Part shown: positions 1 through 64,000 of the stretch, piece by piece
Layout: each line of letters opens with the position of its first letter
How positions within the stretch are numbered: position 1 is the stretch's first letter
NCBI GenBank assembly: GCA_963702425.1
Contig: CAVPCQ010000021.1
Coordinates: 123,118-187,117 of the forward strand
Source of the DNA: an uncultured Acidobacteriota bacterium
Lineage (GTDB): Bacteria > Acidobacteriota > Polarisedimenticolia > J045
Length of the DNA stretch: 64,000 bases
Direction: 5' to 3'
The notes under the pieces: generated by a model
What the model saw: the letters and a program-made list of their open reading frames with translations, nothing else
The model's database searches: none
Told to the model about the DNA's origin: nothing
Translations under genes and position numbers: made by a program

Positions 1-153
1 GCGCGCCACGTCTGGGGCTACGAGGGGATCGGCGACCGCCAGCGCCTGAAGCAGCTGGTCCACCGCGTCCGGACCAAGATCGAGAGCAATCCCGCCGAGG
101 CCCTGCTGCTGGTGACTGTCCCCGGCGTGGGCTACGTGCTGCAGGTCGACTAG
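1..153 (+). CDS. 3' end of an OmpR/PhoB-family response regulator (winged-helix DNA-binding domain), partial
   Basis: Frame 1 reads ARHVWGYEGIGDRQRLKQLVHRVRTKIESNPAEALLLVTVPGVGYVLQVD*, with the VWG...R.KIE..P....TV.GVGY pattern typical of Trans_reg_C. Confidence 0.85.
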   Translation, partial: ARHVWGYEGIGDRQRLKQLVHRVRTKIESNPAEALLLVTVPGVGYVLQVD

Positions 154-243
154 CGGTCCCTCCCGCACGCGGGAATCCCGCGCGGGCAACGCCCGGGATC
201 CGATCGCCGCGCCCGGTCCGCGTAGCGCGCAGACAATCGGCGC

Positions 244-732
244 ATGACGACACCGCGCATCGACCGCCCCTCCCCGGCCCGCGTCCGGCGCTTCGTCCGC
301 GCGCGCGACGACCGGCGCGACTGCGCCTACCTCGTCACGCTCTACGCCACCGCGGGCGCGCCGCCGCTGGCGCGGCTCGACGGTTGCGGGATCGCGCTGC
401 TGCCGGCGGGGCTGCTCGCGGCCGACGAGTGGCTGAAACTCCCGCTCGTCTTTCCGCACGTCAGCCTGGACGCCTGGGTCGTCGTACCGGACCACCTTCA
501 TGGCGTGCTCTGGCTCGAGGACCCGCGCGGTGTACCGCTGACCGCGGTCGTCAAGCAGTTCAAGGACGACTCGGCGCGTCGGATTCGGGCCCAGTTCGGC
601 AGCGAGGCGCTCCCGGTCTGGGGTGCCGGCCACTGCGACCGGGTGTTGCGCAGCTTCGCCCAGGTCGCATCGGCGCGGGAGTGGGTGCGGGACGGGCCGC
701 GGCGTTGGGCGGCCCGGGCGGGGTCCCCGTGA
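244..732 (+). mobile_element. REP-associated tyrosine transposase (RAYT / Y1 HUH)-like protein, probably catalytically altered
   Basis: Motifs YLVTLYAT, LDAWVVVPDHLHG (HUH), VVKQFK..SARRI, PVW...DRVLR and REWVRDGP.RW match the RAYT pattern, but W occupies the catalytic Y position. Confidence 0.7.
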
Positions 733-1088
733 TCGGAGCGGTATCGAACCTACCCCTTCCGGTCCTGTCCGTAGTGTCTCAAAGGCTGCCCGGAGCGTCT
801 CGATATCGCGTGGCGCGGGTCCCCGGACCTGCGTAAGTTCTGAGCGCTCGCGCCGCCCCTGCGCCCAAGGGGGGCGGCGTGGCGGGACGCCGGGGAGAAC
901 GCCGGGCCGACTCGACGGGAGTGCTTGGAGCCTGATGTCGAGCCACGGCCCGGGGGGGGTCCTGTCCACTCGTTGCGGAACCGTTCGCGATGCGCAGAAG
1001 CGGCGCGCCTTCCCGCGCCCGCTCCGCGTCGCCATTTCCCGACCGGGACGGCGCGAGCCGCTGGCTTCATGGCACCGGAGGCCCCTTG

Positions 1089-4000
1089 ATGAGAAGTCCG
1101 TCCGCCCTGTTCTCCATCCCCAGCGTTCCGCTGTTCGTGCTCGGCGCACTCGCCGGCGCCGTTGCGGCTCCGGACGTCCTGGCGCAATGCACGCCGGAAC
1201 CTGAGCTGTGCGACGGCGTCGACAACGACTGCGACGGCTCCGTCGACGAGGTCCGGGGGACGCGCTACGTCGCGGTGAGCGGCTCGGACGGCGCCGGGTC
1301 GAACCTCTGCACCAGTCCGGGGTCGCCCTGCGCGACGATCACCCACGCGTCGAACGCCGCCTGCGTCAACGAGCTGATCTCGGTCGCGCCGGGCACCTAC
1401 GCCCAGGACGCGGTCTTGGCCAAGGCCGGCGTGACGGTCGACAGCAGCAGCTCCTCGATCGACACCCGGCTGCAGGGGACGGGCGCCGGCGATGTCGTGA
1501 AGATCCTCGCGTCCGGCGTGATCTGGAACGGGATCGAGGTCTCAGGCGGCCCCGCGGGCGCCTGCGTGCGAGTCGGCGACGCGGCGCACCCCGACGTGCG
1601 CAACGTCTCGATCCAGAACAACCCGATCCACTCCTGCGCGGTCGGCGTGCTCTTCGACTCGACCGGCTCGCCGGCGAGCGGCGGCTGGAACCGGGTGCTC
1701 GACACGATCGTCCGCAATCACCTCGGGAACGGCCAGCCGAACAGCGGCGTGGGGATCCTGTTCGTCGGCGGCAGCGGCAAGACCGAGATCAAGCTGGGCC
1801 AGATCCGGGACAACGACGGGCCGGGCCTTCGTGTCGTGGCCCCGCCGCCCGGCGGGAGCAGTTCCACGATCCGGATCGTCGGCCTCATCATCTCCGACAA
1901 CGGCAAGGGAGTCCAGGCCGACGGTCGGAGCGCGCTGGAGTTCTCGCACGCGAGCGACGTGGTCGTCGAGGGGAACGACATCAGGGGCCACGTCGGCCTC
2001 GGCGGAGTCACCGACGGCGGCGCGGTGCGCCTCGACGCGGTAGCGGGCGGGAGCATCCTCTGCAACCGCGTGCGCGACGGCGAGAACGGCGTGGCCGCGC
2101 TCGGCGGAACGACCGCCCTGAGCATCCTGTCGAACCGCTTCACGGGCAACACCGGCACCGCGCTGCTGTTCGACCCGACGTCGGGGGCCGGCTCGGTCGT
2201 CAATCAGGACCTCTTCAGCGGCAACGCCGTCGCGCTGGACAACCGGAACCCGGCGCCGCTCGACGCGCGCCTGAGCTGGTGGAATGCGGCGAGCGGACCG
2301 GCCCCCGGCGGGTCCGGCGACCTCGTCCTGGGGGCCGTCGACAGCTCGCGGTTCTGGGCCCGGGGCGTCGCGCCTTTGCTGGTCAAGGCGCCCGAGAACA
2401 GCGGCTGGAGCTGGCCCGTCGCCGCCTGCTACGCGCTCGTCGGTCCGGCCGCGAACGCCGCCGTCGACGGCGACCTGCTGCTGGTCGGCACCGGGCGCTA
2501 CATCGAGCACGCGGTCATCGACGGCAAGCGGCTCGACATCGAGGGGATCGACGGCGGCTCGGCCTGCTCGCCGTCCCAGATGTGGGGCGAGCAGTCGGGC
2601 GGCTCGCACCTGCCGACGCTGCGGATCAGGAACGTGTCCGGCATGTCGATCAACAACCTGAGCATCGACGGGGCCGGCCAGGGGACGACCTGCGGCCAGG
2701 GCACGGGCGACGAGATCAACCTCGACCTGCAGAACGTGGACGACTCGCACTTCACCAACCTCTGCACCTGGCAGCATGGCGTGACCGGCGTGCGGGTCTA
2801 CGGCGACTCCGACAACAACCTGCTCCAGCGGATCCGGGTCTCCGGCATGATCCGCGACCACGAAGGGGACGACCTGTGCGGCGCGCGGGGCCGCGAGGGG
2901 TTCCTGATCGATGGCGGCCCGGCCTGCGAAGGCGGCCCCGGCGCGTTCGCGGACGGCAACCGGATCGTCGACGTCCAGACCTTCCACAACTCGCGCGCGA
3001 TCACGGTCAAGCTGGCCCGGGGCACCGAGATCTCGAGCAGCCTGGTCCACGGCGTGCCGTCCGGCCAGTGGGACGGCGGCGTGTTCGCCACCGCGATCTG
3101 GGTCAAGATGTCCGACGATACCTCGATCCTCGACAACTACGACGTCGGGAACCGCGGGATGACCGACGCGATCCGGATCCAGGGCCGCGCCGCGGCCGAC
3201 TGCGCTACCGAGAATCCCGACAGCGACCGGACCACGCTCCGCGGCAACACGATCGACATGGTGGAGAACGGCGGCTACTGCCTGCGCGTCTATCGAGGCG
3301 CCGGCGACCCCGGCACCGTGACCGCCGTCGACGCCTCCTGCAACACGATCCGCGGCGGCTACCAGGGGGTGCGGCTCGAGACTGCGGATCCGGCGACGTC
3401 GTTCGCGATGAACGACCTCGTCGCCGACACGCAGGGCCTCGTGAACCTGGCACCGGACCTCGCGCTGGCCGAGAACAACTGGTGGGGCGATCCGTCCGGC
3501 CCGAGCGGCGCGGGACCGGGAACGGGCACCTCGGTGACCGGGAACGTCGACTTCACGCCGTGGATGAGCTCGTCCGCGTTCGACGACGCCGACCTGGACG
3601 GCTGGTCCGAGTGCGCGGGAGACGCGAACGACGCCGATCCGCTGATCAAGCCGGTCGACCCGTGCGACGGATTCGACAACGACCTCGACGGCACGACGGA
3701 TGAGGACTTCGTGCCGCAGGCGACGAGCTGCGGGCTGGGTGTCTGCGCGCGGCAGGGAGCGACGACCTGCGTTGCCGGTGTCGCGCAGGACAGCTGCGCT
3801 CCGGGACCGCCGAACGACCCGCTCGACGCCTCCTGCAATGCGCTCGACGACGACTGCGACGGCGTCGTGGACGACGGGTTCGCGACCACTCCGACCGCCT
3901 GCGGCGTCGGGGCCTGCGCCGCCACCGGCGCGATCTCCTGTGTCGGCGGCGCGGTGCAGGACACCTGCCTGCCGGGTACACCGGCGCCGGACGACGCCAC

Positions 4001-5576
4001 CTGCAACGCCGTCGACGACGACTGCGACGGTTCCGTAGATGAGGAGTTCGTCCCCGGCTCGACGGCTTGCGGGGTCGGTGCGTGCGCGTCGACCGGCGTC
4101 GGATCGTGCGTGGGCGGCACCTACGTCGATAGCTGCATTCCGGGAACGCCCGCCCCTTCCGACGCGAGCTGCAACGCGGTCGACGACAACTGCGACGGCC
4201 TGGTCGACGAGGGCTACGTCGCGCAGAGCACCGGCTGTGGCGTCGGCGCCTGCGCGCGCTCCGGCGCGACCTCGTGCGTTGCCGGCGTCGAGCAGGACGG
4301 CTGCCAGCCCGGTCTGCCGGTCTTCCCCATCGACGAGAACTGCAACGGCGAGGACGAGGACTGCGACGGCTCCGCCGACGAGGAGTTCCTGCCGACGACC
4401 AGCTCGTGCGGCCGCGGCGCCTGCGTGCAGATCGGGAACGTCACCTGCGTGAACGGCCAGATCGACGACACCTGCGTCCCGGGCGAGCCGCCGTCCCCGG
4501 TCGACGACTCCTGCAACGGCGGCGACGACGACTGCGACGGCTCGGTGGACGAGGAGTTCACCCCGCAGCCGACGACCTGCGGGTCGGGCGCCTGCGCCGC
4601 CGCCGGGACGCTGACCTGCTCGAACGGCGTACCGAGCGATTCCTGCACGCCGCTCGGCTCCGGCACCGAGACCTGCAACGGGCTCGACGACGACTGCGAC
4701 GGGACGGCGGACAACGGCTTCGCGCTCGGCGGAGCGTGCAGCGCCGGCGTCGGGGCCTGCGAGGCCGCGGGCACGATCGTCTGCTCGCCTGACGGGCTCG
4801 GAACGGTCTGCAGCGCGGTGCCGGGCCCGCCGGCCGCCGACGACAGCCTCTGCAACGCGCAGGACGACGACTGTGACGGCGCGACCGACGAGGAGTTCAC
4901 GCCGCAGGCCACGAGCTGCGGCGCCGGCGCCTGCGCCGCGGCCGGCGTCACCGCCTGCGTCGCCGGCGCGGTCCAGGACTCCTGCACGCCGGGACCATCC
5001 TCGCCCGAGCTCTGCGACGGCCTCGACAACGACTGCGACGCCGCCACCGACGAGGACTTCACGCTCGGCGCGGCCTGCAGCACCGGCCTCGGCGCCTGCG
5101 AGCGGGCCGGCGTCACCGTCTGCGCGGGCGACGGCTCGGCCGCCGTCTGCGACGCGGCGCCCGGCCTCCCCTCCGACGAGACCTGCAACGGCCTCGACGA
5201 CGACTGCGACGGCACCACCGACGATGCGCTTCCGCCGACCGCCGGCACGCTGCTCTCGCTCTCGCGGGGCGTGACCGGGACCGATCTCGCCTGGTCGAGC
5301 GTCGCGCTCGCGACCGGCTACGACGTGGTCCGAGGCGGCCTGGCGTCGCTTTCCGTGACCGGCGGCGACTTCGCGATCGCCACCGACCAGTGCCTCGCCA
5401 ACGACGATCCCGGCACCAGCGCGCAGGACGCTTCTGCCCCGGCCCCGGGCCAGGGGTTCTGGTACCTGGTCCGCGGCGGCAATTGCGGCGGCGTCACCTC
5501 GTACAACAGCGCCGGACCGGGCCAGGTCGGCAACCGCGACAGCGGCATCGCGGCCTCGCCAAACGCCTGCCCGTAG
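1089..5576 (+). CDS. Large secreted/surface protein: two pectin-lyase-like beta-helix domains, 11 C-(D/N)-x-x-D-x-D-C-D-G metal-binding (MopE-like) repeats and a conserved C-terminal domain
   Basis: ATG 1089 follows GGAG; signal peptide ends VLA|Q; two WW(N/G)..SGP beta-helix caps; ~60-aa Cys-rich repeat units; C-terminal YDVVRG...YLVRG.NC...CP*. Confidence 0.85.
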   Translation: MRSPSALFSIPSVPLFVLGALAGAVAAPDVLAQCTPEPELCDGVDNDCDGSVDEVRGTRYVAVSGSDGAGSNLCTSPGSPCATITHASNAACVNELISVAPGTYAQDAVLAKAGVTVDSSSSSIDTRLQGTGAGDVVKILASGVIWNGIEVSGGPAGACVRVGDAAHPDVRNVSIQNNPIHSCAVGVLFDSTGSPASGGWNRVLDTIVRNHLGNGQPNSGVGILFVGGSGKTEIKLGQIRDNDGPGLRVVAPPPGGSSSTIRIVGLIISDNGKGVQADGRSALEFSHASDVVVEGNDIRGHVGLGGVTDGGAVRLDAVAGGSILCNRVRDGENGVAALGGTTALSILSNRFTGNTGTALLFDPTSGAGSVVNQDLFSGNAVALDNRNPAPLDARLSWWNAASGPAPGGSGDLVLGAVDSSRFWARGVAPLLVKAPENSGWSWPVAACYALVGPAANAAVDGDLLLVGTGRYIEHAVIDGKRLDIEGIDGGSACSPSQMWGEQSGGSHLPTLRIRNVSGMSINNLSIDGAGQGTTCGQGTGDEINLDLQNVDDSHFTNLCTWQHGVTGVRVYGDSDNNLLQRIRVSGMIRDHEGDDLCGARGREGFLIDGGPACEGGPGAFADGNRIVDVQTFHNSRAITVKLARGTEISSSLVHGVPSGQWDGGVFATAIWVKMSDDTSILDNYDVGNRGMTDAIRIQGRAAADCATENPDSDRTTLRGNTIDMVENGGYCLRVYRGAGDPGTVTAVDASCNTIRGGYQGVRLETADPATSFAMNDLVADTQGLVNLAPDLALAENNWWGDPSGPSGAGPGTGTSVTGNVDFTPWMSSSAFDDADLDGWSECAGDANDADPLIKPVDPCDGFDNDLDGTTDEDFVPQATSCGLGVCARQGATTCVAGVAQDSCAPGPPNDPLDASCNALDDDCDGVVDDGFATTPTACGVGACAATGAISCVGGAVQDTCLPGTPAPDDATCNAVDDDCDGSVDEEFVPGSTACGVGACASTGVGSCVGGTYVDSCIPGTPAPSDASCNAVDDNCDGLVDEGYVAQSTGCGVGACARSGATSCVAGVEQDGCQPGLPVFPIDENCNGEDEDCDGSADEEFLPTTSSCGRGACVQIGNVTCVNGQIDDTCVPGEPPSPVDDSCNGGDDDCDGSVDEEFTPQPTTCGSGACAAAGTLTCSNGVPSDSCTPLGSGTETCNGLDDDCDGTADNGFALGGACSAGVGACEAAGTIVCSPDGLGTVCSAVPGPPAADDSLCNAQDDDCDGATDEEFTPQATSCGAGACAAAGVTACVAGAVQDSCTPGPSSPELCDGLDNDCDAATDEDFTLGAACSTGLGACERAGVTVCAGDGSAAVCDAAPGLPSDETCNGLDDDCDGTTDDALPPTAGTLLSLSRGVTGTDLAWSSVALATGYDVVRGGLASLSVTGGDFAIATDQCLANDDPGTSAQDASAPAPGQGFWYLVRGGNCGGVTSYNSAGPGQVGNRDSGIAASPNACP

Positions 5577-5611
5577 CGAACTCGACTCCGGGCAGAGCCG
5601 TGCCTGCGCGG

Positions 5612-5644
5612 GAGGGCGGGCTGAACGGCCCGCCTCTTCGTTTC
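5612..5644 (+). terminator. Putative intrinsic terminator between convergent genes
   Basis: Stem GAGGGCGGGC / GCCCGCCTC (one bulge) followed by TTCGTTTC. Confidence 0.55.
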
Positions 5645-6317
5645 AGGCGAGCGTCCGCGCCAGCCAGGCCCCGACGTCGACGAACTCCTGCGGGCTGACG
5701 CCGTGCGGGATCGGGTAGCTCTTCCACTCCACGTCGTGGCCGGCGGCGAGCAGCGCCTGCTTCGCCATCACCCCCGCCGGATACGGCACCACCGGGTCCT
5801 CGGTGCCGTGCGCCAGGAAGAACGGCAGCCCCGCGCGGCCCGCGGGCCGGCCCCCGACCGACTCGTCGGGCAGCAGCAGGTACGCCGACAGCGCGATCGC
5901 CCCCGCCAGCTGCCACGGAGCGCGGAGCGCGCTGTAGATCGCCATCGCGCCGCCCTGCGAGAATCCCGCCAGCACGACGCGCTCCGGTGACACTCCCCTC
6001 GCCAGCTCCCGCTCGACGAAGCCGCGGACCAGCAGGTCGCTGGCCCGGATCCCGTCCACGTCGTGGCTGCGCTCGTCCATGTCCAGCGCTGCGATGTCGT
6101 ACCAGGCGCGCATCACGGCCCCGCCGTTGAGCGTGACCGGCCGGTGCGGCGCGTGCGGGAAGACGAACCGGACCGGCAGGCTCGCCGGCAGCCCCAGCTC
6201 GGTCGTGATCGGGAAGAAGTCCCAGCCGTCGGCCCCGAGGCCGTGCAGCCAGATCACGCTCGCCGTCGCGTCGGGTGGGCCGGCCTCGATCGACTCGAGC
6301 CGCGGCACCGTGCTCAC
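5643..6317 (-). CDS. Phospholipase/carboxylesterase (alpha/beta hydrolase)
   Basis: IWLHGLGADG, RAWYDI, GFSQGG nucleophile elbow, HGTEDPVV, PHGV; GTG start overlaps the SDR stop (GTGA). Confidence 0.9.
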   Translation of the reverse strand: MSTVPRLESIEAGPPDATASVIWLHGLGADGWDFFPITTELGLPASLPVRFVFPHAPHRPVTLNGGAVMRAWYDIAALDMDERSHDVDGIRASDLLVRGFVERELARGVSPERVVLAGFSQGGAMAIYSALRAPWQLAGAIALSAYLLLPDESVGGRPAGRAGLPFFLAHGTEDPVVPYPAGVMAKQALLAAGHDVEWKSYPIPHGVSPQEFVDVGAWLARTLA

Positions 6318-7099
6318 GGCGCGGTCCGGTGGACGATCGTCGCGGTCGCCTGCGCGGTCGGCATCAGCAGGATCTCCTCGACGTTGACGTGCGGTGGCCG
6401 CGTCACGGCCCACAGCACGGCGTCGGCGACGTCGGCGCCGGTGAGCGGCGTCATCCCGACGTACGGCCGGCTGGCCTTGGTCTCGTCCCACTCGAAGCGC
6501 ACCAAGCTGAACTCGGTCTCGACCAGCCCCGGCATCACGTTCGTGACCCGGATGCCGTGGCCGTGCAGGTCGACGCGGAAGCCGCGGTTGAGCATCTCCA
6601 CCGCTGCCTTGGTGGCGCAGTAGACGTTGCCGCCGGGGTAGATGTCGCGTCCGGCAACCGACCCGATGTTCACGACGTGCCCGCGGCCGCGGGCGACCAT
6701 CCCCGGCACGACCACGCGGCTGATGTTGAGCAGGCCGCGCACGTTGGTCTCGATCATCCGGTCCCAGTTGTCGAAGACCCCCTCCTGGATCGGCTCGATC
6801 CCCGCTGCAAGGCCGGCGTTGTTCACCAGGATGTCGATCTCTCCCCAGCCGGCGTCGGTGATCGCGCGGATCGCTTCGGTCACGTCCTGCCGGTCGCGCA
6901 CGTCGATCGTCAGCGCGCCGGCGGCCAGCGGGTCGCCGCGCTTCTCGACCATCGCGTCGCGCAGCGCCTCCAGCCGCTCGCCGCGCCGGCCGGCGACGAT
7001 GACCCGCGCCCCCTCGTCGAAGAACGCCCACGCGGTGGCGAGTCCGATCCCCGAGCTGGCGCCCGTGACGAGCGCGAGCTTCCCGTCGAGCCGTCCCAT
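6314..7099 (-). CDS. SDR-family oxidoreductase (YdfG-like)
   Basis: TGASSGIG, NNAG, YCATK catalytic motif, PGLVETEFS. Confidence 0.92.
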   Translation of the reverse strand: MGRLDGKLALVTGASSGIGLATAWAFFDEGARVIVAGRRGERLEALRDAMVEKRGDPLAAGALTIDVRDRQDVTEAIRAITDAGWGEIDILVNNAGLAAGIEPIQEGVFDNWDRMIETNVRGLLNISRVVVPGMVARGRGHVVNIGSVAGRDIYPGGNVYCATKAAVEMLNRGFRVDLHGHGIRVTNVMPGLVETEFSLVRFEWDETKASRPYVGMTPLTGADVADAVLWAVTRPPHVNVEEILLMPTAQATATIVHRTAP

Positions 7100-8331
7100 G
7101 CCGTGCTCCCCGCCGCCGACCTGCGGCCGGCGGGCATCTTAGTCCGGGTTACCCGCGGTCCGGAGCGCCTCAGCCCCGCCGTGACGGCCAACCCGGCGAC
7201 ACACGCCACTGCCGCCGCCGCGTACAGCCCGGTGTCTCCAAGCGGCGCGCGCAACTGGCCGGCCAGCAGCAGCCCCGCGCCTCCACCGAGCCCGTAGGCC
7301 CACATCGAGACCAGCGTCTGCCCCAGTGCCTTGCGTCCGGGCGGCGTCAGGCGGTCGGTCAGCGACACGGTGGCCAGGTGCAGCAGCCCGAACGACGCCG
7401 CATGCAGCAGCTGGCCCGCAACGACGAGCGGCAGCGGCGGGGCCAGCGCGAAGAGCACCCAGCGCACCGCGCCGAGGCCGAGCGCCCAGCGCATCCCCGA
7501 GGCCAGCCCGAGCCGCGACAGCACGCGGTGCCCGGCGGCCATCAGCGCGATCTCGGCCGCGACGCCGAGCGTCCAGAGCGAGCCGATCGCCCACGGCTCG
7601 ACGCGCCGCGCCTCCATCTGCAGGGTGAAGAAGTCGTAGTACGGCCCGTGCGCCGCCTGGCCCAGCGCCGCCGCCGCGAAGACGACGAGCAGCGCCCGCC
7701 AGGGCAGCGCTGCGCGCAGCGCGCCGAGCGAGTGATCGGCCGGGCCGGCGGCCGGCGTCGGATCCATCGCTGCCGCGGAACGCGCCTCCGCCGCGCCCGC
7801 CTCGCGCCCCGGCAGGAAGAACGCGACCGCGCCCGCCAGCGCCATGAAGCCGGCCGCGGTCCACGGCACCGCGCCGAGGCCGAGCGGCCGCACCAGCAGC
7901 CCCAGCCCCTGCGAGGTCGCGATGAAGCCGAACGATCCCCAGAGTCGCACCCGGCCGTAGCGCTCGGGGCGGTCGCCGAGCAGTGAGAAGGCGGCCGCTT
8001 CGGCGAGCGGGAAGATCGGCACGACGAAGAAGCCGTACAGGAAGATCCACGCCAGCGTGGCCGGCACCGAGCGGGCGAGCGCCGTCCCGGCCAGGCACGC
8101 CGCGGCGATCAGCGTGCAGCTTCCCATGATCTCGCGCCGCGCATGCCGGCGATCGGCGAGGTAGCCCCAGAACGGCGTGAAGACCATCCGCGCGATCGAC
8201 CCGGTGGCGAGCGCGGTGCCGATCAGCGCGGGCCCGAAGCCGCGCTCGGCGAGCAGCGGCGGGTACCACGGGAAGAACGCCCCCACCGTGGCGAAGTTGA
8301 GGAAGTAGAAGAGCGAGAGCAGGACGAGCAA
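6910..8331 (-). CDS. MFS transporter (MFS_1-like, nucleoside/phenylpropionate permease type); C-terminal end uncertain
   Basis: About 12 hydrophobic segments, WGYLADR and YGRVRLWGS.GF motifs. The last ~75 aa are non-MFS-like and overlap the SDR start. Confidence 0.8.
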   Translation of the reverse strand: MLVLLSLFYFLNFATVGAFFPWYPPLLAERGFGPALIGTALATGSIARMVFTPFWGYLADRRHARREIMGSCTLIAAACLAGTALARSVPATLAWIFLYGFFVVPIFPLAEAAAFSLLGDRPERYGRVRLWGSFGFIATSQGLGLLVRPLGLGAVPWTAAGFMALAGAVAFFLPGREAGAAEARSAAAMDPTPAAGPADHSLGALRAALPWRALLVVFAAAALGQAAHGPYYDFFTLQMEARRVEPWAIGSLWTLGVAAEIALMAAGHRVLSRLGLASGMRWALGLGAVRWVLFALAPPLPLVVAGQLLHAASFGLLHLATVSLTDRLTPPGRKALGQTLVSMWAYGLGGGAGLLLAGQLRAPLGDTGLYAAAAVACVAGLAVTAGLRRSGPRVTRTKMPAGRRSAAGSTAWDGSTGSSRSSRAPARGSDSPPRGRSSTRGRGSSSPAGAASGWRRCATRWSRSAATRWPPAR

Positions 8332-8340
8332 GCCGCGCCT

Positions 8341-9339
8341 CTACCCCGGCTGCGGGATGCCGGGAGCGGGCGCCGCAGGAGCGATCGCCGGGACGGGCTC
8401 CGCGGCCGGGGCGACGACCGGCAGGCGACGCGTGAGGCGCCGCACCGTGAGCGGCGTCACGCCCTGCGGGTCGCCGTCCACCTGCACCGCGATGCCGGCG
8501 GGGCCCGCGATCGTCACCTCGTCCGCCACCGTGCGCGTCACGACGCCGGGACACCGGTCGAGGCGCCCCGCGAACGCCGTCAGCATCGCCAGCACGAGAT
8601 CGCCCCGTCCCGCCGCGGGGAGCGCGACGAGGTCGAGCCGGCCGTCCGTCGGGTCGATCGACGGACCGAGCGTGAACAGGCCGCCGAAGTGACGGGTGTT
8701 GGAGACGATCGCCCACGCGAACGGACCACCGCGGAGCGGCAGCCCGTCGACGGCGAGCTCCAGGGGCGCCCCCCGCCACGCCGCCAGCGCGTCGACGATC
8801 GGCTTCGCGTAGGCTGCCTTGCCGAACGGAGACGGGGCGGCCCCCGCGGCCAGGCGCTCCTCACGCCGGCCGGCGAAGCGCCGCACGACCTCGGCATCGA
8901 AGCCCGCGGCCGCGAACAGCAGCCCGCGACACGGCGGCCCGTCACCCGAGCGGGCCTCGAACAGGTCGAGCAGGCGCAGGGAGTCAGCGGCGATCAGCCA
9001 GGCCAGCCGCCGCGGGTCCGGGCCGAGGCCCAGCTCCTGCGCCAGCACGTTGGCGGTTCCGGACGGCAGGATCGCGAGCGGCGTCTCGAGCTGCACCAGC
9101 CCGTCCGCCGCCTCGCGCGCGGTGCCATCCCCGCCGACGACCGCGAAGCAGCGGCAGCGCCCCTCGTGCTCGGCGGCGATCCGCGTAATGTCTCCGGCGG
9201 CGCTCGACGGGGCCAGCTCGGCCGCGATCCCGAGCGCGCGCAGCGCCTCCGCCAGGTCGGCGGCGAGGCGCGCCGCGCGGCCCGCGCCCGCGATCGGGTT
9301 GAAAGCGATGACGACCGGCCCGTCCTGCACGGACGGCAT
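8341..9339 (-). CDS. Diacylglycerol/lipid kinase family protein (YegS/DAGK)
   Basis: FNPIAG, VGGDGT, LPSGTANVLA, AGFDAEVV, QVDGD motifs. Confidence 0.9.
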   Translation of the reverse strand: MPSVQDGPVVIAFNPIAGAGRAARLAADLAEALRALGIAAELAPSSAAGDITRIAAEHEGRCRCFAVVGGDGTAREAADGLVQLETPLAILPSGTANVLAQELGLGPDPRRLAWLIAADSLRLLDLFEARSGDGPPCRGLLFAAAGFDAEVVRRFAGRREERLAAGAAPSPFGKAAYAKPIVDALAAWRGAPLELAVDGLPLRGGPFAWAIVSNTRHFGGLFTLGPSIDPTDGRLDLVALPAAGRGDLVLAMLTAFAGRLDRCPGVVTRTVADEVTIAGPAGIAVQVDGDPQGVTPLTVRRLTRRLPVVAPAAEPVPAIAPAAPAPGIPQPG

Positions 9340-9383
9340 CGTACCCGTCTGCGCTGCCGCTGTGCGCGGGTGGCACCGGGAAC

Positions 9384-9512
9384 GAGCGCGGACGGGCAAG
9401 CCCCGGCCGCGCTCGAACCCGGCGCCAGCCGCACATACGGGGAGCGCGGACGGGCAAGCCCCGGCCGCGCTCGAACCCGGCGCCAGCCGCACATACGGGG
9501 AGCGCGGACGGG
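9384..9512. repeat. 58-bp direct tandem repeat (2 full copies plus a 13-bp partial) containing a 31-bp hairpin; REP/BIME-like
   Basis: Units start at 9384, 9442 and 9500. Each full unit begins GAGCGCGG-A-CGGG-CAAG-C-CCCG-G-CCGCGCTC. Confidence 0.85.
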
Positions 9513-9616
9513 TGGCGGCCCCGGGGGGCCTGTGGGATCTTGTCGCGCCCCGGCCGGGAAGCCGCCCCGGGGCGCGGGGGCCGGCTTGGACGGCCCCCCC
9601 TGCCGGCCCGATATTG

Positions 9617-10462
9617 ATGCTGACGATGAGAGATGCCGCCCACCAGGCGCTGGAAGAGCTGCTCTCCCAGCCCGTCGGATCCTGGTCCCTCGCCGAGGGG
9701 GCGCTGGCCATCGCGCGCCTCGAGCACGGCGACCTCGACGCCCCGGCCTGCCTGGCGGAGCTCGACCGGCTCGGTACCGCGGCGCGCGAGGGGGTCGGCG
9801 GCGCGCGGCACCCGCGCTTCGTCGCCGCCGGGATCGCCGAGGTCCTGTTCGGGGACGAGGCGTTCCGGCTCGCCGACGAGGGCTCCGAGGCGCTCCCCGC
9901 GAGCTGCCTGCTGGACCAGGTGCTGGCGACCCGGGTCGCCGCGCCGACGCTCCTGGCGCTGGTCTTCGTCGAGGTCGCCCGCCGCGCCGGGTTCCGCTTC
10001 GAAACCGTCTCGCTGCCGGGCCACTTCCTGCTGCGCCACGGCGCGAGCGAGGAGGTCTTCCTGTTCGACCCGAGCCGGCAGGCGCGGCCGGTCGCGCTCG
10101 ACGAGGCGCGGCGGATGGTCGCCGACGGCTCCGGCGGGCGGATCGAATTCCGCGACGGATACCTCCGGCCGCTCACGCCGCCGCAGGTGCTGGCGCGGAT
10201 CCTCGCCAACCTCAAGGCGATCTATTGGCGCGGTCCCGAGTACGAGCGGGCGCTCGACGCGGTCGACCTGATGCTGGCGATCCGGCCCGACGACCCGCGG
10301 GAGATCCGCGATCGCGGGCGCCTGCTGTTCCTGATGGGCCGGATGCGGGACGCAATCGTCGCTTTCGAGGCCTACCTGGCGCACAATCCGCGCGGCGAGG
10401 ACGCCGACGTCGTGCGGATGCTGCTGGTCGAGGCGCGCTCCGGGCTCCGCGCCCAGCGCTGA
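9617..10462 (+). CDS. SirB1/YchA-family transglutaminase-like + TPR protein
   Basis: ALAIARLE, SCLLDQVL, SLPGHFLLR, ILANLKAIY, EIRDRG motifs. Confidence 0.88.
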   Translation: MLTMRDAAHQALEELLSQPVGSWSLAEGALAIARLEHGDLDAPACLAELDRLGTAAREGVGGARHPRFVAAGIAEVLFGDEAFRLADEGSEALPASCLLDQVLATRVAAPTLLALVFVEVARRAGFRFETVSLPGHFLLRHGASEEVFLFDPSRQARPVALDEARRMVADGSGGRIEFRDGYLRPLTPPQVLARILANLKAIYWRGPEYERALDAVDLMLAIRPDDPREIRDRGRLLFLMGRMRDAIVAFEAYLAHNPRGEDADVVRMLLVEARSGLRAQR

Positions 10463-10473
10463 GGACGGCGTCC

Positions 10474-11091
10474 TTGGACATCACCGCTGCCGCGCGCACC
10501 GTCGTCGACATGTCCGCGCTGTCGTCCGACCAGCGCTACTTCTTCCTGATCTCGGCCGTCGTGCCGCGGCCGATCGCGTGGGTCTCGACCCGCGCCCGGA
10601 ACGGCACGACCAACCTGGCGCCGTTCTCGTTCTTCCAGGCCGTCAGCTCGGACCCGCCGGTCGTGATGATCTCGGTCGCGCTCGAGAAGAGCGACGGGAC
10701 GACCAAGGACACGCTGGTCAACGTACGGGAAACCGGCGAGTTCGTGGTCAACCTGGTGTCCGAGGAGCTGGCCGAGACGATGGTCCGGACCTCGGCCGAG
10801 CTGCCGCACGGCGAGAGCGAGATCGCGGCGTTCGGGCTGACGCCGATCCCCGCCGTCTCGGTCGCGGCTCCGGCGGTGGCCGAGGCGAAGGTCGCCCTCG
10901 AGTGCCGGCTCTGGCACGAGCTGCCCGTCGGGACCTCGGTCGCCCTGTTCGGCGAGGTGCTGCGGGCCCAGGTCGCGGCGGGGCTGCTCGACGCGCGCGG
11001 GACGATCGATCCGCTGGCGCTGCGGCCGCTCGGACGGCTGGGTGGCTCGCTCTACCTCCCCTTCTCGGAGCCGCGGCGCATCCGGCGCTGA
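10474..11091 (+). CDS. Flavin reductase family protein
   Basis: VVPRPIAWVST, NLAPFSFF, KDTLVNVRETGEFVVN, LGRLGG; TTG start after GAGGA (alternative ATG at 10510). Confidence 0.9.
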   Translation: MDITAAARTVVDMSALSSDQRYFFLISAVVPRPIAWVSTRARNGTTNLAPFSFFQAVSSDPPVVMISVALEKSDGTTKDTLVNVRETGEFVVNLVSEELAETMVRTSAELPHGESEIAAFGLTPIPAVSVAAPAVAEAKVALECRLWHELPVGTSVALFGEVLRAQVAAGLLDARGTIDPLALRPLGRLGGSLYLPFSEPRRIRR

Positions 11092-11185
11092 CCGGCGGTC
11101 GAATCGCCTGACCCCCATCAAGGATCGCTCCCCCCCGGCCGACAAGTCCCCTGACGGGGCCTGCCCGCCCCCAGGGGAGGAACGC

Positions 11186-13951
<2,766 letters not shown>

Positions 13952-14011
13952 AATCGGCGGGCGCGCAGGTCCCGCGTCGGCGGCCTGCCGCGGACGTCCA
14001 GGTGTGGAGCG

Positions 14012-17000
14012 ATGAGACCAGTCCGCCGGGTACCGCTCGGGCGCCGGATCGGGCTCGCGCTCTGCCTCGTCCTGCTTGCGGCCGCGCAGCGCGGCACGCC
14101 CCTGGCCCAGCCGTTCGAGCGGATCGGCCCCGGCCTGGGCCTCGGCGCCGAGATGATCACGGCGCTCTACCAGGACCGCACCGGTTTCCTCTGGGTCGGC
14201 ACGCGACAGGGGCTCTACCTCTTCGACGGGAACACGTTCCGGCGCTTCGAGCACGACGCCGACGACCCGCACTCGCTGGCCGACAGCGCGATCCGAGCGA
14301 TCTTCGAGGACCGCTCCGGCCGGCTCTGGATCGGCACCAACAGCGGGGGCCTGGATCTCCTCGACCGTGCAAACTGGACGTTCCAGCACCTCAGGCACGA
14401 GTCCGCCGACTCGCACTCGCTGAGCCACGACAGCGTGAACGCGATCGCCGAGGATCCCGACGGCACGCTCTGGGTCGCCACGCAGAAGGGACTCAACCGG
14501 CTCGATCCGCAGACCCGCACCGTCACTCGCATGCTCCCCGACCCGGGCCACCCGCCCGACGCACGGACGCCCGCCAGCGCCTACGTCTACTCGCTCTTCG
14601 TCGACGGCGGCGGAGCGCTGTGGGTGGGGACGGTGGGGGGCGGCCTCTCCGTCCGCGATCCGGAGACGGGGCGGTTCACCCACTACCTTCCCGATCCCTC
14701 CCGGCCGGACGCGCTCTCGAGCGACTCGGTCTTCGCCATCACCGCCGACGCGCAGGGAACGATCTGGCTCGCTGCCGGACGAGAGGTCTGCCACTGGGAT
14801 CCAGCGACACAGGGGTTCCGTTGCTTTCCCCTCACGGTGGCCGGGAAAGGGGCCGGTCCCGGCCACGTGGTGACCTCGCTCGCACACGGAGGCGCGAAGC
14901 GGCTGTGGGTCGGCACGCTCTCGGGTCTCTACGCGTTCGATCCAGGGACCGGAACGTTCCGTCCGGCGACTCCTCCCGACGATCCCGCGCGCCGCGGACG
15001 CCGGAGCCGCGTGATCTCGCTGCTCACCGACCGTTCCGGAACACTCTGGATCGGCACGTGGGAGGACGGCCTGCTGCGGCTCGGCGCTCCCGACGCCCCG
15101 TTCGCGGCGATCGATCACGGACCGGATGGCGCGGCGGGCCTCGGCGATGTCACCGCGCTGTTCGGGAATCGCGACGGGAGGCTGTGGCTCGCCACGTCGG
15201 GCGGCGGTCTGTATCTGAGAGACGCCGGTTCCGCGACCTTCCGGCGCGACGAGCCGCTTCAGAAGATCGCACCGCCCGGCGCGTCGCTCAGCCTGACCCG
15301 CCTGCTCGAGGATCGCGACGGTTTCCTCTGGATCGGGACGACCGGCGCGCTGCTGCGGCTCGACCCGCAGACGGGGGCGGTCCGGGAGCTCGTTCACGCC
15401 ATCGACGACCCGGCCAGCATCGGCGCCGGGTTCGTCACCGCCCTGGCCCAGGACCGGGACGGCGTGCTGTGGGTCGGCACCGGCGAAGGGGGCCTGCAGC
15501 GGCTGGGTGCAGATGGCCGCTCGTTCGAGCGCTTCGTGCACGATCCCGCCGACCAGACGACCATCTCGGACAACTACGTCACCGCGATCCGCGAGGCCCG
15601 CGACGGGCGCCTCTGGGTCGGCACACGCTCGGGGGGATTGAACCTGTTCGATCGTCGCACCGGCCGGTTCCGGCGCTTTCGGTCCGTCCCCGGCGACCCG
15701 ACGTCGCTCAGCCATCACTACGTCACGTCGATCCTGGAGGACCCCTCCGGCGCGCTCTGGATCGGAACCAGCGGCGGAGGGCTCGACCGCCTCGAGTCCG
15801 TGGAACCGGAGGGCGCGGCACGCTTCACCCATGTCACGGCGAAAGAGGGCCTGGCCGACAACAACGTGATGGCGCTGGCAGCCGACGACGACGGCAGCCT
15901 CTGGATCTCCACCCGCGAGGGGCTCTCCCGCTTCGATCCGCGCCGCCGCATCTTCCGGAACTATGACGCTGCAGACGGTCTCCCCTCCTCCGAGTTCGAG
16001 CCTGCCGCGGTCGCTTCCGGAGAGACAGAGATCTACTTCGGCACGATCAAGGGCGCCGTCGCCGTCCGCCGCGGCACGCCGTTCCCTGAGGTGGTCCCCT
16101 CCCCGACCGTGATCGCCTCGATCCGTACGCTCTCCGGGCCTGTCGCCGCCGGAGAACCGGTCTGGGCGCTCGACGAGCTCGAGATCCCGTATGGCGAGGT
16201 CCTGATCTTCGACTTCGCGGTCCTCGATTACAGCGATCCGTCCCGCCATCGCTATGCCTACCGTCTCGGCGGCGACGACGCCCGCTGGGTCGACCTCGGC
16301 GCGACACGCAGCATCACCTTCAGCCGGCTCGACCCCGGCCGCCACGAGCTGCGGGTGCGCGGCCGCGACGCCTCCGGCATCTTCAGCGAAACCGCGCACG
16401 GGCTGGTGATTCGCGTCGTCCCGCCGTTCTGGATGACGACCTGGTTCCGCCTGCTGGCCAGCCTCGCACTGCTGGGGGCGGTTTCCGGCTGGCACCTGGC
16501 GCGCACCCGAAGGCTCGAGCGCCGCAACCGCGAACTGCTCGAGCTGCAGGACCAGCGCGAGCAGGCGCTGCGCGAGTCGCGCGAGAAGGAGGAGCGGCTG
16601 CGCGACGCCTATGACCGCCTGCGCGCACTGACGCGCCGCCTCGAAGCCGCGAAGGAGGACGAGCGCAAGCGGATCGCGCGCGAGCTGCACGACGAGATGG
16701 GCCAGGCTCTGACGGCAGCGAAGATCACGCTCGACCTCGCCGAGCGCGCCGCGGCCGGGGGCGCCCGCGGCGGCGGGATGGAGGGGACCGCCTCGCTGCT
16801 CGACCGGATCATCGACCGGGTGCGCGACCTGTCACTCGACCTGCGCCCGCCGCTGCTCGACGAGCGCGGCCTCATCCCCGCGCTGCGCGGCTACCTCGAG
16901 GCGCAGTCCCGCCGCGCGGGGGTGGCGATCGAGGTCGACGCGCCGCCCGACATCGGTCGCTTTCCGCCGGAGCTCGAAATCGCGGGCTTCCGTGTGATCC

Positions 17001-17275
17001 AGGAGTCCGTGACGAACGCGCTGCGCCACGCCGCAGCGGCGCGGATCGCGGTTCGGGTGGCGCGGACCGAAGACGGGATCGAGGTCGCCGTCCGCGACGA
17101 CGGCCGCGGGTTCGACCTCGACGCCGCGATGGTCCGCGCCGCAGAGGGGCGGCACCTCGGACTGCTCGGGATCCGCGAGCGGGTCGAGATGCTCGGCGGC
17201 CGGGCCGAGATCCGCTCCTCCCCGGGGCGGGGAACCGAGATCCGCGCTACGCTTCCCCTGGAGCCGCCGGCTTGA
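14012..17275 (+). CDS. Sensor histidine kinase with periplasmic beta-propeller (Reg_prop/Y_Y_Y) and HisKA_3 domains
   Basis: Repeated D..G.LWIGT..GGL motifs, TM PPFWMTTWF, ARELHDEMGQ, QESVTNALRH, DDGRGF. Confidence 0.92.
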   Translation: MRPVRRVPLGRRIGLALCLVLLAAAQRGTPLAQPFERIGPGLGLGAEMITALYQDRTGFLWVGTRQGLYLFDGNTFRRFEHDADDPHSLADSAIRAIFEDRSGRLWIGTNSGGLDLLDRANWTFQHLRHESADSHSLSHDSVNAIAEDPDGTLWVATQKGLNRLDPQTRTVTRMLPDPGHPPDARTPASAYVYSLFVDGGGALWVGTVGGGLSVRDPETGRFTHYLPDPSRPDALSSDSVFAITADAQGTIWLAAGREVCHWDPATQGFRCFPLTVAGKGAGPGHVVTSLAHGGAKRLWVGTLSGLYAFDPGTGTFRPATPPDDPARRGRRSRVISLLTDRSGTLWIGTWEDGLLRLGAPDAPFAAIDHGPDGAAGLGDVTALFGNRDGRLWLATSGGGLYLRDAGSATFRRDEPLQKIAPPGASLSLTRLLEDRDGFLWIGTTGALLRLDPQTGAVRELVHAIDDPASIGAGFVTALAQDRDGVLWVGTGEGGLQRLGADGRSFERFVHDPADQTTISDNYVTAIREARDGRLWVGTRSGGLNLFDRRTGRFRRFRSVPGDPTSLSHHYVTSILEDPSGALWIGTSGGGLDRLESVEPEGAARFTHVTAKEGLADNNVMALAADDDGSLWISTREGLSRFDPRRRIFRNYDAADGLPSSEFEPAAVASGETEIYFGTIKGAVAVRRGTPFPEVVPSPTVIASIRTLSGPVAAGEPVWALDELEIPYGEVLIFDFAVLDYSDPSRHRYAYRLGGDDARWVDLGATRSITFSRLDPGRHELRVRGRDASGIFSETAHGLVIRVVPPFWMTTWFRLLASLALLGAVSGWHLARTRRLERRNRELLELQDQREQALRESREKEERLRDAYDRLRALTRRLEAAKEDERKRIARELHDEMGQALTAAKITLDLAERAAAGGARGGGMEGTASLLDRIIDRVRDLSLDLRPPLLDERGLIPALRGYLEAQSRRAGVAIEVDAPPDIGRFPPELEIAGFRVIQESVTNALRHAAAARIAVRVARTEDGIEVAVRDDGRGFDLDAAMVRAAEGRHLGLLGIRERVEMLGGRAEIRSSPGRGTEIRATLPLEPPA

Positions 17276-17922
17276 GGCCCATGCGCATCCTGCTCGCTGA
17301 TGATCACGCCCTCGTGCGCGGCGGGATCCGGTCCCTGCTCGGGTCGATCGAGGGGGTCACGGTCGTCGCGGAGACGGGCGACGGCCTCGAGGCGCTCGAG
17401 CTGATCCGTTCGCTCGCGCCCGATCTCGCGCTGCTCGACATCACGATGCCCGGCCTGAACGGCCTCGAGATCGCCGAGCGCGCCACGAAGGAGGCACCGT
17501 CGACGAAGATCGTCGTGCTCTCGATGCACGCCAACGAGAGCTACGTGGCCGATGCGCTGCGGGTCGGTGTCGCGGGCTACCTGCGCAAGAGCGCCGCGGT
17601 CGCGGAGCTGCCAGCGGCGCTCGAGGCCGTCGCGCGCGGCGAGATCTACCTCAGTCCCGGGATCTCGCAGCAGATCGTCGACGTGCTCCGCGGTGGAGGA
17701 GCGCCCTCGAACCCGCTCGCCGCGCTTTCGCCCCGCCAGCGCGAAATCCTCCAGCTGATCGCCGAGGGCCTCTCCAGCAAGGAGATCGGCTTCCGGCTGA
17801 AGATCAGTTCCAAGACCGTCGACACCCACCGCGCGCAGATCATGGAGCGGCTGGGGATCCACAACGTCCAGGGACTGGTGCGCGCCGCGATGCGGGCCGG
17901 GCTGATCCCCTCCGACGAGTAG
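17272..17922 (+). CDS. NarL/LuxR-family response regulator
   Basis: LADDH, LLDITMP, LSPRQREILQLIAEG, KTVDTHR; overlaps the kinase stop. Confidence 0.93.
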   Translation: MRPMRILLADDHALVRGGIRSLLGSIEGVTVVAETGDGLEALELIRSLAPDLALLDITMPGLNGLEIAERATKEAPSTKIVVLSMHANESYVADALRVGVAGYLRKSAAVAELPAALEAVARGEIYLSPGISQQIVDVLRGGGAPSNPLAALSPRQREILQLIAEGLSSKEIGFRLKISSKTVDTHRAQIMERLGIHNVQGLVRAAMRAGLIPSDE

Positions 17923-18106
17923 GCCGCTCGCGGTCCGCGCCCTTCGGGTGCCGGCGGCGGCCCGGACCCGTCCGTGGAAGACCGCACCCGCCCGCCCCAC
18001 CCTCCGCCTAGGCAAACTGCTGACCCCCCGCTCAGCAATCGACCGATACCGCGCCGCGCGCATCCGGCGAATCATCGTGGGGCTCGATGAACGGCGGAGG
18101 TGACGG

Positions 18107-18649
18107 GTGGATGGTCCTGCGGCACGCGTGCGGTTGCTCCTCGTGGACGACAGCGAGGAGTTCCTGCGGGCCGAGACCGCGTGGCTCGGTTCCCTGCCCG
18201 GGTTCGAGATCGCCGGAATCGCGCGCTCGGGCGAGGAGGCGCTGGAGGCGGTGCGCCGCCTTCGTCCCGACATCGTGCTGATGGACCTGGCGATGCCCGG
18301 ATTGGGGGGGTTCGAGGCGATCCGGGCGCTGAAGGAGAGCCCGGCCGCGCCGCCCGTCGTCGCTGTCTCGCTGCACGACAGCCAGGTCATTCGCAGCGAG
18401 GCCTCGATGGCGGGGGCCGACGCGTTCGTCCCGAAGGCCCTCCTGTCGACCCAGCTGCTGGCGGCCCTGCACGCGGTGCGGGCCGGGGATCGCGATGGCG
18501 ACGGAGTTGGAAGAAGGCCCTGGGAGGCGGATCGGGAGCGGAAGCGACAGCCACAGGTGCAACAGGATGTCTCGTCACCGGCGCCGGAATCGGAGCCGGG
18601 GAGCGAACTGGTTCGTTCACTGCAGGAGGAGAGAGACCCATGTCCATGA
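18107..18649 (+). CDS. Stand-alone receiver-domain response regulator
   Basis: LLVDDS, VLMDLAMP, AGADAFVPK; no recognisable output domain. Confidence 0.8.
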   Translation: MDGPAARVRLLLVDDSEEFLRAETAWLGSLPGFEIAGIARSGEEALEAVRRLRPDIVLMDLAMPGLGGFEAIRALKESPAAPPVVAVSLHDSQVIRSEASMAGADAFVPKALLSTQLLAALHAVRAGDRDGDGVGRRPWEADRERKRQPQVQQDVSSPAPESEPGSELVRSLQEERDPCP

Positions 18650-19710
18650 GCAGGAAGTCCGTGATTCTCGTGTTGGTCGCGCTGCTGGTCGGTGCGGCCG
18701 GTTCTGCCTTCGCCGGCGGTGTCAAGTTCGTCCCGCTCGGCGTGCCCAACTCCTTCGCCACCGACGTTTCCGGCGACGGTCGGACGGCGGTCGGCTACAT
18801 CTTCGACGGAGAGAACTTCTCCTGGACCAAGTCCGGCGGCTACGTCGGGCTCGGCGGCGGCTGCCCGGTCTCGTCCACCCGGATCTCCGGCGACGGCCTG
18901 ACGATCGTCGGCTGTGCGGTCGACGAGAACGGCTACTGGAACGCCGCGCGCTGGCTCGGTGGGCAGGCCTGGCAGACGCTCGGCACCGTCCCCGGCGGCG
19001 TCAACTGCGACCTGAACGTCAGCAGCGCCTGGGGAATCAACGGCGACGGTTCGACGACGGTCGGCCTGATCTGGCTGCCCAGGCTTTGCCGGGCCAACGC
19101 CGGGAAGTGGGCCACCTTCTCAGGCGAGGTCACGGATCTGGGCACGATGATCACGGACAGCGCGTCGCGAGCCAACGGGATCTCCGCCGACGGCCGCGTC
19201 ATCGTCGGCTGGCAGGACCTCGAGACCGGCCAGCGGGTCGGCGCGAAGTGGGTCGACGGCGTCCCCGAGTTCATCTACGACGGCGCCATGAACTACGTCG
19301 GCGAGGCCCAGAGCGCGAACGACGACGGCACCGTGATCGTCGGCTCCGGCTACAAGAACGGCTTCGGCTGGCGCTGGAAGCAGGACGTCGGCTTCACCGC
19401 GATCGGCCCCTACATCATCGACCGGTCCGGCGGGATCCTCGGCGAGAGTTACGCCAACGACGTCAACGCCGACGGTTCCGTCGTCGTCGGCAACACCAGC
19501 GGCTCCGGCCGCGCCTTCTTCTGGAGCGAGGCCGGTGGCTTCCAGTACGTCGACCAGTACCTCAAGAAGGTGGGCGTCAAGGTCCCCAGTGGCTGGACTC
19601 TCACTGGGCTCAACGCGGTGAGCGCCGACGGCCGCGTGATGGTCGGCACCGGTCTGCACAATGGGACCTTCGAGGGCTTCGTGCTCGAGTTCGACACCGC
19701 CCCCCGCTAG
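18640..19710 (+). CDS. Secreted HAF-repeat (beta-propeller) protein
   Basis: Signal peptide SAFA|G; repeated A..(V/I)(S/N).DG..(I/V)VG motifs. Confidence 0.82.
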   Translation: MSMSRKSVILVLVALLVGAAGSAFAGGVKFVPLGVPNSFATDVSGDGRTAVGYIFDGENFSWTKSGGYVGLGGGCPVSSTRISGDGLTIVGCAVDENGYWNAARWLGGQAWQTLGTVPGGVNCDLNVSSAWGINGDGSTTVGLIWLPRLCRANAGKWATFSGEVTDLGTMITDSASRANGISADGRVIVGWQDLETGQRVGAKWVDGVPEFIYDGAMNYVGEAQSANDDGTVIVGSGYKNGFGWRWKQDVGFTAIGPYIIDRSGGILGESYANDVNADGSVVVGNTSGSGRAFFWSEAGGFQYVDQYLKKVGVKVPSGWTLTGLNAVSADGRVMVGTGLHNGTFEGFVLEFDTAPR

Positions 19711-19733
19711 TGTCGGGGCCGGGGCTCTCCGGG

Positions 19734-19771
19734 CGGAGGGAGCGGGGCGCAGGCCCCGCTCCCTCCGTTTT
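19734..19771 (+). terminator. Intrinsic terminator
   Basis: Perfect 15-bp stem CGGAGGGAGCGGGGC / GCCCCGCTCCCTCCG with a 4-nt loop, followed by TTTT. Confidence 0.85.
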
Positions 19772-19926
19772 GCTTTCGGAACACGACCTGCCGCCTGCTT
19801 CTCCTCTGGGGCGCACGTCTGCCGCGCTCCCGGGGGGCGGGCGGCGCCCTGCAGCCGGGGGGGAGGCGCTGTGAGAAAATGTCGAGGCAGCCCACTCCGG
19901 AGGCGGCCCGCCGTGGAGGTTCTTCG

Positions 19927-22626
19927 ATGAATCCCGTTCCTGGTTCGCGCTCTCTCGCCCTCGTACCGCTCTGCCTGGTGTTCGTGGCGCTAGCAAGCCT
20001 GCTCCCGCTCGCCGCCATCCCCGCGACCGCGGCGACCCAATCGGCCGCGCCGGCCGCCGCGCCGGAGCCGCAGACCACCCCCGACGGCTTCCCGGCCACG
20101 AAGCAGACGACGGCCGGCCTGCTCACCGTCTACCAGCCGCAGCTCGACAGCTGGGACGGTTACCGGCTCAAGACCCACGCCGCCTGCTCGGTCCTCCCGC
20201 CGGGGAGCAAGGTCGCCATCTTCGGCGTGGTCTTCCTGCAGGCCAACACGCAGGTCGACAAGCCGACGCGCAGCGTGCTGCTCTACGACACGCAGATCGT
20301 GAAGGTCTCGTTCCCGTCGGCTCCGGACAAGGCGGCGCAGTTCCAGGCCGCCTTCGCCGAGCTGATCACGCCCGAGGGGAAGGAGATCGCGCTCGATCGG
20401 CTGGAGGCCGACCTGGCGATCTCGAAGGCCGAGATCGCCCAGTTGACGCAGCCCGTCCGCAACGACCCGCCGCAGATCATCTTCTCGCAGACGTCCGCGG
20501 TGCTGGTCCACGTCGACGGCGACCCGGTCTGGATCCCGGTCGAAGGGACGCCGTTCGAGCGGGTCCTGAACACCCACTCGCTGCTGCTGCGCCAGAAGGG
20601 GAACAGCGACATCTTCCTGCACCTGCTGGGCGGCTGGATGGCGTCGCCGAGCCTCGCCGGGCCTTGGGTCGTGGCCACCTTCCAGCCGCCCGGCGCCGAC
20701 GCGCTGGCGCAGAAGCTGGCCCAGGAGGGGATCGCCGACCTGATGGACGCGAAGCCCGATCCGAGCGATCCGCAGGCCAAGACGCCGTCGCTGACGACCA
20801 GCTCGCCGACGATCATCGTCGCGACGAAGCCGACCGAGGTCGTAGTGACCGAGGGAGCGCCCGACTGGGAGTCGCTCGAGGGGACGAACCTGCTCTACGT
20901 GAAGAACACGACGGCGAACATCTTCATGGACATCCAGAACCAGAAGATGTACGTCCTGATCTCCGGGCGCTGGTTCGTGGCCGGGTCGTCGGCCGGGCCG
21001 TGGGCCTTCGTCCCGCCGAACACTCTACCTTCCGACTTCGCGCACATTCCGGACACCAGCCCCAAGGAGAACGTGAAGGCCAGCGTGCCGGGCACGGCCC
21101 AGGCGCGCGAGGCGGTCATCTCGGCCCAGGTCCCGCAGACTGCCGTCGTCTACGTCGACAAGGCCACCTTCGACCCGAAGATCGACGGCGAGCCGGTCAT
21201 GAAACCGATCGACGGCACGGCCATGTCGTACGTCGCCAACAGCACCGATCCGCTGATCGAAGTCGGGCCGATGCAGTGGTACGCCGTGAAGGCCGGTGTC
21301 TGGTACACCGCCAGCGCGGCCACCGGGCCGTGGCACGTGGCCCTCTCGGTCCCGCCGGCGATCTACACGATCCCGACCAGCTCGCCGCTCCACTACGTCA
21401 CCTACGTCCAGATCTACGACGCCACGCCGACCTACGTCGTCGTCGGCTACACCTCGGGCTACATGGGGACGGTGATCACGCCGTCCGGGACCGTCGTCTA
21501 CGGGACCGGCTACTCCTATCCGCCATACATCGGTGGCTCGGTCTGGGTCCCGCCGCCGCCGACCTACGGCTACGCGGTCGGGATGGCCTACACGCCGTGG
21601 ACCGGCTGGGGCTACGGGTATGGCGTCGGCTGGGGCTGGGGTGCGGCCGCCGTCGGCTTCGGCGTCGGCTGGGCGATGGCGACCGCTCCCTGCTGGGGCC
21701 CGATGCCGTACTACTACCACCCCTACTACGGCTACGGCGGCGCGGCCGTCGGCATGTACGGCGCGGCCGCGTGGGGTGCGCACGGCTGGGCCGCGACCAG
21801 CGGCAACATCTACCACCAGTACGGGGCGACCTCGGCGGTCACGCGCAGCTCGGCGGGATACAACGCCTGGACCGGCAACGCCTGGTCCTCGCAGGTCGGC
21901 CACTCGTACAACTCGGTGACGGGGCGGGTCTCGGCGGGCCAGAAGGCCTCAGTCGGGAACGCCTACACCGGCAACTACGCCAACGTCGCGCGCGGCGCGA
22001 CCTACAACCCGTCGACCGGCGTTGCGGCCGCGGGGAGCAAGGGGACGGTCGGCAACGCCGATACCGGCAACTCGGCCAACTACGCGCGCGGCGCGGTGTC
22101 GGGGCCCGGCGGGAACACGACGAGCTTCGGCGCGGTCCAGGGCTCGAAGGGCTCCGTCGGACACGTCGGGAACAACTACTACGCCAGCGCCGACGGGAAC
22201 GTCTACAAGTACAACGGTTCGTCGCAGTCGTTCCAGCAGTACAACAAGAGCGGCGGCTGGGACGACGCGTCAGCCGAGCGCTCGCAGTCGCTCTCGCAGC
22301 AGTCGGCCGCGCACGCGGCGGGTGAGACGCGGGCGTTCGGGAGCGGGAGCACGAGCTTCTCGGGCGGGGACGGCATGGACCGCTCGGGCGGCGGCGGCTG
22401 GGGCGGCGGCGGCTTCGGCGGCGGCGGTGGCGAGGACCGCGGTGGCGGCGGCTTCGGCGGCGGCTTCGGGGGCGGCGGCGGCTTCGGGGGTGGCGGTGGC
22501 GGATTCGGCGGCGGCTTCCACGGTGCCGGCGGCTGGGGCGGCGGCGGCGGCGGCGGCTTCGGCGGCGGCTTCGGCCGCGGCGGCTTCGGCGGTGGCTTCC
22601 GTGGCGGCGGCGGCTTCCGGCGCTAG
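19927..22626 (+). CDS. Large secreted protein of unknown function with a Tyr/Gly/Trp-rich region and a Gly-rich low-complexity C-terminal tail
   Basis: ATG after GGAGG; signal peptide; repeated G.W......GPW motifs; terminal (GGFGGG)n/RGG tract. Confidence 0.8.
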   Translation: MNPVPGSRSLALVPLCLVFVALASLLPLAAIPATAATQSAAPAAAPEPQTTPDGFPATKQTTAGLLTVYQPQLDSWDGYRLKTHAACSVLPPGSKVAIFGVVFLQANTQVDKPTRSVLLYDTQIVKVSFPSAPDKAAQFQAAFAELITPEGKEIALDRLEADLAISKAEIAQLTQPVRNDPPQIIFSQTSAVLVHVDGDPVWIPVEGTPFERVLNTHSLLLRQKGNSDIFLHLLGGWMASPSLAGPWVVATFQPPGADALAQKLAQEGIADLMDAKPDPSDPQAKTPSLTTSSPTIIVATKPTEVVVTEGAPDWESLEGTNLLYVKNTTANIFMDIQNQKMYVLISGRWFVAGSSAGPWAFVPPNTLPSDFAHIPDTSPKENVKASVPGTAQAREAVISAQVPQTAVVYVDKATFDPKIDGEPVMKPIDGTAMSYVANSTDPLIEVGPMQWYAVKAGVWYTASAATGPWHVALSVPPAIYTIPTSSPLHYVTYVQIYDATPTYVVVGYTSGYMGTVITPSGTVVYGTGYSYPPYIGGSVWVPPPPTYGYAVGMAYTPWTGWGYGYGVGWGWGAAAVGFGVGWAMATAPCWGPMPYYYHPYYGYGGAAVGMYGAAAWGAHGWAATSGNIYHQYGATSAVTRSSAGYNAWTGNAWSSQVGHSYNSVTGRVSAGQKASVGNAYTGNYANVARGATYNPSTGVAAAGSKGTVGNADTGNSANYARGAVSGPGGNTTSFGAVQGSKGSVGHVGNNYYASADGNVYKYNGSSQSFQQYNKSGGWDDASAERSQSLSQQSAAHAAGETRAFGSGSTSFSGGDGMDRSGGGGWGGGGFGGGGGEDRGGGGFGGGFGGGGGFGGGGGGFGGGFHGAGGWGGGGGGGFGGGFGRGGFGGGFRGGGGFRR

Positions 22627-22788
22627 CCTGGGCCCGAGCCGCACTGGATTGCGTGATCGGCCGAAGCCGATCGAGCGATCGGTGGCGCGCGCCGCTTGCA
22701 GCGGAGACACTTGCCCGGTAGCGTTACTGAGCAGTAAGCTGGAGTGCATCGAAACAGATCGTGATCTTTCAAACGAAGGAGGAGCGGC

Positions 22789-23379
22789 ATGAATCGGGGC
22801 TTGGGAATTGTCCTGCTTGTCCTGCTGGCGATCGCCGCGGGACCGGCCGTCGCGGCAACGGGCCACAGCATCGTCCGCGGGGGCCTCTCCTACGCGATGC
22901 CCGGCGGCGACACCAACTTCAACATCTCCGGAGAGAAGGGATCGCTCGACGTCCAGGAGTCGCTGGGCGTGTACGTGGGCTACGAGTACCTGTTCACGGA
23001 CTTCTTCGGCCTCGACTTCAACCTGGCGTGGCAGGACCATGACTACATCGCGAACTTCGCGGACTCCCCGAAGGTCGAGGGTTCCGTCGGGAACATCAAC
23101 CTGATGATCGCGTCGAACTTCCACGTCGCGCGGTGCGACTGGGGCACCTTCTACCTCGGTCCCGTCGTCTCCTACGGCTTCGCGCAGGATCGTGCGAGCA
23201 ATGCGCTCGGCCTCGGGGCGCAGGTCGGCACCGACATCTACCTCAACGACAGCGGTCTCCTGCTGAACATGTCGGCCAGCTACCAGTGGGTGTCCCAGGA
23301 CTGGGACTTCTCCAGCGGCGGCGTCAAGTACGACGTCAATCCGCTGACGTTCCGCCTGGGGCTCGGCTACAAGTTCTGA
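22789..23379 (+). CDS. Small outer-membrane beta-barrel protein (OmpW/OMP_b-brl-like)
   Basis: Signal peptide, amphipathic strands, C-terminal LGLGYKF; strong RBS AAGGAGG. Confidence 0.82.
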   Translation: MNRGLGIVLLVLLAIAAGPAVAATGHSIVRGGLSYAMPGGDTNFNISGEKGSLDVQESLGVYVGYEYLFTDFFGLDFNLAWQDHDYIANFADSPKVEGSVGNINLMIASNFHVARCDWGTFYLGPVVSYGFAQDRASNALGLGAQVGTDIYLNDSGLLLNMSASYQWVSQDWDFSSGGVKYDVNPLTFRLGLGYKF

Positions 23380-23403
23380 TCGTGGACGGCTTCGCGGATG
23401 CAG

Positions 23404-23438
23404 CGGGCCGCGGTGCACGCCGCGGCCCGTCCCGTTTT
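23404..23438 (+). terminator. Putative intrinsic terminator
   Basis: Stem CGGGCCGCGG / CCGCGGCCCG followed by CCCGTTTT. Confidence 0.55.
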
Positions 23439-23616
23439 CGGCCGACCCCGGGGCGGGTATACTCCCCCGGCGTCGCTGGACCGACGCGGAGAGCCTTCAT
23501 GATCCGAAGGACTTGTGCAGGAGTCCCGCCGTTCGCGTCGCCGGGGACTATCCCGGCACCTCGATGCCGTTCGCGAACGTCACCATAACATGTAAGTTCT
23601 GGAAGGAGACGGCGCC

Positions 23617-26136
23617 ATGAGGACACGCGACAACGCGATCCGCTGGATGGCAGCGGCCGCCCTGTTCCTGGCGGTCGCATCGACCGGCAACGCGCAGCAG
23701 ACGACCGGCACGCCCGGCTCGCCGGATGCCACCGCGACCCTCGACGGCAAGCAGCTCCCGCCGCCCGATCCGAAGTTCGGCGGCGTGATCAAGGATGGCG
23801 CGCTGCAGTCGAAGCCCTGGTGGGCGCCGCGGGTCGTGCCGCCCGCTGGCGCGCCGAATGTCCTGCTGATCATCACCGACGACGCCGGCTTCGCCGTGCC
23901 GAGCACCTTCGGCGGGGTGATCCCCACGCCGACCATGGACCGCCTCGCGAAGGACGGCCTGCGCTACAACCGGGTCTTCTCCACCGCGTTGTGCTCGCCG
24001 ACCCGCGCTGCGCTGATCACCGGGCGCAACCATCACTCGGTCGGCTTCGGTGTGATCTCCGAGCAGTCCACCGGATTTCCCGGCTACAACAGCATCATCG
24101 ACCGGGACAAGGCGACGATCGGACGGATCCTGCTCGACAACGGCTACAACACGTCGTGGTTCGGCAAGGACCACAACGTGCCGGCGTTCCAGGCCAGCCA
24201 GACCGGCCCCTTCGACCAGTGGCCGATCGGCATGGGCTTCGAGTACTTCTACGGGTTCGTCGGTGGCGATGCCAACCAGTGGGAGCCGAACCTGTTCCGC
24301 AACACGACGCAGATCTATCCGTTCCTGGGGAAGCCGCCCGGAACCTGGAACCTCATCACCGCGATGGCCGACGAGGCCATCGACTGGATGACGCGGATGC
24401 ACCAGATCGACCCGAGCAAGCCGATCTTCATCAAGTACGCGCCCGGCGCCACCCACGCGCCGCACCACCCGACCAAGGAGTGGGTGGACAGGATCAGCAA
24501 GTTGAAGCTGTTCGACGAGGGCTGGATCAAGCTGCGCGAGCGCATCTTCGAGAATCAGAAGCGGCTCGGCGTGATCCCGAAGGACGCCAAGCTGACGCCG
24601 TGGCCGAAGGACGTGCTGAAGGAATGGGACCAGCTGACTGCGGAGGAGAAGAAACTGTTCATCCGCCAGGTCGAGGTCTTCGCCGCCTATGCCGCCTACA
24701 ACGACCATGAAATCGGCCGCGTGATCCAGGCCTTCCAGGACCTGGGCAAGCTCGACAACACGCTGGTCATCTACATCAACGGCGACAACGGGACCAGCGC
24801 CGAGGGCGGGCCGATGGGCACTCCCAATGAGGTCGCGTTCTTCAACGGTCTCAACATGCTGCCCGTCGACGTTCAGATGAAGTTCTATGACGTGTGGGGC
24901 ACCGAACAGACCTACAACCACATGTCGGCCGGCTGGTCGTGGGCCTTCGACACGCCGTTCCCCTGGTTCAAGCAGAACGCCTCCCAGCTCGGCGGCATCA
25001 ACCAGAACATGGTGGTGTCGTGGCCGGCGCGCATCAAGGACAAGGGCGCCCTGCGCGAGCAGTTCGTCCACGTGATCGACGTCGTGCCCACGATCCTCGA
25101 AGCGGCCGGCATCCGCGCGCCCGAGGTCGTGGATGGCATCAGGCAGAAACCGATCGAAGGCACCAGCTTCGCCTACACCTTCGACGCACAGAACGCCAAG
25201 GCGCCGTCGCGGCACACGACCCAGTACTTCGAGATGATGGGCCAGTGGGCGCTGTACCAGGACGGCTGGTTCCTCAGCACCAAGGTGAACCGCGCGCCGT
25301 GGGAGGCATTCGGCGCGGCGAACCCGGACCCGCTGAACAACCAGGTGTTCGAACTCTTCGACCTGAACAAGGACTTCAGCCAGACCGAGAACGTCGCGGC
25401 CAAGTACCCGCAGAAGGTCAAGGAACTGAAGGACCTCTTCATCGCCGAGGCCAGGAAGTACCAGGTCCTCCCGCTGGATGCGTCGGTGGCCGCCCGCATC
25501 GTCGCACCCCGGCCCAACATCACTGCCGGCCGCTCGGAGTTCGTCTACACCCGGCCGATGGTCGGCCTGCCGCAGGGCGATTCGCCGGTGCTGCTCAACA
25601 CCTCCTACACGGTCACCGCCGATGTCGAGGTACCCCAGGGCGGCGCCGAGGGCATGATCCTGACCTCGGGCGGGCGTTTCGGCGGCTACGGCTTCTACCT
25701 GCTCAAGGGCAAGCCGGTGTTCCTGTGGAACATGGTCGATCTCGAGCGCCTGAAGTGGGAAGCGCCCGAGGCGCTTCCGCCGGGGCGGCACACGCTCGAG
25801 TTCGACTTCCAGTACGACGGCCTGGGCGCCGGCACGCTGGCGTTCAACGACTTCAGCGGCGTCGGCCGGCCCGGCACCGGCACGTTGAAGGTCGATGGCA
25901 AGGTGGTCGCCACGCAGCAGATGAAGCGCACGCTCCCGATGATCCTGCAGTGGGACGAGAGCTTCGACATCGGCTCGGACACGCTGACCGGCGTCAACGA
26001 CGCCGACTACCTGCCGCCATTCGCGCTGACTGCAAAGCTCAACAAGCTGACGATCAAGCTCAACCGGCCGCAGCTATCACCCGAGGATATCAAGAAGCTC
26101 GAGGCCGCCCAGCGGAACAACAAGGTGAGCGAGTGA
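23617..26136 (+). CDS. Arylsulfatase (Cys-type formylglycine sulfatase) with C-terminal beta-sandwich extension
   Basis: LIITDD, CSPTRAALITGR signature, GKDH, GDNG; signal peptide. Confidence 0.93.
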   Translation: MRTRDNAIRWMAAAALFLAVASTGNAQQTTGTPGSPDATATLDGKQLPPPDPKFGGVIKDGALQSKPWWAPRVVPPAGAPNVLLIITDDAGFAVPSTFGGVIPTPTMDRLAKDGLRYNRVFSTALCSPTRAALITGRNHHSVGFGVISEQSTGFPGYNSIIDRDKATIGRILLDNGYNTSWFGKDHNVPAFQASQTGPFDQWPIGMGFEYFYGFVGGDANQWEPNLFRNTTQIYPFLGKPPGTWNLITAMADEAIDWMTRMHQIDPSKPIFIKYAPGATHAPHHPTKEWVDRISKLKLFDEGWIKLRERIFENQKRLGVIPKDAKLTPWPKDVLKEWDQLTAEEKKLFIRQVEVFAAYAAYNDHEIGRVIQAFQDLGKLDNTLVIYINGDNGTSAEGGPMGTPNEVAFFNGLNMLPVDVQMKFYDVWGTEQTYNHMSAGWSWAFDTPFPWFKQNASQLGGINQNMVVSWPARIKDKGALREQFVHVIDVVPTILEAAGIRAPEVVDGIRQKPIEGTSFAYTFDAQNAKAPSRHTTQYFEMMGQWALYQDGWFLSTKVNRAPWEAFGAANPDPLNNQVFELFDLNKDFSQTENVAAKYPQKVKELKDLFIAEARKYQVLPLDASVAARIVAPRPNITAGRSEFVYTRPMVGLPQGDSPVLLNTSYTVTADVEVPQGGAEGMILTSGGRFGGYGFYLLKGKPVFLWNMVDLERLKWEAPEALPPGRHTLEFDFQYDGLGAGTLAFNDFSGVGRPGTGTLKVDGKVVATQQMKRTLPMILQWDESFDIGSDTLTGVNDADYLPPFALTAKLNKLTIKLNRPQLSPEDIKKLEAAQRNNKVSE

Positions 26137-26158
26137 TCGCTTCGACAAGGGAGCAGTC

Positions 26159-26875
26159 ATGAAGCTACGCACGAGGTCCGTCATCGCCGCGTTCCTGTTC
26201 GGTGTCGTCGCGCCCGTCGTGGCGCCGCAGGCACCCGCGCCGGCTGCGAGCACGGACCGCGTCGCCGCCGTCAAGCAGTCGCTCCAGGCGAGCTTGGCGG
26301 CCCTCCGCCAGTACGAGTGGGTCGAGACCACGGTCGTTTCGCTCAAGGGCGAGGAGAAGTCCCGGAAGCAGAACAGCTGCTACTACGGCGCCGACGGCAA
26401 GGTCCAGAAGACCCCGATCGGGGGCGAACCCGCGGCCGATGCCAAGCAGCCGAGGGGGCTTCGCGGGAAAATCGTCGAGAACAAGAAGGAAGAGCTTTCC
26501 GCTTCGATGAAGGAAGCGATCGCCCTCGTGAAGCAGTACGTTCCCCCCGATGCGGCACGCATCCAGGCGGCGAAGGACGCCGGGAGGCTGTCCGTGGTCC
26601 CGCCCGACGCCCAGGGGATCGCGAAGCTGGTCATCAAGGACTACCTGAAGGCGGGGGACTCGCTCACGCTGAACGTAAACGCCGCGGCCAATCGGATCGC
26701 CGGCGTCACGGTCGCCACCTTCACCGACAGCGCGAAGGACGCGGTCGGGATGAAGGTCGGCTTCGGCGCGTTCGCCGACGGCACGGTCTACCCGGCGACG
26801 ATCAACCTCGACGTGAAGGCGCAGAACCTCTCGGTCGCGATCGAGAACACCGGTTACAAGAAGCGCGGCGGCTGA
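26159..26875 (+). CDS. Secreted hypothetical protein
   Basis: Signal peptide, strongly biased codon usage, RBS GGGAG. Confidence 0.75.
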   Translation: MKLRTRSVIAAFLFGVVAPVVAPQAPAPAASTDRVAAVKQSLQASLAALRQYEWVETTVVSLKGEEKSRKQNSCYYGADGKVQKTPIGGEPAADAKQPRGLRGKIVENKKEELSASMKEAIALVKQYVPPDAARIQAAKDAGRLSVVPPDAQGIAKLVIKDYLKAGDSLTLNVNAAANRIAGVTVATFTDSAKDAVGMKVGFGAFADGTVYPATINLDVKAQNLSVAIENTGYKKRGG

Positions 26876-26903
26876 AGGCGCGCGCGCTCGTTCGATCCGA
26901 AAG

Positions 26904-26944
26904 CCGGGCGTTCCTGTGGGCTCTCCCCCACCGGAACGCCCGGG
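26904..26944. terminator. Long hairpin between convergent genes (bidirectional terminator-like)
   Basis: CCGGGCGTTCC-TGTGGG ... CCCA-CCGGAACGCCCGG. Confidence 0.55.
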
Positions 26945-27001
26945 CCATGACGTACTTCACCTCGCCCGATCAGGCGGCGCCTCGAGCCGCACCTCGCTGC
27001 C

Positions 27002-28600
27002 TCAGTTGTTCGGCATCGGCAGCGTCTCCAGCTCCTTCAGGCGCTTCATGGCCTGCATCGCCTGCAGCGAGTTGTAGTTGATCCCCGCGGCGTTCAGGCT
27101 GCTCCCCTGCTGGAACGGATACTCCGGCAACGTCAGGAGGAACGTTTTCAGCTTTGCCTGCACCGGCACGAAGAGCCAGATGTTGTCGGCGTACCAGCGC
27201 AGGTAGAGCCCCGATTCGTGCGACGCCCGCTCGTACGGGTCGGCCCTCAGGTTGGTGATCACGGGCCAGCCGGGCACGGCGCGCACGGCCGTGGCGATGT
27301 TGCCGTCCATCGTGGCGAAGGACACTTTCCAGTCGTTCCAGCGCACGGCGTCCAGGTCGCCGGCCTGGCCGAAGTAGAAGATCTCCTCGCGCGGCCCCTT
27401 CGGGGCCTCGCCCCTGAAGTACGGCAGGAAGTTGTATCCGTCGAGATGCGCCTTCCAGGTCTTGCCGTTGGCTTGGTAACCCTGCTTCACCTTCTCGACG
27501 ATGTTGGGCTCGCCGGCGGCCGCCAGGAGCGTCGGCAGCCAGTCTTCCTGCGAGAAGATCTCGTTGACGATCGTGCCGGGCTTGATCACCCCCGGCCAGC
27601 GGACGAGCATCGGCACGCGGAGGCCGCCTTCCCAGGTGGTGCCCTTCTCGCCCCGGAAGGGCATCATTCCACCATCCGGCCAGGTCCCGACCTCCGCCCC
27701 GTTGTCGGTGCCGTACACCACGATCGTGTTGTTCGCGATCCCCAGCTCCTCGAGCTTCTTCAGCAGTCCGCCGACCATGTCGTCGTGCTCGACCATGCCG
27801 TCGGGGTAGAGCCCGATCCCGGTCCGTCCCTGCGCCGAAGGCTTGAGACGGGTCCAGATGTGCATCCGGGTCGTGTTGAACCAGACGAAGAACGGCTTCC
27901 TCCCCGCCACCGCGGAGTCGATGAACTTGCTCGCCGCGGCGTAGATCTCGAGGTCCACGGTCGGCATCCGCTCGGTGGTCAGCGCGCCGGTATCCTCGAT
28001 CTTCTGTCCGCCCTTGCCGTCCGACCAGGCGTGGATCACGCCGCGCGGGCCGTACTGCTTCCTGAACGCGGGGTCCTTCGGGTAGTAGTAGGTTTCCGGC
28101 TCCTCCTCGGCGTTCAGGTGGTAGAGGTTGCCGAGGAACTCGTCGAACCCGTGGACCGTCGGCAGGTGCGAGTCGCGGTCGCCCAGGTGGTTCTTGCCGA
28201 ACTGGCCGGTGGCGTAGCCCTGGCCCTTCAGCAGGTCGGCGATGGTCGGCGCCCAATCCGGGATCCCCTGCGGCGAGCCGGGCATGCCGATCGTCAGCAG
28301 GCCCGTCCGGAACGGGTGCTCCCCGAGGATGAACGACGCGCGGCCCGCGGTGCAGCTCTGCTGCGCGTAGGCGTCCGTGAACAGCGCCCCCTCCTTCGCC
28401 AGGCGGTCGATGTTCGGCGTCTTGTACCCCATGATCCCGAGGCTGTAGGCGCTGATGTTGTCGCGACCGACGTCGTCGCCCCAGATCACGAGGATGTTGG
28501 GCTTGTTGTCCGCCGCCAGCGCAGGGACCACGGCGCCCGCCAGCGCGGCCAGGGCGGCGAGCACTGCGTGACCCGTCTTGAGAACATGGCTTCGTGTCAT
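27002..28600 (-). CDS. Arylsulfatase (Cys-type)
   Basis: KPNILVIWGDD, SCTAGRA, GKNHLGD, TDNG. Confidence 0.93.
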   Translation of the reverse strand: MTRSHVLKTGHAVLAALAALAGAVVPALAADNKPNILVIWGDDVGRDNISAYSLGIMGYKTPNIDRLAKEGALFTDAYAQQSCTAGRASFILGEHPFRTGLLTIGMPGSPQGIPDWAPTIADLLKGQGYATGQFGKNHLGDRDSHLPTVHGFDEFLGNLYHLNAEEEPETYYYPKDPAFRKQYGPRGVIHAWSDGKGGQKIEDTGALTTERMPTVDLEIYAAASKFIDSAVAGRKPFFVWFNTTRMHIWTRLKPSAQGRTGIGLYPDGMVEHDDMVGGLLKKLEELGIANNTIVVYGTDNGAEVGTWPDGGMMPFRGEKGTTWEGGLRVPMLVRWPGVIKPGTIVNEIFSQEDWLPTLLAAAGEPNIVEKVKQGYQANGKTWKAHLDGYNFLPYFRGEAPKGPREEIFYFGQAGDLDAVRWNDWKVSFATMDGNIATAVRAVPGWPVITNLRADPYERASHESGLYLRWYADNIWLFVPVQAKLKTFLLTLPEYPFQQGSSLNAAGINYNSLQAMQAMKRLKELETLPMPNN

Positions 28601-28646
28601 GGGTTCTCCTCCGTGCCCATCGTCGTTGCGGTCCGCCGATCCCTCG

Positions 28647-29681
28647 CTACTCGTCGAACGAGAAGATCTTCTTCCAGTCGTCTTTCATGCTGATGACGAC
28701 CCAGCCCTGCTTCTTCGCCTCGTCGTACAGCGCCTGGGGAAAGGCGCCGATCTTCGTGTCGGGCAGCCCCTGGGCCGGTCCGTAAGCATACTCGCGCTTC
28801 GCGTCGTCGTGGAGCACGAGCATCGCCAGCCGCGTCCCGTCCCCGGCCTTCGTGTACTCCAGCATCTCCCGGTCGCCGGCCGAGTTGCCGAATGCGGCCC
28901 GCGGCCGGCGGCCGATCATCAGGTGGATCCCCTCCGGCTTGCCCGCCTTGTCGTCGTTGAGCAGGAGCTTGGGCTCCTTGGTCAGGATCGGCTTGCCGTC
29001 CTTGCCGTAGCCGTAGGTCGTCCCGCCGGCGGTGCCGACCACCTGCTCGGGCGGGATGCCGTAGACGGCCTCCGAATAGACGCGCACGAAGTCCTGGCCG
29101 CCGCCGGTGACGATGTAGGTCTTGTAGCCGCTGGCGCGCAGGTACTTCAGCAGCTCCTGCATCGGCTGATACGTCAGTTCGGTGTACGGCCGCTTCCAGC
29201 GCGGGTCCCTGGCCGTGCCGAGCCACTTCGCCACCTCGGCATTGAACTCATCCACCGTCATGCCGGTCAGGGTGGCGGCGAGGATCTTCTCGAGCTCCGG
29301 CATCGAGAGCTTCGCCATGGCCTCCCGGTTGCCGGACATCACGGTCTTGAACGGCTCGACGTCCTTCAACTCGGGCTTCTTCGCCACGAGCGCCGGGACC
29401 CGCTCCAGGCAGTACATCACCTGCGAGTACATCGGGTGCGACACCCACAGCGTTCCGTCCTGATCGAAGGTGGTGATGCGCTCGGAGGGGGGTACGAACT
29501 TCGGGCTGGCCTTGTCGGTCGTCTCCTTCACGAACGCGATGATGGCCTGCTTGGCGGCGCCATCCTTCCACGAGGGGAGCGGGTCGGACTGCGCCTGGGC
29601 CCGAGTGCTCAGCAGTGGCAGGACGAACAGCGTCACGGCTGCAACGCAAGCTGCTGCGCAGCGCGACTTGGTCGGTTTCAT
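28647..29681 (-). CDS. Secreted HAD-family hydrolase (nonspecific acid phosphatase-like)
   Basis: DPLPSW, FDQDGTLW (DxD motif), IVTGGG, AAFGNS.GD, WVVISMKDDW. Confidence 0.88.
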   Translation of the reverse strand: MKPTKSRCAAACVAAVTLFVLPLLSTRAQAQSDPLPSWKDGAAKQAIIAFVKETTDKASPKFVPPSERITTFDQDGTLWVSHPMYSQVMYCLERVPALVAKKPELKDVEPFKTVMSGNREAMAKLSMPELEKILAATLTGMTVDEFNAEVAKWLGTARDPRWKRPYTELTYQPMQELLKYLRASGYKTYIVTGGGQDFVRVYSEAVYGIPPEQVVGTAGGTTYGYGKDGKPILTKEPKLLLNDDKAGKPEGIHLMIGRRPRAAFGNSAGDREMLEYTKAGDGTRLAMLVLHDDAKREYAYGPAQGLPDTKIGAFPQALYDEAKKQGWVVISMKDDWKKIFSFDE

Positions 29682-29696
29682 CGTCTCCTCCTGGCT

Positions 29697-29733
29697 AAAA
29701 GAAAGGCGGGCGGCCCGTTCGGTCCGCCCGCCT
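29697..29733 (-). terminator. Intrinsic terminator between the sulfatase and HAD genes
   Basis: Stem AGGCGGGCGG / CCGCCCGCCT followed by TTCTTTT on the minus strand. Confidence 0.7.
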
Positions 29734-29776
29734 GGCAGCATCACAAGCCCTTGCCGCCGTCCTGGCTCGCTACGTC

Positions 29777-31525
29777 CTAGTCTCCATTGGCGCGAGTCTT
29801 CGCCATATCATCCTTCACCTGTTGGAGAACCTGGGCCAGGCTGTAGGACGCCGGGGACTGCAGCGCCGGGTAAGGCCCGTAGCTTTCAAGTTCCTGCAGC
29901 CACAGCGCCTGGCCGATGGGAATGATGTTCCAGTCGTAGATGTAGGCGGTGACGGGCCCGCCAAGTGCGCCGCCCTGGCCAAGGAGGGTTTTCGGTTCGA
30001 AACCGACGGAACCCTCGAATGGATCCCGCTTGATGTTGTCGACCAGAGGCCAGTGGAAGGTATGGACCCCCATCAGGCCACCGGTCGCGGCCTCGGACGC
30101 CATCGCGAAGTAGATTTTCCAGTTCTTGTAGCGCACGGCCGACGGAACAGGGCCTCCGTAGTAGAAAAAGGTGTCCCGCGCCGATTTCGCAGACTTGCCG
30201 GTCAGATAGTCGAGCTGGTTGACCCCGTTGAGCTTGGTCTTGACGATACCGGGATACTTGCCCGCCATGATCTTCTCGTTGAGGGCGTTGCCCTTGGCGC
30301 CACCGGCAATCTCAACAAAAGTCGGCATCCAGTCGTAGGACGCGAAGATGTCGTTCAGGACCGTGCCCGGCTTGATATGTCCCGGCCAGCGGATGACACA
30401 AGGCGCGCGCATCCCACCTTCCCAGGTGGTCAGCTTGCCGCCCTTGAACGGCGTGTTGCCGCCGTCGGGGTAGGTGATCACTTCCGCGCCGTTGTCGGTG
30501 GTGAAGACGACGATGGTGTTGTCGAGCTGGCCCATCTCCTCCAGCTTCTTCAGCACGTAGCCGATGTTGTCGTCCATCTGCTTCATGCCGGCTTCGTTGA
30601 TGCCCCAGTCCTTACCGCCGGGCGTACCGACCATCGCCATGTACTTGTCGGACAGCATGGTGGTGATGTGCATACGCGCCGGGTTGTACCAGACGAAGAA
30701 GGGCTTGCCGGTCTTCTTCGGGTCGTTGCGATCGAGGAAGTCGATGACCTTGGCCGAGATCTCCTCGTCCGCGGTCTTCGAGCGCTCGAGCGTCATCGGC
30801 CCCTGGTCGCTGCACGACTGGTTCGCCTCGGTGCCGTCGGAGGACTTGCACCAGATCACGGGCCGCGGCGGCGTCATGCAGAGGGCCGTCTTCGGATCCA
30901 CCGCGCCCGGGACCTCGGTGAGGCCGCGCACCGGCGTGTTCTTGCACGGCGCGATGATGGCCTGGTCAGTCGGGGTCTTGTTGATGTCGGGGAAACTCAC
31001 ACCTTGCATCGCGTCCAAGTGGTAGAGGTAGCCCCAGAACTCCTGGAAGCCGTGCGCCGTCGGCAGCGCCGCCGAGTGGTCGCCCAGGTGGTTCTTGCCG
31101 AACTCGCCGGTGTTGTAGCCGAGGTCGAGCAGGAACCTGGCCAGCGACGGCGTGCCGGGCTGCAGGAAGGACGGGCTGCCGGGCAATTGCGGCGGGATCA
31201 TACCGGCGCGCAGCGGCGTCATGCCGGTGAAGAAGGCGGTACGCCCAGCCGTGCAGCTTTGCTCGGCGTAGTAGGTCATGAACATCGCACCCTCTTGCCC
31301 GATCCGGTCGATGTTCGGCGTCTCGCCGACCATCAGGCCGCGGTGATAGATGCTCGGCTGCATCCAGCCGATATCGTCACCCATGATGAACAGGATGTTG
31401 GGCTTGTCGGTCGCGGCGGAGGCGACGCCGGCAGCCAGGCACGCCATGAGGGCGAGGGCTGCGGTAACGCGCACCAGCCTCACGGTAAAGTCGCGTTTCC
31501 GAGATGAACTCGTATTGCCACGCAT
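29777..31525 (-). CDS. Arylsulfatase (Cys-type)
   Basis: KPNILFIMGDD, SCTAGR, GKNHLGD, TTDNG. Confidence 0.92.
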   Translation of the reverse strand: MRGNTSSSRKRDFTVRLVRVTAALALMACLAAGVASAATDKPNILFIMGDDIGWMQPSIYHRGLMVGETPNIDRIGQEGAMFMTYYAEQSCTAGRTAFFTGMTPLRAGMIPPQLPGSPSFLQPGTPSLARFLLDLGYNTGEFGKNHLGDHSAALPTAHGFQEFWGYLYHLDAMQGVSFPDINKTPTDQAIIAPCKNTPVRGLTEVPGAVDPKTALCMTPPRPVIWCKSSDGTEANQSCSDQGPMTLERSKTADEEISAKVIDFLDRNDPKKTGKPFFVWYNPARMHITTMLSDKYMAMVGTPGGKDWGINEAGMKQMDDNIGYVLKKLEEMGQLDNTIVVFTTDNGAEVITYPDGGNTPFKGGKLTTWEGGMRAPCVIRWPGHIKPGTVLNDIFASYDWMPTFVEIAGGAKGNALNEKIMAGKYPGIVKTKLNGVNQLDYLTGKSAKSARDTFFYYGGPVPSAVRYKNWKIYFAMASEAATGGLMGVHTFHWPLVDNIKRDPFEGSVGFEPKTLLGQGGALGGPVTAYIYDWNIIPIGQALWLQELESYGPYPALQSPASYSLAQVLQQVKDDMAKTRANGD

Positions 31526-31677
31526 AGGCAGTCTCCTTCTCGCAGGTTCTCGTTGCTTGGCGGACGAGGTCGGTCCAGTGATCGGTCGCCCGATCGACCG
31601 CCTGATCGGCCACAGTCAGGCGGAGGGTATCATCGTGCCGGTGGGTCGTTCGCGTCGCTGCCCGAAAGGGCAATGAA

Positions 31678-32289
31678 CTACAGGCGCCGCAGTTGCTCCG
31701 CCAGCCGGCCCAGCTCGGCCGCCGAGCCGACTCCAAGCTTCGCCATGACCTGTGCCCGCTCCGCCTTGACGGTGCGCTCCGAAACGCCGATCTCCTCGGC
31801 GATCTGCTTGTTGATCTCGCCGCTGACGATGCGATCGAAGACCTCACGCTCGCGGGGCGCAAGCGAGGCGAAAAGCCCGCGCAGCCGATCGGCCTCCGCG
31901 CGGTCCGCGCGCCGGCCTGCGTCGCGTTCCAGCGCCCGCCGGAGGGCGTCGAGCAAGACATCGCGTTCAACCGGTTTCGTCAGGAAGTCAACCGCTCCCG
32001 ACTTCATCGCCCGCACGCTGGAGGCCACGTCGGCGTGGGCCGTCAGGAAGATCACCGGCAACTCGATGCCCCGGGTCGCCAGGTCGGCCTGCAGCTCGAG
32101 GCCCGACGGGCCGGGCATCCGGAGATCGAGCAGCACGCAGCCGGGGCGGTCCGGCGGCGGGTGCAGCAGGAAGTCGCCCGCCGACGGGTAGCCGTGGGCT
32201 TCGAAGCCGGCCGCGCCGAGCAGCCGCAGCAGCGCGGAGCGCAGCGACTCGTCGTCGTCGACGACGTGGATCAGTGGTTTCGTGCTCAT
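31678..32289 (-). CDS. FixJ-family response regulator
   Basis: VVDDD, LLDLRMP, GAVDFLTKP, LuxR HTH. Confidence 0.92.
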   Translation of the reverse strand: MSTKPLIHVVDDDESLRSALLRLLGAAGFEAHGYPSAGDFLLHPPPDRPGCVLLDLRMPGPSGLELQADLATRGIELPVIFLTAHADVASSVRAMKSGAVDFLTKPVERDVLLDALRRALERDAGRRADRAEADRLRGLFASLAPREREVFDRIVSGEINKQIAEEIGVSERTVKAERAQVMAKLGVGSAAELGRLAEQLRRL

Positions 32290-34226
32290 GCCTGTGCCGG
32301 CAGCTCGACGTGAAACACCGCCCCTTCGCCGTCGCGGTTCTCGGCCCAGATCCGGCCGCCGTGCGTCTCGACGAGGGTGCGGGCGATCGGCAGGCCCAGT
32401 CCCATGCCCGCGCGCTTGGTGCTGAAGAAGGACTCGAAGAGCCTCGGCAGGTGCTCGGGCGGGATGCCGTGGCCGCGATCGCGCACCGTGATGGACGCGC
32501 GGCCCGCGCCGTTTTCGACCACCACGAGGACCGTGCGCCGGGCCTCGGGCGCATCGGCCACCGCGTCCAGGGCGTTGAGCACCAGGTTGATCAGCACCTG
32601 CTGGATCTGGATCCGGTCCCCGACCACCGTGACGGGAGTCGCCGCGGGCCGGACGTCGAGCGTCACGCGCCGTCGCTTCGCTTCCGCCCGCAGCACCGAC
32701 TCGGCATCGCTCAGCGTCTCGTTCAGGTCGAACGGCTGCAGCTCGACCTCGTGCCGGGCGAGCAGCGTCCGCAGCCGGCGGATCACCTCGCTGGCCCGCA
32801 GGTCGTCGCGGCGAATGTCGGCGAGGATCTCGCGCAGCTCGTCGCGCCGATTCACTCCCGACTCGAGGATCAGCTCGGCGGCCTCGGCGTTGCTCAGGAT
32901 CGCGCCGAGCGGCTGGTTGATCTCGTGGGCGATCGAGGCCGTCAGCTCGCCCGCGACCGCGAGCCGCGACGCATGTGCGAGCTGAAAGCGCTGATTCTCC
33001 AGGGTGCGCTCCGTCTGGCGACGGCGATGGCGTTCAACGAGGAGCCCGGCGATCAGCAGCGTCTGGAGCAGGAAGGCGACGACGGCGACGATCGACTCGG
33101 TCCGGTGAGCCTCCAGGAACGAGGGCGTCCTGAAGAGCACGACGGCGTCGCCCGGGATCGCCGCTTCGTCGATGCCCCAACGGCGGACTTGCCGCCAGTC
33201 GACGGTCACGGTCGTCGGCATGATCTCGGGCAACTGGATCGAGGCCGGCGAAGCGCCGTCCAGCAGCGCGTTCACGACCTGTCCCGCCTGCCTCCCCATG
33301 GCCTCGAAGCTCGCCACGCGGCCACCCACGACCCCCGTACCCAGGAATGTGCTGAACGGGCCGTACACGGGTGCGCTCGCCGCGGCGGCCACCATCTCGG
33401 CGGACTCTCGCGGGGTGATGCTGCGTCCGTTGCCGTCCTGGAAGTAGCCGGGCGTGAACACGATCTCCTCCGGCCCCGGCCTTCCCAACCGCTCCTGCAG
33501 CGCGCTGGTCGGTAGCCCGGCGAGGAACTCGACCGCTACGCGCCCCTCGAACCGACCGACCTCGTCGCGCAGACGGGCTTCGACCTCCCGGTCCGGTGCG
33601 GCGGCGCCCGTCACCACGACCAGGCGTCGGGCCCGCGGATGCCAGCGAAGCGCCAGGTCGATGGTCCCGGCGTAGTCGTAATCGACGGGGACACCGATCA
33701 CGTCGTCCGGCAGCGGCGGGATCGCCTGCAGGGCCGCCCGGGAAATGCCCATGTAGACTACCGGGAGCGTCGGGAACAGCTCCGCGCGGTGGTGCAGCAG
33801 GAATTCGAGCGCGCCTGCGCCCGCCGCGATGACCACGTCCGGGGGGTGCAGGGCGTACTTCTCCTGCAGGAACACGGTGAAGGCGTGAGCGTAGGACTCG
33901 CCCTCGAACGCGGGATAGTCGAGGAACTCGGCGTGCAGCTCCGTGGGCCGATCCCGCGACTTCGCGATCGCTTCCTGCAGCCCCCGATCGGCGTCGACGT
34001 TTGCCGGCAGCATCCGGCCGTTGGAGTAGAGCACCAGGACGTGCCTGGTCTCCCCTGCGGACATTGCCGGACGGCTGCCTGCGACGACCAGTCCCGCGAC
34101 GGCCAGGACGCACGCGCACCGCAAGGCCGAGCACGCGGACCGCGGCGGACGCGACGTGGAATCGACCCGCCCCTCCCGGGAGGGCTCGAAGCGGGGTGCG
34201 CCCGGACGATGCGAGCCACGGTTCAC
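32286..34226 (-). CDS. Membrane sensor histidine kinase with ABC substrate-binding-like periplasmic domain (start uncertain)
   Basis: IAHEINQPL H-box, NLVLNA, DRGHG, GMGLGL; TM helix before the kinase core. Confidence 0.88.
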   Translation of the reverse strand: MNRGSHRPGAPRFEPSREGRVDSTSRPPRSACSALRCACVLAVAGLVVAGSRPAMSAGETRHVLVLYSNGRMLPANVDADRGLQEAIAKSRDRPTELHAEFLDYPAFEGESYAHAFTVFLQEKYALHPPDVVIAAGAGALEFLLHHRAELFPTLPVVYMGISRAALQAIPPLPDDVIGVPVDYDYAGTIDLALRWHPRARRLVVVTGAAAPDREVEARLRDEVGRFEGRVAVEFLAGLPTSALQERLGRPGPEEIVFTPGYFQDGNGRSITPRESAEMVAAAASAPVYGPFSTFLGTGVVGGRVASFEAMGRQAGQVVNALLDGASPASIQLPEIMPTTVTVDWRQVRRWGIDEAAIPGDAVVLFRTPSFLEAHRTESIVAVVAFLLQTLLIAGLLVERHRRRQTERTLENQRFQLAHASRLAVAGELTASIAHEINQPLGAILSNAEAAELILESGVNRRDELREILADIRRDDLRASEVIRRLRTLLARHEVELQPFDLNETLSDAESVLRAEAKRRRVTLDVRPAATPVTVVGDRIQIQQVLINLVLNALDAVADAPEARRTVLVVVENGAGRASITVRDRGHGIPPEHLPRLFESFFSTKRAGMGLGLPIARTLVETHGGRIWAENRDGEGAVFHVELPAQA

Positions 34227-34387
34227 GACCCGCGAAGGGTAGCACCGGGGGCCCGGGGCGCGGGGAACCGCGCGGGACCGGGGGACTTCCCGAGTTCATC
34301 CAAGACGAGTAGCCTCCCTTCCGGCCTGGCCGGCATTCACCTGCCCGGGCATCCCCAGGCATCGAACGCAACGAGAGGGGTGGCTTC

Positions 34388-36802
34388 ATGGAGAGAGTAC
34401 CGTTCGCTGCCGTCGCCGCCGCGATCGCGATCCTCGGCCTCGCGGCCTGCTCCCGCGACGAGGTCCGGCCGGCCGCTCCCGGTTCGTCGTCCGGTCCACC
34501 GCCCGGCTACGCCGGCTCGTCGAGCTGCCGCGAGTGCCACGAGAAGTTCTACCAGCTCTGGTCGACCTCGATGCACGGCCTGGCGATGCAGCCGTACGGC
34601 GCCGAGTTCGCGAAGGCCCGCCTTTCCCCCCAGTCGCAGCCGGTCACGATCGGCGAGTACACCTACCGCGCCGACATCGCCGGGCCGAGCGGGGCCATCG
34701 TGGAGACGGGACCCAGGGGCGAGAAGCGGTATCCGATCGAGCAGGCCCTCGGCGGCAAGAACGTCTTCTATTTTCTGACCCCCTTCCCCAACGGCCGGCT
34801 GCAGACCCTCCCCCTGGCCTACGACGTCGGCACGAAGCAGTGGTTCGACGCCGCGGAGAGCGGCATCCGCCACTTCCCGGGCGCGCGCCAGAGCGAGGCC
34901 GTCCATTGGACGGACACGCAGTACACGTTCAACACCAGCTGCTACAACTGCCACGTCAGCCAGCTCTCGACGAACTACGACGCGGCGAGCGACACCTACC
35001 ACACGACCTGGACCGAGCCGGGGATCAACTGCGAGACGTGCCACGGCCTGTCGAGGAAGCACAACGAGATCGCCCGGGCGACTCCCAAGGGCCAGCCGCT
35101 CCCCGAGCTGGGCCTGATCAGCACCAAGACCATGACCAGGGAGCAGCGCAACGACCTGTGCGTCAGCTGCCACGCCAAGGGAAGCCCGCTGACCGCGACC
35201 TACCGCCCGGGAGAGCGCTTCTTCGATCACTTCGACCTCGCCACGCTGGAAGATGCCGACTACTACCCGGACGGACGCGATCTGGGCGAGAACTACACGG
35301 CAACCTCGTGGCGCATGAGCCCGTGCGCGCAGTCCGGCCAGCTCGACTGCCTCCACTGCCACACCTCGAGCGGCCGCTACCGGTTCAAGGACCCGGCGAA
35401 GGCGAACGACTCCTGCCTGCCGTGCCACGAGGAGCGGGTGAAGAACGCCCCGGCCCACACGCACCACCCCGAGGGCAGCCCCGGGAACCGCTGCACGGCC
35501 TGTCACATGCCGATGACCGCCTTCGCGCGCATGAACCGCAGCGACCACTCGATGCTCCCGCCCGCGCCGGCGGCGACCCTCGCCTACAAGTCGCCCAACG
35601 CGTGCAACCTGTGCCACCCGGAGCAGGACGCCGCCTGGGCCGACCGGCTGGTCCGCGAGTGGCGTCCCCGCGACTACCAGGCGCCGCTCCTCGAGCGAGC
35701 GGCACTGGTGGAGGCCGCGCGCAAGCGCGACTGGAGCAGGCTGCCGGCGATGCTGGCCTACATCCGGTCGAAGGACCGCGACGAGATCTTCGCCGCCTCG
35801 CTGATCCGGCTCCTGGCGTCGTGCCCCGACGAGCGGGTCGCCCCTGCCCTGCTGGTCGCTGCCAAGGACCCGTCGCCGCTCGTGCGCTCGGCGGCGATCG
35901 ACGGGCTCGCGACCAGGCCATCGCCACAGGCCCTGCGGGCCCTGCTCGACGCGACGGGCGACGCCTACCGCGTCGTCCGGGTCCGCGCCGCCGCGGGGCT
36001 GGCCGGGTTCCCCATGGATCGGCTCCCGCCGCAGCTCCACACGCAGCTCGAGCGGGCGGACGTGGAATACGTCGACTTCATCACGACGCGCCCCGACCAG
36101 TGGTCGTCGCACTACAACCTGGGCAACTACCAGATGAGCCGCGGAGAGACGGCAAAGGCCCTGGCGTCCTTCGAGGCCGCGCTGAAGCGCGAGCCGCGGG
36201 CCGTGCTGCCGATGGTCAACGCGTCGATCGCGTACGCGCGGACGGGAGAGGTCGACAAGGCGGAGCAGATGCTGGAGAAGGCACTCGCCGTCGCGCCGGA
36301 CAGCGCAGCGGCCCAGTTCAACATGGGACTGGTGAAAGCCGAGCAGAAGGACACGAAGCAGGCGGAAGTTCACCTCAGGAAGGCGGTCGCGCTCGACCCC
36401 GGGATGGCGCAGGCCGCGTTCAACCTCTGCATCGTGATCGCGCCGGACCGCGTCGACGAGGCGATCGCCTGGTGCCGGAAGGCGGCGGAGCTGCTCCCAC
36501 AGGAGCCGCGGTACGCCTCCACGCTCGCGTTCTACCTGAACCAGAAGGGGGACCAGGCGGGCGCGGTGGCGGTCCTGACTCGCCTGATCGGCGCCCACCC
36601 GGAACATCTCGACGCCTACACGCTGCTGGGCAGCATCTACGAGGGCCAGGGGAAGCGGTCGAAGGCGGAGGGCGTGTACCGCAAGGCGCTGGCTGCGGAG
36701 GGGATGGCCGGCCAGGACAAGGTCGCGATAGCGGCCCGGCTGAGCGCGCTGCAACGGGGCGGTGCGCCGGCCCGAACTCGGCGCCCGCCCGCCTCCCCCT
36801 AA
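34388..36802 (+). CDS. Octaheme cytochrome c fused to HEAT and TPR repeats, probable lipoprotein
   Basis: Eight CxxCH motifs (CRECH, CYNCH, CETCH, CVSCH, CLHCH, CLPCH, CTACH, CNLCH); lipobox LAAC; HEAT (DPSPLVR) and TPR C-terminal half. Confidence 0.88.
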   Translation: MERVPFAAVAAAIAILGLAACSRDEVRPAAPGSSSGPPPGYAGSSSCRECHEKFYQLWSTSMHGLAMQPYGAEFAKARLSPQSQPVTIGEYTYRADIAGPSGAIVETGPRGEKRYPIEQALGGKNVFYFLTPFPNGRLQTLPLAYDVGTKQWFDAAESGIRHFPGARQSEAVHWTDTQYTFNTSCYNCHVSQLSTNYDAASDTYHTTWTEPGINCETCHGLSRKHNEIARATPKGQPLPELGLISTKTMTREQRNDLCVSCHAKGSPLTATYRPGERFFDHFDLATLEDADYYPDGRDLGENYTATSWRMSPCAQSGQLDCLHCHTSSGRYRFKDPAKANDSCLPCHEERVKNAPAHTHHPEGSPGNRCTACHMPMTAFARMNRSDHSMLPPAPAATLAYKSPNACNLCHPEQDAAWADRLVREWRPRDYQAPLLERAALVEAARKRDWSRLPAMLAYIRSKDRDEIFAASLIRLLASCPDERVAPALLVAAKDPSPLVRSAAIDGLATRPSPQALRALLDATGDAYRVVRVRAAAGLAGFPMDRLPPQLHTQLERADVEYVDFITTRPDQWSSHYNLGNYQMSRGETAKALASFEAALKREPRAVLPMVNASIAYARTGEVDKAEQMLEKALAVAPDSAAAQFNMGLVKAEQKDTKQAEVHLRKAVALDPGMAQAAFNLCIVIAPDRVDEAIAWCRKAAELLPQEPRYASTLAFYLNQKGDQAGAVAVLTRLIGAHPEHLDAYTLLGSIYEGQGKRSKAEGVYRKALAAEGMAGQDKVAIAARLSALQRGGAPARTRRPPASP

Positions 36803-36910
36803 GATCTCACGCCCTGGCCCCCACGGGTCAGACCTCTCGGATCCCCACCGATCCTCCAGTTTCCCTCACCCCCCCCTCTCCCCCCGGCTTCCGAGGTCTC
36901 TCCTCTCCCG

Positions 36911-38273
<1,363 letters not shown>

Positions 38274-38303
38274 GGGAGCGGCTCCTCGGTTGGGTGTGCC
38301 GCC

Positions 38304-38345
38304 AGACTAGCGCGCCCCGGACGGGCCGGGGTTGACTTGAATCAA
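38304..38345 (-). promoter_or_regulatory. FNR/CRP-family box with class II promoter geometry
   Basis: TTGAT-TCAA-GTCAA (38345-38332, minus strand; consensus TTGAT-N4-ATCAA) and a -10-like TAGTCT at 38309-38304, which places the box centre at -41.5. Confidence 0.7.
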
Positions 38346-38386
38346 GGCCTGCCGGACGGGCCCGGGACGGGCTCCGGCGAGCGCGC

Positions 38387-38773
38387 CTACTTCGGCTCGC
38401 GCGCCTTACGCTGCATCACGGCCAGGTATTCATCCATCTCGCGCTCGCTGGCGAAGAGCGCCGTGCCGGGGAGCGCCTTGACGATCGCAAGGACCTTCTG
38501 AATCTGCGGCTGCAGGTTGGTCATCATGACCTGGCCGCCGGTCGCGGTGACCGTCTTCTGCGCCCGGAACAGCTCTCCAATCCCCGCGCTGGTGATGAAG
38601 TCGAGCCCGGCCAGGTCGAAGACGAGGACCTTCGGCCGCGGCGCGAGCACCGGTTCGATCTCCGTCGCGAAGCGCCGAGAAGTGTCCGAGTCGAGCCGGC
38701 CGCCGATGCTGACCACGACGGCTGGCGTGCCGCCGGAGAGATTGCGCTGGCTGACGTGCATGGTCATCGGCAT
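38387..38773 (-). CDS. STAS-domain anti-sigma-factor antagonist
   Basis: GRLDS, VFDLAGLDFITSAGI. Confidence 0.88.
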   Translation of the reverse strand: MPMTMHVSQRNLSGGTPAVVVSIGGRLDSDTSRRFATEIEPVLAPRPKVLVFDLAGLDFITSAGIGELFRAQKTVTATGGQVMMTNLQPQIQKVLAIVKALPGTALFASEREMDEYLAVMQRKAREPK

Positions 38774-38796
38774 GGGGGTTCCCTCCGGGATCCCGG

Positions 38797-40929
38797 TCAA
38801 TCTCTCTCACGGAGGGCGTTCTGTCCAAAGGGTCCGCCGCGCCCCCGCAGGAGCCAGGTCTCCATCGGTCCCTTCCCCTTGATTTCGACCGTGCCGCGCG
38901 ATTCGAACTCGTAGTCGTTCTTCAGAATTTCCCAGGTCGCCCGGGTGACGTGAATCGCTCCGGTGACGCCGTGCGACTCCATCCGGCTGGCGATGTTGAC
39001 CGTGTCGCCCCACAGGTCGTAGATGAACTTCGACGCTCCGATCACGCCGGCGACGACCGGGCCCGAGTTGACCCCGATCCGCAGCTCGATCGTGAGGCCA
39101 GTCTCCGCGCTGCAGCGCCGCGCCTCGTCGAGCATGTCGAGCGCCATCTCGATCATCCGCCGGGCGTGGTCTTCGGCCGGCGTCGGGAGCCCGGCGACGG
39201 CCATGTAGGCGTCGCCGATCGTCTTGATCTTCTCGACGCCCCGCCGCTGCGCGAGCAGATCGAAGCGGTGGAACAGGTCGTTCAGGAAGGCGACCACCTC
39301 GTTGGGCGGCCGCCCGTCGGACAGCACGGTGAAGCCGACGATGTCCGCGAAGAGGACCGAGACCTCGGCGAAGTTGTCGGCAATCGGGTTGGCGCCGGCC
39401 TTCAGCCGCGTCGCGATCGCCGGCGGGAGGATGCTCAACAGCAGCGCCTCGTTCTCCCGGTTCTTCAGCTCGATCTCGCGCGTCTGCTCCTCGATGTTGC
39501 CGGCCATGCGATTGAAGGTCGTCGCCAGCTCCGCGATCTCGTCCCGCCCGGTCACCGGGGCCCGCGCCGACAGGTCCCCTTCCGCGACGCGATGGGCCGC
39601 GTCGGCCAGCGCCTGGACCGGGCGCACGATCTGCCGCGCCAGGAACCCCGCCGCGAGCAGCGTCGCCCCCAGCACGAGCAGCGTGAACAGGATCAGCCGG
39701 CGCCGCATCGCGGCCAGCGGCGCGAGCGCTTCGGCTTCGTCGAGGCGCGCGGTGATCGCCCAGTTCAGGCCGTCGATCTTCAGCGGTCCGTAGGCGTCGA
39801 GCGTCGGGACGCCGGTGAGGCCGATTTCCGGGAGCGCCCCTTCTTCCCCTCGCAGCGCGGCCTCGACCGAGGGGAGCCGCGCGTCTTCCTGCAGCGTGGT
39901 CGAGCCGTAGGCCCGGATCCGCTCCAGCGTGTCCTCCGATACCCCCCGACCGCGCAGCATCGCCAGGTACTTCTCGCCGTCCTCGATGAAGCGTCGTGCG
40001 TTCGTGCGCAGCCGGAAGTCGGGACCGACGATGCGGGCGTCGCCCGTCGCGCCGAGGCCGTCACGCGACCAGCCGCGGTCGCCGGAGACGGCGCGGTCGA
40101 GTTCCCCGACACCGATCTCGAGCACGAGCACTCCGAGCGGCCTCCCGTGGTCGAAGATCGCCGAGCAGGCGAACGCCGCCGGGGCGCCGAGCGACGGCTC
40201 GAAATCCTCGAAGTCGGTCAGGAAGACCTCGTCGCCGCTCTTCGCCACGCGGCACTTCTCGAACGCGGCCGCGAGTCCCGTCCCCCGGTAGGGCCCCTTC
40301 ACCAGGCTGGTGCCGAGGTCCGGCTGCTTCATGACGGTGTAGACGACGCGTCCGGTCCGGTCGTCGACCAGCATCAGGTCGTCGTAGCCGAAGCGCTCGA
40401 CGAGCCGGCGGTAGGAGGGGTGGAAACGCGCGTGGACGTCGCTGTAGCGACTGCCGTCCGCGGCGCGGTCCAGCTCCTGCTTCCGGCCGCCCGGCGCGGG
40501 GTTCTTCACGAGGTACCAGTACTGCGCGTAGTGCGGGCCCCGGCCGAGCGGCAGATAGTCGTCGAAGCTCGAGCGCGGCGTCACCAGGTCGGCCAACGCG
40601 GGCAGGTAGTCCGTGCGGTAGTAGGCCGAGACGGCGTCCCTCAGGTCGGCCGGCGCTTCGGCGCCGTCGATCTCGCGGAACGCGGCCCGAAACTCCTCCA
40701 TCCCCTGCACGAACATCATCGCTTCGCTGAGCGTGCGGACGTGGTTGGTCACCGTCCGGAAGTAGCTCGCGACCGCGAACGCCTTGGCGCGGCGCACCCC
40801 GGTCAGCTGCCGCTCCACGGCTTCGATCATGCTGCTTCGCGCGTTGCGGTAGCCGATGGCGCTGGCCGCGAGCACGGCGGTGGCGCCGAGCAGGAGCAGG
40901 GCGAGCAGGAGGCGGGTGCGGATGCGCAT
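38797..40929 (-). CDS. Class III adenylate/guanylate cyclase with periplasmic Cache-like and HAMP domains
   Basis: Two TMs, HAMP DEIAELATTFN, VLFADIVGFT, KIKTIGDAYM, YDLWGDTVNIASRMES. Confidence 0.92.
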   Translation of the reverse strand: MRIRTRLLLALLLLGATAVLAASAIGYRNARSSMIEAVERQLTGVRRAKAFAVASYFRTVTNHVRTLSEAMMFVQGMEEFRAAFREIDGAEAPADLRDAVSAYYRTDYLPALADLVTPRSSFDDYLPLGRGPHYAQYWYLVKNPAPGGRKQELDRAADGSRYSDVHARFHPSYRRLVERFGYDDLMLVDDRTGRVVYTVMKQPDLGTSLVKGPYRGTGLAAAFEKCRVAKSGDEVFLTDFEDFEPSLGAPAAFACSAIFDHGRPLGVLVLEIGVGELDRAVSGDRGWSRDGLGATGDARIVGPDFRLRTNARRFIEDGEKYLAMLRGRGVSEDTLERIRAYGSTTLQEDARLPSVEAALRGEEGALPEIGLTGVPTLDAYGPLKIDGLNWAITARLDEAEALAPLAAMRRRLILFTLLVLGATLLAAGFLARQIVRPVQALADAAHRVAEGDLSARAPVTGRDEIAELATTFNRMAGNIEEQTREIELKNRENEALLLSILPPAIATRLKAGANPIADNFAEVSVLFADIVGFTVLSDGRPPNEVVAFLNDLFHRFDLLAQRRGVEKIKTIGDAYMAVAGLPTPAEDHARRMIEMALDMLDEARRCSAETGLTIELRIGVNSGPVVAGVIGASKFIYDLWGDTVNIASRMESHGVTGAIHVTRATWEILKNDYEFESRGTVEIKGKGPMETWLLRGRGGPFGQNALRERD

Positions 40930-40982
40930 CGGCGGGACCGCTGCGGATGATACGCTCGAAGGGACGCGGCGGGGCAGCGCCC

Positions 40983-42614
40983 TCAGAACCGATAGCTGAA
41001 GGAAGTGAAGAGCTGCCGGTTGTCCTCGATCCCGCCGGTCGTCTGCTCGAAGGAGAGCAGGTAGAGCCAGTGCCTCCCGAAGGCGATGTCGAAGTTGAGC
41101 CCGTACCAGAGCAGCTGCGTTTCCGGGACGTCGAGAGCAGTCCGGTCTCCCGGCGCGTGCCGCCGTCGAGCAGAACGTGGATGGTCGGCGTGATCGACGC
41201 TCCCAGCGCCAGCGAGAACAGCTGCCCCTTCGCTCGCTCGCTGTTGTAGTAAGTCGCGCGGCCTCCGACGTCGAGCCACGCGATCGGGAGCCGCGACGAC
41301 CCGAGGAGCAGCGAGTACGACTCGCCGTCCCCGGCGCCGCCGCCGCGGGCGAAGCGCGCGTTCACGCCCGCCGTCAGCCAGGGGAACGACGCCTCGGCGC
41401 GCGGCCCAGTAGCCCTCGCGGAAGGCGTCGTCGAACTCGATCAGCGGGTCGATGTAGTCGCGGTAGAGGAGCACGTTGCGCCGGCTGTCGATCCCGGCGC
41501 TCAGCGTGAACTGCTGCGTGACGCGGAAGCGCACCGTGCCGAAGATGCTCGTCGGCGAGATCGCGCTGCTCTCCTGCTCGCGCTTCCAGCCGCGGTTGAA
41601 GTCGATCTCCTGCGCCAGGTAGGCCGAGAAGCGGGGGGTGTCGTAGTAGCCCTGCAGGTAGAGGAACTCGCGGTTGATCTCCCCTTCCTGGTAGGAGCCG
41701 ACCAGGCCCATGGTGGCGCCCCAGTTGGACTTTCTCCCGGGCAGGCCGCGCAGCGTCGCGTAACCGCCGTACTGCCGGACGTCCGACGAGAAGCCGTAGG
41801 TGACCGGGTTCGGCTGCGAGCCGGCGAGGCCGCCGATCGACCAGCGCGGGCCGGCGTACTCGGCGAGCACGCCGTCGAACAGGCTGACCGTCGCCAGCGT
41901 CGGGGAGTACATCCGGCCGGCCACGACCCGCACGGGCACGTCGCGCCCCGTCCAGGAGGCGTTCGCCCGGTAGACGCGATTGGTCTGCAGCTGCGCCGAC
42001 TGGTCGCCCGAGACGCGGTAGCTCCGGTAGGTGCGGATGTCGACCTCGAGCCCCATCGGGCTGCCGCCGAGGTTCGTGCCCGCGATGCGCACGTCGACGC
42101 CCGGTTGGTTGAACTGGTAGCCGGTGTCCGGCTGCTGGACGAGGAGATAGCGCAGGCCGATCCGGCCGGCCAACCCCCAGTCGCGCAGCATCCCGCGGCC
42201 GCTGGACGCGCGCCGGGGCGCCTCTGCGGCCGCGGCCCCGGTCGCCGAGGTCGCCCGCGGCGGCAGGAGCTCGCCGCAGGCCTTGGTCGGATCGACGTGC
42301 GGGACGAAGCGGACGATGTCGCCGACGACGATGTCGAGGCCGGGGTCTTCGCGCCGGCATCCGGACTTGTGCGTGGAGACGACGAAGACATGCAGCCAGC
42401 CGACCACCGTGCCGTTGCGGACGACGTCGAGGACGTCCCCCTCCTGCACGCCTTCCTCGCTCCCGGCGTCGACGTAGACCGTCGCGGAGGTCAGGTAGGT
42501 GACCTTGGCGTCGCGGGTGACCGGTTCCGCGGCGCTCGCGATGCCGGCGGTCAGTCCGATCAGGACGAGCGCGACGAGCGCCGGCCAGGCCGACCGGTGT
42601 CGGTCACGGCCCAT
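40983..42614 (-). CDS. Outer-membrane beta-barrel protein (candidate porin partner of the multiheme cytochromes); two compensating frameshifts near 41400 and 41140
   Basis: Signal peptide IASA|A; small N-terminal beta domain (VYVDAGS..G...GD); many amphipathic strands; C-terminal FSYRF. The segment VNARFARGG...LLDGGTRRETG is in a neighbouring frame. Confidence 0.75.
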   Translation of the reverse strand: MGRDRHRSAWPALVALVLIGLTAGIASAAEPVTRDAKVTYLTSATVYVDAGSEEGVQEGDVLDVVRNGTVVGWLHVFVVSTHKSGCRREDPGLDIVVGDIVRFVPHVDPTKACGELLPPRATSATGAAAAEAPRRASSGRGMLRDWGLAGRIGLRYLLVQQPDTGYQFNQPGVDVRIAGTNLGGSPMGLEVDIRTYRSYRVSGDQSAQLQTNRVYRANASWTGRDVPVRVVAGRMYSPTLATVSLFDGVLAEYAGPRWSIGGLAGSQPNPVTYGFSSDVRQYGGYATLRGLPGRKSNWGATMGLVGSYQEGEINREFLYLQGYYDTPRFSAYLAQEIDFNRGWKREQESSAISPTSIFGTVRFRVTQQFTLSAGIDSRRNVLLYRDYIDPLIEFDDAFREGYWAARRGVVPLADGGRERALRPRRRRRGRRVVLAAPRVVAAPDRVARRRRPRDLLQQRASEGAAVLAGAGSVDHADHPRSARRRHAPGDRTALDVPETQLLWYGLNFDIAFGRHWLYLLSFEQTTGGIEDNRQLFTSFSYRF

Positions 42615-45600
42615 CAGTCGGCCCTCCCCTGCGGGTGGCACTGGTAGCAGGCGCGACTCTCGTAGCGGTAGCCTGGCTCCCCGCGGTGGTGGCCGTCCGT
42701 CTCGTTCTTGTCGCTGTGCGGATGGCATCCGAGGCAGTTGAAGTCGGCGTAGTTGTTCGAGTTCGTGTGGCAGTCCGAGCAGCGGGACCACTTGTCACGG
42801 TGCCGTCCGGAGTAGATCGGGAAGTACTGCGCGTCGTGCTCGAAGCGCGCCCCCGGCCACTGGATCGTGGTGTGGCAGAGCATGCAGTCGGTCGGGAAGT
42901 GCGCGGTGCGGTGATTCGGGTCGGTCGTCCGGTCGTAGTCGTCCTGGTGGCAGCTGGCGCACGCCGTGCTCTTGCCGTCGTACACGTTGTCGGAGTGGCA
43001 GGAGCTGCAGGCCAGCGGCACGTGGGAGCCGGTGAGCGGGAAGCTGGTGCGCGAGTGATCGAAGCGGCCGCCGTCCCAGGTCGACGGTGGTGTGGCAGTC
43101 CTGGCACGTCGCCGCGAAGCCCGCCGCGCGGTGGTTCGGGTCGGTCGTGCGGTCGTAGTCGTCCTGGTGGCAGCTGGCGCACGCCGTGCTCTTGCCGTCG
43201 TAGACCCCGTCGGCGTGGCAGGCGCTGCAGGCCAGCGGCACGTGGGCCCCGGTCAGCGGGAAGCCGGTCGACTGGTGGTTGTACGTGGCGCCGCTCCAGC
43301 TCGTGGTCCCGGTGTGGCAGACCGTGCAGTCGGTCGGGAAGCCCGCCTGGCGGTGGTTCGGGTCGGTGGCGCCGTCGTAGTCCTTCCTGTGGCAGCTGTA
43401 GCAGTCGGTCGGCTTGCCGTCGTAGACACCGTCGAAGTGACACTGGCTGCACGACAGGCCGGCGTGGGCGCCCGCCAGCGGGAACTGCGTGGTCCCGTGG
43501 TCGAACGTCGACGGCCGCCAGCCGACGATCGTGTGGCACAGCGTGCAGTCGTTCGGGAAGGCCGCCTGGCGGTGGTTCGGGTCGGTCGTCGCGTTGTAGT
43601 CGTCGGTGTGGCAGCTCTCGCACAGCGTGCTCTTCCCCGCGTACACCCCGTCGCCGTGGCACGCCGCGCAGGAGGGGGACGCGTGACCGCCGGTCAGCGG
43701 GAAGCGCGGCGTGTGCGCGTAGCTCGCACCGGCCCAGGTCGCCGTGGTGTGGCACTGCGTGCACGTGGTCGAGAAGCCCGCCGCGGCGTGTGCGGGATCG
43801 GTCGTCCGCTGGTAGTCGTCGCGGTGGCAGCTGACGCAGTCGGTCGGCTTGCCGTCGTAGACCCCGTCCGAATGGCACTGGCTGCAGGAGAGCCCGACGT
43901 GGGCCCCGGTCAGCGGGAACTGCGAGCGCCCGTGATCGAACGAGGAAGGCCGCCAGCCGACGATCGTGTGGCACAGCGTGCAGTCGTTCGGGAAGGCCGC
44001 CTGGCGGTGGGGCGGGTCGGTCGTCGCGTTGTAGTCGTCCGTGTGGCAGCTCTCGCACAGCGTGCTCTTCCCCGCGTACACCCCGTCGCCGTGGCAGGCC
44101 TGGCAGGAGGGGGACGCGTGACCGCCGGTCAGCGGGAAGCGCGGCGTGTGCGGGAAGCTCGCACCGGCCCAGGTCGCCGTGGTGTGGCACTGGGTGCAGG
44201 TCGTCGAGAAGCCCGCCGCCGCGTGCGCGGGATCGGTCGTCCGCTGGTAGTCGTCGCGGTGGCAGCTGACGCAGTCGGTCGGCTTGCCGTCGTAGACGCC
44301 GTCCGAATGGCACTGGCTGCAGGACAGCCCGACGTGGGCGCCGGTCAGCGGGAACTGCGAGCGCCCGTGGTCGAACGAGGAGGGACGCCAGCCGACGATC
44401 GTGTGGCACAGCGTGCAGTCGTTCGGGAAGGCGGCCTGGCGGTGCGGCGGGTCGGTCGTCGCGTTGTAGTCCGCGTCGTGGCAGCTCTCGCAGCGCGTGC
44501 TCTTCCCGGCGTAGACCCCGTCGCCGTGGCACGCCTGGCAGGACGCCGCGGCGTGCCCGCCGGTCAGCGGGAAGCGCGGCGGTGTGCGCGTAGCTCGCAC
44601 CGGCCCAGGTCGCCGTCGTGTGGCACTGCGTGCAGGTCGTCGAGAAGCCCGCCGCGGGGTGGGCCGGCGTCGTCGTGCGGTCGAAGTCGTCCCGGTGACA
44701 GCTGACGCAGTCGGTCGGCTTGCCGTCGTAGACCCCGTCCGAGTGGCACTGGCTGCAGGACAGCCCGACGTGGGCCCCGGTCAGCGGGAACTGCGAGCGC
44801 CCGTGGTCGAACGAGGAGGGCCGCCAGCCGACGATCGTGTGGCACAGCGTGCAGTCGTTCGGGAAGGCGGCCTGGCGGTGCGGCGGGTCGGTCGTCGCGT
44901 TGTAGTCGCGCGTCGTGGCAGCTCTCGCAGCGCGTGCTCTTCCCGGCGTAGACCCCGTCGCCGTGGCACGACTGGCAGGACGCCGCCGGCGTGCCCCCCG
45001 GTCAGCGGGAAGCGCGGGGTGTGCGCGTAGCTCGCGCCGGCCCAGGTCGCCGTCGTGTGGCACTGCGTGCAGGTCGTCGAGAAGCCCGCCGCGGGGTGGG
45101 CCGGCGAGAGGTGCGCTCGTAGTCGGGACGGTGGCAGGCGTAGCAGTCGGTGCTCTTCCCCTTGTAGACCCCGTCGCCGTGGCACGCCTGGCACGATACC
45201 CCGGCGTGTCCCGCGCTCAGCGGGAAGGTGGACACGTGGGTGAAGCTCGCCCCGGTCCAGCTGACCGTCGTGTGGCACTGCGTGCAGGTCTGCGGGAATC
45301 CGCCGGCCTTGTGCGCCGGATCGGTGGTGGCGTCGAAGTCGCGGCGATGACAGCTGACGCACTCGGTCGACAGGCCGTCGTACTGGCCGCTCGAGTGGCA
45401 CGAGGCGCAGCTCGCCGCGGTGTGCGCGCCGGTCAGCGGGAAGCCGGACTGGGAGTGGTCGAAGGTCGCGGTCTGCCAGAGACCGGTCTGGTGACACTGC
45501 CCGCAGTCGGTCGGGAAGCCGAGGGCGACGTGGTTGGGCGAGGTCGCCGATTCGTAGTCGCTCTGGTGGCACGAGTAGCAGCCGACCGGCGTGTTGACCC

Positions 45601-46114
45601 ACTGCAGCTGGCCCTGGGAGGCCGGCTTGTGGCAGGACTCGCAGTCGGCCGCGATGTGGCGCCCGGTCAGCGAGAAGCGCGTCCGCTCGTGCGCCCTCCC
45701 CATCCCGGTCCGGTCGCGGAAGTTGCGCGTGGTGTGGCACCGCCCGCAGTCGATGCCGAGCTCTCCGAGGTGGATGTCGCGGTGGCAGGAGGCGCACGAC
45801 GGGCTGGCCTGCTTGAATTCCAGCGACCGGTGGCAGTTCCGGCAGCCCGCGGTCTGGTGTCCTCCTTCCAGCGGGAAGCCCGAGATCTTCCGGTGGTCGA
45901 ACTCCTTGGAGATCGAAGCGGGAATCCAGCGGTCGGGGGCGTGGCAGAGCGCGCAGTCCTCGGTGAAGTCGCCGTGCGGATAGGGGGGATCCTCGGCCGG
46001 CTTCTCCTCGGCGCGGGCCGGGCCGCCGAGCGCCAGGAGGGTCGCGACGAGTGCCGGCAGCAGGGCGATGCGATGCCGGCGGATCCGTTTCGGGCCGTGG
46101 GCTGCGATGCTCAT
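42614..46114 (-). CDS. Giant repetitive multiheme cytochrome c (~1165 aa, ~46 CxxCH), reconstructed across ~5 frameshifts
   Basis: Signal peptide PARA|E; triheme modules CxxCH-x11-CxxCH-x20-CxxCH-x26/27 with FDH..(T/S).FPLTG.H. Fragments lie in ORF-track frames 45002, 44781, 42604, 42795 and 42614. Confidence 0.85.
43440..45110. repeat. Intragenic ~435-bp tandem repeat (145-aa hexaheme unit), ~3.5-4 near-identical copies
   Basis: For example GCCGTGGTGTGGCACTG at 43741 recurs at 44176; alternating 73-aa and 72-aa modules. Confidence 0.85.
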
Positions 46115-48256
46115 GAGGTCCCCCTCTCCTCTGCGGGCCGGGGCGGTACCTTGCCGTGGCAGTCCTGGCAGCGTCGCGGAAGCGGGCGGTAGGTGACGAC
46201 CGGGCGGCCGTCGACCTGCTTCACCGGGTGACAGCGCGCGCAGGCGACCTGCGCGTGCTTCCCCGTCAACGGGAAGTTCTTCAACGCGGCGTGATCGAAG
46301 CGCGACGCCGGGCGGAACGAATCGGAGCCGTGACAGGCCTGGCAGGCGCCGCCGTCGCGCCGGTCGTCGAACTGCGTGCCGTGCGGGCCGGCGTGGCAGT
46401 CCCGGCACGCGGCGTGGCGTGCGCGGAACTCCAGCGGGTTGGCGGTGGCGGCGGCGGCGAGCAGGAGGTTCGGCCCCCGCGGCGATTTCCCCAGCTCGGC
46501 GTGACACGTCACGCACGGCACCGCGCGGTGCGCCCCCTCCAGCGGGAACGGGCTCTTCGCGTGGTCGTCCAGGTCGAAGAGGCTGGGCATGATGCCGCCG
46601 TTGCCGTGGCAGTCGGCGCAGCCCCCGGCGCGCGTCCGGTCCCCTTTCGGCCCGAACCGGCCGGCGTGCGGATCGCGGTGACACGACTCGCACGCCCGGT
46701 TCTCGAGGTTCAGCGCGATCTTCGCCGTCCCGAGCGTCTCGGGGCCGGGAAGCGGCGGGAGCATCGGGCGGGCCGGGCCGTGGCACGCGCTGCAGGCCAC
46801 GGCCGCGTGGCGGCCGGCGATCGGGAAGCGCGTCGAGGCGTGCTCGACGGCGCCGAAGCGCGCCGGCTTCCAGCCGCCCGGCGCGTGGCACGCCCCGCAC
46901 TCCCCCTGGTCGCGGCGGGACGCCAGCTGGCCCTTGTGCGCGTCGGCGTGGCAGTCGCGGCAGGCGCCGCTCTTCGGCCGGAGCTGCGCGGACCCCTTGC
47001 CCTGCCGGCGCGTGTGACATTCCGCACACGCCACGCTGCGGTGCTTTCCTTCCAGCGGGTAGCGGGCCGACGCGTGCTGCGCGACGGTGTAGGTCGCCGG
47101 CTTGAAGCCCTCGACGCCGTGGCATGCGGCACAGTCGGCGGGGCGTCCGGCGAGCGTCGCCTGGCCGTCGTGGGCGTCGGCGTGGCACGCCCCGCAGCTG
47201 TCGAAGCGCGGCTTCGCGCCGCCGGCCCGCGGGTCGTGGCACCGCGCGCAGGCGACCGCGACGTGCCGCCCGCGCAGCGGGTAGCGCGTGCGGCCGTGAT
47301 CGAACTGCCCCTCGGCCACGCGCCGGAAGTCGTCGGTGACGTGGCACCGGCTGCACTGCGGGCCCAGCTGGGCCGCGTGCGGGTCGGCGTGGCACGCCGA
47401 GCACTCCGCGTGGGCCAGCGGCTTGAACCGCGGCAGCGGCTGCGCGACGCCGGTGCCGGCGAGCAACGCGCCGGGCGCGGGGGCAGGCGCGGCTTCGCCG
47501 GACGCCGGGTTGGAGGCCGCGGAGCTGCCGGTGACGACCACGCGGGCGCCGTCCACGCGGTGGCACTTCGCGCAGGCCGTATCGCGGTGCTTGCCGGTCA
47601 GCGGGTAGGCGGTCCGCGCGTGATCGAAGCCCGCGGCGGGACGCCAGCCTTCCGTGCCGTGGCAGCGCGCGCAGTCGGTCCCCAGCGTGTTCTCGTGCGG
47701 ATCGCGGTGGCACGCGCCGCAGGCCGCCTCGAGCCCGGTCCAGCCGCGCGACGCGTCCCGCCGCGGGGACAGGCGCTGCGCCTCCGAGACGCGGAACGCC
47801 GCCTTGTGACAGGCGTCGCAGCGCTGCGCGGCGTGCTTGCCGGCGAGCGGCCAGCCGGCGCGGCGGTGGTCGAACTTCTCCGCGCTCCCCTCGTCCCACT
47901 GGATCAGCGCGAAGTCGGCCCCGGCGTGCTCGGGGTGGCAGGACGCGCAGTCCTTCCCCTCGACCTTCGCGTGCAGCCCCCGGTCGCGAGCCGCGAGCCA
48001 GGCGATCTCCTTGTGGCAGGCAAGGCACTGCGGCGTCACCCCGCCCTTGCCGCTCGCGTGGCACTGCGAGGCACTTGAGCGAGGCGTCGAGGGACGCGTG
48101 GGCGCGCGAGAGCGGCCCCGGCGAGACCTGGGCGAACGCCGGGCCCGCGCCGGCGGCCATGATCCACACGGTCGCGAGCGACGCCACGAGCGCCGCACTA
48201 CGGCCGCGACCGTCCGCCCGCCCCGCTGGGTCCGCCACCCGGCGCGCGCTACGCAA
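46111..48256 (-). CDS. Multiheme cytochrome c (~23 CxxCH), one frameshift near 48070
   Basis: Signal peptide PAFA|QVSPGPLS.AH; 22 intact CxxCH plus one restored by removing a single base; FDH...PL.G.H modules. Start codon uncertain. Confidence 0.85.
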
Positions 48257-49720
48257 CGGCGGCCTCGCCGGCTTCCGGCAGCGGCACGTCCTTCTTCACG
48301 ATCCGCACGCCGAGCCGCTCGAGGAACGCGAAAGGCGGCTCGCCGCCGAGCCGGAGGATCACGAAGTCGTTGGGCAGCAGCTGGCGCGCCCCCTCGTGCT
48401 CCAGCTCGACCGCGTCCTCGCGGATCGCCCGCACCTGGCTCCCCAGCACCAGGCGCAGCCGGCCGTGCGCGACCGCTTCCGCGAGCTTGGCGCGGTTGCG
48501 CTCCTTCGCGCGCTCGAAGCTCGCGCCGCGATAGGACAGCGTCACCGCCGTCCCGGGCTGGTTGGCCAGGCCGACCGCCGACTCGATCGCGCTGTCGCCG
48601 CCGCCGACCACGAGCACGCGGGTGCCCTGGAAGGCCTCCATCTCGACGATGTCGTAGAAGACCTTCCCCAGCTCCTCGCCGGGGACCTCGAGACGCCGCG
48701 GGTTGCCGCGCCGCCCCATCGCCAGCACGACGCGCCGGGCGCGCAGCGGGCCGGCCGCGGTGTCGACGACGAAGAGCCCTTCGTCGCGGTGGACGTTCTT
48801 CACCTCGTGCTGCACGCGCACGTCGAGCCCGGTGTTCGAGATGATCGTCTGCCAGACCTCGAGCAGCGTCTCCTTGGAGGCGTCGCTGATCCACAGGTCG
48901 CCGTAGAGCGGGATCGAGAGCGGCTCCGCGAAGAGCAGCTTGTGGCGCGGGTACTTGCGGATCGAGTCGGCCAGCGTGCCGCGCTCGAGCACCGCGCAGG
49001 TGAGGTGCTGGCGCATCGCCTCGAGGCCGGCCGACAGGCCGGCCGGCCCGGAGCCGACGACGATCAGGTCGAGCGCACCGGAGTCTGCCGTCTGCGCGGG
49101 GCGGTCGCACCCGGCGCCCGCGGCCCGCAGCTCGGCCGCGATCGCTTCGGCGGCGATCTTCCCCTCGTTGATCGCGTTCTTGATCAGGCCGCGCCCGCCC
49201 AGCTCGCCCACGATGTAGAGCCCCGGCACGCTGCTCTCGAACCGGCCGCTCAGCGCCGGGACCTCGACGCGGTGCACCGCCGCGCCGCTCGAGAGCACGA
49301 TGCCGCCGACCGGGCAGGCCTCGACGCACTGCCCGTGGCCCTGGCAGATCGAGGTCTCGACGACGGCCAGCTTGCCGTGCAGGCGGATCGCGCCCGGCTC
49401 GGGGCAGGCCGCGACGCAGGTCCCGCAGCCGACGCAGACGTCGGCGCGCACGACCGCGTGCAGGCGCCGGCCGGCGCGCCCGGGCCGTGGGCCGCGTCCT
49501 CCGCGACCTCGCGGGCCGCGACGACCTCGAAGACCTGCTGCGGGACGCCGCAGCCGGGGCAGAAGGTCGCTCCGGGTGGGACGGCCGCGGCGCAGCGCGG
49601 GCACGGCTTCGCGGGCGCAGCCGGGGCCGTCGGCGCGGAGCCGCTCCCGGCCGACGCGCGCAGGTGGCGCCGCACCAGGAAGAGCGTCAGCACGAAGAAC
49701 GCGACGACGGTGAGGATCAT
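48249..49720 (-). CDS. Membrane-anchored zinc-ribbon + 2x[4Fe-4S] ferredoxin + TrxR/YpdA-type FAD/NAD(P)H oxidoreductase, one frameshift near 49480
   Basis: N-terminal TM, CPRC...CPGC, CVGCGTCVAACP, CQGHGQCVEACP, GSGPAG, GGGDSA, SYRG. Confidence 0.85.
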
Positions 49721-49739
49721 CTCCAAGGCGGCCCGCTCC

Positions 49740-50818
49740 TCACCAGAACCAGGTCGCGCCGACCGCGACCACGACCGCGACGTGGATCGCGACCGCGGCG
49801 AAGGCGGAGATCGCGAACGGCTGGTGGGCCGCGTGCCAGAACCGGAAGAGACGGTGGGTCGCGTCGAGCATCCGGGCCTGCTGCGCCAGCGCCATCTCGC
49901 GCCGGGCGAGCGCGAGCACGCGGCGCAGCGCGCGGCGGTCGAGCGCGTTCGGCCGGGCGGTGCGGATCTCCGCGGCGAGGCGCCGCGCCGCGCGCCGGCG
50001 CGCGAAGTCGTCGCGCGCCATCTGCGCGACCGCCGCAGCCAGGCCGAGGCCCGCGGCGTCAGCGGCGGCCGGGGCGAGCATCGTCTCGATGCGCTGCGGG
50101 TCGAGTCCGGTCGCCGCCGCGATCTCCCCGACCAGCTCGCGCCGCCGGCCGGCGGCTTCCTCGCGCGACAGCTCGAGGCCGTCCCTCCGGCGCGGGATGC
50201 GGACGTAGATGTAGCGCCCGATGACGCCGGAGAGCGCGACGACCAGCATCGCGGCATAGCCGAGGCCGATCAGGCCGCGGAATCGCCAGCCCGCGTGGAC
50301 CGCGCCGGCCAGCGGCACGACGATGCCGGCCGCGACGTGCACGTCGAGCCAGCGCGGCACCGAGCCGGTGAAGGCGAGCCAGCGCACGCGCTTGCGCAGC
50401 GGGTAGAGCCACAGGAAGAGGAACAGCGCGAAGGCGAAGATGCCGACCGACTGCCCGACGGTGCCCGAGGGGCGGAGCCAGGGGTGCCAGGCGTGCCGCA
50501 CGCGTCCGGCCTGCGACAGCAGGTAGTAGGGGCTGCCGAGCAGCGTGATGCGGCAGCACGGCGACGGGCAGGTAGGCCAGCCGCGGGTTGGCGGCGGTCT
50601 TCGGGGCCGCGGGAACCACCGTGGCCGGGGCGGGCAGGCGGCGAGTCTGGTGCGGCCGGGCGGGGGGAGGCGTGGCCGGGAAGACGGTCTTCCCGCTGGG
50701 GGGCGTGCGGCGCGATGGGCCGAGGGCCCGCCGGGGGTTGCGACGCGCCGGGGGCCGCGCGGACCGCACGCGCGGCCTCGCCCCCGGACCGGACGACGGT
50801 CCCCTGTGATTCGCTCAT
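49740..50818 (-). CDS. Integral membrane protein with conserved TM histidines (cytochrome b/ferric-reductase-like), two frameshifts near 50585 and 50552
   Basis: ATG 50818 after GGGGAG; LYPLRKR, WLDVH, VHAGWRF, SGVIGRYIY, WHAAH.PF, IHV. Length is 3n+2, consistent with two insertions. Confidence 0.72.
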
Positions 50819-50877
50819 TCAGCGGCTCCCCTGCACCTCTTATCGGATCGCACTTAGCATCTTTTAGGCCCACTTAA

Positions 50878-50893
50878 TGCAAGATCCGTGCCC
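50878..50893 (-). promoter_or_regulatory. Sigma54 (RpoN) -24/-12 promoter
   Basis: Minus strand GGGCACG-GATC-TTGCA versus consensus TGGCACG-N4-TTGCW; exact GG-N10-GC spacing; 60 nt upstream of the first gene; AT-richer context. Confidence 0.8.
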
Positions 50894-51226
50894 TCTAACC
50901 TATGGAAATTGAGGCACTTGGGGCCCTTCCTCTTACGATTCCGAATTCCGCCGCCCGATTACGCACACGATCTAGCCTGCAAGTAATCTCGACCGAGAGC
51001 GCCGCGCGTGGCGCCTGCTGCCCGAGCCGCACCCGTTGGCGGTCCGGGGCCCCGCCGGTTCCCCCCGCCGCCGGAAGCGCTCCCGCGAACCGCTCCCGCC
51101 CCCGACATACAATTTCACGAGTTGTTCTTTGTAAGCAGGATGCGGCGTCGTCATCCGACATACATCGGAACTTCCTCACGCTCGCCGATCGACGAGCGTA
51201 CCCTTCCGTCGAATCGGGAGGTGGCC

Positions 51227-52330
51227 ATGCGCTGCGCGGGGCTGGGGTGGAGTTGTCTCGTCGTGGTCTCCGGGGCGTTGATGTTGGTCGCGGGAGGTCT
51301 CGCCCGCGCCGGGAGCCTCGAGCCGCCGGGGCCGCCGGCTCCGACGATGAAGACGCTGCTCGAAGTCGAGCCGCGCGTCCCGGTCCAGTCCCTGACCGGC
51401 TCGAGCGTCGCGCTGTACGAGATCACCGAGCCGGGCTCGTACTACCTGGTCGACAACATCGTCGGCGGGCCCGGCATGACCGCGATCGCCATCCTCTCCA
51501 GCAACGTCGTGCTGGACCTGAACGGCTACGCGCTGATCGGAACACCGGACTCGGACACCGGGATCAACTTCATGGGCGGGCTCCAGAACTGCGTCGTGAT
51601 GAACGGGACCATCCGCGGCTGGCCCGTGAACAGCATCTTCGGCGTCAACTGCCAGGCCTGCCAGGTGCTGGACGTCCGGTCCGAGGACAGCGGCTCGCGC
51701 ATCAGCACGATCTCGGTCTGGATGGGCTTCCGCAGCCTGATCGACGGCGTGACGGTCCGCGGCAACCCGAACGGCCCGGGCGTCCAGGTCGAGGGGCTGA
51801 GCCACGTCCGGTCCACCACGGTGACGGCGAGCCTGGTCGGGTTCGTACTGAACGGCGAGAGCTGCAGCATCACGGAATCGGTTTCGACCGGAAACGCGGG
51901 TGCCGGGATCCAGGTCAACGGCAGCGGGCTGGTCTCTCACTGCGTCTCGAACAGCAACGTCGAGGGGGTGACGGTCTCCGGTGACGTGATGGTGGCGGAC
52001 AACGTGATGTTCAGCAATGAGCATGGCGTGCGCGTCACCGGCAGCAACAACCGCGTCGAGGGGAACCTCGTCACGACCTGGGACACCGGGATCGAGATCG
52101 AGGCGGGAGCGAGCGGGAACACGGTGCAGCGCAACCTGGTCGGCTGCGCCGGAAGCGGCACCGGGATCCAGGCCCAGGAGAACTCCCGCAACCTCGTCGT
52201 CGCCAACTCGGTCTCGGCCTGCACCACCCCCTACGACCTCGACCCCGCCAACGCGGTCGGCGAGATCCTCGACTTCACCGCCGGAGGCATCGTCACCTCC
52301 GGCAACCCGTACGCCAACTTCCGCTTCTGA
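51227..52330 (+). CDS. Secreted right-handed beta-helix protein (paralog A)
   Basis: RBS GGAGG; signal peptide; GSLEPPGPPAPTMKTLLEVEPR; PGSYYL, LDLNGY, N..GI repeats. Confidence 0.82.
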   Translation: MRCAGLGWSCLVVVSGALMLVAGGLARAGSLEPPGPPAPTMKTLLEVEPRVPVQSLTGSSVALYEITEPGSYYLVDNIVGGPGMTAIAILSSNVVLDLNGYALIGTPDSDTGINFMGGLQNCVVMNGTIRGWPVNSIFGVNCQACQVLDVRSEDSGSRISTISVWMGFRSLIDGVTVRGNPNGPGVQVEGLSHVRSTTVTASLVGFVLNGESCSITESVSTGNAGAGIQVNGSGLVSHCVSNSNVEGVTVSGDVMVADNVMFSNEHGVRVTGSNNRVEGNLVTTWDTGIEIEAGASGNTVQRNLVGCAGSGTGIQAQENSRNLVVANSVSACTTPYDLDPANAVGEILDFTAGGIVTSGNPYANFRF

Positions 52331-52351
52331 CGCGGACTCGCGGGAGGAACG

Positions 52352-53248
52352 ATGAGCGAGCGCACCGGAACGGAGGGAGGGAAGGCCCGGGGCCGGCCGC
52401 GGCCGGTCGCCGGGCTCGCGCTGGTGACGTGCGTCGCCGCCGCGGCGTGGCTCGCCGCGGCCCCGGCGAGCGCGCAGTCCAACATCGATCCCGGGGACGC
52501 CGGGCTCCGCTACGCCTGGAGCGAGAACACGGGCTGGCTCAATGCCCGGCCGCTGGGCGCGGCCGGGCCCGGAGTTCTCGTCTCCGACTTCGCGTTGACC
52601 GGCTGGCTCTGGGCCGAGAATGTCGGCTGGATCAACCTGTCGTGCCGGAACCGCGGGACCTGTGCGGCCGCGCCCTACGGCGTGGTCAACGACGGGCAGG
52701 GCCACCTCTCCGGTTTCGCCTGGGGCGAGAACGTCGGCTGGATCGACTTCGGTCCAACCGGTGCCGGCGTGACGATCGATCCCGCGACCGGGGTCTTCTC
52801 CGGGCTGGCCTGGGGCGAGAACGTCGGCTGGATCTCGTTCGCCGGGACGGGTCCCGCACCCTTCGCGATCGAGACGGCGTGGCGCTGCAGCCCGCCCCCG
52901 CCCGCCCCGGCGGGCGTCCCGCGGCTCACGCTGCACGGCGTGGCGGAGGGGACGCGGCTCGATTGGACGGTCCTGCCCGGCGCCACGGCCTACGACGTGG
53001 TGCGCGGCGACCTGCGCACGCTGGCGCTGTCGGGCGGCGACTTCACGTCCGCGGTCACCGGCTGCGACGCGCGCCGGACCGCCGCCTCCACGATGCTGAC
53101 GACGCTCACTCCCTCCCCGGCGGGAGGGTTCTTCTACCTCGTGCGGGGCGCGAACTGCGGCGCCGCCGGCACGTTCGACTCGGGCGGTCCGGGGCAGGTC
53201 GGATCTCGCGACGGCGAGATCGCCGTCTCCCCGAACCGCTGCCCGTAG
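52352..53248 (+). CDS. Secreted protein with W(G/S/A)ENxGW repeats and the same C-terminal domain as 1089..5576
   Basis: Four AW.EN.GW(I/L)-type repeats, Pro linker, YDVVRG...YLVRGANC...NRCP*. Confidence 0.8.
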   Translation: MSERTGTEGGKARGRPRPVAGLALVTCVAAAAWLAAAPASAQSNIDPGDAGLRYAWSENTGWLNARPLGAAGPGVLVSDFALTGWLWAENVGWINLSCRNRGTCAAAPYGVVNDGQGHLSGFAWGENVGWIDFGPTGAGVTIDPATGVFSGLAWGENVGWISFAGTGPAPFAIETAWRCSPPPPAPAGVPRLTLHGVAEGTRLDWTVLPGATAYDVVRGDLRTLALSGGDFTSAVTGCDARRTAASTMLTTLTPSPAGGFFYLVRGANCGAAGTFDSGGPGQVGSRDGEIAVSPNRCP

Positions 53249-53269
53249 CGCACGAAAGGAGAAACGGCC

Positions 53270-54367
53270 ATGCGTCCCAGGACGCGTTCACTGGGCTTCA
53301 TTCTCGGCGGGCTGATCGCGGCGGCCATCGCGGGCCCCGCTCTCGCCGGGTCGCTCGATCCGCCGGGGCCTCCCGCCCCGACCATGAAGACGCTGCTCGA
53401 GGTCGAGCCGCGGATCCCCGTGGAGCGGCTCCCCGGCTCGGCGACGGCGATGCACGTCATCACCGCCCCGGGCTCGTACGTCCTGACCGGCAACCTCGTC
53501 GCTGCCGGCGACATCGCCGCGATCGAGGTCGCCTCGGACAACGTGACGATCGACCTCAACGGCTTCGCGCTGATTGCGGAGAGCGCCGGGGCTGCGTCGG
53601 CGATCGACTTTCCCGCCGAGCAGCACTCGATCGCGATCCGCAACGGAACGATCAAGGGCTGGGGAGCGCACGCCATCCGCGGCTGGAACTGCAAGGACTG
53701 CCAGGTCCGCCGGATCCTCGCAACCGACAACAGCCTGGGGGGCGGTTACTCCGTGATCCAGCTCGGCGAGAGCGCCACGGTGTCGGAGTGCACCGTCGGC
53801 AATGCGGGCTTCACCGGGATCCAGGTCAGTGCCGGGAGCCTGATCGAAGACTGCATTGCGATCTGGTGCGGGCAGGGGTTCGAGCTGAGCGGCGAGAACT
53901 ACACGATCGTGCGCTCGGTGGCGCGCTACAACGGCGGCTACGGCATCTACCTCCAGGGCAGCGGGATCGTGGAGGACTGCGTCAGCGAGGGGAACCAGAT
54001 CGGGATCTACACCTCGAACAGTGTCCGCGTGGTGCGCAACACGGTCTCGAACAACGCGGTCTTCGGCATTCTCGTGGGCGGCTTCCACAACCTCGTGGCC
54101 GACAACCTGATCAACGGCCACTCCGCGGCCGGGGTGAAGATCCTGCCCGGGCTCGCGGGCGTCGTGCTCACGCGGAACCAGCTGGTCGGGAACGGGATCG
54201 GGGTCGAGGTCCAGGACGTCGGCGGGAACCTGATCGTCGGCAACACGGCGTCCGGCAACGGGATCGACTACAACGTCAGCCCGGCCAACGCCCTGGGCGC
54301 GGTCCACGACTTCACGGGCGGCGGCACGATCTCCATCGCCGCGCCCTGGGCGAACCTGCGCCACTGA
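53270..54367 (+). CDS. Secreted right-handed beta-helix protein (paralog B)
   Basis: RBS AAGGAG; GSLDPPGPPAPTMKTLLEVEPR; same architecture as paralog A. Confidence 0.82.
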   Translation: MRPRTRSLGFILGGLIAAAIAGPALAGSLDPPGPPAPTMKTLLEVEPRIPVERLPGSATAMHVITAPGSYVLTGNLVAAGDIAAIEVASDNVTIDLNGFALIAESAGAASAIDFPAEQHSIAIRNGTIKGWGAHAIRGWNCKDCQVRRILATDNSLGGGYSVIQLGESATVSECTVGNAGFTGIQVSAGSLIEDCIAIWCGQGFELSGENYTIVRSVARYNGGYGIYLQGSGIVEDCVSEGNQIGIYTSNSVRVVRNTVSNNAVFGILVGGFHNLVADNLINGHSAAGVKILPGLAGVVLTRNQLVGNGIGVEVQDVGGNLIVGNTASGNGIDYNVSPANALGAVHDFTGGGTISIAAPWANLRH

Positions 54368-54485
54368 CCGAGGCGGCCGGCACGGCCGACGACCGCCCGG
54401 AAGGAGCGACCGACCGCTCGCGTGGAGGGCGGTGTACTCGCGCCCAAGCCGCACCGACGATGTCCCCAGAGCGGAGGACACCCCC

Positions 54486-55682
54486 ATGACCGCCCGGCTC
54501 GCTGCCTTCGTTTCGCTCGTCGCCGCCCTGTCGACCGCCGCCCTCGCCGATGCCGGACCGCCGATCTCGATCGGGCAGATCCACACCCTCAAGTCCGCGG
54601 TCCTCGGCGAGGAGCGGACCGTGATGATCCACCTGCCGCCGGGCTATGAGGCCGGGGCGCAGCGCTACCCGGTGCTGTACCTGACCGACGCGGAAGCGCA
54701 GTTCGGACACACCGTCGCCACCGCCGACTTCCTCGCGGTGCAGGGCCGGATCCCGGCGCTGATCGTGGTCGCGATCCGGAACACCGAACGGACCCGCGAT
54801 CTCACGCCGACGAAGGGCTCACTCGCGGAGGGAGGCAAAGCCGTCCCCTTCCCCAAGGCCGGCGGAGCGGACCGCTTCCTCGCCTTCATCGGCACCGAGC
54901 TGGTGCCGTACGTCGAGAAGAACTTCCGCACGGTCCCGTATCGCGCGTTCGCCGGGCACTCGTTCGGCGGGCTGTTCGCCATGCACGCCTTCTTCACGCG
55001 GCCGGAACTCTTCCAGGCGATCCTGGCCGTCTCCCCGACCTTCAACTGGGACTCGGACTACATCCTGCGGCTCGCCGGGCCGTTCTTCGCGGAGAAGAAG
55101 GAGGCCCGGCACGCGCTGTTCGTGGCGATCGGGGACGAGCCGGAGCTCGAACCGGGGTTCCGGGCGCTGCGTGCGCTGGCGCCGACGGGCGCCGCGGAGG
55201 ACTTCGAGGCGACGTACCGCGAGTACCCGGACGACGATCACGGCTCGCTCGTGCTGGCCGCGCACCACGACGGCCTCCGGGCGCTGTTCGCCGACTGGGT
55301 CCTGCCGCGCGACGCACAGACCGGCTTTCCGCGCGGAAGCGCCGAGGAGATCGCCGCGCAGTTCGCGAGGCTGTCGAAGACCGTCGGCTTCACCGTGATC
55401 CCGCCGGAGCGGGTCGTGAACCTCGCCGGCTACGGGCGGCTCGCCGAGCGGAAGGTCCCGCAGGCGCTGGCGATCTTCGAGATGAACGCGCGGAACTACC
55501 CCGACGTCGCGAACGTCTGGGACAGCCTGGGCGACGGTCTCGAGGCCGCCGGTCGGCTCGACGACGCGAAGACCGCCGTGCTCAAGGCGGTCGCCCTGGG
55601 CGGGAAGAACGGCGATCCGCTGCTGCCCGCGTTCCGCGAGCACCTCGAGAAGCTCAACGCGCGGATCGCGGGCGGGAAGTAG
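54486..55682 (+). CDS. Secreted alpha/beta-hydrolase esterase (IroE/Fes-like) with C-terminal TPR
   Basis: YPVLYLTD, RTRDLTP, GHSFGG, NVWDSLG TPR. Confidence 0.85.
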   Translation: MTARLAAFVSLVAALSTAALADAGPPISIGQIHTLKSAVLGEERTVMIHLPPGYEAGAQRYPVLYLTDAEAQFGHTVATADFLAVQGRIPALIVVAIRNTERTRDLTPTKGSLAEGGKAVPFPKAGGADRFLAFIGTELVPYVEKNFRTVPYRAFAGHSFGGLFAMHAFFTRPELFQAILAVSPTFNWDSDYILRLAGPFFAEKKEARHALFVAIGDEPELEPGFRALRALAPTGAAEDFEATYREYPDDDHGSLVLAAHHDGLRALFADWVLPRDAQTGFPRGSAEEIAAQFARLSKTVGFTVIPPERVVNLAGYGRLAERKVPQALAIFEMNARNYPDVANVWDSLGDGLEAAGRLDDAKTAVLKAVALGGKNGDPLLPAFREHLEKLNARIAGGK

Positions 55683-56190
55683 CGGAGACCGCGGGCAGCT
55701 CCGCCATGGCGGCCCGCACGTCGCGCGCAATCGCGTCGGCCAGGGCCGGTGCCACGCGCTGAAGGTCCGGCGTCAGCGTGGCGCGGAATTCGTTCGCCGG
55801 CTCGATCTCGACGGCGTAGATCGCGATCGCCTCGTCCGGCGGGAGGTCCATCCCGAGCCTCCGCCCCAACGCGAGCGCGGTCGCGAGGTCCGCGTCGTGC
55901 GGGCCAGCGAGGCGGCGCGTCGGCGGCAGTGCGCCGGCCGTAAAGCGGTGCAGCGTCCCCGGCGCCGCCTGGCCGGTGACGATCGCGTCGACCAGGAAGA
56001 TGCGCTCGCGCCCGGCCAGCGGCTCGAGCAGCTCCAGCCCCCCGGACGAGCAGTCGTCGATCACGTCGATCTCCGCGAGGGGACCGCTGCCGGAGAGCCG
56101 CGCCGCGGCCGCCGCGGCCAGCACAAGGCCGATCGCATCGTCCCCAAGGATCGGGTTGCCCAGCCCCAGGAGCAGCGTGTTCGCCGGCAT
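55654..56190 (-). CDS. Hydrogenase maturation protease
   Basis: LGLGNPILGDDAIG, LVDAI, HD motifs; last gene of the hydrogenase operon. Confidence 0.9.
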   Translation of the reverse strand: MPANTLLLGLGNPILGDDAIGLVLAAAAAARLSGSGPLAEIDVIDDCSSGGLELLEPLAGRERIFLVDAIVTGQAAPGTLHRFTAGALPPTRRLAGPHDADLATALALGRRLGMDLPPDEAIAIYAVEIEPANEFRATLTPDLQRVAPALADAIARDVRAAMAELPAVSATSRPRSAR

Positions 56191-56213
56191 GGAAGCCTCC
56201 CTCCTCTCCCCGC

Positions 56214-57680
56214 CTACCCGTCGCGCCGGATCTCGAGGACGACGCGGCCCCCCCGGTGCAGGCGCGCGACGAGCGGCATGGCCCCCGGGAGCGAGTGCGT
56301 CGCGCAGCTGTAGCAGGGATCGAAGGCGCGGAACGCCATCTCGATCCGATCCAGCAGCGCCGCGTCGGGCGTGACGCCCGGCCGGATCAACTCGGTCGCG
56401 ACCTTCTTCGTCACCATCTGGATCGGCGCATTGTTGTGGGTCGTGCCGACGACCAGGTTGGCGCCGGTGCAGATCCCCTGTTCGTCGCAGGTGTAGTGGT
56501 GGATGAGGGTGCCGCGCATCGCCTCGACGATCCCCACCCCCTCCCCCGTGATCCGGTCGGGCAGGACCCGGAAGGTCTCGCTCGTCAATTCCGGGTCGTC
56601 GAGCAGCGCGTTCAGTCGCTCCGCCGCGAACAGCATCTCGACCAGCCGGGCCCAGTGGTGCGCCAGCATCGCGCCCGACGGTCGGCCACCGAGCGTGGCG
56701 AACAGCTCCTGCCGCGCCGCCTCGGCCTCGGGCGTCGCCATCCGCTCCGCGACGTTGAGCCGCGCCAGCGGGCCGGCGCCGTAGACCGGCGAGTCCGGCC
56801 CTTCGACGAAGCCGCGCCAGCCGCGCGCGCGGAGGTAGGGGAACTTCAGGTAGGTCCAGGGCTCGACGTGTTCGGCGATGATGCGGGCGTAGTCCGCCGG
56901 TGCGAAGCGCGCGATCTCGCTCCCCTCGCAGTCGACGACGCGCACCATGCCGTCGTAGAACGTCACCGCGCCGTCGGCGTCGACCAGCCCCATGTGTCCG
57001 ATCGCCAGCGCGTAAGGGCCGCGAAGAATCGTCTCGACCCAGCGCTGCTGGCCGAGCACCGCGTCCTTGAAGAGCTGCACCGAGAAGCGCGCGAACTCCA
57101 TCAGCGACGCCGCCATCGGCTGCAGGGCGGAGCGTTCCTCCTCGGAGAGTCCCTTCGAGACACCGCCCGGCACGCACCAGCAGACGTTGCGCTTGCGGCC
57201 GCCGAGCACCGCCTGGATCTCCTGCGCCGTCGCGCGCGCCTCGATCACCTGGCGCCCGATCTCCAGCCCCACCCGGGCCACCACGCCGAGGATGTTGCGC
57301 TCCGCCGGCGCGGCGTCCGGCCCGCAGATGAAGTCCGGCGCGGAAAGAGCGTAGAAGTGCGCGATGTGGCTGTGCAGGAAGTGGGCGCAGTAGTACGCCT
57401 CGCGCAGCTTGACCGCGGCCGGCGCGATCGCCCCGCCGAAGCAGGCATCCACCGCCTTCGAGCCGGCCAGGTGGTGGCTGGCCGGGCAGACGCCGCAGAT
57501 CCGCGTGACGATCCGCGGCACCTCCTCGAGCGGCCGCCCGACGACGAAGCGCTCGAACCCGCGCAGCTCGGGAATCTGGAAGTAGCAGTCGGACACGCCG
57601 CCGGCGTCGTCGAGAAAGATCTCGATCCGGCCGTGTCCTTCGAGACGCGTGATCGGGTCGATCGTGATCGTCCGGCCCAT
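56214..57680 (-). CDS. mvhA: [NiFe]-hydrogenase large subunit, group 3c (MvhA-like)
   Basis: TRLEGHG, ELRGFE, L1 RICGVC, L2 DPCYSCATH followed by a cleavable tail. Confidence 0.9.
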   Translation of the reverse strand: MGRTITIDPITRLEGHGRIEIFLDDAGGVSDCYFQIPELRGFERFVVGRPLEEVPRIVTRICGVCPASHHLAGSKAVDACFGGAIAPAAVKLREAYYCAHFLHSHIAHFYALSAPDFICGPDAAPAERNILGVVARVGLEIGRQVIEARATAQEIQAVLGGRKRNVCWCVPGGVSKGLSEEERSALQPMAASLMEFARFSVQLFKDAVLGQQRWVETILRGPYALAIGHMGLVDADGAVTFYDGMVRVVDCEGSEIARFAPADYARIIAEHVEPWTYLKFPYLRARGWRGFVEGPDSPVYGAGPLARLNVAERMATPEAEAARQELFATLGGRPSGAMLAHHWARLVEMLFAAERLNALLDDPELTSETFRVLPDRITGEGVGIVEAMRGTLIHHYTCDEQGICTGANLVVGTTHNNAPIQMVTKKVATELIRPGVTPDAALLDRIEMAFRAFDPCYSCATHSLPGAMPLVARLHRGGRVVLEIRRDG

Positions 57681-58642
57681 CAGCGGTAGCTCCTCTGCAA
57701 CAGCGATCCGGGAAGCGTGTAGCGGTTCGTGGTGCCGAGGACATCGGGCAGCCCGGCGAGCGCGGCCTCGGCCTCCTCAACGGTCTTCGCCTCGATCATC
57801 GAGGCCCAGGCACCGACCAGCGCAGCGCCCTGGTCGATCACTCCGGGCGGCGGTCCGTAGCAACCGCGGCAAGGCTGGTTGATGTCCGGGCAGCGCGCGC
57901 CGCAGCCGCCGCGCGTCGCCGGGCCGGCGCACGCGAGCCCCTGCTCGAGCAGACAGGTCTCGAGATCCGGCACGATCTCCCACGACCGGACGAAGCGCGT
58001 CACGCGCTTCTCGTCCTTGCGCCGGCGGCATTCGTCGCAGAGCGCCTTCTCCGCCGCGCCGAGCACCGCGCCCTTCGGTGGCAGAGTGCCGCTGGCGAGC
58101 GTCGCGAGCACCTCGCGCACCTGTTCCGGCACCGGCGGGCAGCCGGGCACGACGTAGTCCACCTCCACGACGTCGGCGAGGCGCCAGACCCGCGGGTAGA
58201 ACGACGGCAGCTCCAGGTCGGTCCCGTTGACCGGCACGTGCGTCCGCGGCACGGTCCGGTTCCCCTCCTCGATCGTCGGATTGTCGAGGTAGACCCGTTC
58301 GAGGATCTCCTCCCGCGAGCAGGCGTTGGCGAGGCCGGGAATGCCGCCGAACGCCGCGCAGCTGCCGAGGGCCACGAGCAGCTTGCTCTTGCGCCGCAGG
58401 AGATGCGCGACATCTTCGTTCTCCGCGTTGCGGACTGCGCCACTGAAGAGCGTCGCATCGAGTGCGCCGTCCGGGAGTGCCTCCACGTCGGCATACTTGC
58501 CGTCCACCGCGATCGGCCAGAAGAGGATGTCGGCCTCCGCCGCCAGCTCGAGGATGTACTCGTGGGTGTCGAGCACGGCGACGTCGCACCCGCCGCAGGC
58601 GGCCCCCCAGTAGAGCGCGATCTTCAGCTTGTCTTCAGCCAT
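57680..58642 (-). CDS. mvhG: [NiFe]-hydrogenase small subunit (MvhG-like)
   Basis: ACGGC, GSCA..GGIPGL, PGCPP, CLLEQG..C.GP.T..GC...CP....PCRGCYGP. Confidence 0.9.
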   Translation of the reverse strand: MAEDKLKIALYWGAACGGCDVAVLDTHEYILELAAEADILFWPIAVDGKYADVEALPDGALDATLFSGAVRNAENEDVAHLLRRKSKLLVALGSCAAFGGIPGLANACSREEILERVYLDNPTIEEGNRTVPRTHVPVNGTDLELPSFYPRVWRLADVVEVDYVVPGCPPVPEQVREVLATLASGTLPPKGAVLGAAEKALCDECRRRKDEKRVTRFVRSWEIVPDLETCLLEQGLACAGPATRGGCGARCPDINQPCRGCYGPPPGVIDQGAALVGAWASMIEAKTVEEAEAALAGLPDVLGTTNRYTLPGSLLQRSYR

Positions 58643-58645
58643 CGC

Positions 58646-59077
58646 TCACCCCACCCGCGTCACGGCCGGGAGCGTCTCGACGCGGCTCGGGCCGAGCTTC
58701 CGGATCCGCTCGGTCATGTCGGCGACGATTTCCGCGAAGCGCTGCCCCTCGCTCGCGCTGACCCACTCCAGGCGCACCCGGTCCGGCTCGAGCCCGTAGG
58801 CCTCGACCAGGCGCGCCAGCAGCACCTGCCGCCGCAGCGTCTTGTAGTTCCCCTCCGAGTAGTGGCAGTCGCCCGGGTGACAGCCGCAGATCAGCACGCC
58901 ATCGGCCCCTTCGGCCAGCGCCTTGAGCACGAACGACGGCCGGATCCGTGCCGAGCACATCGTCCGGATCACGCGCACGTTCGGCGGGTACTTGATCCGG
59001 CTGGTCCCCGCCAGGTCGGCTCCGGTGTACGAGCACCAGTTGCAGAGGAAGCCGACGATCTTCGGTTCGAACGCCAT
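58646..59077 (-). CDS. mvhD: MvhD [2Fe-2S] subunit
   Basis: FLCNWCSYTGADLAG, MCSAR, GCHPGDCHY, WVSASEG. Confidence 0.92.
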   Translation of the reverse strand: MAFEPKIVGFLCNWCSYTGADLAGTSRIKYPPNVRVIRTMCSARIRPSFVLKALAEGADGVLICGCHPGDCHYSEGNYKTLRRQVLLARLVEAYGLEPDRVRLEWVSASEGQRFAEIVADMTERIRKLGPSRVETLPAVTRVG

Positions 59078-60792
59078 CAGAGTACCCCCTCGATCTGGGC
59101 GAAGATCTGTTCGTCGGTGAAGTGCCGGGCCCGGATCGCCGAGGACGGGCAGGCCGCCGCGCAGCAGCCACAGGCCTTGCACGACGCCTCGATCACGCGG
59201 CTGGTGCGCCGCGCGTCGTCGTACTCGATCGCGCCGTAGGGACACAGCGCGCCGCAGATCCGGCAGCCCGAGCAGCGCGTCTCGTTGACCTCCGCGAAGA
59301 TCGCGTCGACCTCGATCTTCCCCTTGGCGACCTTCGCCAGGATCCGCGCCGCCGCCGCGCGGGCCTGGGCCACCGAGTCGGGAATGTCCTTCGGCGACTG
59401 GCAGGCCCCGGCGATGTAAACGCCGTCGGTCGTCGTTGCCACCGGATCGAGCTTGGGGTGGCTCTCGATGAACCAGCCGTCCTTGTCGCGGCTGATGTTG
59501 ACCAGCTGCGCGACGCGGGCGGAGTCCTCGCGCGGCTCCATCCCCACCATCAGGACGACGAGGTCGGCGGGAACCTCGATCTCCTCGCCGGACAGTTGCT
59601 CGTCCAGCGTGATCAGCAGGTTGCAGTCGTCCTTCGGGCCGGCCGGCCGGATCTCCGGCGCCGCGTTCTTGCCGTACATCAGGAAGAGCGTCTTGATCTC
59701 GGCCGTCTTGCGGTAGAAGTCCTCGCAGCCCTTCCCGAAGGCGTGCATGTCGATGTACAGGTCGACCACCGCGGTGTCGGGCAGCGCCGACTTGACCTCC
59801 TGCCCGTACTTCAGCGCGGTCATGCAGCAGACGCGCGAGCAGTAGCCGTGAAACTCCTCCGAACGGCTGCCGACGCAGTGGACCAGCGCCACGATGCGCG
59901 GGGTCCGGCCGTCGGCGGTTTCGATCCGGCCCCGCTTCAGCATCGCCTCCAGCTCGAACGAGGTAATTACGTTGGGCAGCCGCCCGTATCCGAGGCCCGC
60001 GACGCGCGCGGCGTCGAACTCCTTGTATCCGGTGCAGACGACGACCGACCCGACCTCGAGCTGCCGCGTTGCGCCGCCGACGCCAACGTCCGCGGTGAAG
60101 TTCCCCTGGTACCCCTCCAGCCGCTCGAGCTCCGCGCGGAACAGGACCGTGATCATCGGGTGCAGTGCGACGCGCGTGAGCCGGTCGAGGAGCAGGTCAC
60201 GCGCCGCATCCAGGTGCGGCGCGGTGAGGTCGACGCGGGCGACGTTTCCTCCCAGCCGGTCGCTCCGCTCGACGATCGTCACCGGCTGCCCGGCGTCGGC
60301 CAGTTGCAGCGCGGCGGTCATCCCGGAGATCCCGCCCCCGATCACGAGCGTGGCCGGGTTCATCGGGACGAAGCGCTTCTCCAGCGGCTCGTGCCGCGCG
60401 ACGCGCGCGACCGCAGCCCGGACCAGCGCGAGCGCCTTGTCGGTGGCGGCACGCGGATCGTCGTGGACCCAGCTGCACTGCTCGCGGATGTTCGCCATCT
60501 CGAGCAGGTAGGGGTTGATTCCCGACGCCGCCAGCGCACGGCGGAAGGTCGGCTCGTGCATCCGCGGGCTGCACGCGGCAACGACCACGCGGTCGAGCTG
60601 CCTGTTCCGGACCTCTTCAGCGATCATCTCCTGGCCGGGATCGGAGCACATGTACTTGTAGGCCCGCGCGACCACGACTCCCGGCCACTCCGGCGCTACG
60701 CGGACGATCTCCTCGCAGTCGACGGTGCGGGCGATGTTCGTGCCGCAGTTGCAGACGAAGACGCCGATGCGCGGGAGGTCAGGCTGGCTCAT
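59077..60792 (-). CDS. hdrA: Heterodisulfide reductase subunit A-like flavoprotein (with N-terminal Cys domain and C-terminal ferredoxin)
   Basis: VFVCNCGTNIA, MCS, ACSP, NIREQCSWVH, IGGGISG, CVGSR, CSRVCC, PKDIPDSV, two C-terminal CxxCxxCxxxCP. Confidence 0.88.
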   Translation of the reverse strand: MSQPDLPRIGVFVCNCGTNIARTVDCEEIVRVAPEWPGVVVARAYKYMCSDPGQEMIAEEVRNRQLDRVVVAACSPRMHEPTFRRALAASGINPYLLEMANIREQCSWVHDDPRAATDKALALVRAAVARVARHEPLEKRFVPMNPATLVIGGGISGMTAALQLADAGQPVTIVERSDRLGGNVARVDLTAPHLDAARDLLLDRLTRVALHPMITVLFRAELERLEGYQGNFTADVGVGGATRQLEVGSVVVCTGYKEFDAARVAGLGYGRLPNVITSFELEAMLKRGRIETADGRTPRIVALVHCVGSRSEEFHGYCSRVCCMTALKYGQEVKSALPDTAVVDLYIDMHAFGKGCEDFYRKTAEIKTLFLMYGKNAAPEIRPAGPKDDCNLLITLDEQLSGEEIEVPADLVVLMVGMEPREDSARVAQLVNISRDKDGWFIESHPKLDPVATTTDGVYIAGACQSPKDIPDSVAQARAAAARILAKVAKGKIEVDAIFAEVNETRCSGCRICGALCPYGAIEYDDARRTSRVIEASCKACGCCAAACPSSAIRARHFTDEQIFAQIEGVL

Positions 60793-60802
60793 CGCTCCTC
60801 CC

Positions 60803-61981
60803 TCACGCCGCCGCCGGGGCACGCCCGGCCGCGCCGGCGTCGTCCGACGGGTTGCCGGCGACGGGTACCGCCGCCGACTCCCAGGCTCGCTCGTGCAGGT
60901 CGGCGAAGTACATCGCCAGCGGCCGGTAGGCGAGGTGAGACCACTTGGAGAACGGGACCTCGACGGCGAGCATCGGGACGGCTCCCATCAGGTGCGCGAC
61001 GTAGACGACGTTGGCCGCCGCGTCGAGTCCGAACCAACGGTAGAGCACATGCTGGAGGAACCCCGTCGAGGCGACGTAGACCAGGAGGATCAGGAACACC
61101 CAGTCGGTCTCGTGGGAGTGGCGGTGGAGCGGCGTCTGGCGGCGCCAGCGGCCGCGCAGGGCGTAGATCGTCGTGCCCAGCAGGCCCGCCGTCGCGAGGT
61201 AACCGAAGGCGTGGGCCAGCCTGTTCGCCGGTGACGCGTGCAGCTGTTCGAGGAACAGCATGATCAGCGCCAGCATCGTCAGGTAGCTCAGGACCAGGAC
61301 GAAGTGGACCGTCCAGGGGCGCTTGCTCTCGCACTCCCGGTAGCGCTTCTGGGTGGCGAAGTGCAGCGGCGCGAGGAAGAAGCGCTTCACGTAATCGAGC
61401 GGCGGCACGCGGAGCCGGCGGTCGCGGCCCGTCGTCAGCCACCACATCCGCGTGCAGTTGGCGGCGAGCAGGGCCGCCAGCGTACCGCCCAGGATCCAGT
61501 CGAAGACGTGGACCGCGCTGGCCGGCAGAAAGGCGCCCGGCCCGGTGTAAACCGCGAGGCTCCCTCCCCCGTACTTGAGGCCGAAGAGCAGGAAGCCGGC
61601 CCCGGTGAGCAGCGCCACCAGCAGCACGGCCAGCAGCTCCGCGCGCCACGAGCGATAGAAGAGGCGCGAGAGCCCGGTCACGTCGTACTGCGCGGTGAGC
61701 CAGCGCCGGATGCTCATCATCGTCTCGCCCGGCTCGGCCTCGCGCGGGCACTGCTCGCTGCACTCGCCGCAGTAGTAGCAGAGCCACGGCTCGAGGGTGC
61801 CGGCCAGGCGCTCCTCCAGCCCCATCTGCAGGTAGCGCATCGACTTGCGCGGGAACAGGAAGGGCTCTTTCGAGAACGGGCAGACCGCCGAGCAGTTGCC
61901 GCAGTGGTAGCAATTCTGCACGTCCTCGGCGCCGTAGAGTGCCAGCTCGTCGATCAGGCGGGGATTCGCGCGAACGGCCAT
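60803..61981 (-). CDS. QmoC-like protein: HdrC-type 2x[4Fe-4S] domain plus cytochrome b transmembrane domain
   Basis: CYHCGNCSAVCP, PWLCYYCGECSEQCPR, ~6 TMs with His residues, PFSKWSHLAYRP. Confidence 0.82.
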   Translation of the reverse strand: MAVRANPRLIDELALYGAEDVQNCYHCGNCSAVCPFSKEPFLFPRKSMRYLQMGLEERLAGTLEPWLCYYCGECSEQCPREAEPGETMMSIRRWLTAQYDVTGLSRLFYRSWRAELLAVLLVALLTGAGFLLFGLKYGGGSLAVYTGPGAFLPASAVHVFDWILGGTLAALLAANCTRMWWLTTGRDRRLRVPPLDYVKRFFLAPLHFATQKRYRECESKRPWTVHFVLVLSYLTMLALIMLFLEQLHASPANRLAHAFGYLATAGLLGTTIYALRGRWRRQTPLHRHSHETDWVFLILLVYVASTGFLQHVLYRWFGLDAAANVVYVAHLMGAVPMLAVEVPFSKWSHLAYRPLAMYFADLHERAWESAAVPVAGNPSDDAGAAGRAPAAA

Positions 61982-61991
61982 CGGCCTCTCC

Positions 61992-63839
61992 TCAGAGCGC
62001 CGCGAGCTGGGGGGCCAGCTCGCGTGCGCGGGCTTCGACGTCGGCGACGGTCAGCCCGCCGCTGCTGTCGCGCTCGATCCCGCTGACGACGCTGCGCAGC
62101 GCGCGGGCCGCGACCGCGGCCGCCTGGGCCACGCTGTCGGGGATGTCCTTGGGACCTTGGCAGACGCCGGCGACGAAGATCCCGCCGCGCTCAGTTCCGG
62201 TCGGGTCGGAGTTGTATTCCAGCTCGCGGAAGAAGCCGTGCTCGTCGCGCCCGATGCCCAGCAGCTTTGCCAGGTCCCCGGCGCCCGGTGACGGCTGGAG
62301 GCCGACCGACAGCAGGACCATGTCCACCGGGTGCTCGAGCATCCGCTCGCCGAGGATGTCCTCCCCCTTGACGACCATCTGTCCGTCCTTCTCGATCACC
62401 TTCGCCGAGCGACCGCGCACGACGGCGACCCCTTCATCCTTGATCCGCTCGAAGAAATCCTCGTACCCCTTCCCGAACGCGCGCATGTCGATGTAGAACT
62501 CGTAGCAGCGCGCCTCGGGCAGCTTCTCGCGGACCAGGTGGGCGAACTTCAGCGAGTACATGCAGCAGACGCGCGAGCAGTACGAGTTGTGGTTCCGGTC
62601 GCGTGAGCCGACACAGTGGATGATCGCGACGCTCCGCGGCGCCGGCCCCTCCGGATCGACGACCCATTCGTCGACCTTCTTGCGCTTGTTGAAGCGCCTG
62701 GTCTTCGTCACGATCCGACCGCCGGTCGGACCGGAGGCGTTGGTCAACCGCTCGAATTCGAGCGCAGTGAGAACGTTTGGCAGTTGGCCGTAGCCATAAC
62801 GCTCGATCTTCTCGGCCGGGAAGGGCTCGTAGCCGGTGGCGACGATGATGTTCCCGACATCGCGCACGGTGACCTCGTCCTCGGCGTCGAGGTCGATCGC
62901 CCGCTTGGCGCACTTCTTGACGCACGCGCCGCAGCGCTGCCTCTGGCTCTGGACGTAGACGCAGTTCGCGGCGTCGATCAGGTAGGCGTTGGGTACCGCC
63001 TGCGGGAATGGCATGTAGATCGCCTTGCGCGTCGTGATCCCGGCGTCGAACTCGGACGGGACCACCGTCGGGCAGACCTCCATGCAGGCGTGGCAGGCGA
63101 CGCACGCCACGGGGTCCACGCGCCGGGCGCGGTTCCGGATTTCGACGCGGTAGTTGCCCGGGCTGCCGTCGACCCCGATCACCTCCGACAGCGTCATGAC
63201 CTCGATCATCTCGTGCTGCCCGACGGCGACCATCTTCGGCGTCAGGATGCAGGCCGCGCAGTCGAGCGTCGGGAAGGTCTTGTCGAACATCGCCATGTGG
63301 CCGCCGAGCGTGCCGGTGCGCTCGACCAGAACGACGCGCTGGCCGGCATCGGCGATCTCGAGCGCGGCCTGGATGCCCGCGACGCCGCCGCCGATCACCA
63401 GCGTCCCGGCGTGGACGGCGCGCGTCTCGCGGATCGTCGCCAGGTGGTACGGCACGCCGAGCACGGCGCAAGCGACGGCAGCCTGGGCAGCGTCGGTCGC
63501 GTCGCTGGCGCTGCCGCCGCGACGGTAACGCGCGAGGCGCACCCGCTCCGGGTTGCCGCCGGCGAGTTCCATCGCGCGCGTGAAGGCCGGCTTCAGCGCG
63601 CCGGGATTCACGCCCGCCAGCACGGCGACGTCCAGCTTGTCGCATCGAACCTTCGCCGCGAGCGCGAGCGGATCGGGGCGTGGCACGGACGCGAGGCGCT
63701 CGACGCGCACCACCTCGGGGAGGGCTGCGGCGTAGGCCTGCACCGTGGCCGTATCGACGGGCGGCGCATCGATCGCCGGCCGATCGGTCGGTTCCGAGAT
63801 CAGAAAGACCGCGACGCGCGGAGGGGCGTCGACACTCAT
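61992..63839 (-). CDS. hdrA: Second HdrA-like flavoprotein (degenerate N-terminal domain, inserted ferredoxin, no C-terminal ferredoxin)
   Basis: IGGGVAG, DKTFPTLDCAACILTPKM, CVACHACMEVCP, ALEFERL, CSRVCCMY, PKDIPDSV. Confidence 0.85.
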   Translation of the reverse strand: MSVDAPPRVAVFLISEPTDRPAIDAPPVDTATVQAYAAALPEVVRVERLASVPRPDPLALAAKVRCDKLDVAVLAGVNPGALKPAFTRAMELAGGNPERVRLARYRRGGSASDATDAAQAAVACAVLGVPYHLATIRETRAVHAGTLVIGGGVAGIQAALEIADAGQRVVLVERTGTLGGHMAMFDKTFPTLDCAACILTPKMVAVGQHEMIEVMTLSEVIGVDGSPGNYRVEIRNRARRVDPVACVACHACMEVCPTVVPSEFDAGITTRKAIYMPFPQAVPNAYLIDAANCVYVQSQRQRCGACVKKCAKRAIDLDAEDEVTVRDVGNIIVATGYEPFPAEKIERYGYGQLPNVLTALEFERLTNASGPTGGRIVTKTRRFNKRKKVDEWVVDPEGPAPRSVAIIHCVGSRDRNHNSYCSRVCCMYSLKFAHLVREKLPEARCYEFYIDMRAFGKGYEDFFERIKDEGVAVVRGRSAKVIEKDGQMVVKGEDILGERMLEHPVDMVLLSVGLQPSPGAGDLAKLLGIGRDEHGFFRELEYNSDPTGTERGGIFVAGVCQGPKDIPDSVAQAAAVAARALRSVVSGIERDSSGGLTVADVEARARELAPQLAAL

Positions 63840-64000
63840 CGGGACTCTCCTCGAGGAGCTGCGGAACGCGACGGGGCGCACGGGGCGCCGCAGAAGGCGC
63901 GGGGATCGGGCATGTGTGGGCGCGGCGTTCAGTAGCGCCGCACTCGCGTCCCTCGACGCCGCACGCGAGTTCCGGCGCGCCGGCCCGCCCAACCCAGGGC

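Follow-up and report, generated by a model that had tools for sequence, protein, structure and literature searches.

The question raised by this locus is whether a single operon of an uncultured Acidobacteriota bacterium encodes a complete path for electrons from cytoplasmic NAD(P)H to the outside of the cell. The window, which is the whole stretch of 64,000 nt that was analyzed, contains five contiguous genes for a membrane protein, a flavoprotein, two multiheme cytochromes and a β-barrel. Gene content, motifs, folds and co-conservation are shown here, and we read the operon, with a probability of roughly 0.55, as a porin-cytochrome cluster of the PCC3 type with a co-conserved flavoprotein at the cytoplasmic face. 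PCC3 is a computationally defined porin-cytochrome class (He, Barco, Emerson, Roden 2017, PMC5566968), and the assignment to it follows the features printed there.

Organization of the gene cluster

The five genes are arranged on the minus strand from 50818 to 40983, downstream of a sigma54-type -24/-12 element. They abut or overlap, with a first gap of 19 nt followed by overlaps of 8, 4 and 1 nt:

50893-50879, minus: sigma54-type -24/-12 promoter-like element, GGGCAC-N5-TTGCA; the first ATG follows 60 nt downstream
50818-49740, minus: inner-membrane protein with five TM helices, of the probable PCC3 "IMP" type; indels near 50646 and 50550/50553
49720-48249, minus: membrane-anchored FeS flavoprotein; frameshift near 49478
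48256-46111, minus: cytochrome 1, 23-heme c-type, with a signal peptide (read by eye), presumed periplasmic; frameshift at 48068
46114-42614, minus: cytochrome 2, 46-heme c-type, c7-like three-heme repeats; frameshifts at 45107, 44988, 44908, 44580 and 43082
42614-40983, minus: outer-membrane β-barrel (predicted) with a small N-terminal β domain; frameshifts at 41401 and 41130

Between 48027 and 42649, 68 intact CxxCH motifs are spread across three frames (22, 20 and 26 in the minus frames, 0 in the plus-strand frames). One further motif, the first of cytochrome 1 and cut by the frameshift at 48068, is whole in G004, a genome of the same genus, as KCLQCH, giving a total of 23 + 46 = 69. The five-gene composition with approximately 69 CxxCH motifs, as described in an earlier note on this DNA, was borne out, with coordinates that fit exactly. 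The barrel protein ends in ...SFSYRF.

The promoter-like element, GGGCACGGATCTTGCA, differs by one mismatch from TGGCAC-N5-TTGCW and is the sole one-mismatch match within the window, across which matches with up to two mismatches are not enriched (37 seen, 48.7 expected). G004 has the identical element, and G001 of the same genus keeps its GG/GC (CGGCATAGATCTTGCA); among related loci, 11 of 46 have such an element ahead of the membrane-protein gene. The genome contains rpoN, and of its 36 rows of enhancer-binding-protein matches, none is on the contig of the operon.

Frame breaks in the operon

A GC3 phase plot and alignment to G004 located frame-changing 1-bp indels at approximately 41130, 41401, 43082, 44580, 44908, 44988, 45107, 48068, 49478 and 50550/50553/50646, together with a compensated pair in cytochrome 2 (43234/43239); approximately 270 nt of the barrel gene are out of frame between 41401 and 41130. 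Frameshifts thus break the operon frames, as had been claimed, and metagenome contigs, relatives and the codon-position spectrum point to errors rather than decay. All five genes are intact in G001, and those of G004 are intact except where that genome has breaks of its own, one within cytochrome 1 and at the boundary between cytochrome 2 and the barrel. Frame-restoring indels are present on contigs of four metagenomes at 41129, 41404, 43082, 44988, 45106, 49466 and 50549; in metagenome run X1, the insertion at 41129 accounts for a depth of 13.1 of 16.9, and a minor contig keeps the state of the window. The approximately ten private frame-breaking 1-bp indels are likely consensus errors of the assembly, and the organism therefore probably has a working copy.

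The changes are approximately ten independent 1-bp indels, insertions as well as deletions, with no larger deletion, and GC3 stays at 0.93-1.00 along the whole operon. Both observations argue against a true pseudogene cluster, that is, a strain in which the pathway has been lost and the indels are real mutations. Private substitutions outside codon position 3 number 63 of 135 in the window and 57 of 144 on the branch of the intact G004 lineage, where neutrality would give approximately two thirds; these similar spectra suggest no clearly visible relaxation of selection in the codon-position patterns. A comparable cluster of approximately 13 frame-shifting 1-bp indels, private to this genome relative to G004, occurs in an unrelated 11-kb region of the same assembly (C37:148500-159500), and G004, likewise a few-contig assembly, has its scattered breaks. 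Pseudogenization would agree with the confinement of all window-private frame changes to 41130-50646, ending at the operon borders with zero in the other 54 kb, with the fact that membrane protein, flavoprotein and barrel each occur only once in the genome, and with the minor X1 contig without the restoring base at 41129; moreover, the comparison used relatives and other metagenomes rather than reads of the source sample. On balance, we regard genuine loss of the pathway as unlikely.

Conservation of the five-gene set

Among species genomes, 193 relatives of the barrel were found and 80 loci were kept, 79 of which match the barrel profile and 44 of which have an upstream flank of at least 7 kb. 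Within these 44, the membrane protein lies upstream on the same strand in 43, an ORF with 20-24 hemes is found in 42 and the flavoprotein in 41; the five genes, whose synteny the earlier note had asked to be checked, are conserved together across phyla. The related loci belong to Acidobacteriota, Gemmatimonadota, Binatia, Eisenbacteria and Myxococcales, with Gemmatimonadota contributing the most. Position and strand of the flavoprotein gene vary: in 21 of its 41 loci it separates the membrane-protein gene from cytochrome 1, in 16 it lies divergently upstream, in 3 upstream on the same strand and in 1 downstream, and its linkage therefore looks looser than that of the other four genes. The membrane-protein family reaches more of the 101 phylum genomes than the barrel family does (26 versus 8), and one locus (L014 of G039) has a membrane-protein and flavoprotein pair with no CxxCH ORF within 16 kb, suggesting that this pair also has a job independent of the wire. 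The named members of 10 distant clusters are Calditrichota and KSB1/Deferribacteres.

Membrane protein and flavoprotein

The membrane protein has a conserved core of approximately 280 aa (residues ~85-364 of P0001) containing five helices, which in the AF2 model (pLDDT 86.7) span residues 83-99, 125-141, 159-180, 187-210 and 323-358; when the sequences are read with the positive-inside rule, a 110-aa helical insert falls on the cytoplasmic side. Across the 80 sequences of the family alignment A2, Y144, K148, H166, H180, G203, G206, W333, H337 and H351 are invariant, and W162 and S202 are conserved in at least 90%. These residues form an SGxxG motif on helix 4 (S202-G203-x-x-G206) and two WX3HX13H motifs, W162-x3-H166-x13-H180 on helix 3 and W333-x3-H337-x13-H351 on helix 5. 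The idea that TM histidines form heme-b pairs gains from these four invariant residues in two HX13H motifs on parallel helices, and the protein offers candidate bis-His sites for two b hemes. It has no Pfam family, and Pfam and Foldseek gave no significant match to any heme-b family: PF01292 (cytochrome b561/Ni_hydr_CYTB) missed its threshold (14 bits, cut-off 30.1, E 0.044), DUF4405 and PF01794 (ferric reductase; NOX/STEAP/MsrQ; E 2.8, with the His pattern on helices 3 and 5 present) were likewise weak, and Foldseek returned 0 matches at E<=0.001 for the model. VIA-align against CybB, STEAP, cytochrome b561, Dcytb and FdnI gave Z scores of 6.7-7.9, which is the noise level for helical bundles, including CybB 5oc0 (Z 7.9, rmsd 3.5 over 136 residues), STEAP1/4 (Z 7.6, rmsd 5.5-5.7) and FdnI 1kqg_C (Z 6.7).

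The flavoprotein consists of an N-terminal TM helix, a zinc ribbon, two [4Fe-4S] motifs and a TrxR/YpdA-like domain for FAD and NAD(P)H (Pfam: Pyr_redox_3, 1.3e-42; Fer4_10, 2e-9), and the positive-inside rule, again read from the sequences, puts its domains on the cytoplasmic side. The second [4Fe-4S] motif is CxxHxxCxxxCP with an invariant His, and the invariant Cys residues of the family (alignment A3) are those of the FeS motifs only. Among solved structures, YpdA/Bdr is the closest relative (7a7b, E 1.8e-49). Identity with the bacillithiol disulfide reductase YpdA/Bdr (TIGR04018) was rejected at 176 bits against a cut-off of 339.9, the TM, zinc-ribbon and 2x[4Fe-4S] parts being extra. The direct coupling of NAD(P)H or ferredoxin proposed in the earlier note was overstated: its sole basis is gene co-conservation, and four apparent fusion proteins proved to be frameshift artefacts. 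Direct electron flow from NAD(P)H to the outside is a plausible hypothesis.

He et al. propose that the PCC3 membrane protein is quinone-active (PMC5566968), and the earlier statement that the operon has no obvious quinol oxidase is accordingly not established. Following their hypothesis, the quinone pool would be the redox partner of the di-heme five-helix protein, as it is for the b subunits of hydrogenase and formate dehydrogenase; electrons could move along the wire in both directions and might also be taken up from Fe(II), humics or partner cells; and the flavoprotein would form a side branch, perhaps as an NAD(P)H:quinone, regulatory or repair reductase sharing the membrane partner. The shifting place and strand of the flavoprotein gene would suit a side branch, and the leads to quinone-active di-heme b proteins, weak ones only (PF01292, CybB 5oc0, FdnI 1kqg_C), point the same way. 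The flavoprotein is nevertheless present in nearly all loci with sufficient flank, its own membrane anchor and invariant His-ligated cluster motif suggest a fixed membrane partner, and no quinone site was identified. We consider quinone coupling possible, and clearly less probable than a PCC3-type cluster fed by its flavoprotein.

Cytochromes and barrel

The intact cytochrome 1 orthologue of G001 has 23 motifs in 665 aa (Cytochrome_C7, 3.7e-31). Cytochrome 2 matches Cytochrome_C7 at 3e-54 in 11 stretches and carries a tandem repeat at 42866-45185 with periods of 219 and 435 bp, the 219-bp repeat corresponding to 73 aa per three hemes; its 46 motifs compare with 49 in one frame in G004 and 40 in G001. 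It falls below the TIGR04257 cut-off (38 versus 40 bits) and matches no PDB sequence at E<=0.001. The MtrA/DmsE decaheme family (TIGR03508) was rejected for both proteins: cytochrome 2 reached 49.2 of the 192.2 bits required, and cytochrome 1 gave no match. The last gene probably encodes an outer-membrane barrel, as the earlier note had supposed: it has no Pfam family, and the AF2 model of the G001 orthologue shows 22 strands (pLDDT 77.2, pTM 0.70), for which Foldseek returned 362 matches at E<=0.001, headed by outer-membrane barrels. VIA-align ranked 22-strand TonB-dependent barrels best (Z 16.8 and 16.2), and MtrB is absent among the fold matches listed.

This resemblance to transporter barrels rather than specifically to MtrB, and the fact that no lipobox or surface-anchor signal was seen on reading the cytochrome 2 sequence, would be expected if the barrel were an ordinary channel and the cytochromes a periplasmic electron store or a reductase or oxidase of soluble substrates. 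The very low residue-per-heme ratios of cytochrome 2 and the variable number of c7-type repeats among close relatives (40, 46 and 49 motifs) are more in keeping with a wire of variable reach than with an enzyme, and Pfam and NCBIfam found no catalytic domain in either cytochrome. We regard a function other than an extracellular wire as improbable.

Proposed path of electrons

For a PCC3-type wire with a flavoprotein entry, we infer cofactor binding, protein contacts, the site of each cytochrome and the direction of flow. The flavoprotein, tethered by one TM helix, would accept a hydride from NAD(P)H at its FAD and hand on single electrons via two [4Fe-4S] clusters, the second with the invariant His replacing a Cys ligand. 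Two b hemes of the membrane protein, one held by H166/H337 close to the cytoplasm and one by H180/H351 close to the periplasm, would carry the electrons across the inner membrane. The 23-heme cytochrome may bridge the periplasm, and a heme chain through the 22-strand barrel may cross the outer membrane, beyond which the 46-heme cytochrome, built of three-heme c7-like modules, would prolong the wire outside. Outward flow would agree with the redox drop and the membrane potential. Electrons moving inward to NAD(P)+ would have to climb against the potential and the membrane voltage alike; quinone is a feasible acceptor for inward flow, and the first finding of PCC3 in Fe(II) oxidizers speaks for the quinone-coupled alternative. 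If outward flow holds, NAD(P)+ would be regenerated and no energy conserved at that step.

Comparison with known systems

MtrCAB of Shewanella, MtoAB/PioAB and Geobacter Pcc/Ext follow the same logic, in which a periplasm-facing multiheme cytochrome, a barrel and an outer cytochrome are combined. Their heme numbers are 8-12, in contrast to 23 and 46 here, and the CymA-, ImcH- or CbcL-type quinol dehydrogenase entry of known conduits is absent from the present cluster. Geobacter also has c7-type multi-domain "nanowire" cytochromes, such as a dodecaheme of four triheme domains; cytochrome 2 is similarly a chain of Cytochrome_C7-like units, although far longer and linked to a barrel. In NOX, STEAP, ferric reductases and the two-component MsrQ-Fre, electrons pass from NAD(P)H through flavin and two stacked bis-His b hemes to an acceptor at the outer face. 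The HX13H pairs on two helices suggest a similar working principle here, whereas the flavoprotein is of the TrxR/YpdA type with two predicted FeS clusters instead of an FNR-type domain, and the proposed acceptor is the 23-heme cytochrome.

The earlier note knew of no characterized system of this composition. Four of the five parts had already been printed as predicted PCC3 (PMC5566968), and an analogous set of FAD/NAD(P), FeS and ferric-reductase-like proteins occurs in the ptd cluster of marine bacteria (ptdABCDEFG; bioRxiv 10.1101/2023.11.21.568154), whose function is stated as unknown by its authors. In the printed description, the porin and multiheme cytochromes of ptd are accompanied by an oxidoreductase that binds FAD/NAD(P), a protein with 2x[4Fe-4S] and a membrane protein resembling ferric reductases. 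Ptd differs in having penta-, tetra- and deca-heme proteins, in placing the FeS and flavin parts on separate proteins and in the cyclic-nucleotide domain of its FeS protein. Judging from the two printed descriptions, ptd apparently corresponds to what He et al. call "PCC4"; they report no significant overall similarity between the PCC3 and PCC4 membrane proteins (PMC5566968).

The genomes from which PCC3 itself was predicted are those of Sideroxydans, Leptothrix and further Proteobacteria (PMC5566968; Hoover et al. 2023, PMC10734462), whereas the present cluster belongs to Acidobacteriota and its relatives mostly to Gemmatimonadota; the cited passages describe no experiment on any PCC3 cluster. 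The four-part set is shared. As printed, the PCC3 membrane protein has ~300 aa, five TM helices, SGXXG on TM4 and WX3HX13H on TM3/TM5, all of which recur here alongside a barrel; the periplasmic cytochrome has ~21 heme motifs (21-27; 21, 24 or 27 hemes versus 23 here); and the second cytochrome is larger, of low complexity, repeat-built and predicted to be extracellular, its counterpart here having 46 motifs and 219/435-bp tandem repeats (PMC5566968). Some PCC3 barrels are predicted to have up to 42 TM regions, compared with 22 modelled strands in ours. "Flavoprotein", "FAD", "pyridine nucleotide" and "ferredoxin" have 0 occurrences in the main text of He et al. 2017 (PMC5566968), and in that of Hoover et al. 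2023 (PMC10734462), "flavoprotein" and "pyridine nucleotide" have 0 and "FAD" stands in the reference list only, whereas the present cluster is accompanied by a flavoprotein with two FeS motifs and with FAD and NAD(P)H sites.

Gene Organization and Heme Motifs

The window spans G000:C21:123118-187117. Its source genome, G000, is a 5.1-Mb metagenome-assembled genome (MAG) in 42 contigs, which is 91% complete, has about 71% G+C and carries a single copy each of the membrane protein, flavoprotein and barrel genes. The five-gene cluster that the earlier note on this DNA had described was confirmed, and it is composed as follows.

50818-49740, minus strand, membrane protein
49720-48249, minus strand, flavoprotein
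48256-46111, minus strand, cytochrome 1
46114-42614, minus strand, cytochrome 2
42614-40983, minus strand, barrel

The first two genes are separated by 19 nt, and the following junctions are overlaps of 8, 4 and 1 nt. The stretch 48027-42649 contains 68 CxxCH motifs in three frames, and no CxxCH is found in its plus-strand frames. A 69th motif, which is whole in G004 (a genome of the same genus), is interrupted by the frameshift at 48068. This count (68 whole and one split) agrees with the division into 23 and 46 heme motifs proposed earlier.

Directly after the barrel gene, a HAMP-adenylate cyclase (710 aa) and a STAS protein are encoded at 38390-40929 on the minus strand, collinear with G004. 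G001, a relative with an intact five-gene locus, lacks the cyclase (38828-40976) at this position, and past the barrel its sequence picks up again at window 38827. Just downstream of the operon are also a 440-aa "Multi-haem_cyto" protein (36987-38306, minus strand) and an 829-aa cytochrome with multiheme, HEAT and TPR parts (34313-36799, plus strand). Elsewhere in the window, [NiFe] hydrogenase large and small subunits adjoin HdrA-like FeS flavoproteins in an Mvh/Hdr-type arrangement (56217-63998, minus strand), and 936-5573 (plus strand) encodes a 1546-aa protein in which MopE-type metal-binding motifs are repeated.

Frame Breaks and Integrity of the Operon

The GC3 phase plot indicated about ten within-gene frame changes in the operon. 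The window and G004 are collinear and 88-95% identical, and their alignment placed 1-bp indels near 41130, 41401, 43082, 44580, 44908, 44988 and 45107 and further ones near 48068, 49478 and 50550/50553/50646. All frame changes private to the window relative to G004 lie within 41130-50646; the other flagged changes, at 7142 and 56206, occur in the two genomes alike and mark gene borders. In G004, a single frame is kept in the genes for the membrane protein, the flavoprotein and cytochrome 2 (49 motifs) and over most of the barrel gene. Its own breaks in the operon are located in cytochrome 1 (window 46995; about 7000 in locus L011) and at the cytochrome 2/barrel junction, where two 1-bp differences (window 42519 and 42537; about 11600 in L011) fall between the signal peptide and the mature part of the barrel. 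In G001, all five genes are intact, encoding 364, 490, 665, 1020 and 549 aa, with 23 and 40 motifs in the two cytochromes.

Contigs from four sediment or freshwater metagenomes (X1, X2, X6 and X7) are 92-100% alike to the window and carry frame-restoring indels, among those listed, at 41129, 41404, 43082, 44988, 45106, 49466 and 50549; in X1, the restoring base at 41129 has a depth of 13.1 of 16.9. These four runs are represented by contigs, the best share of window words in any run is 0.32, and depth, habitat and missing cover in the metagenomes were not counted as evidence. Real decay of the operon in this organism would, if neutral, be expected to place about two thirds of substitutions off codon position 3. 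Using G001 as a third genome to polarise substitutions in the non-repeat parts of the operon, we counted 63 of 135 off this position among those private to the window, versus 57 of 144 on the G004 branch. A similar patch was found at G000:C37:148500-159500 (L099), a repeat-rich coding region of the same MAG without heme motifs, which shows about 13 G000-private frame-shifting 1-bp indels against G004 at 93% identity. As this region shows the same defect, poor consensus occurs in patches of the G000 assembly, one of which contains the operon. We consider it most likely that the frame breaks are assembly errors and improbable that they reflect decay; for this window, the operon is probably intact and masked by such errors. 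PMC12977616 mentions neither frameshift, pseudogene nor indel.

A genome-wide count of frameshifts by GC3 phase was rejected, as 355 of 1624 same-strand boundaries were flagged in G000 but also 20 of 134 in control loci. False positives of this detector are too frequent for counting, and it served only to choose regions for direct comparison.

Breaks of G004 are also scattered over the rest of the 64 kb (e.g., 21847, 22110, 28899 and 34990). The stretch 27475-28700, in sulfatase genes (27005-28684 and 28650-29807), has 63 indels of lengths not divisible by three against G004 in 1.2 kb, and it is a clean single frame in the window but not in G004.

Promoter and Regulation

The sequence GGGCACGGATCTTGCA, located 60 nt 5′ of the first ATG, differs from the sigma54 -24/-12 consensus at one position, and no other one-mismatch match occurs within the window; matches with up to two mismatches are not enriched across the window. 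The element is identical in G004, its GG/GC is kept in G001, and it was detected in 11 of 46 loci. The gene rpoN is present in G000. A sigma54 promoter for the operon in this genus is plausible from the sequence. None of 25 window ORFs scanned encodes a sigma54 activator, and a search of G000 for the activator (enhancer-binding) domain gave 36 matches, none of them on the contig of the operon. A sigma54 activator gene is found at C6:301926-302441, inside G000:C6:300000-315000, which, like G000:C37:35000-50000, is a dense multiheme locus in which 10 kb of one strand contains up to 49 CxxCH.

Conservation of the Locus

A scan with the barrel alignment, using one genome per species, found 193 relatives, from which 80 loci were kept; two of these duplicate loci already in the set. 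Their record titles name mostly Gemmatimonadota, and also Acidobacteriota, Binatia, Eisenbacteria, Polarisedimenticolia and Myxococcales. A barrel match by profile was obtained in 79 loci, and the 44 of these with at least 7 kb upstream were used for counting. The membrane protein is encoded upstream on the same strand in 43/44 loci, a 20-24-motif ORF is present in 42/44, and the flavoprotein in 41/44; all three are missing from locus L023. The flavoprotein gene lies between the membrane protein and cytochrome 1 in 21 loci, divergently upstream in 16, upstream on the same strand in three and downstream in one. A second heme ORF ending at the barrel, with 10-62 motifs, was found in 33/44 loci by a rule that misses loci where the open frame of the barrel extends upstream (e.g., G001); the value of 62 comes from L020, where one open frame spans both cytochrome genes.

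In a sample of 101 Acidobacteriota genomes, the membrane-protein family was found in 26 at E<=1e-15, including one unpublished genome (G085), and 14 of these matches were below 1e-55. The barrel family was found in eight genomes of this sample, seven of which carry both families. The ESM Atlas returned only clusters from the same phyla. No CxxCH ORF was found in 16 kb around the membrane protein and flavoprotein pair of genome G039, suggesting that the pair is a wider module and that the proposed trans-envelope heme chain is one of its clients.

Membrane Protein and Flavoprotein

Protein searches used the intact G001 versions as queries. The membrane protein belongs to no Pfam or NCBIfam family and gave weak Pfam matches to PF01292 (E 0.044), DUF4405 and PF01794. 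Its own family comprises 870 proteins in 90% clusters, with 2103 representatives at E<=0.001, and in an alignment of 80 members Y144, K148, H166, H180, G203, G206, W333, H337 and H351 are invariant. The AF2 model (pLDDT 86.7, >90 over residues 85-360) contains five long membrane helices and a 110-aa helical insert. Foldseek gave no match to this model at E<=0.001, and VIA-align returned CybB, STEAP1/4, cytochrome b561, Dcytb and FdnI with Z 6.7-7.9, which is the noise level of helical bundles. The positive-inside rule predicts a cytoplasmic location for the insert, the N-terminus and the loop that follows helix 2; H166/H337 would then be close to the cytoplasmic face of the membrane and H180/H351 close to the periplasmic face.

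Four database proteins, P0187, P0185, P0192 and P0252, were considered on the basis of Pfam as membrane-protein fusions (the first three to the flavoprotein) and rejected, since their Arg/Pro-rich out-of-frame stretches identify them as read-through products of frameshifted high-G+C contigs. Helix 5 is missing from the three flavoprotein "fusions". Such artefacts can mimic Rosetta-stone fusions, and open frames of 820-1170 aa around distant paralogues were therefore not counted as fusions either.

The flavoprotein consists, in order, of an N-terminal TM helix with basic residues, a zinc ribbon, two ferredoxin-type motifs and a Pyr_redox_3 domain (E 1.3e-42). The basic residues after the helix suggest that its body is cytoplasmic. 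Its nearest solved relatives are YpdA/Bdr (7a7b, 1.8e-49), thioredoxin reductases and TrxR-type ferredoxin-NADP reductases; its score against the YpdA model is 176 bits, under the cut-off of 339.9. In 28 aligned orthologues, GSGPAG and GGGDSA are conserved and a conserved redox CxxC is absent. The first FeS motif is CxxCxxCxxxCP. The second is CxxHxxCxxxCP (residues 126-137 in G001, window about 49340-49300), with the His invariant in 28/28, and this site is a candidate for a His-ligated [4Fe-4S] cluster. Two subtypes share the N-terminal TM helix: one is co-directional, has the zinc ribbon and is 55-62% identical, and the other is divergent or downstream, lacks the ribbon and is 41-46% identical.

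Cytochromes and Barrel

Both cytochromes contain Cytochrome_C7 repeats (3.7e-31 and 3e-54), and neither gave a match in a sequence search of the PDB. Cytochrome 2 contains a tandem repeat of 219 bp in 10.6 copies (or, equivalently, 435 bp in 5.3 copies), that is, 73 aa per three hemes. Its motif number among close relatives is 40, 46 or 49, and repeat copies may have collapsed in the short-read MAG.

The barrel gave no family match and has 51 relatives in 90% clusters. Its AF2 model (pLDDT 77.2, pTM 0.70) contains 22 strands from residue 154 and a small N-terminal β domain. Foldseek returned 362 matches at E<=0.001, led by usher, OprD and AlgE barrels, and the top VIA-align matches are 22-strand TonB-dependent transporter barrels (5t3r_D, Z 16.8), with BtuB at Z 16.2 and rmsd 4.3 over 343 residues. 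MtrB, to which the barrel may still be related, is not among the fold matches listed. The N-terminal domain (residues 35-107 of the G001 barrel, window about 42510-42290), periplasmic by prediction, resembles the flagellar outer ring protein domain 8z5n_5 (Z 11.7, rmsd 1.8 over 73 residues, 29% identity) and has a weak Pfam match to FlgT_C (E 0.005).

Proposed Mechanism of Electron Transfer

The best-supported reading is a trans-envelope conduit of the PCC3 type, a predicted porin-cytochrome class (He et al. 2017), in which a dedicated NAD(P)H-FAD-FeS module on the cytoplasmic side would serve for electron input or output. The earlier note had suggested a self-contained wire that might link NAD(P)H or ferredoxin in the cytoplasm to an acceptor or donor outside the cell. 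Its interpretation is supported in part: the gene content agrees with it, and direct coupling to NAD(P)H and independence from quinones are tentative. In the quinone-independent scheme, to which we assign as a whole a probability of about 0.3, the flavoprotein and the di-heme membrane protein would form a two-component NAD(P)H oxidase. The invariant His-ligated [4Fe-4S] cluster would hand electrons to heme b, from which they would pass through a periplasm-spanning 23-heme cytochrome and the 22-strand barrel to an external heme cable; its length would be tuned by units of three hemes from one close strain to another (40, 46 and 49 motifs). Redox potential and membrane voltage both favour outward flow from NAD(P)H and both oppose inward flow to NAD(P)+; therefore, direct coupling by the flavoprotein would make this an electron-exporting system. 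The principal competing explanation is the published proposal that quinones are the partners of the membrane protein, and flow in either direction would then be possible; two b hemes were proposed for the PCC3 membrane protein, which may be quinone-active according to the text of PMC5566968. As the flavoprotein accompanies 41/44 loci from several phyla, electron entry or exit at the inner membrane becomes a question for the bench. If the quinone-independent scheme is true, Gemmatimonadota and Acidobacteriota, common soil and sediment phyla, could dump fermentative reducing power directly on minerals, humics or partner cells, bypassing the respiratory chain. Reduction of the 23-heme protein by NAD(P)H via the membrane protein would provide abundant, mostly uncultured soil and sediment bacteria with a route to extracellular acceptors that is independent of this chain, which would bear on iron, humic and carbon cycling.

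Comparison with Known Systems

To our knowledge, PCC3-type clusters have the largest heme counts known in bacteria. A literature search on the wording "23-heme" returned nothing relevant. An analogous set, the ptd cluster, is described in a preprint (bioRxiv 10.1101/2023.11.21.568154), the text of which states its function as unknown; there, the FAD/NAD(P) and FeS proteins are separate, and the membrane protein is ferric-reductase-like. The clusters described in the text of a peat preprint (10.64898/2026.05.27.727921) are others, with 8-13 hemes.

PCC3 was defined from genomes, and the main text of PMC5566968 describes it as a porin with extracellular and periplasmic cytochromes and a membrane protein. 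The extracellular cytochrome is built of repeats, with a median of 34 and up to 85 motifs, and the periplasmic cytochrome has a median of 21. The membrane protein has about 300 aa and five helices, of which helix 4 carries SGXXG and helices 3 and 5 each carry WX3HX13H. The motif numbers given in the main text of Hoover et al. 2023 (PMC10734462) are 21/24/27 and 10-35. The PCC3 features printed in PMC5566968 are found in the cluster of the window, the locations of the cytochromes here being presumed. A difference is the flavoprotein, which accompanies the cluster here and is unmentioned in the main texts of PMC5566968 and PMC10734462, the supplements of which may list neighbours. The cluster is a new variant of the predicted PCC3 kind.

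Follow-up and report, generated by a model that had tools for sequence, protein, structure and literature searches.

The window, a 64,000-nucleotide stretch from an uncultured Acidobacteriota bacterium (GCA_963702425.1 CAVPCQ010000021.1:123118-187117), carries five overlapping or closely spaced genes on one strand (Table 1). The order is heme-b-type membrane protein, Fe-S flavoprotein, 23-heme cytochrome (MHC-A), 46-heme cytochrome (MHC-B, the fourth gene) and beta-barrel. The MHC-A stop overlaps the MHC-B start, and the first motif of MHC-A is broken near 48068. The barrel gene has compensating breaks near 41401 and 41130 and encodes an N-terminal FlgT_C-like domain; besides this weak domain, no Pfam family was matched by the barrel. 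Over the last 286 codons of the membrane-protein gene, five segments are given by a crude hydropathy scan, two of them weak (1.56 and 1.57). Rfam gave 0 matches in the 64-kb window.

Table 1. Features of the five-gene operon and of MHC-B (positions in the window)
Feature	Position	Strand	Remarks
Inner-membrane protein	49740..50770	-	two WX3HX13H motifs and SGVIG (SGXXG); break near 50550; start approximate
Fe-S and FAD/NAD(P) oxidoreductase	48249..49720	-	Pyr_redox_3, Fer4; hydrophobic N-terminus; break near 49477
MHC-A, 23-heme cytochrome	46111..48256	-	22 motifs in frame; start approximate
MHC-B, 46-heme cytochrome	42614..46114	-	1165 codons read across five single-base breaks
Sec signal peptide, predicted	46010..46114	-	AxA cleavage site, no lipobox Cys; by eye
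Fixed head	45446..46009	-	heme 1 and two triheme modules (hemes 2-7)
Variable array, 12 triheme modules, hemes 8-43	42818..45445	-	each with FPLxGxH, 3 CxxCH, 3 spare His
Two copies of near-identical tract at 435-bp lag	44263..45108	-	about 45108-44700 and 44672-44263; approximate
Alternating core, four 73-aa A and three 72-aa B modules, period 435 bp	43488..45013	-
Fixed C-terminal cap, hemes 44-46	42614..42817	-	FPIYSG...CYxCHPxG
Outer-membrane beta-barrel	40983..42614	-	start overlaps MHC-B stop; ends in YRF

MHC-B begins with the ATG at 46114 and ends with the stop at 42614; its 3501 nt include a net excess of 3 nt, which leaves 1165 codons. Breaks lie near 45106, 44988, 44908, 44580 and 43082. 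In six-frame translation the minus strand carries 46 CxxCH between 45955 and 42649. They are spread over three frames, with five net shifts of frame; once the frames are joined, the 46 motifs in about 1165 residues given by the initial annotation are recovered (1165/46, or 25.3 residues per heme). All six frames of the whole window contain 87 CxxCH, and since only 3 of these fall outside cytochrome genes, the motif density of MHC-B is far beyond chance. The protein is parsed as signal peptide, heme 1, fourteen triheme modules and three-heme cap. A similar plain signal peptide without lipobox is seen by eye in the listed relatives.

Modules 5-11 alternate between 73 aa (A) and 72 aa (B), resulting in a period of 435 bp. 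Tandem Repeats Finder reports periods of 435 (5.3 copies, 85% matches) and 219 (10.6 copies), in agreement with the alternation first described. Exactly three CxxCH and three extra His, the number claimed for each module, are present in nine of the ten in-frame modules inspected; the tenth was cut so as to take in one cap His. Across 82 aligned six-module segments the spare His show little or no variation. With one near-invariant spare His per heme, bis-His ligation of the MHC-B hemes is the natural inference, and a non-catalytic, all-bis-His protein, as originally proposed, fits the sequence.

A protein from another assembly, P0160, is likewise 1165 aa long and has the same module set in the same order, with 97.6-100% identity to MHC-B in five of six pieces. 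It is in frame at all five MHC-B break sites; a compensating break pair of its own masks 3 motifs, and because of it identity in the sixth piece is 86.5%. From equal length, equal module order and open frame at the breaks it follows, as far as sequence comparison goes, that the array is real and not an assembly expansion, and that the five breaks are probably sequencing errors. Assembly expansion of the repeat number is hardly credible. The four public runs compared are all contigs and none spans the array, and one 400-nt tract is nearly identical between copies, but copy-specific variants stand in equal order in the window, G004 and P0160, and the 40-heme version of a congener is one open frame. 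The initial annotation had named such an expansion among its refuting cases.

Contigs about 98% identical to the window carry the opposite indel at 43082 (4 of 4 runs), 44987/44988 (2 runs) and 45106 (1 run); the 44908 and 44580 breaks are absent among the indel rows listed for these contigs. Break sites differ between assemblies. Each of the five operon genes is broken at least once, and indel density against congeners is patchy, about 1-2 per kb in the operon versus 0-1.4 per kb in the flanks; both speak for real breaks and a recent pseudogene operon in the source strain. This reading is considered very improbable: every heme motif is retained, close relatives are open-framed at the MHC-B break sites, G003, G004 and P0160 are each broken at other sites of their own, and the window also contains a 78-base C run. 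The run (36907-36984) is nearly pure C, lies between two convergent genes and is probably a sequencing or assembly artefact.

Four congeneric genomes, window included, have 40, 40, 46 and 49 hemes (G004 49; G003 40; G001 40, one open frame); in a further congener, G002, the sequence stops ahead of the gene. These copy numbers bear out the anticipated change of length by repeat expansion or contraction. The basic unit had been given as a 145-aa hexaheme; the step in the family is instead a triheme, and G004 has one additional single triheme compared with the window. The 145-aa A/B unit is common to all four congeneric genomes and is therefore older than their split. An independent 73+72 unit is present in G008 and G017, members of another genus.

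Near-identity of DNA at 435 bp, claimed for the core as a whole, holds for one tract of about 400 nt but not for the other core pairs at this lag. Between modules 5 and 7 there are 3 substitutions in 219 nt; the remaining lag-435 core pairs show 10, 13, 21 and 21, and pairwise identity is 87-98%. The tract has a boundary within a B module. Tract and boundary are also present in G004, so that the tract is no novelty of the strain. A modules of G003 are 98.6-99.1% identical to one another and 89-91% to those of other congeners; at fourfold sites 37/37 to 37/38 match, versus 0.71-0.90 to other congeners. B modules are weakly homogenised, with 29/38 to 31/39 matches at fourfold sites. A tree was built from 57 modules, both head modules of each gene being left out; in it, copies cluster by genome for G003 A, G001 B, G008 and G017; no such clustering is observed for the window and G004, which have sub-blocks in common. 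Mere GC bias was rejected as the cause of repeat identity (fourfold-site chance 0.48 versus 36/38 in the best window pair). Sequence comparison thus demonstrates in-frame gain and loss of whole modules and patchy homogenisation of copies within one gene. The history appears to comprise many rounds of unequal exchange and conversion, each involving one or two modules, rather than a single recent burst. Of the recent tandem amplification originally proposed, the homogenisation remains, patchily; the A/B unit itself, found in all four congeneric genomes, does not fit.

Relatives were collected in two ways. A cap-alignment scan of species-representative genomes gave 445 related stretches, of which the best 79 loci belong to Gemmatimonadota (21), Bacteroidota (20), Acidobacteriota (12), Eisenbacteria (8), Ignavibacteriota (4) and five further smaller phyla, 8 having no phylum in the title. 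The closest of these 79 are Acidobacteria/Acidobacteriota. Intact head and cap are present in 72 ORFs from 65 of the 79 loci; the 14 truncated, broken or irregular loci were dropped. The heme number is 3n+1 in 72 of 72 (range 10-61, median 23.5; at least 46 in 6). Among the 33 ORFs with at least 28 hemes, 13 hold a module pair at least 90% identical in DNA and 10 have a two-module period. A protein search confined to 880-2510 residues gave 2235 relatives among 4359 candidates. The best 120 of the 2235, a set biased to long proteins, have between 42 and 100 motifs each. Head and cap are present in 73 of these 120, and of the 73, 66 have 3n+1 hemes, up to 100. These alignments establish a family plan of heme 1, two fixed head modules, n triheme modules and a fixed three-heme cap. 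Since relatives span 10-100 hemes, some with near-identical modules, neither the size nor the recent repeats of MHC-B are special, and by this count 46 hemes is ordinary for the family.

Several members depart from the simple plan. An Eisenbacteria locus (L029:4612-10228, plus strand) encodes about 75-76 hemes in three frame pieces, with modules up to 96% identical. In L054, L055, L068, L074 and L092 cap-like spacings (35-37, 15, 26-29) recur inside the array; this suggests, for these Bacteroidota/Ignavibacteria-type members, larger repeat units that include a cap. Tandem paralogs, long (22-58 hemes) then short (13-16 hemes), are present in L038, L051, L058, L075, L082, L084 and L099, in most of which the short one precedes the barrel gene. 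The pairs may represent two wire lengths, or the short one only may plug the barrel. Other large cytochromes of the window's own genome, with different spacing and without FPLxGxH, are encoded at G000:C6:306252-309591 (26 and 16 hemes, in tandem) and G000:C37:38372-41269 (19 hemes). A plasmid search gave one match for the cytochrome, an Emticicia plasmid, and none with the operon membrane protein. In the ESM Atlas only uninformative or nameless clusters matched.

The MHC-B gene is accounted for by its membership of a conserved five-gene operon, which the initial annotation had overlooked. Barrel, membrane protein and oxidoreductase occur together in 41 of the 42 loci of at least 19 kb. Two WX3HX13H motifs with SGXXG are found in the window, in P0001 (341 aa) and in 38 of these 42 loci. 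MHC-A relatives contain mostly 17, 20 or 23 hemes, while the MHC-B counterpart varies tenfold. A search of 61 genomes, own genome counted, located the C-terminal part of the barrel in 23. The cytochrome c assembly family is matched three times in the own genome. In L035, L039, L043, L078 and L098 the membrane protein and oxidoreductase lie downstream of the barrel, not upstream of the cytochrome.

The cluster resembles the porin-cytochrome cluster PCC3, defined by He et al. 2017 (PMC5566968). According to the available text of that paper, the variable PCC3 cytochrome has 34 hemes in the median and 85 at most, contains repeats and was proposed as a molecular wire; in the available text of Hoover et al. 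2023 (PMC9900912), PCC3 cytochromes have 10-35 hemes and long, mostly linear models. A 2025 preprint, from its accessible part, describes PCC3 as expressed, with the function still to be tested (10.1101/2025.02.27.639646); He et al. likewise regard the function as awaiting a test. Common to PCC3 and the present cluster are a porin and a membrane protein with two WX3HX13H motifs and SGXXG (about 300 aa and five transmembrane helices in PCC3); these motifs also occur in PCC4 and so are not specific to PCC3. The porin feature is represented here by an adjacent gene whose product ends in Phe, is predicted to form a barrel and weakly matches PDB 6r2q_B. PCC3 has one cytochrome of about 21-27 hemes and one variable cytochrome, here 23 and 46 (relatives 17-23 and 10-61), and 22-39 aa per heme with internal repeats; MHC-B, also with repeats, lies within this range. 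Four genes are described for PCC3; here the Fe-S/FAD oxidoreductase is a fifth. Heme counts of Gallionellaceae PCC3 (10-18, 26, 28, 29, 33, 35) break the 3n+1 rule, whereas the counts here obey it. Hosts here are Acidobacteriota, Gemmatimonadota, Bacteroidota and others, with no Proteobacteria named among the best 79 of the 445 loci. With the motif and size features in common and a fifth gene, the five-gene cluster is filed as a PCC3 variant, by comparison of motifs, size and gene content with the published description.

Another comparable cluster is the 24/49-heme porin cluster of Burkholderiales S13 (Arbour et al. 2020, PMC7399161). It also has two large cytochromes before the porin and about 23 aa per heme, and the 49-heme porin-linked cytochrome shows indels of CxxCH domains among close relatives. 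It belongs to another phylum. The available text of PMC7399161 describes neither a repeat unit nor a rule for the step size, and it mentions no homogenisation and no model of barrel threading. In its accessible part, a peat preprint of 2026 (10.64898/2026.05.27.727921) reports up to 116 motifs and describes other clusters. The bioRxiv peat clusters EET1-4 were rejected as this system, their cytochromes having 8-13 hemes in the text at hand. The parts available of PMC12977616, PMC6344600 and PMC11475568 contain nothing specific on this system. In full-text literature, mostly from non-subscription journals, no paper was found on the 3n+1 rule, the five-gene form or head-in-barrel threading, or on PCC3 with Acidobacteriota. 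New here, compared with the available text of these papers, are the head-array-cap 3n+1 rule and the specific head-in-barrel topology, the latter as predicted by modelling. Model figures in PMC9900912 may already depict a barrel arrangement.

The complex was modelled with the shortest natural form, a 10-heme relative of the same class (head and cap only), and the barrel of that relative in place of MHC-B and its barrel, from alignments of 59 and 31 rows. The score is 0.62, with 0.00 for the best control. Among solved complexes 116 of 157 reach this mark, among mismatched pairs 2 of 215, figures roughly valid for these alignments. At least 60% of contacts recur between runs. Partner pLDDT is 73 or higher; that of the barrel in the complex is 75-78, with contacts on alternate residues of strands (lumen-type). 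Confident contacts involve cytochrome residues 33-180 (hemes 2-7) only, and none involve heme 1 or the cap. Cytochrome residues 92, 110, 107 and 167 contact last-strand residues 499/497, 497/495, 495/493 and 493, respectively. Residue 167, just past heme 7, also contacts barrel residue 117; 117 and 493 are read in the model as lying where the first and last strands end on the outer side. In the standard topology the C-terminal Phe of a barrel is on the periplasmic side. As the contacts climb the last strand away from it, the point of module insertion after heme 7 would be at the outer mouth, an orientation derived from the 25 best contact pairs and the assumed barrel topology. The complex model supports binding of barrel and cytochrome. 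Contact residues are no better conserved than their neighbours (0.47 versus 0.51). The barrel profile matches 6r2q_B, which we take to be MtrB, at E 1.9e-4, and the complex model may therefore echo MtrAB.

The chain was also modelled by itself. An alignment-based model of six modules has pLDDT 73 and pTM 0.36; single-sequence AlphaFold2 of 339 residues gives pLDDT 34. With a heme-free 437-residue model, a weak query, Foldseek returned 0 matches at E 0.001 and VIA-align 0 of 48161 at Z 2. Searching PDB sequences with the single protein yielded one match, at chance level.

Two known types of multiheme chain are relevant. As in MtrAB(C) of Shewanella, a multiheme chain would be threaded, according to the model, through a beta-barrel, and the shortest MHC-B relatives have 10 hemes, as in MtrAB(C). 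The barrel here (about 400 residues) is shorter than MtrB. The outer part in Shewanella is a separate lipoprotein, MtrC; here one chain would provide both in-barrel part and outer extension. None of 59 barrels matches an MtrB/PioB-family porin in Pfam or NCBIfam at E 0.01, and the N-terminal piece of MHC-B reaches 25.1 bits versus a cut-off of 192.2 for the DmsE/MtrA decaheme family (TIGR03508). Tandem triheme bis-His domains are likewise a feature of c7-type polymers such as GSU1996 of Geobacter. Pfam Cytochrome_C7 matches MHC-B above cut-off (100.9 bits), the c7 nanowire model TIGR04257 reaches 34.7 versus a cut-off of 40, and the MHC-B profile matches 3ov0_A, presumably GSU1996, at E 1.2e-6. 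No fold match was obtained in the PDB with a query model that lacks hemes and exceeds 400 aa, and is thus weak. MHC-B differs from GSU1996 in motif spacing (about 32/16/25) and in having a dedicated barrel.

With moderate confidence, MHC-B is regarded as the outer cytochrome, variable in length, of a PCC3-like electron conduit that is encoded by five genes and crosses the envelope, head in the barrel and array outside. Hemes 2-7 would sit inside the adjoining barrel, with the C-terminal end of the head at the outer mouth, as modelled. Array and cap (39 hemes here) would project from the cell as one covalent bis-His chain. Heme chains rise about 1 nm per heme, and a straight array with cap would measure perhaps 35-40 nm. 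The near-constant partner MHC-A (17-23 hemes) would span the periplasm, a role that its constant length fits, in contrast to the tenfold variation of MHC-B. Membrane protein and flavoprotein would connect the chain to quinones and NAD(P)H. Electron export to minerals, humics or partner cells is most likely, the direction of flow being a guess. Against a surface chain stand the plain signal peptide of MHC-B and its want of a lipid anchor, and no route is known to us by which a heme-loaded chain of over 900 residues could cross the outer membrane.

The array could instead be periplasmic, an electron store or lateral wire, with the head reversed in the barrel or the chain unanchored. The listed members have the plain, lipobox-free signal peptides noted above; 'extracellular' is a software prediction in the available text of the PCC3 papers; capacitor roles are proposed in the accessible parts of PMC9900912 and PMC7399161; and in the seven loci with a long then a short 13-16-heme copy, one barrel may hold one only. 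This arrangement is nevertheless judged unlikely. In the complex model modules are inserted at the outer rim, a chain of 100 hemes would be much longer than the periplasm is wide, and it is the partner cytochrome, not MHC-B, that shows the constrained length of a periplasm spanner.

Distinctly improbable is an anchored head with the array folded into a compact surface heme cluster, in which module number would determine storage or surface avidity, not reach. The low pTM of the six-module model is compatible with various module-to-module geometries, and the two-module period of MHC-B and of the 10 long relatives could mean that the chain repeats as a zig-zag or helix. In the available text of PMC9900912, however, the models that AlphaFold gives for PCC3 cytochromes are long and mostly linear, and an open chain would tolerate gain or loss of single modules more easily.

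Beyond the conduit with an outer array, a wider proposal is offered tentatively, as possible rather than expected: the family would comprise widespread one-polypeptide surface nanowires, the head of which threads and plugs a dedicated barrel, possibly also the export channel, and the reach of which is set genetically by triheme recombination (10-100 hemes). Unlike polymerised nanowires, such a wire would be a single, tape-measure-like polypeptide. If this is true, a cell with tandem short and long paralogs could have two different reaches. If the model holds, electron-transfer reach would be a countable genetic trait, and the export route of heme-loaded chains would need explaining. The model specifies the in-barrel cytochrome, the site of length addition and a natural length series. 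The proposed conduit occurs in at least ten phyla, cultured Bacteroidota included (Lutibacter oceani, with 31 hemes; Saccharicrinis; Mangrovibacterium, with 16 hemes; Emticicia). MHC-B is not important as a record of size; larger cytochromes are published and common in databases.

Other genes of the window surround the operon. Directly downstream of the barrel is a HAMP-domain adenylate/guanylate cyclase (38387-40929, minus strand), followed by a small STAS-like ORF, by eye. An octaheme cytochrome (36984-38273, minus strand; Pfam Multi-haem_cyto) lies downstream of the operon in congeners too, and a second one (34388-36802, plus strand) has HEAT and TPR repeats. Translations read by eye at 55654-63992 (minus strand) include two HdrA-like flavoproteins, an HdrC-like Fe-S/membrane protein, large and small subunits of a NiFe hydrogenase and a maturation protease; the Hdr-like and hydrogenase genes are a possible electron source. 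At 51008-54367 (plus strand), two paralogous secreted proteins with parallel beta-helix-like repeats and a common N-terminal motif flank a third secreted protein, by eye.

What the first reader, a model, noticed from the sequence alone, without database searches (positions are those of the whole stretch)
59077..63839. Two HdrA paralogs with complementary domain losses: possible asymmetric HdrA heterodimer
Seen: HdrA at 61992-63839 lacks the N-terminal Cys ligands and the C-terminal ferredoxin but keeps FPTLDCAAC and the inserted ferredoxin. HdrA at 59077-60792 has the N-terminal Cys domain and the C-terminal ferredoxin but has lost both the DCxxC (reads APHLDAARD) and the inserted ferredoxin. 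Both retain CSRVCC and the nearby Glu/Lys. Established (from memory of the methanogen HdrABC-MvhAGD structure): HdrA is a homodimer whose N-terminal cluster takes a Cys from the partner subunit. Inference: the pair reconstitutes one full set of electron routes as a subfunctionalised heterodimer.
Basis: partly seen in the sequence, partly recalled or inferred. Interest (0 to 1): 0.72.

Follow-up and report, generated by a model that had tools for sequence, protein, structure and literature searches.

The report
Complementary HdrA pair in Qmo-like hydrogenase
Two related flavoproteins, each missing the parts the other keeps, sit either side of a membrane cytochrome gene and next to a hydrogenase; they probably pair up to split hydrogen's electrons between membrane quinone and ferredoxin, an idea already in print for archaea but never tested.

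Summary
HdrA-I (61992-63839) keeps Cys194/Cys197 (DCAAC) and the inserted ferredoxin. It has a folded but Cys-free N-terminal domain and no C-terminal ferredoxin. HdrA-II (59077-60792) is the mirror image. Both keep the FAD motifs and CSRVCC.

It also missed that the pair copies the QmoA/QmoB division of labour. The full operon is hdrA-I, qmoC-like, hdrA-II, mvhD, mvhG, mvhA and a protease, with no HdrBC.

The trio is never split where enough DNA was held:
- From HdrA-I: QmoC 74 of 74 loci, HdrA-II 68 of 68.
- From HdrA-II: QmoC 72 of 72 loci, HdrA-I 62 of 62.

The heterodimer reading is therefore well supported by comparison. It was not tested structurally, because the complex predictor was unavailable.

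It is not new in kind:
- HdrA heterodimers inferred from Cys197/N-terminal complementarity were published for ANME archaea (PMC9012536).
- An Mvh + two HdrA + QmoC cluster, proposed to split H2 electrons between menaquinone and ferredoxin, was published for Ca. Methanoglobus.
- This scan has reported the same module before on other DNA.

What I add:
- The same complementarity is present in bona fide QmoA/QmoB and in a second operon variant.
- It probably arose more than once.
- The input module varies (Mvh, Fdh-like, Flx-like).

The parts
61992..63839 (-). HdrA-I, the 'A-type' subunit (QmoA-like), 615 aa. Cys-free but folded N-terminal domain, FAD domain with DCAAC (Cys194/Cys197), inserted 2x[4Fe-4S] ferredoxin, CSRVCC cluster site, no C-terminal ferredoxin.
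   Evidence: AlphaFold model has mean pLDDT 82.5, with pLDDT 86-93 over residues 31-100 of the N-terminal domain. Best structural matches are HdrA chains over about 600 columns.
60803..61981 (-). QmoC-like membrane subunit, 392 aa. N-terminal HdrC-like 2x[4Fe-4S] domain plus a hydrophobic cytochrome-b-type domain (HdrE/NarI-like).
   Evidence: NCBIfam qmoC matches over 9-359 at 164.6 bits, below the 300-bit cut-off; HdrC model matches 21-94. Fer4_8 and a weak Nitrate_red_gam hit. 8 Cys and His226/His330/His349 are shared with bona fide QmoC; about 5 hydrophobic segments.
59077..60792 (-). HdrA-II, the 'B-type' subunit (QmoB-like without the fused MvhD), 571 aa. N-terminal cluster domain with Cys, FAD domain without Cys194/Cys197 (Ala/Asp), no inserted ferredoxin, CSRVCC, C-terminal 2x[4Fe-4S] ferredoxin.
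58646..59077 (-). MvhD ([2Fe-2S] adaptor). Its ATG overlaps the hdrA-II stop codon (TGATG).
   Evidence: Pfam FlpD 183 bits; junction read.
57680..58642 (-). MvhG-type [NiFe]-hydrogenase small subunit.
   Evidence: Oxidored_q6; VhuG model 232 bits, below cut-off.
56214..57680 (-). MvhA-type [NiFe]-hydrogenase large subunit. RICGVCPASH and DPCYSCATH motifs are visible in the translation.
   Evidence: NiFeSe_Hases; VhuA model 374 bits, below cut-off; translation.
55654..56190 (-). HycI-type hydrogenase maturation protease, the last gene of the operon.
   Evidence: Pfam HycI; start fixed; conserved downstream of mvhA in most related loci.

Best explanation
The two genes encode the two unlike halves of one HdrA-type dimer inside a seven-gene, Qmo-like, membrane-anchored hydrogenase complex.

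Shown:
- The sequence complementarity.
- Its conservation across the family.
- The obligate gene linkage with a QmoC-like gene.
- The usual linkage with mvhDGA.
- The absence of HdrBC.

Inferred by homology to the solved HdrA homodimer:
- HdrA-II supplies the N-terminal [4Fe-4S] site, and HdrA-I supplies its fourth ligand (Cys197). The cluster can therefore form only at one of the two interfaces of a heterodimer.
- HdrA-II alone carries the C-terminal ferredoxin that meets MvhD.
- HdrA-I alone carries the inserted ferredoxin that is the low-potential exit.
- The CSRVCC cluster hands the high-potential electron to the HdrC-like domain of QmoC, and from there through haems b to menaquinone.

Proposed net reaction (inferred, and already proposed in print for an archaeal cluster of the same make-up): H2 electrons are bifurcated at FAD to menaquinone (downhill) and ferredoxin (uphill). 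The reverse is also possible.

The hydrogenase is an exchangeable input. In some relatives an Fdh-like molybdoenzyme or an Flx-like NAD(P)H module stands in its place.
For: Domain pattern:
- Established against 5ODC.
- Conserved in 74 A-type and 65 B-type sequences, the window's own plus orthologues.

Co-occurrence:
- From HdrA-I in the best 80 of 588 genome loci: QmoC 74 of 74, HdrA-II 68 of 68. MvhA lies downstream in 56, directly upstream in 6 and is not adjacent in 2 of 64.
- From HdrA-II in the best 80 of 558 metagenome loci: QmoC 72 of 72, HdrA-I 62 of 62.

Context in this genome:
- Only these two HdrA genes are present.
- No CCG-domain (HdrB-type) gene is adjacent.
- In the 94%-identical relative L003, the genes upstream of hdrA-I are unrelated: a kinase, a CHAT-domain protein and an ECF sigma factor.
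- Gene junctions are 10 nt gaps or overlapping stop/start codons.

Parallel families:
- Bona fide QmoA/QmoB of Acidobacteriota, and a second operon variant (HdrA-B, MvhD, MvhG, MvhA, QmoA-like, QmoC-like), show the same A/B complementarity.
- QmoABC is described as a complex of these three subunits with two FAD and two haems b (PMC3333476, passages).

Literature:
- The partner-Cys197 ligand and the heterodimer logic: PMC9012536.
- The same cluster make-up and the H2 to menaquinone + ferredoxin proposal in Ca. Methanoglobus: bioRxiv 10.1101/2022.12.01.518715 and 10.1101/2023.09.08.556235, with high transcript levels there.

Physiology of the genome:
- A futalosine-pathway family gene (VitK2_biosynth) and a pyruvate:ferredoxin oxidoreductase are present.
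- AprA and DsrA were not found; the genome is 91% complete.

Alternative inputs:
- Flx-like genes in L161 and L176.
- An Fe-S protein plus a molybdopterin oxidoreductase after MvhD in L031.
Against: - There is no physical evidence. No model of the complex could be made.
- Both subunits keep FAD motifs and the CSRVCC cluster, and there is one qmoC gene, so stoichiometry and the bifurcating flavin are open.
- HdrA-II has Asp at the Cys197 position in 89% of the family. An Asp-ligated cluster in a homodimer is not excluded.
- HdrA-I keeps a well-folded N-terminal domain, and 74% of the family (not the window's copy) keep one of its Cys. Simple loss does not explain this.
- Accounts of the electron path in methanogen HdrA differ between the papers I read. 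Which domain is entry and which is exit therefore rests on a debated template.
- The co-occurrence counts cover only the 80 best-matching loci of each search and are biased towards close relatives.
- The QmoC-like and Mvh proteins score below NCBI's equivalog cut-offs.
Confidence: 0.6

Rival explanations
1. The complex exists as described but does not bifurcate. It is a plain H2:menaquinone oxidoreductase, or a quinol- and ferredoxin-driven H2 producer working only in reverse. The inserted ferredoxin of HdrA-I serves as a wire or is idle.
For: No biochemical data exist for any member. I read none for bacterial members, and the archaeal papers only hypothesise. The genome has other hydrogenases that could do other jobs. 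Relatives occur in MAGs labelled Syntrophorhabdaceae, and in Bacteroidales and Thermoleophilia; a link to fermentation or syntrophy, where H2 production is useful, is my inference, not a call result.
Against: All 8 Cys of the inserted ferredoxin, both FAD sites and the interface cluster ligands are 93-100% conserved. That is hard to explain if the low-potential branch were unused. A simple H2:quinone enzyme would not need two HdrA subunits.
Confidence: 0.2
2. The low-potential or third partner is not free ferredoxin but a specific protein or thiol carrier that docks on HdrA-I, in the way QmoA docks on AprAB in sulfate reducers.
For: QmoA, the counterpart of HdrA-I, was reported to interact with AprAB (PMC3333476, passages). 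HdrA-I has family-specific invariant Cys124 and near-invariant Cys445 of unknown role.
Against: AprA and DsrA were not found in this genome, which is 91% complete. No further conserved gene accompanies the operon in the loci examined. In L003 the upstream genes are unrelated.
Confidence: 0.13
3. The two paralogs do not pair with each other. Each forms its own homodimer, with separate roles in the same pathway.
For: Asp at the Cys197 position of HdrA-II (89% of the family) could in principle serve as a cluster ligand in a homodimer. Canonical HdrA is a homodimer.
Against: The two are never found apart (68 of 68 and 62 of 62 loci). The gains and losses are exactly reciprocal at four sites. The same split occurs in QmoA/QmoB, which is described as one complex. 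An HdrA-I homodimer would have Cys197 with no cluster to bind.
Confidence: 0.07

Closest known systems
Mvh + two HdrA + QmoC/HdrC-fusion gene cluster of Ca. Methanoglobus nevadensis and Ca. M. hypatiae (bioRxiv 10.1101/2022.12.01.518715; 10.1101/2023.09.08.556235; passages read)
   Same: Same parts list: an Mvh-type [NiFe] hydrogenase, two HdrA homologues (one called QmoB-like by DiSCo) and a membrane cytochrome b QmoC with an HdrC-like domain, with no HdrB. Same proposed role: electron flow or bifurcation between H2, ferredoxin and menaquinone.
   Different: Those clusters are archaeal and this one is bacterial (Acidobacteriota). I could not fetch the archaeal sequences, so orthology and gene order are untested. 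The passages I read do not mention the reciprocal domain losses. No biochemistry exists for either.
[quoted passage not shown]
   Same: Two HdrA paralogs plus QmoC. In my alignment, QmoA has no N-terminal domain, keeps the Cys197 column and the inserted ferredoxin, and has no C-terminal ferredoxin. QmoB has the N-terminal Cys, no Cys197, no inserted ferredoxin, and a C-terminal ferredoxin. That is the same split as HdrA-I/HdrA-II.
   Different: - HdrA-I keeps a Cys-free N-terminal domain.
- MvhD is a separate gene, not fused to the B subunit.
- Gene order is A-C-B, not A-B-C.
- The operon is linked to a hydrogenase, not to aprBA; AprA and DsrA were not found in this genome.
- QmoC scores 164.6 bits against a cut-off of 300.
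- In the tree both HdrA-I and HdrA-II lie with canonical HdrA, apart from type I QmoA+QmoB. This fits the 'type II Qmo' of PMC10504309.
MvhAGD-HdrABC of hydrogenotrophic methanogens (PDB 5ODC, 8RVU, 7BKB)
   Same: MvhD/G/A and the HdrA fold with FAD, the CSRVCC cluster, the N-terminal cluster completed by the partner's Cys197, and the two ferredoxin domains.
   Different: There HdrA is one protein forming a symmetric homodimer, and the acceptor module is soluble HdrBC reducing CoM-S-S-CoB. Here the features are divided between two proteins and the acceptor module is a membrane QmoC-like cytochrome. No HdrBC is adjacent.
Tandem and fused HdrA paralogs of ANME archaea and the fused HdrA of Moorella thermoacetica MetFV-HdrABC-MvhD (PMC9012536, section 15 read)
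   Same: [quoted passage not shown] That paper proposes this as a forced heterodimer that breaks the two-fold symmetry.
   Different: Different partners (HdrBC, HdrD, FdhAB-like, MetFV) and no QmoC. [quoted passage not shown]

Membership tests
HdrA (bifurcating flavoprotein of HdrABC; PDB 5ODC) | Thioredoxin-reductase-like FAD domain with GxGxxG and the CSRVCC [4Fe-4S] site | tested here: met
   Both proteins. The Cys of the CSRVCC site are 96-100% conserved. The Gly of GxGxxG are invariant.
HdrA (bifurcating flavoprotein of HdrABC; PDB 5ODC) | Each subunit has the N-terminal cluster Cys, Cys197, the inserted ferredoxin and the C-terminal ferredoxin | tested here: not met
   Each protein has two of the four; together they have one full set. 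NCBIfam HdrA models score 517 and 609 bits against cut-offs of 1100 or more.
HdrA (bifurcating flavoprotein of HdrABC; PDB 5ODC) | Works with HdrB/HdrC (CCG-domain disulfide reductase) | tested here: not met
   No CCG-domain gene lies in the operon. The genome's CCG hits are on contigs C2 and C32. No HdrBC was sought or seen in the related loci; only the seven operon proteins were used as queries.
QmoABC | Two HdrA paralogs with divided domains, plus a QmoC (HdrC-like Fe-S domain fused to a cytochrome b membrane domain) | tested here: met
QmoABC | Equivalog-level similarity and placement with type I QmoA/QmoB/QmoC | tested here: not met
   qmoC model scores 164.6 bits against a cut-off of 300. 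Bona fide QmoC in 21 of 201 Acidobacteriota genomes scores 306-429 bits. The tree puts type I QmoA+QmoB apart (support 99).
QmoABC | QmoB carries a fused MvhD-like domain; genes linked to aprBA and sulfate metabolism | tested here: not met
   MvhD is a separate gene. AprA and DsrA were not found in the 91%-complete genome.
Mvh-2xHdrA-QmoC cluster (Ca. Methanoglobus type) | MvhAGD, two HdrA homologues and a QmoC/HdrC fusion in one cluster, without HdrB | tested here: met
   against the descriptions read.
Mvh-2xHdrA-QmoC cluster (Ca. Methanoglobus type) | Sequence orthology with the archaeal genes | not testable with these tools
Group 3c (Mvh/Vhu-type) [NiFe] hydrogenase | Large, small and MvhD subunits with metal-site motifs | tested here: inconclusive
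   Best NCBIfam hits are VhuA, VhuG and VhuD, but all are below the curated cut-offs. FlpD scores 183 bits. The CxxC motifs were read. No hydrogenase-class classifier was available.

The most novel reading that the evidence does not exclude
Splitting HdrA into an 'A' and a 'B' half is a recurrent solution that evolved more than once. It turns a symmetric two-lane bifurcating dimer into a single-lane, membrane-anchored machine with a plug-in donor (Mvh hydrogenase, Fdh-like enzyme or Flx-like NAD(P)H module) and quinone as the downhill acceptor. If so, this module would be a widespread and so far unmeasured route by which soil and sediment bacteria of many phyla make reduced ferredoxin from H2, or dispose of quinol electrons as H2.
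Probability: 0.4. Interest if true: 0.7.

Novelty: new member of a known kind. Interest (0 to 1): 0.42.

Why it matters
Whether Qmo-type complexes bifurcate or confurcate electrons has been an open proposal since at least 2012 (PMC3333476). Part of the difficulty is that the third partner of QmoB is unknown.

In this operon the third partner is written into the gene cluster: a hydrogenase joined through MvhD. The three substrates (H2, quinone, ferredoxin) can therefore be named and assayed.

The reciprocal domain losses also predict where the single interface cluster sits and which subunit carries which branch. That gives clear mutants and a clear target for a structure.

The module is common. 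More than 588 genome loci and more than 558 metagenome stretches matched, across Acidobacteriota, Actinomycetota, Bacteroidota, Myxococcota and others. Its activity would therefore bear on hydrogen and ferredoxin budgets in anoxic soils and sediments.

Tried and rejected
The hetero- versus homodimer comparison remains undone.
- **Expression**: no RNA holder was listed among 24 runs. No reads were laid.
- **Literature searches for the bacterial operon or for an explicit QmoA/QmoB complementarity**: none was found in the held library.
  - The Geobacter proteome paper, the peatland Acidobacteria preprint, the SRB partner paper, the Thermodesulfovibrio genome paper and the D. autotrophicum genome paper do not describe it.
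  - The review by Appel et al. 2021 (BBA 1862:148379) is not held. It may already treat QmoA/QmoB in these terms.
  - Only one supplementary file of PMC10504309 was held as text and searched (a spreadsheet). It holds nothing on 'type II', and I did not see Supplementary Figs 11-13, so I could not confirm that this module is their 'type II Qmo'.
- **A hidden HdrBC upstream, beyond the contig end** (the window ends at the contig end): rejected, because the 94%-identical locus L003 has unrelated genes there.
- **A single origin of all A-type or all B-type subunits**: rejected by AU tests, p 0.0016 and 0.0006. Caveats: a quick LG+G4 tree, long type I Qmo branches, and groups that I defined by architecture but tested only after seeing the tree.

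Full report
**What is in the sequence**

The window has about 70% G+C, and its right end is the end of contig C21 of a 5.1 Mb, 91%-complete genome. Seven tightly packed genes lie on the minus strand from 63839 down to 55654:

| Gene | Coordinates |
|---|---|
| HdrA-I | 61992-63839 |
| QmoC-like protein | 60803-61981 |
| HdrA-II | 59077-60792 |
| MvhD | 58646-59077 |
| MvhG | 57680-58642 |
| MvhA | 56214-57680 |
| HycI-type protease | 55654-56190 |

Gaps between genes are about 10 nt, or the stop and start codons overlap. The hdrA-II stop and the mvhD start read TGATG. Pfam and NCBIfam name the parts as expected. The best families for both flavoproteins are the HdrA models, at 517 and 609 bits, far below the equivalog cut-offs of 1100 or more. 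The middle gene matches the qmoC model over its whole length at 164.6 bits (cut-off 300), and the HdrC model over residues 21-94.

**Check of the observation**

Against HdrA of the Methanothermococcus thermolithotrophicus complex (PDB 5ODC):

- HdrA-I aligns over residues 28-587 (E 1.7e-128).
- HdrA-II aligns in two blocks, 6-235 and 244-570, which skip residues 233-318 of the template (E 9.2e-150).

HdrA-I:
- It reads FPTLDCAAC where the template reads FPTNDCSIC. By my count of the printed alignment these are Cys194 and Cys197.
- It keeps the 8 Cys of the inserted ferredoxin, and CSRVCC.
- It ends shortly after the flavin domain.
- Its first 130 residues are homologous to the HdrA N-terminal domain (36% identity to that of HdrA-II over 241 residues).
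- It carries none of the Cys at the ligand columns.

HdrA-II:
- It keeps Cys 14, 16, 49, 74 and 106.
- It has Ala and Asp in place of Cys194 and Cys197.
- It has no inserted ferredoxin.
- It keeps CSRVCC and an 8-Cys C-terminal ferredoxin.

The Lys after CSRVCC and the Glu of the TALEFE/TSFELE stretch are invariant in both families. An AlphaFold model of HdrA-I, built on a 58-sequence alignment, has mean pLDDT 82.5. Its N-terminal domain is a confident alpha/beta fold (pLDDT 86-93 for residues 31-100). The loop just before DCAAC is the least confident part. Foldseek's best matches are HdrA chains over about 600 columns at 40% identity.

**Is it more than chance?**

I searched one genome per species for relatives of HdrA-I. 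588 stretches matched, and the best 80 were kept. They come from MAGs labelled Acidobacteriota, Thermoleophilia and other Actinomycetota, Aminicenantes, Bacteroidales, Chrysiogenales, Myxococcota/Deltaproteobacteria, Verrucomicrobia, Latescibacterota, Fibrobacteraceae, Sumerlaeota, Eisenbacteria and others.

Among loci with enough downstream DNA:
- A QmoC-like gene follows in 74 of 74.
- An HdrA-II-type gene follows in 68 of 68.
- MvhA lies downstream in 56, directly upstream in 6 (the Bacteroidales order mvhDGA-hdrA-I-qmoC-hdrA-II), and is not adjacent in 2 of 64.

The reciprocal search started from HdrA-II in metagenome contigs. 558 relatives were found and the best 80 kept. QmoC lay upstream in 72 of 72 loci and HdrA-I in 62 of 62.

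In a MAFFT alignment of 74 A-type and 65 B-type sequences (the window's own plus orthologues), the reciprocal pattern holds at 93-100% per column, apart from the N-terminal Cys26 column, which is Cys in 72%. Two details do not fit a simple-loss picture:
- 74% of A-type proteins (not the window's) keep one N-terminal Cys.
- B-type proteins have Ser and Asp (92% and 89%) in place of Cys194 and Cys197.

These counts cover the best-matching loci only, so they lean towards close relatives.

**What the pair belongs to**

That protein has:
- the 8 Cys of an HdrC-like two-cluster domain;
- about five hydrophobic segments;
- His226, His330 and His349, which are shared with bona fide QmoC.

In 201 Acidobacteriota genomes the qmoC model finds two tiers: bona fide QmoC at 306-429 bits in 21 genomes, and a lower tier of full-length matches at about 165-240 bits to which the window's protein belongs.

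I fetched four bona fide qmoABC loci. HdrA-I is most like QmoA (33-37% over the flavin domain). HdrA-II is most like QmoB (26-29% over its whole length), and the separate MvhD matches the C-terminal domain of QmoB.

Bona fide QmoA and QmoB show the same division:
- QmoA has no N-terminal domain. It keeps a Cys in the Cys197 column and the inserted ferredoxin, and has no C-terminal ferredoxin.
- QmoB has N-terminal Cys, no Cys197, no inserted ferredoxin, and a C-terminal ferredoxin.

A second operon variant in Acidobacteriota shows the split again, with a 440-aa A-type protein that lacks the N-terminal domain altogether. Its order is HdrA-B, MvhD, MvhG, MvhA, QmoA-like, QmoC-like.

The window's pair is therefore the A and B subunits of a Qmo-like complex. 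QmoABC is described in the paper I read as one complex of these three subunits, with two FAD and two haems b (PMC3333476, passages).

**Context in this genome**

- These are the only two HdrA genes.
- CCG-domain (HdrB/HdrD-type) genes lie on other contigs.
- AprA and DsrA were not found.
- A pyruvate:ferredoxin oxidoreductase is present, and so is a gene of the VitK2_biosynth family, which belongs to the futalosine route to menaquinone.
- The genome has other [NiFe] hydrogenases.
- In the 94%-identical relative L003, the genes upstream of hdrA-I are a Ser/Thr kinase, a CHAT-domain protein and an ECF sigma factor. The operon therefore starts with hdrA-I, and nothing relevant is lost beyond the contig end.

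**How it most likely works**

The premise that the N-terminal cluster of HdrA takes its fourth ligand, Cys197, from the partner subunit is stated in PMC9012536, which cites the crystal structure paper. I did not read that paper.

By homology, a heterodimer would have:
- one interface cluster (HdrA-II N-terminal Cys plus HdrA-I Cys197);
- one C-terminal ferredoxin, next to MvhD, on HdrA-II;
- one inserted ferredoxin, the low-potential exit, on HdrA-I;
- two FAD and two CSRVCC clusters, one or both of which would feed the HdrC-like domain of QmoC and, through haems b, menaquinone.

The net reaction would be bifurcation of H2 electrons to menaquinone and ferredoxin, or the reverse.

The sequence pattern and the gene linkage are shown. 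The pairing, the path and the reaction are inferred. The two accounts of the methanogen electron path that I read differ on whether MvhD reaches FAD through the C-terminal ferredoxin or directly by domain movement. The assignment of entry and exit is therefore provisional.

**Exchangeable donors**

The trio is the constant core.
- In L161 and L176, three upstream genes replace the hydrogenase: two Fe-S proteins and a protein with FAD_binding_6, NAD_binding_1 and DHODB_Fe-S_bind domains. This resembles an Flx-type NAD(P)H module.
- In L031, MvhD is followed by an Fe-S protein and a molybdopterin oxidoreductase. L060 and L141/L142 also keep MvhD but have no MvhG/MvhA nearby. In L141 the gene after MvhD is an Fe-S protein. 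Downstream of MvhD in L060 and L142 was not annotated.
- This recalls formate dehydrogenase replacing Mvh in methanogens (PMC9012536).

**Evolution**

I built a quick maximum-likelihood tree (51 rows, 508 columns, LG+G4, unrooted).
- Type I QmoA and QmoB sit together on one side (support 99).
- HdrA-I-type proteins form their own clade.
- HdrA-II-type proteins group with the B subunits of the second variant and with canonical bacterial HdrA.

Holding all A-types, or all B-types, on one side of a branch is rejected (AU p 0.0016 and 0.0006). This suggests that the A/B split arose independently in type I Qmo and in this family. It also agrees with the statement that 'type II' qmoAB genes are closer to hdrA than to bacterial qmoAB (PMC10504309).

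Caveats: type I Qmo branches are long, the search was short, and I ran the tests after seeing the tree.

**What is already known**

- Heterodimers of HdrA paralogs inferred from Cys197/N-terminal complementarity were proposed for tandem and fused HdrAs of ANME archaea and for Moorella (PMC9012536, section 15).
- A cluster of MvhABG, two HdrA homologues and a QmoC-HdrC fusion was described in Ca. Methanoglobus nevadensis, with the suggestion of electron flow between H2, ferredoxin and menaquinone (bioRxiv 10.1101/2022.12.01.518715).
- In Ca. M. hypatiae the cluster is highly transcribed, and bifurcation from H2 to menaquinone and ferredoxin is hypothesised (bioRxiv 10.1101/2023.09.08.556235).
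- Seven searches found no paper in the held library that describes the bacterial operon or states the QmoA/QmoB complementarity. The review by Appel et al. 2021 is not held and may cover it.
- This scan has reported the same module on other DNA several times, with the same reading. I reached mine before looking.

**Verdict**

The heterodimer interpretation is the best reading and passes the co-occurrence test, but it is unproven and not new in kind.

The finding is a bacterial member of a published but biochemically untested class: Mvh or another donor, plus an A/B HdrA pair, plus QmoC.

Its value lies in three things: how clear the reciprocal pattern is, how widespread it is, and that it names all three substrates. 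That makes the long-standing Qmo bifurcation idea testable.

Noticed in passing
window 59077-60792 (HdrA-II residue 199) and orthologues: The position of Cys197 is Asp in 89% and that of Cys194 is Ser in 92% of HdrA-II-type proteins (the window has Ala and Asp). A conserved Asp facing the Cys-free N-terminal domain of HdrA-I has no explanation yet.
   Followed up: partly
window 61992-63839 (HdrA-I Cys124, Cys445) and 59077-60792 (HdrA-II Cys390): There are family-specific conserved Cys outside the known cluster sites: Cys124 invariant and Cys445 97% in the A-type, Cys390 92% in the B-type. 74% of A-type proteins also keep one N-terminal Cys. Their role is unknown.
   Followed up: no
L161:150-2991, L176:136-2899; L031:13132-15991: In some relatives the hydrogenase is replaced by another donor module. 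One is an Flx-like set: Fe-S proteins plus an FAD/NAD(P)H/2Fe-2S protein. The other is MvhD followed by an Fe-S protein and a molybdopterin oxidoreductase (formate-dehydrogenase-like).
   Followed up: partly
L180 (G035:C21:9000-23000), L181 (G165:C2:119000-133000): A second operon variant occurs in Acidobacteriota: B-type HdrA, MvhD, MvhG, MvhA, a 440-aa QmoA-like protein and a QmoC-like protein. Its B-type subunit keeps four Cys of the inserted ferredoxin, possibly one cluster.
   Followed up: partly
Acidobacteriota genomes (e.g. G030:C77, G045:C4, G063:C190): Many HdrA-like matches in other Acidobacteriota carry a single in-frame TGA. These may be selenocysteine forms of HdrA. I did not check at which residue the TGA falls.
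   Followed up: no
window 51008-52330, 52352-53248, 53270-54367: Two paralogous secreted right-handed beta-helix (NosD-like) proteins share a near-identical N-terminal stretch (…PPGPPAPTMKTLLEVEPR…). They flank a 298-aa protein with repeated 'ENVGWI' motifs and no Pfam match.
   Followed up: partly
window 54432-55682: A putative esterase (PF00756) with a signal-like N-terminus lies directly downstream of the hydrogenase operon on the opposite strand.
   Followed up: partly
G000 contigs C12:232285-233823 and C15:1627-3165: Two [NiFe]-hydrogenase large-subunit genes give identical scores on different contigs. This is either a duplication or redundant assembly; genome contamination is estimated at 5.85%.
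   Followed up: no
window 40983-50893: A giant multihaem cytochrome cluster lies upstream in the same window. It was already the subject of an earlier report of this scan (e1-6575905). If it is an electron outlet, it and the quinone-linked hydrogenase could belong to one respiratory chain.
   Followed up: no
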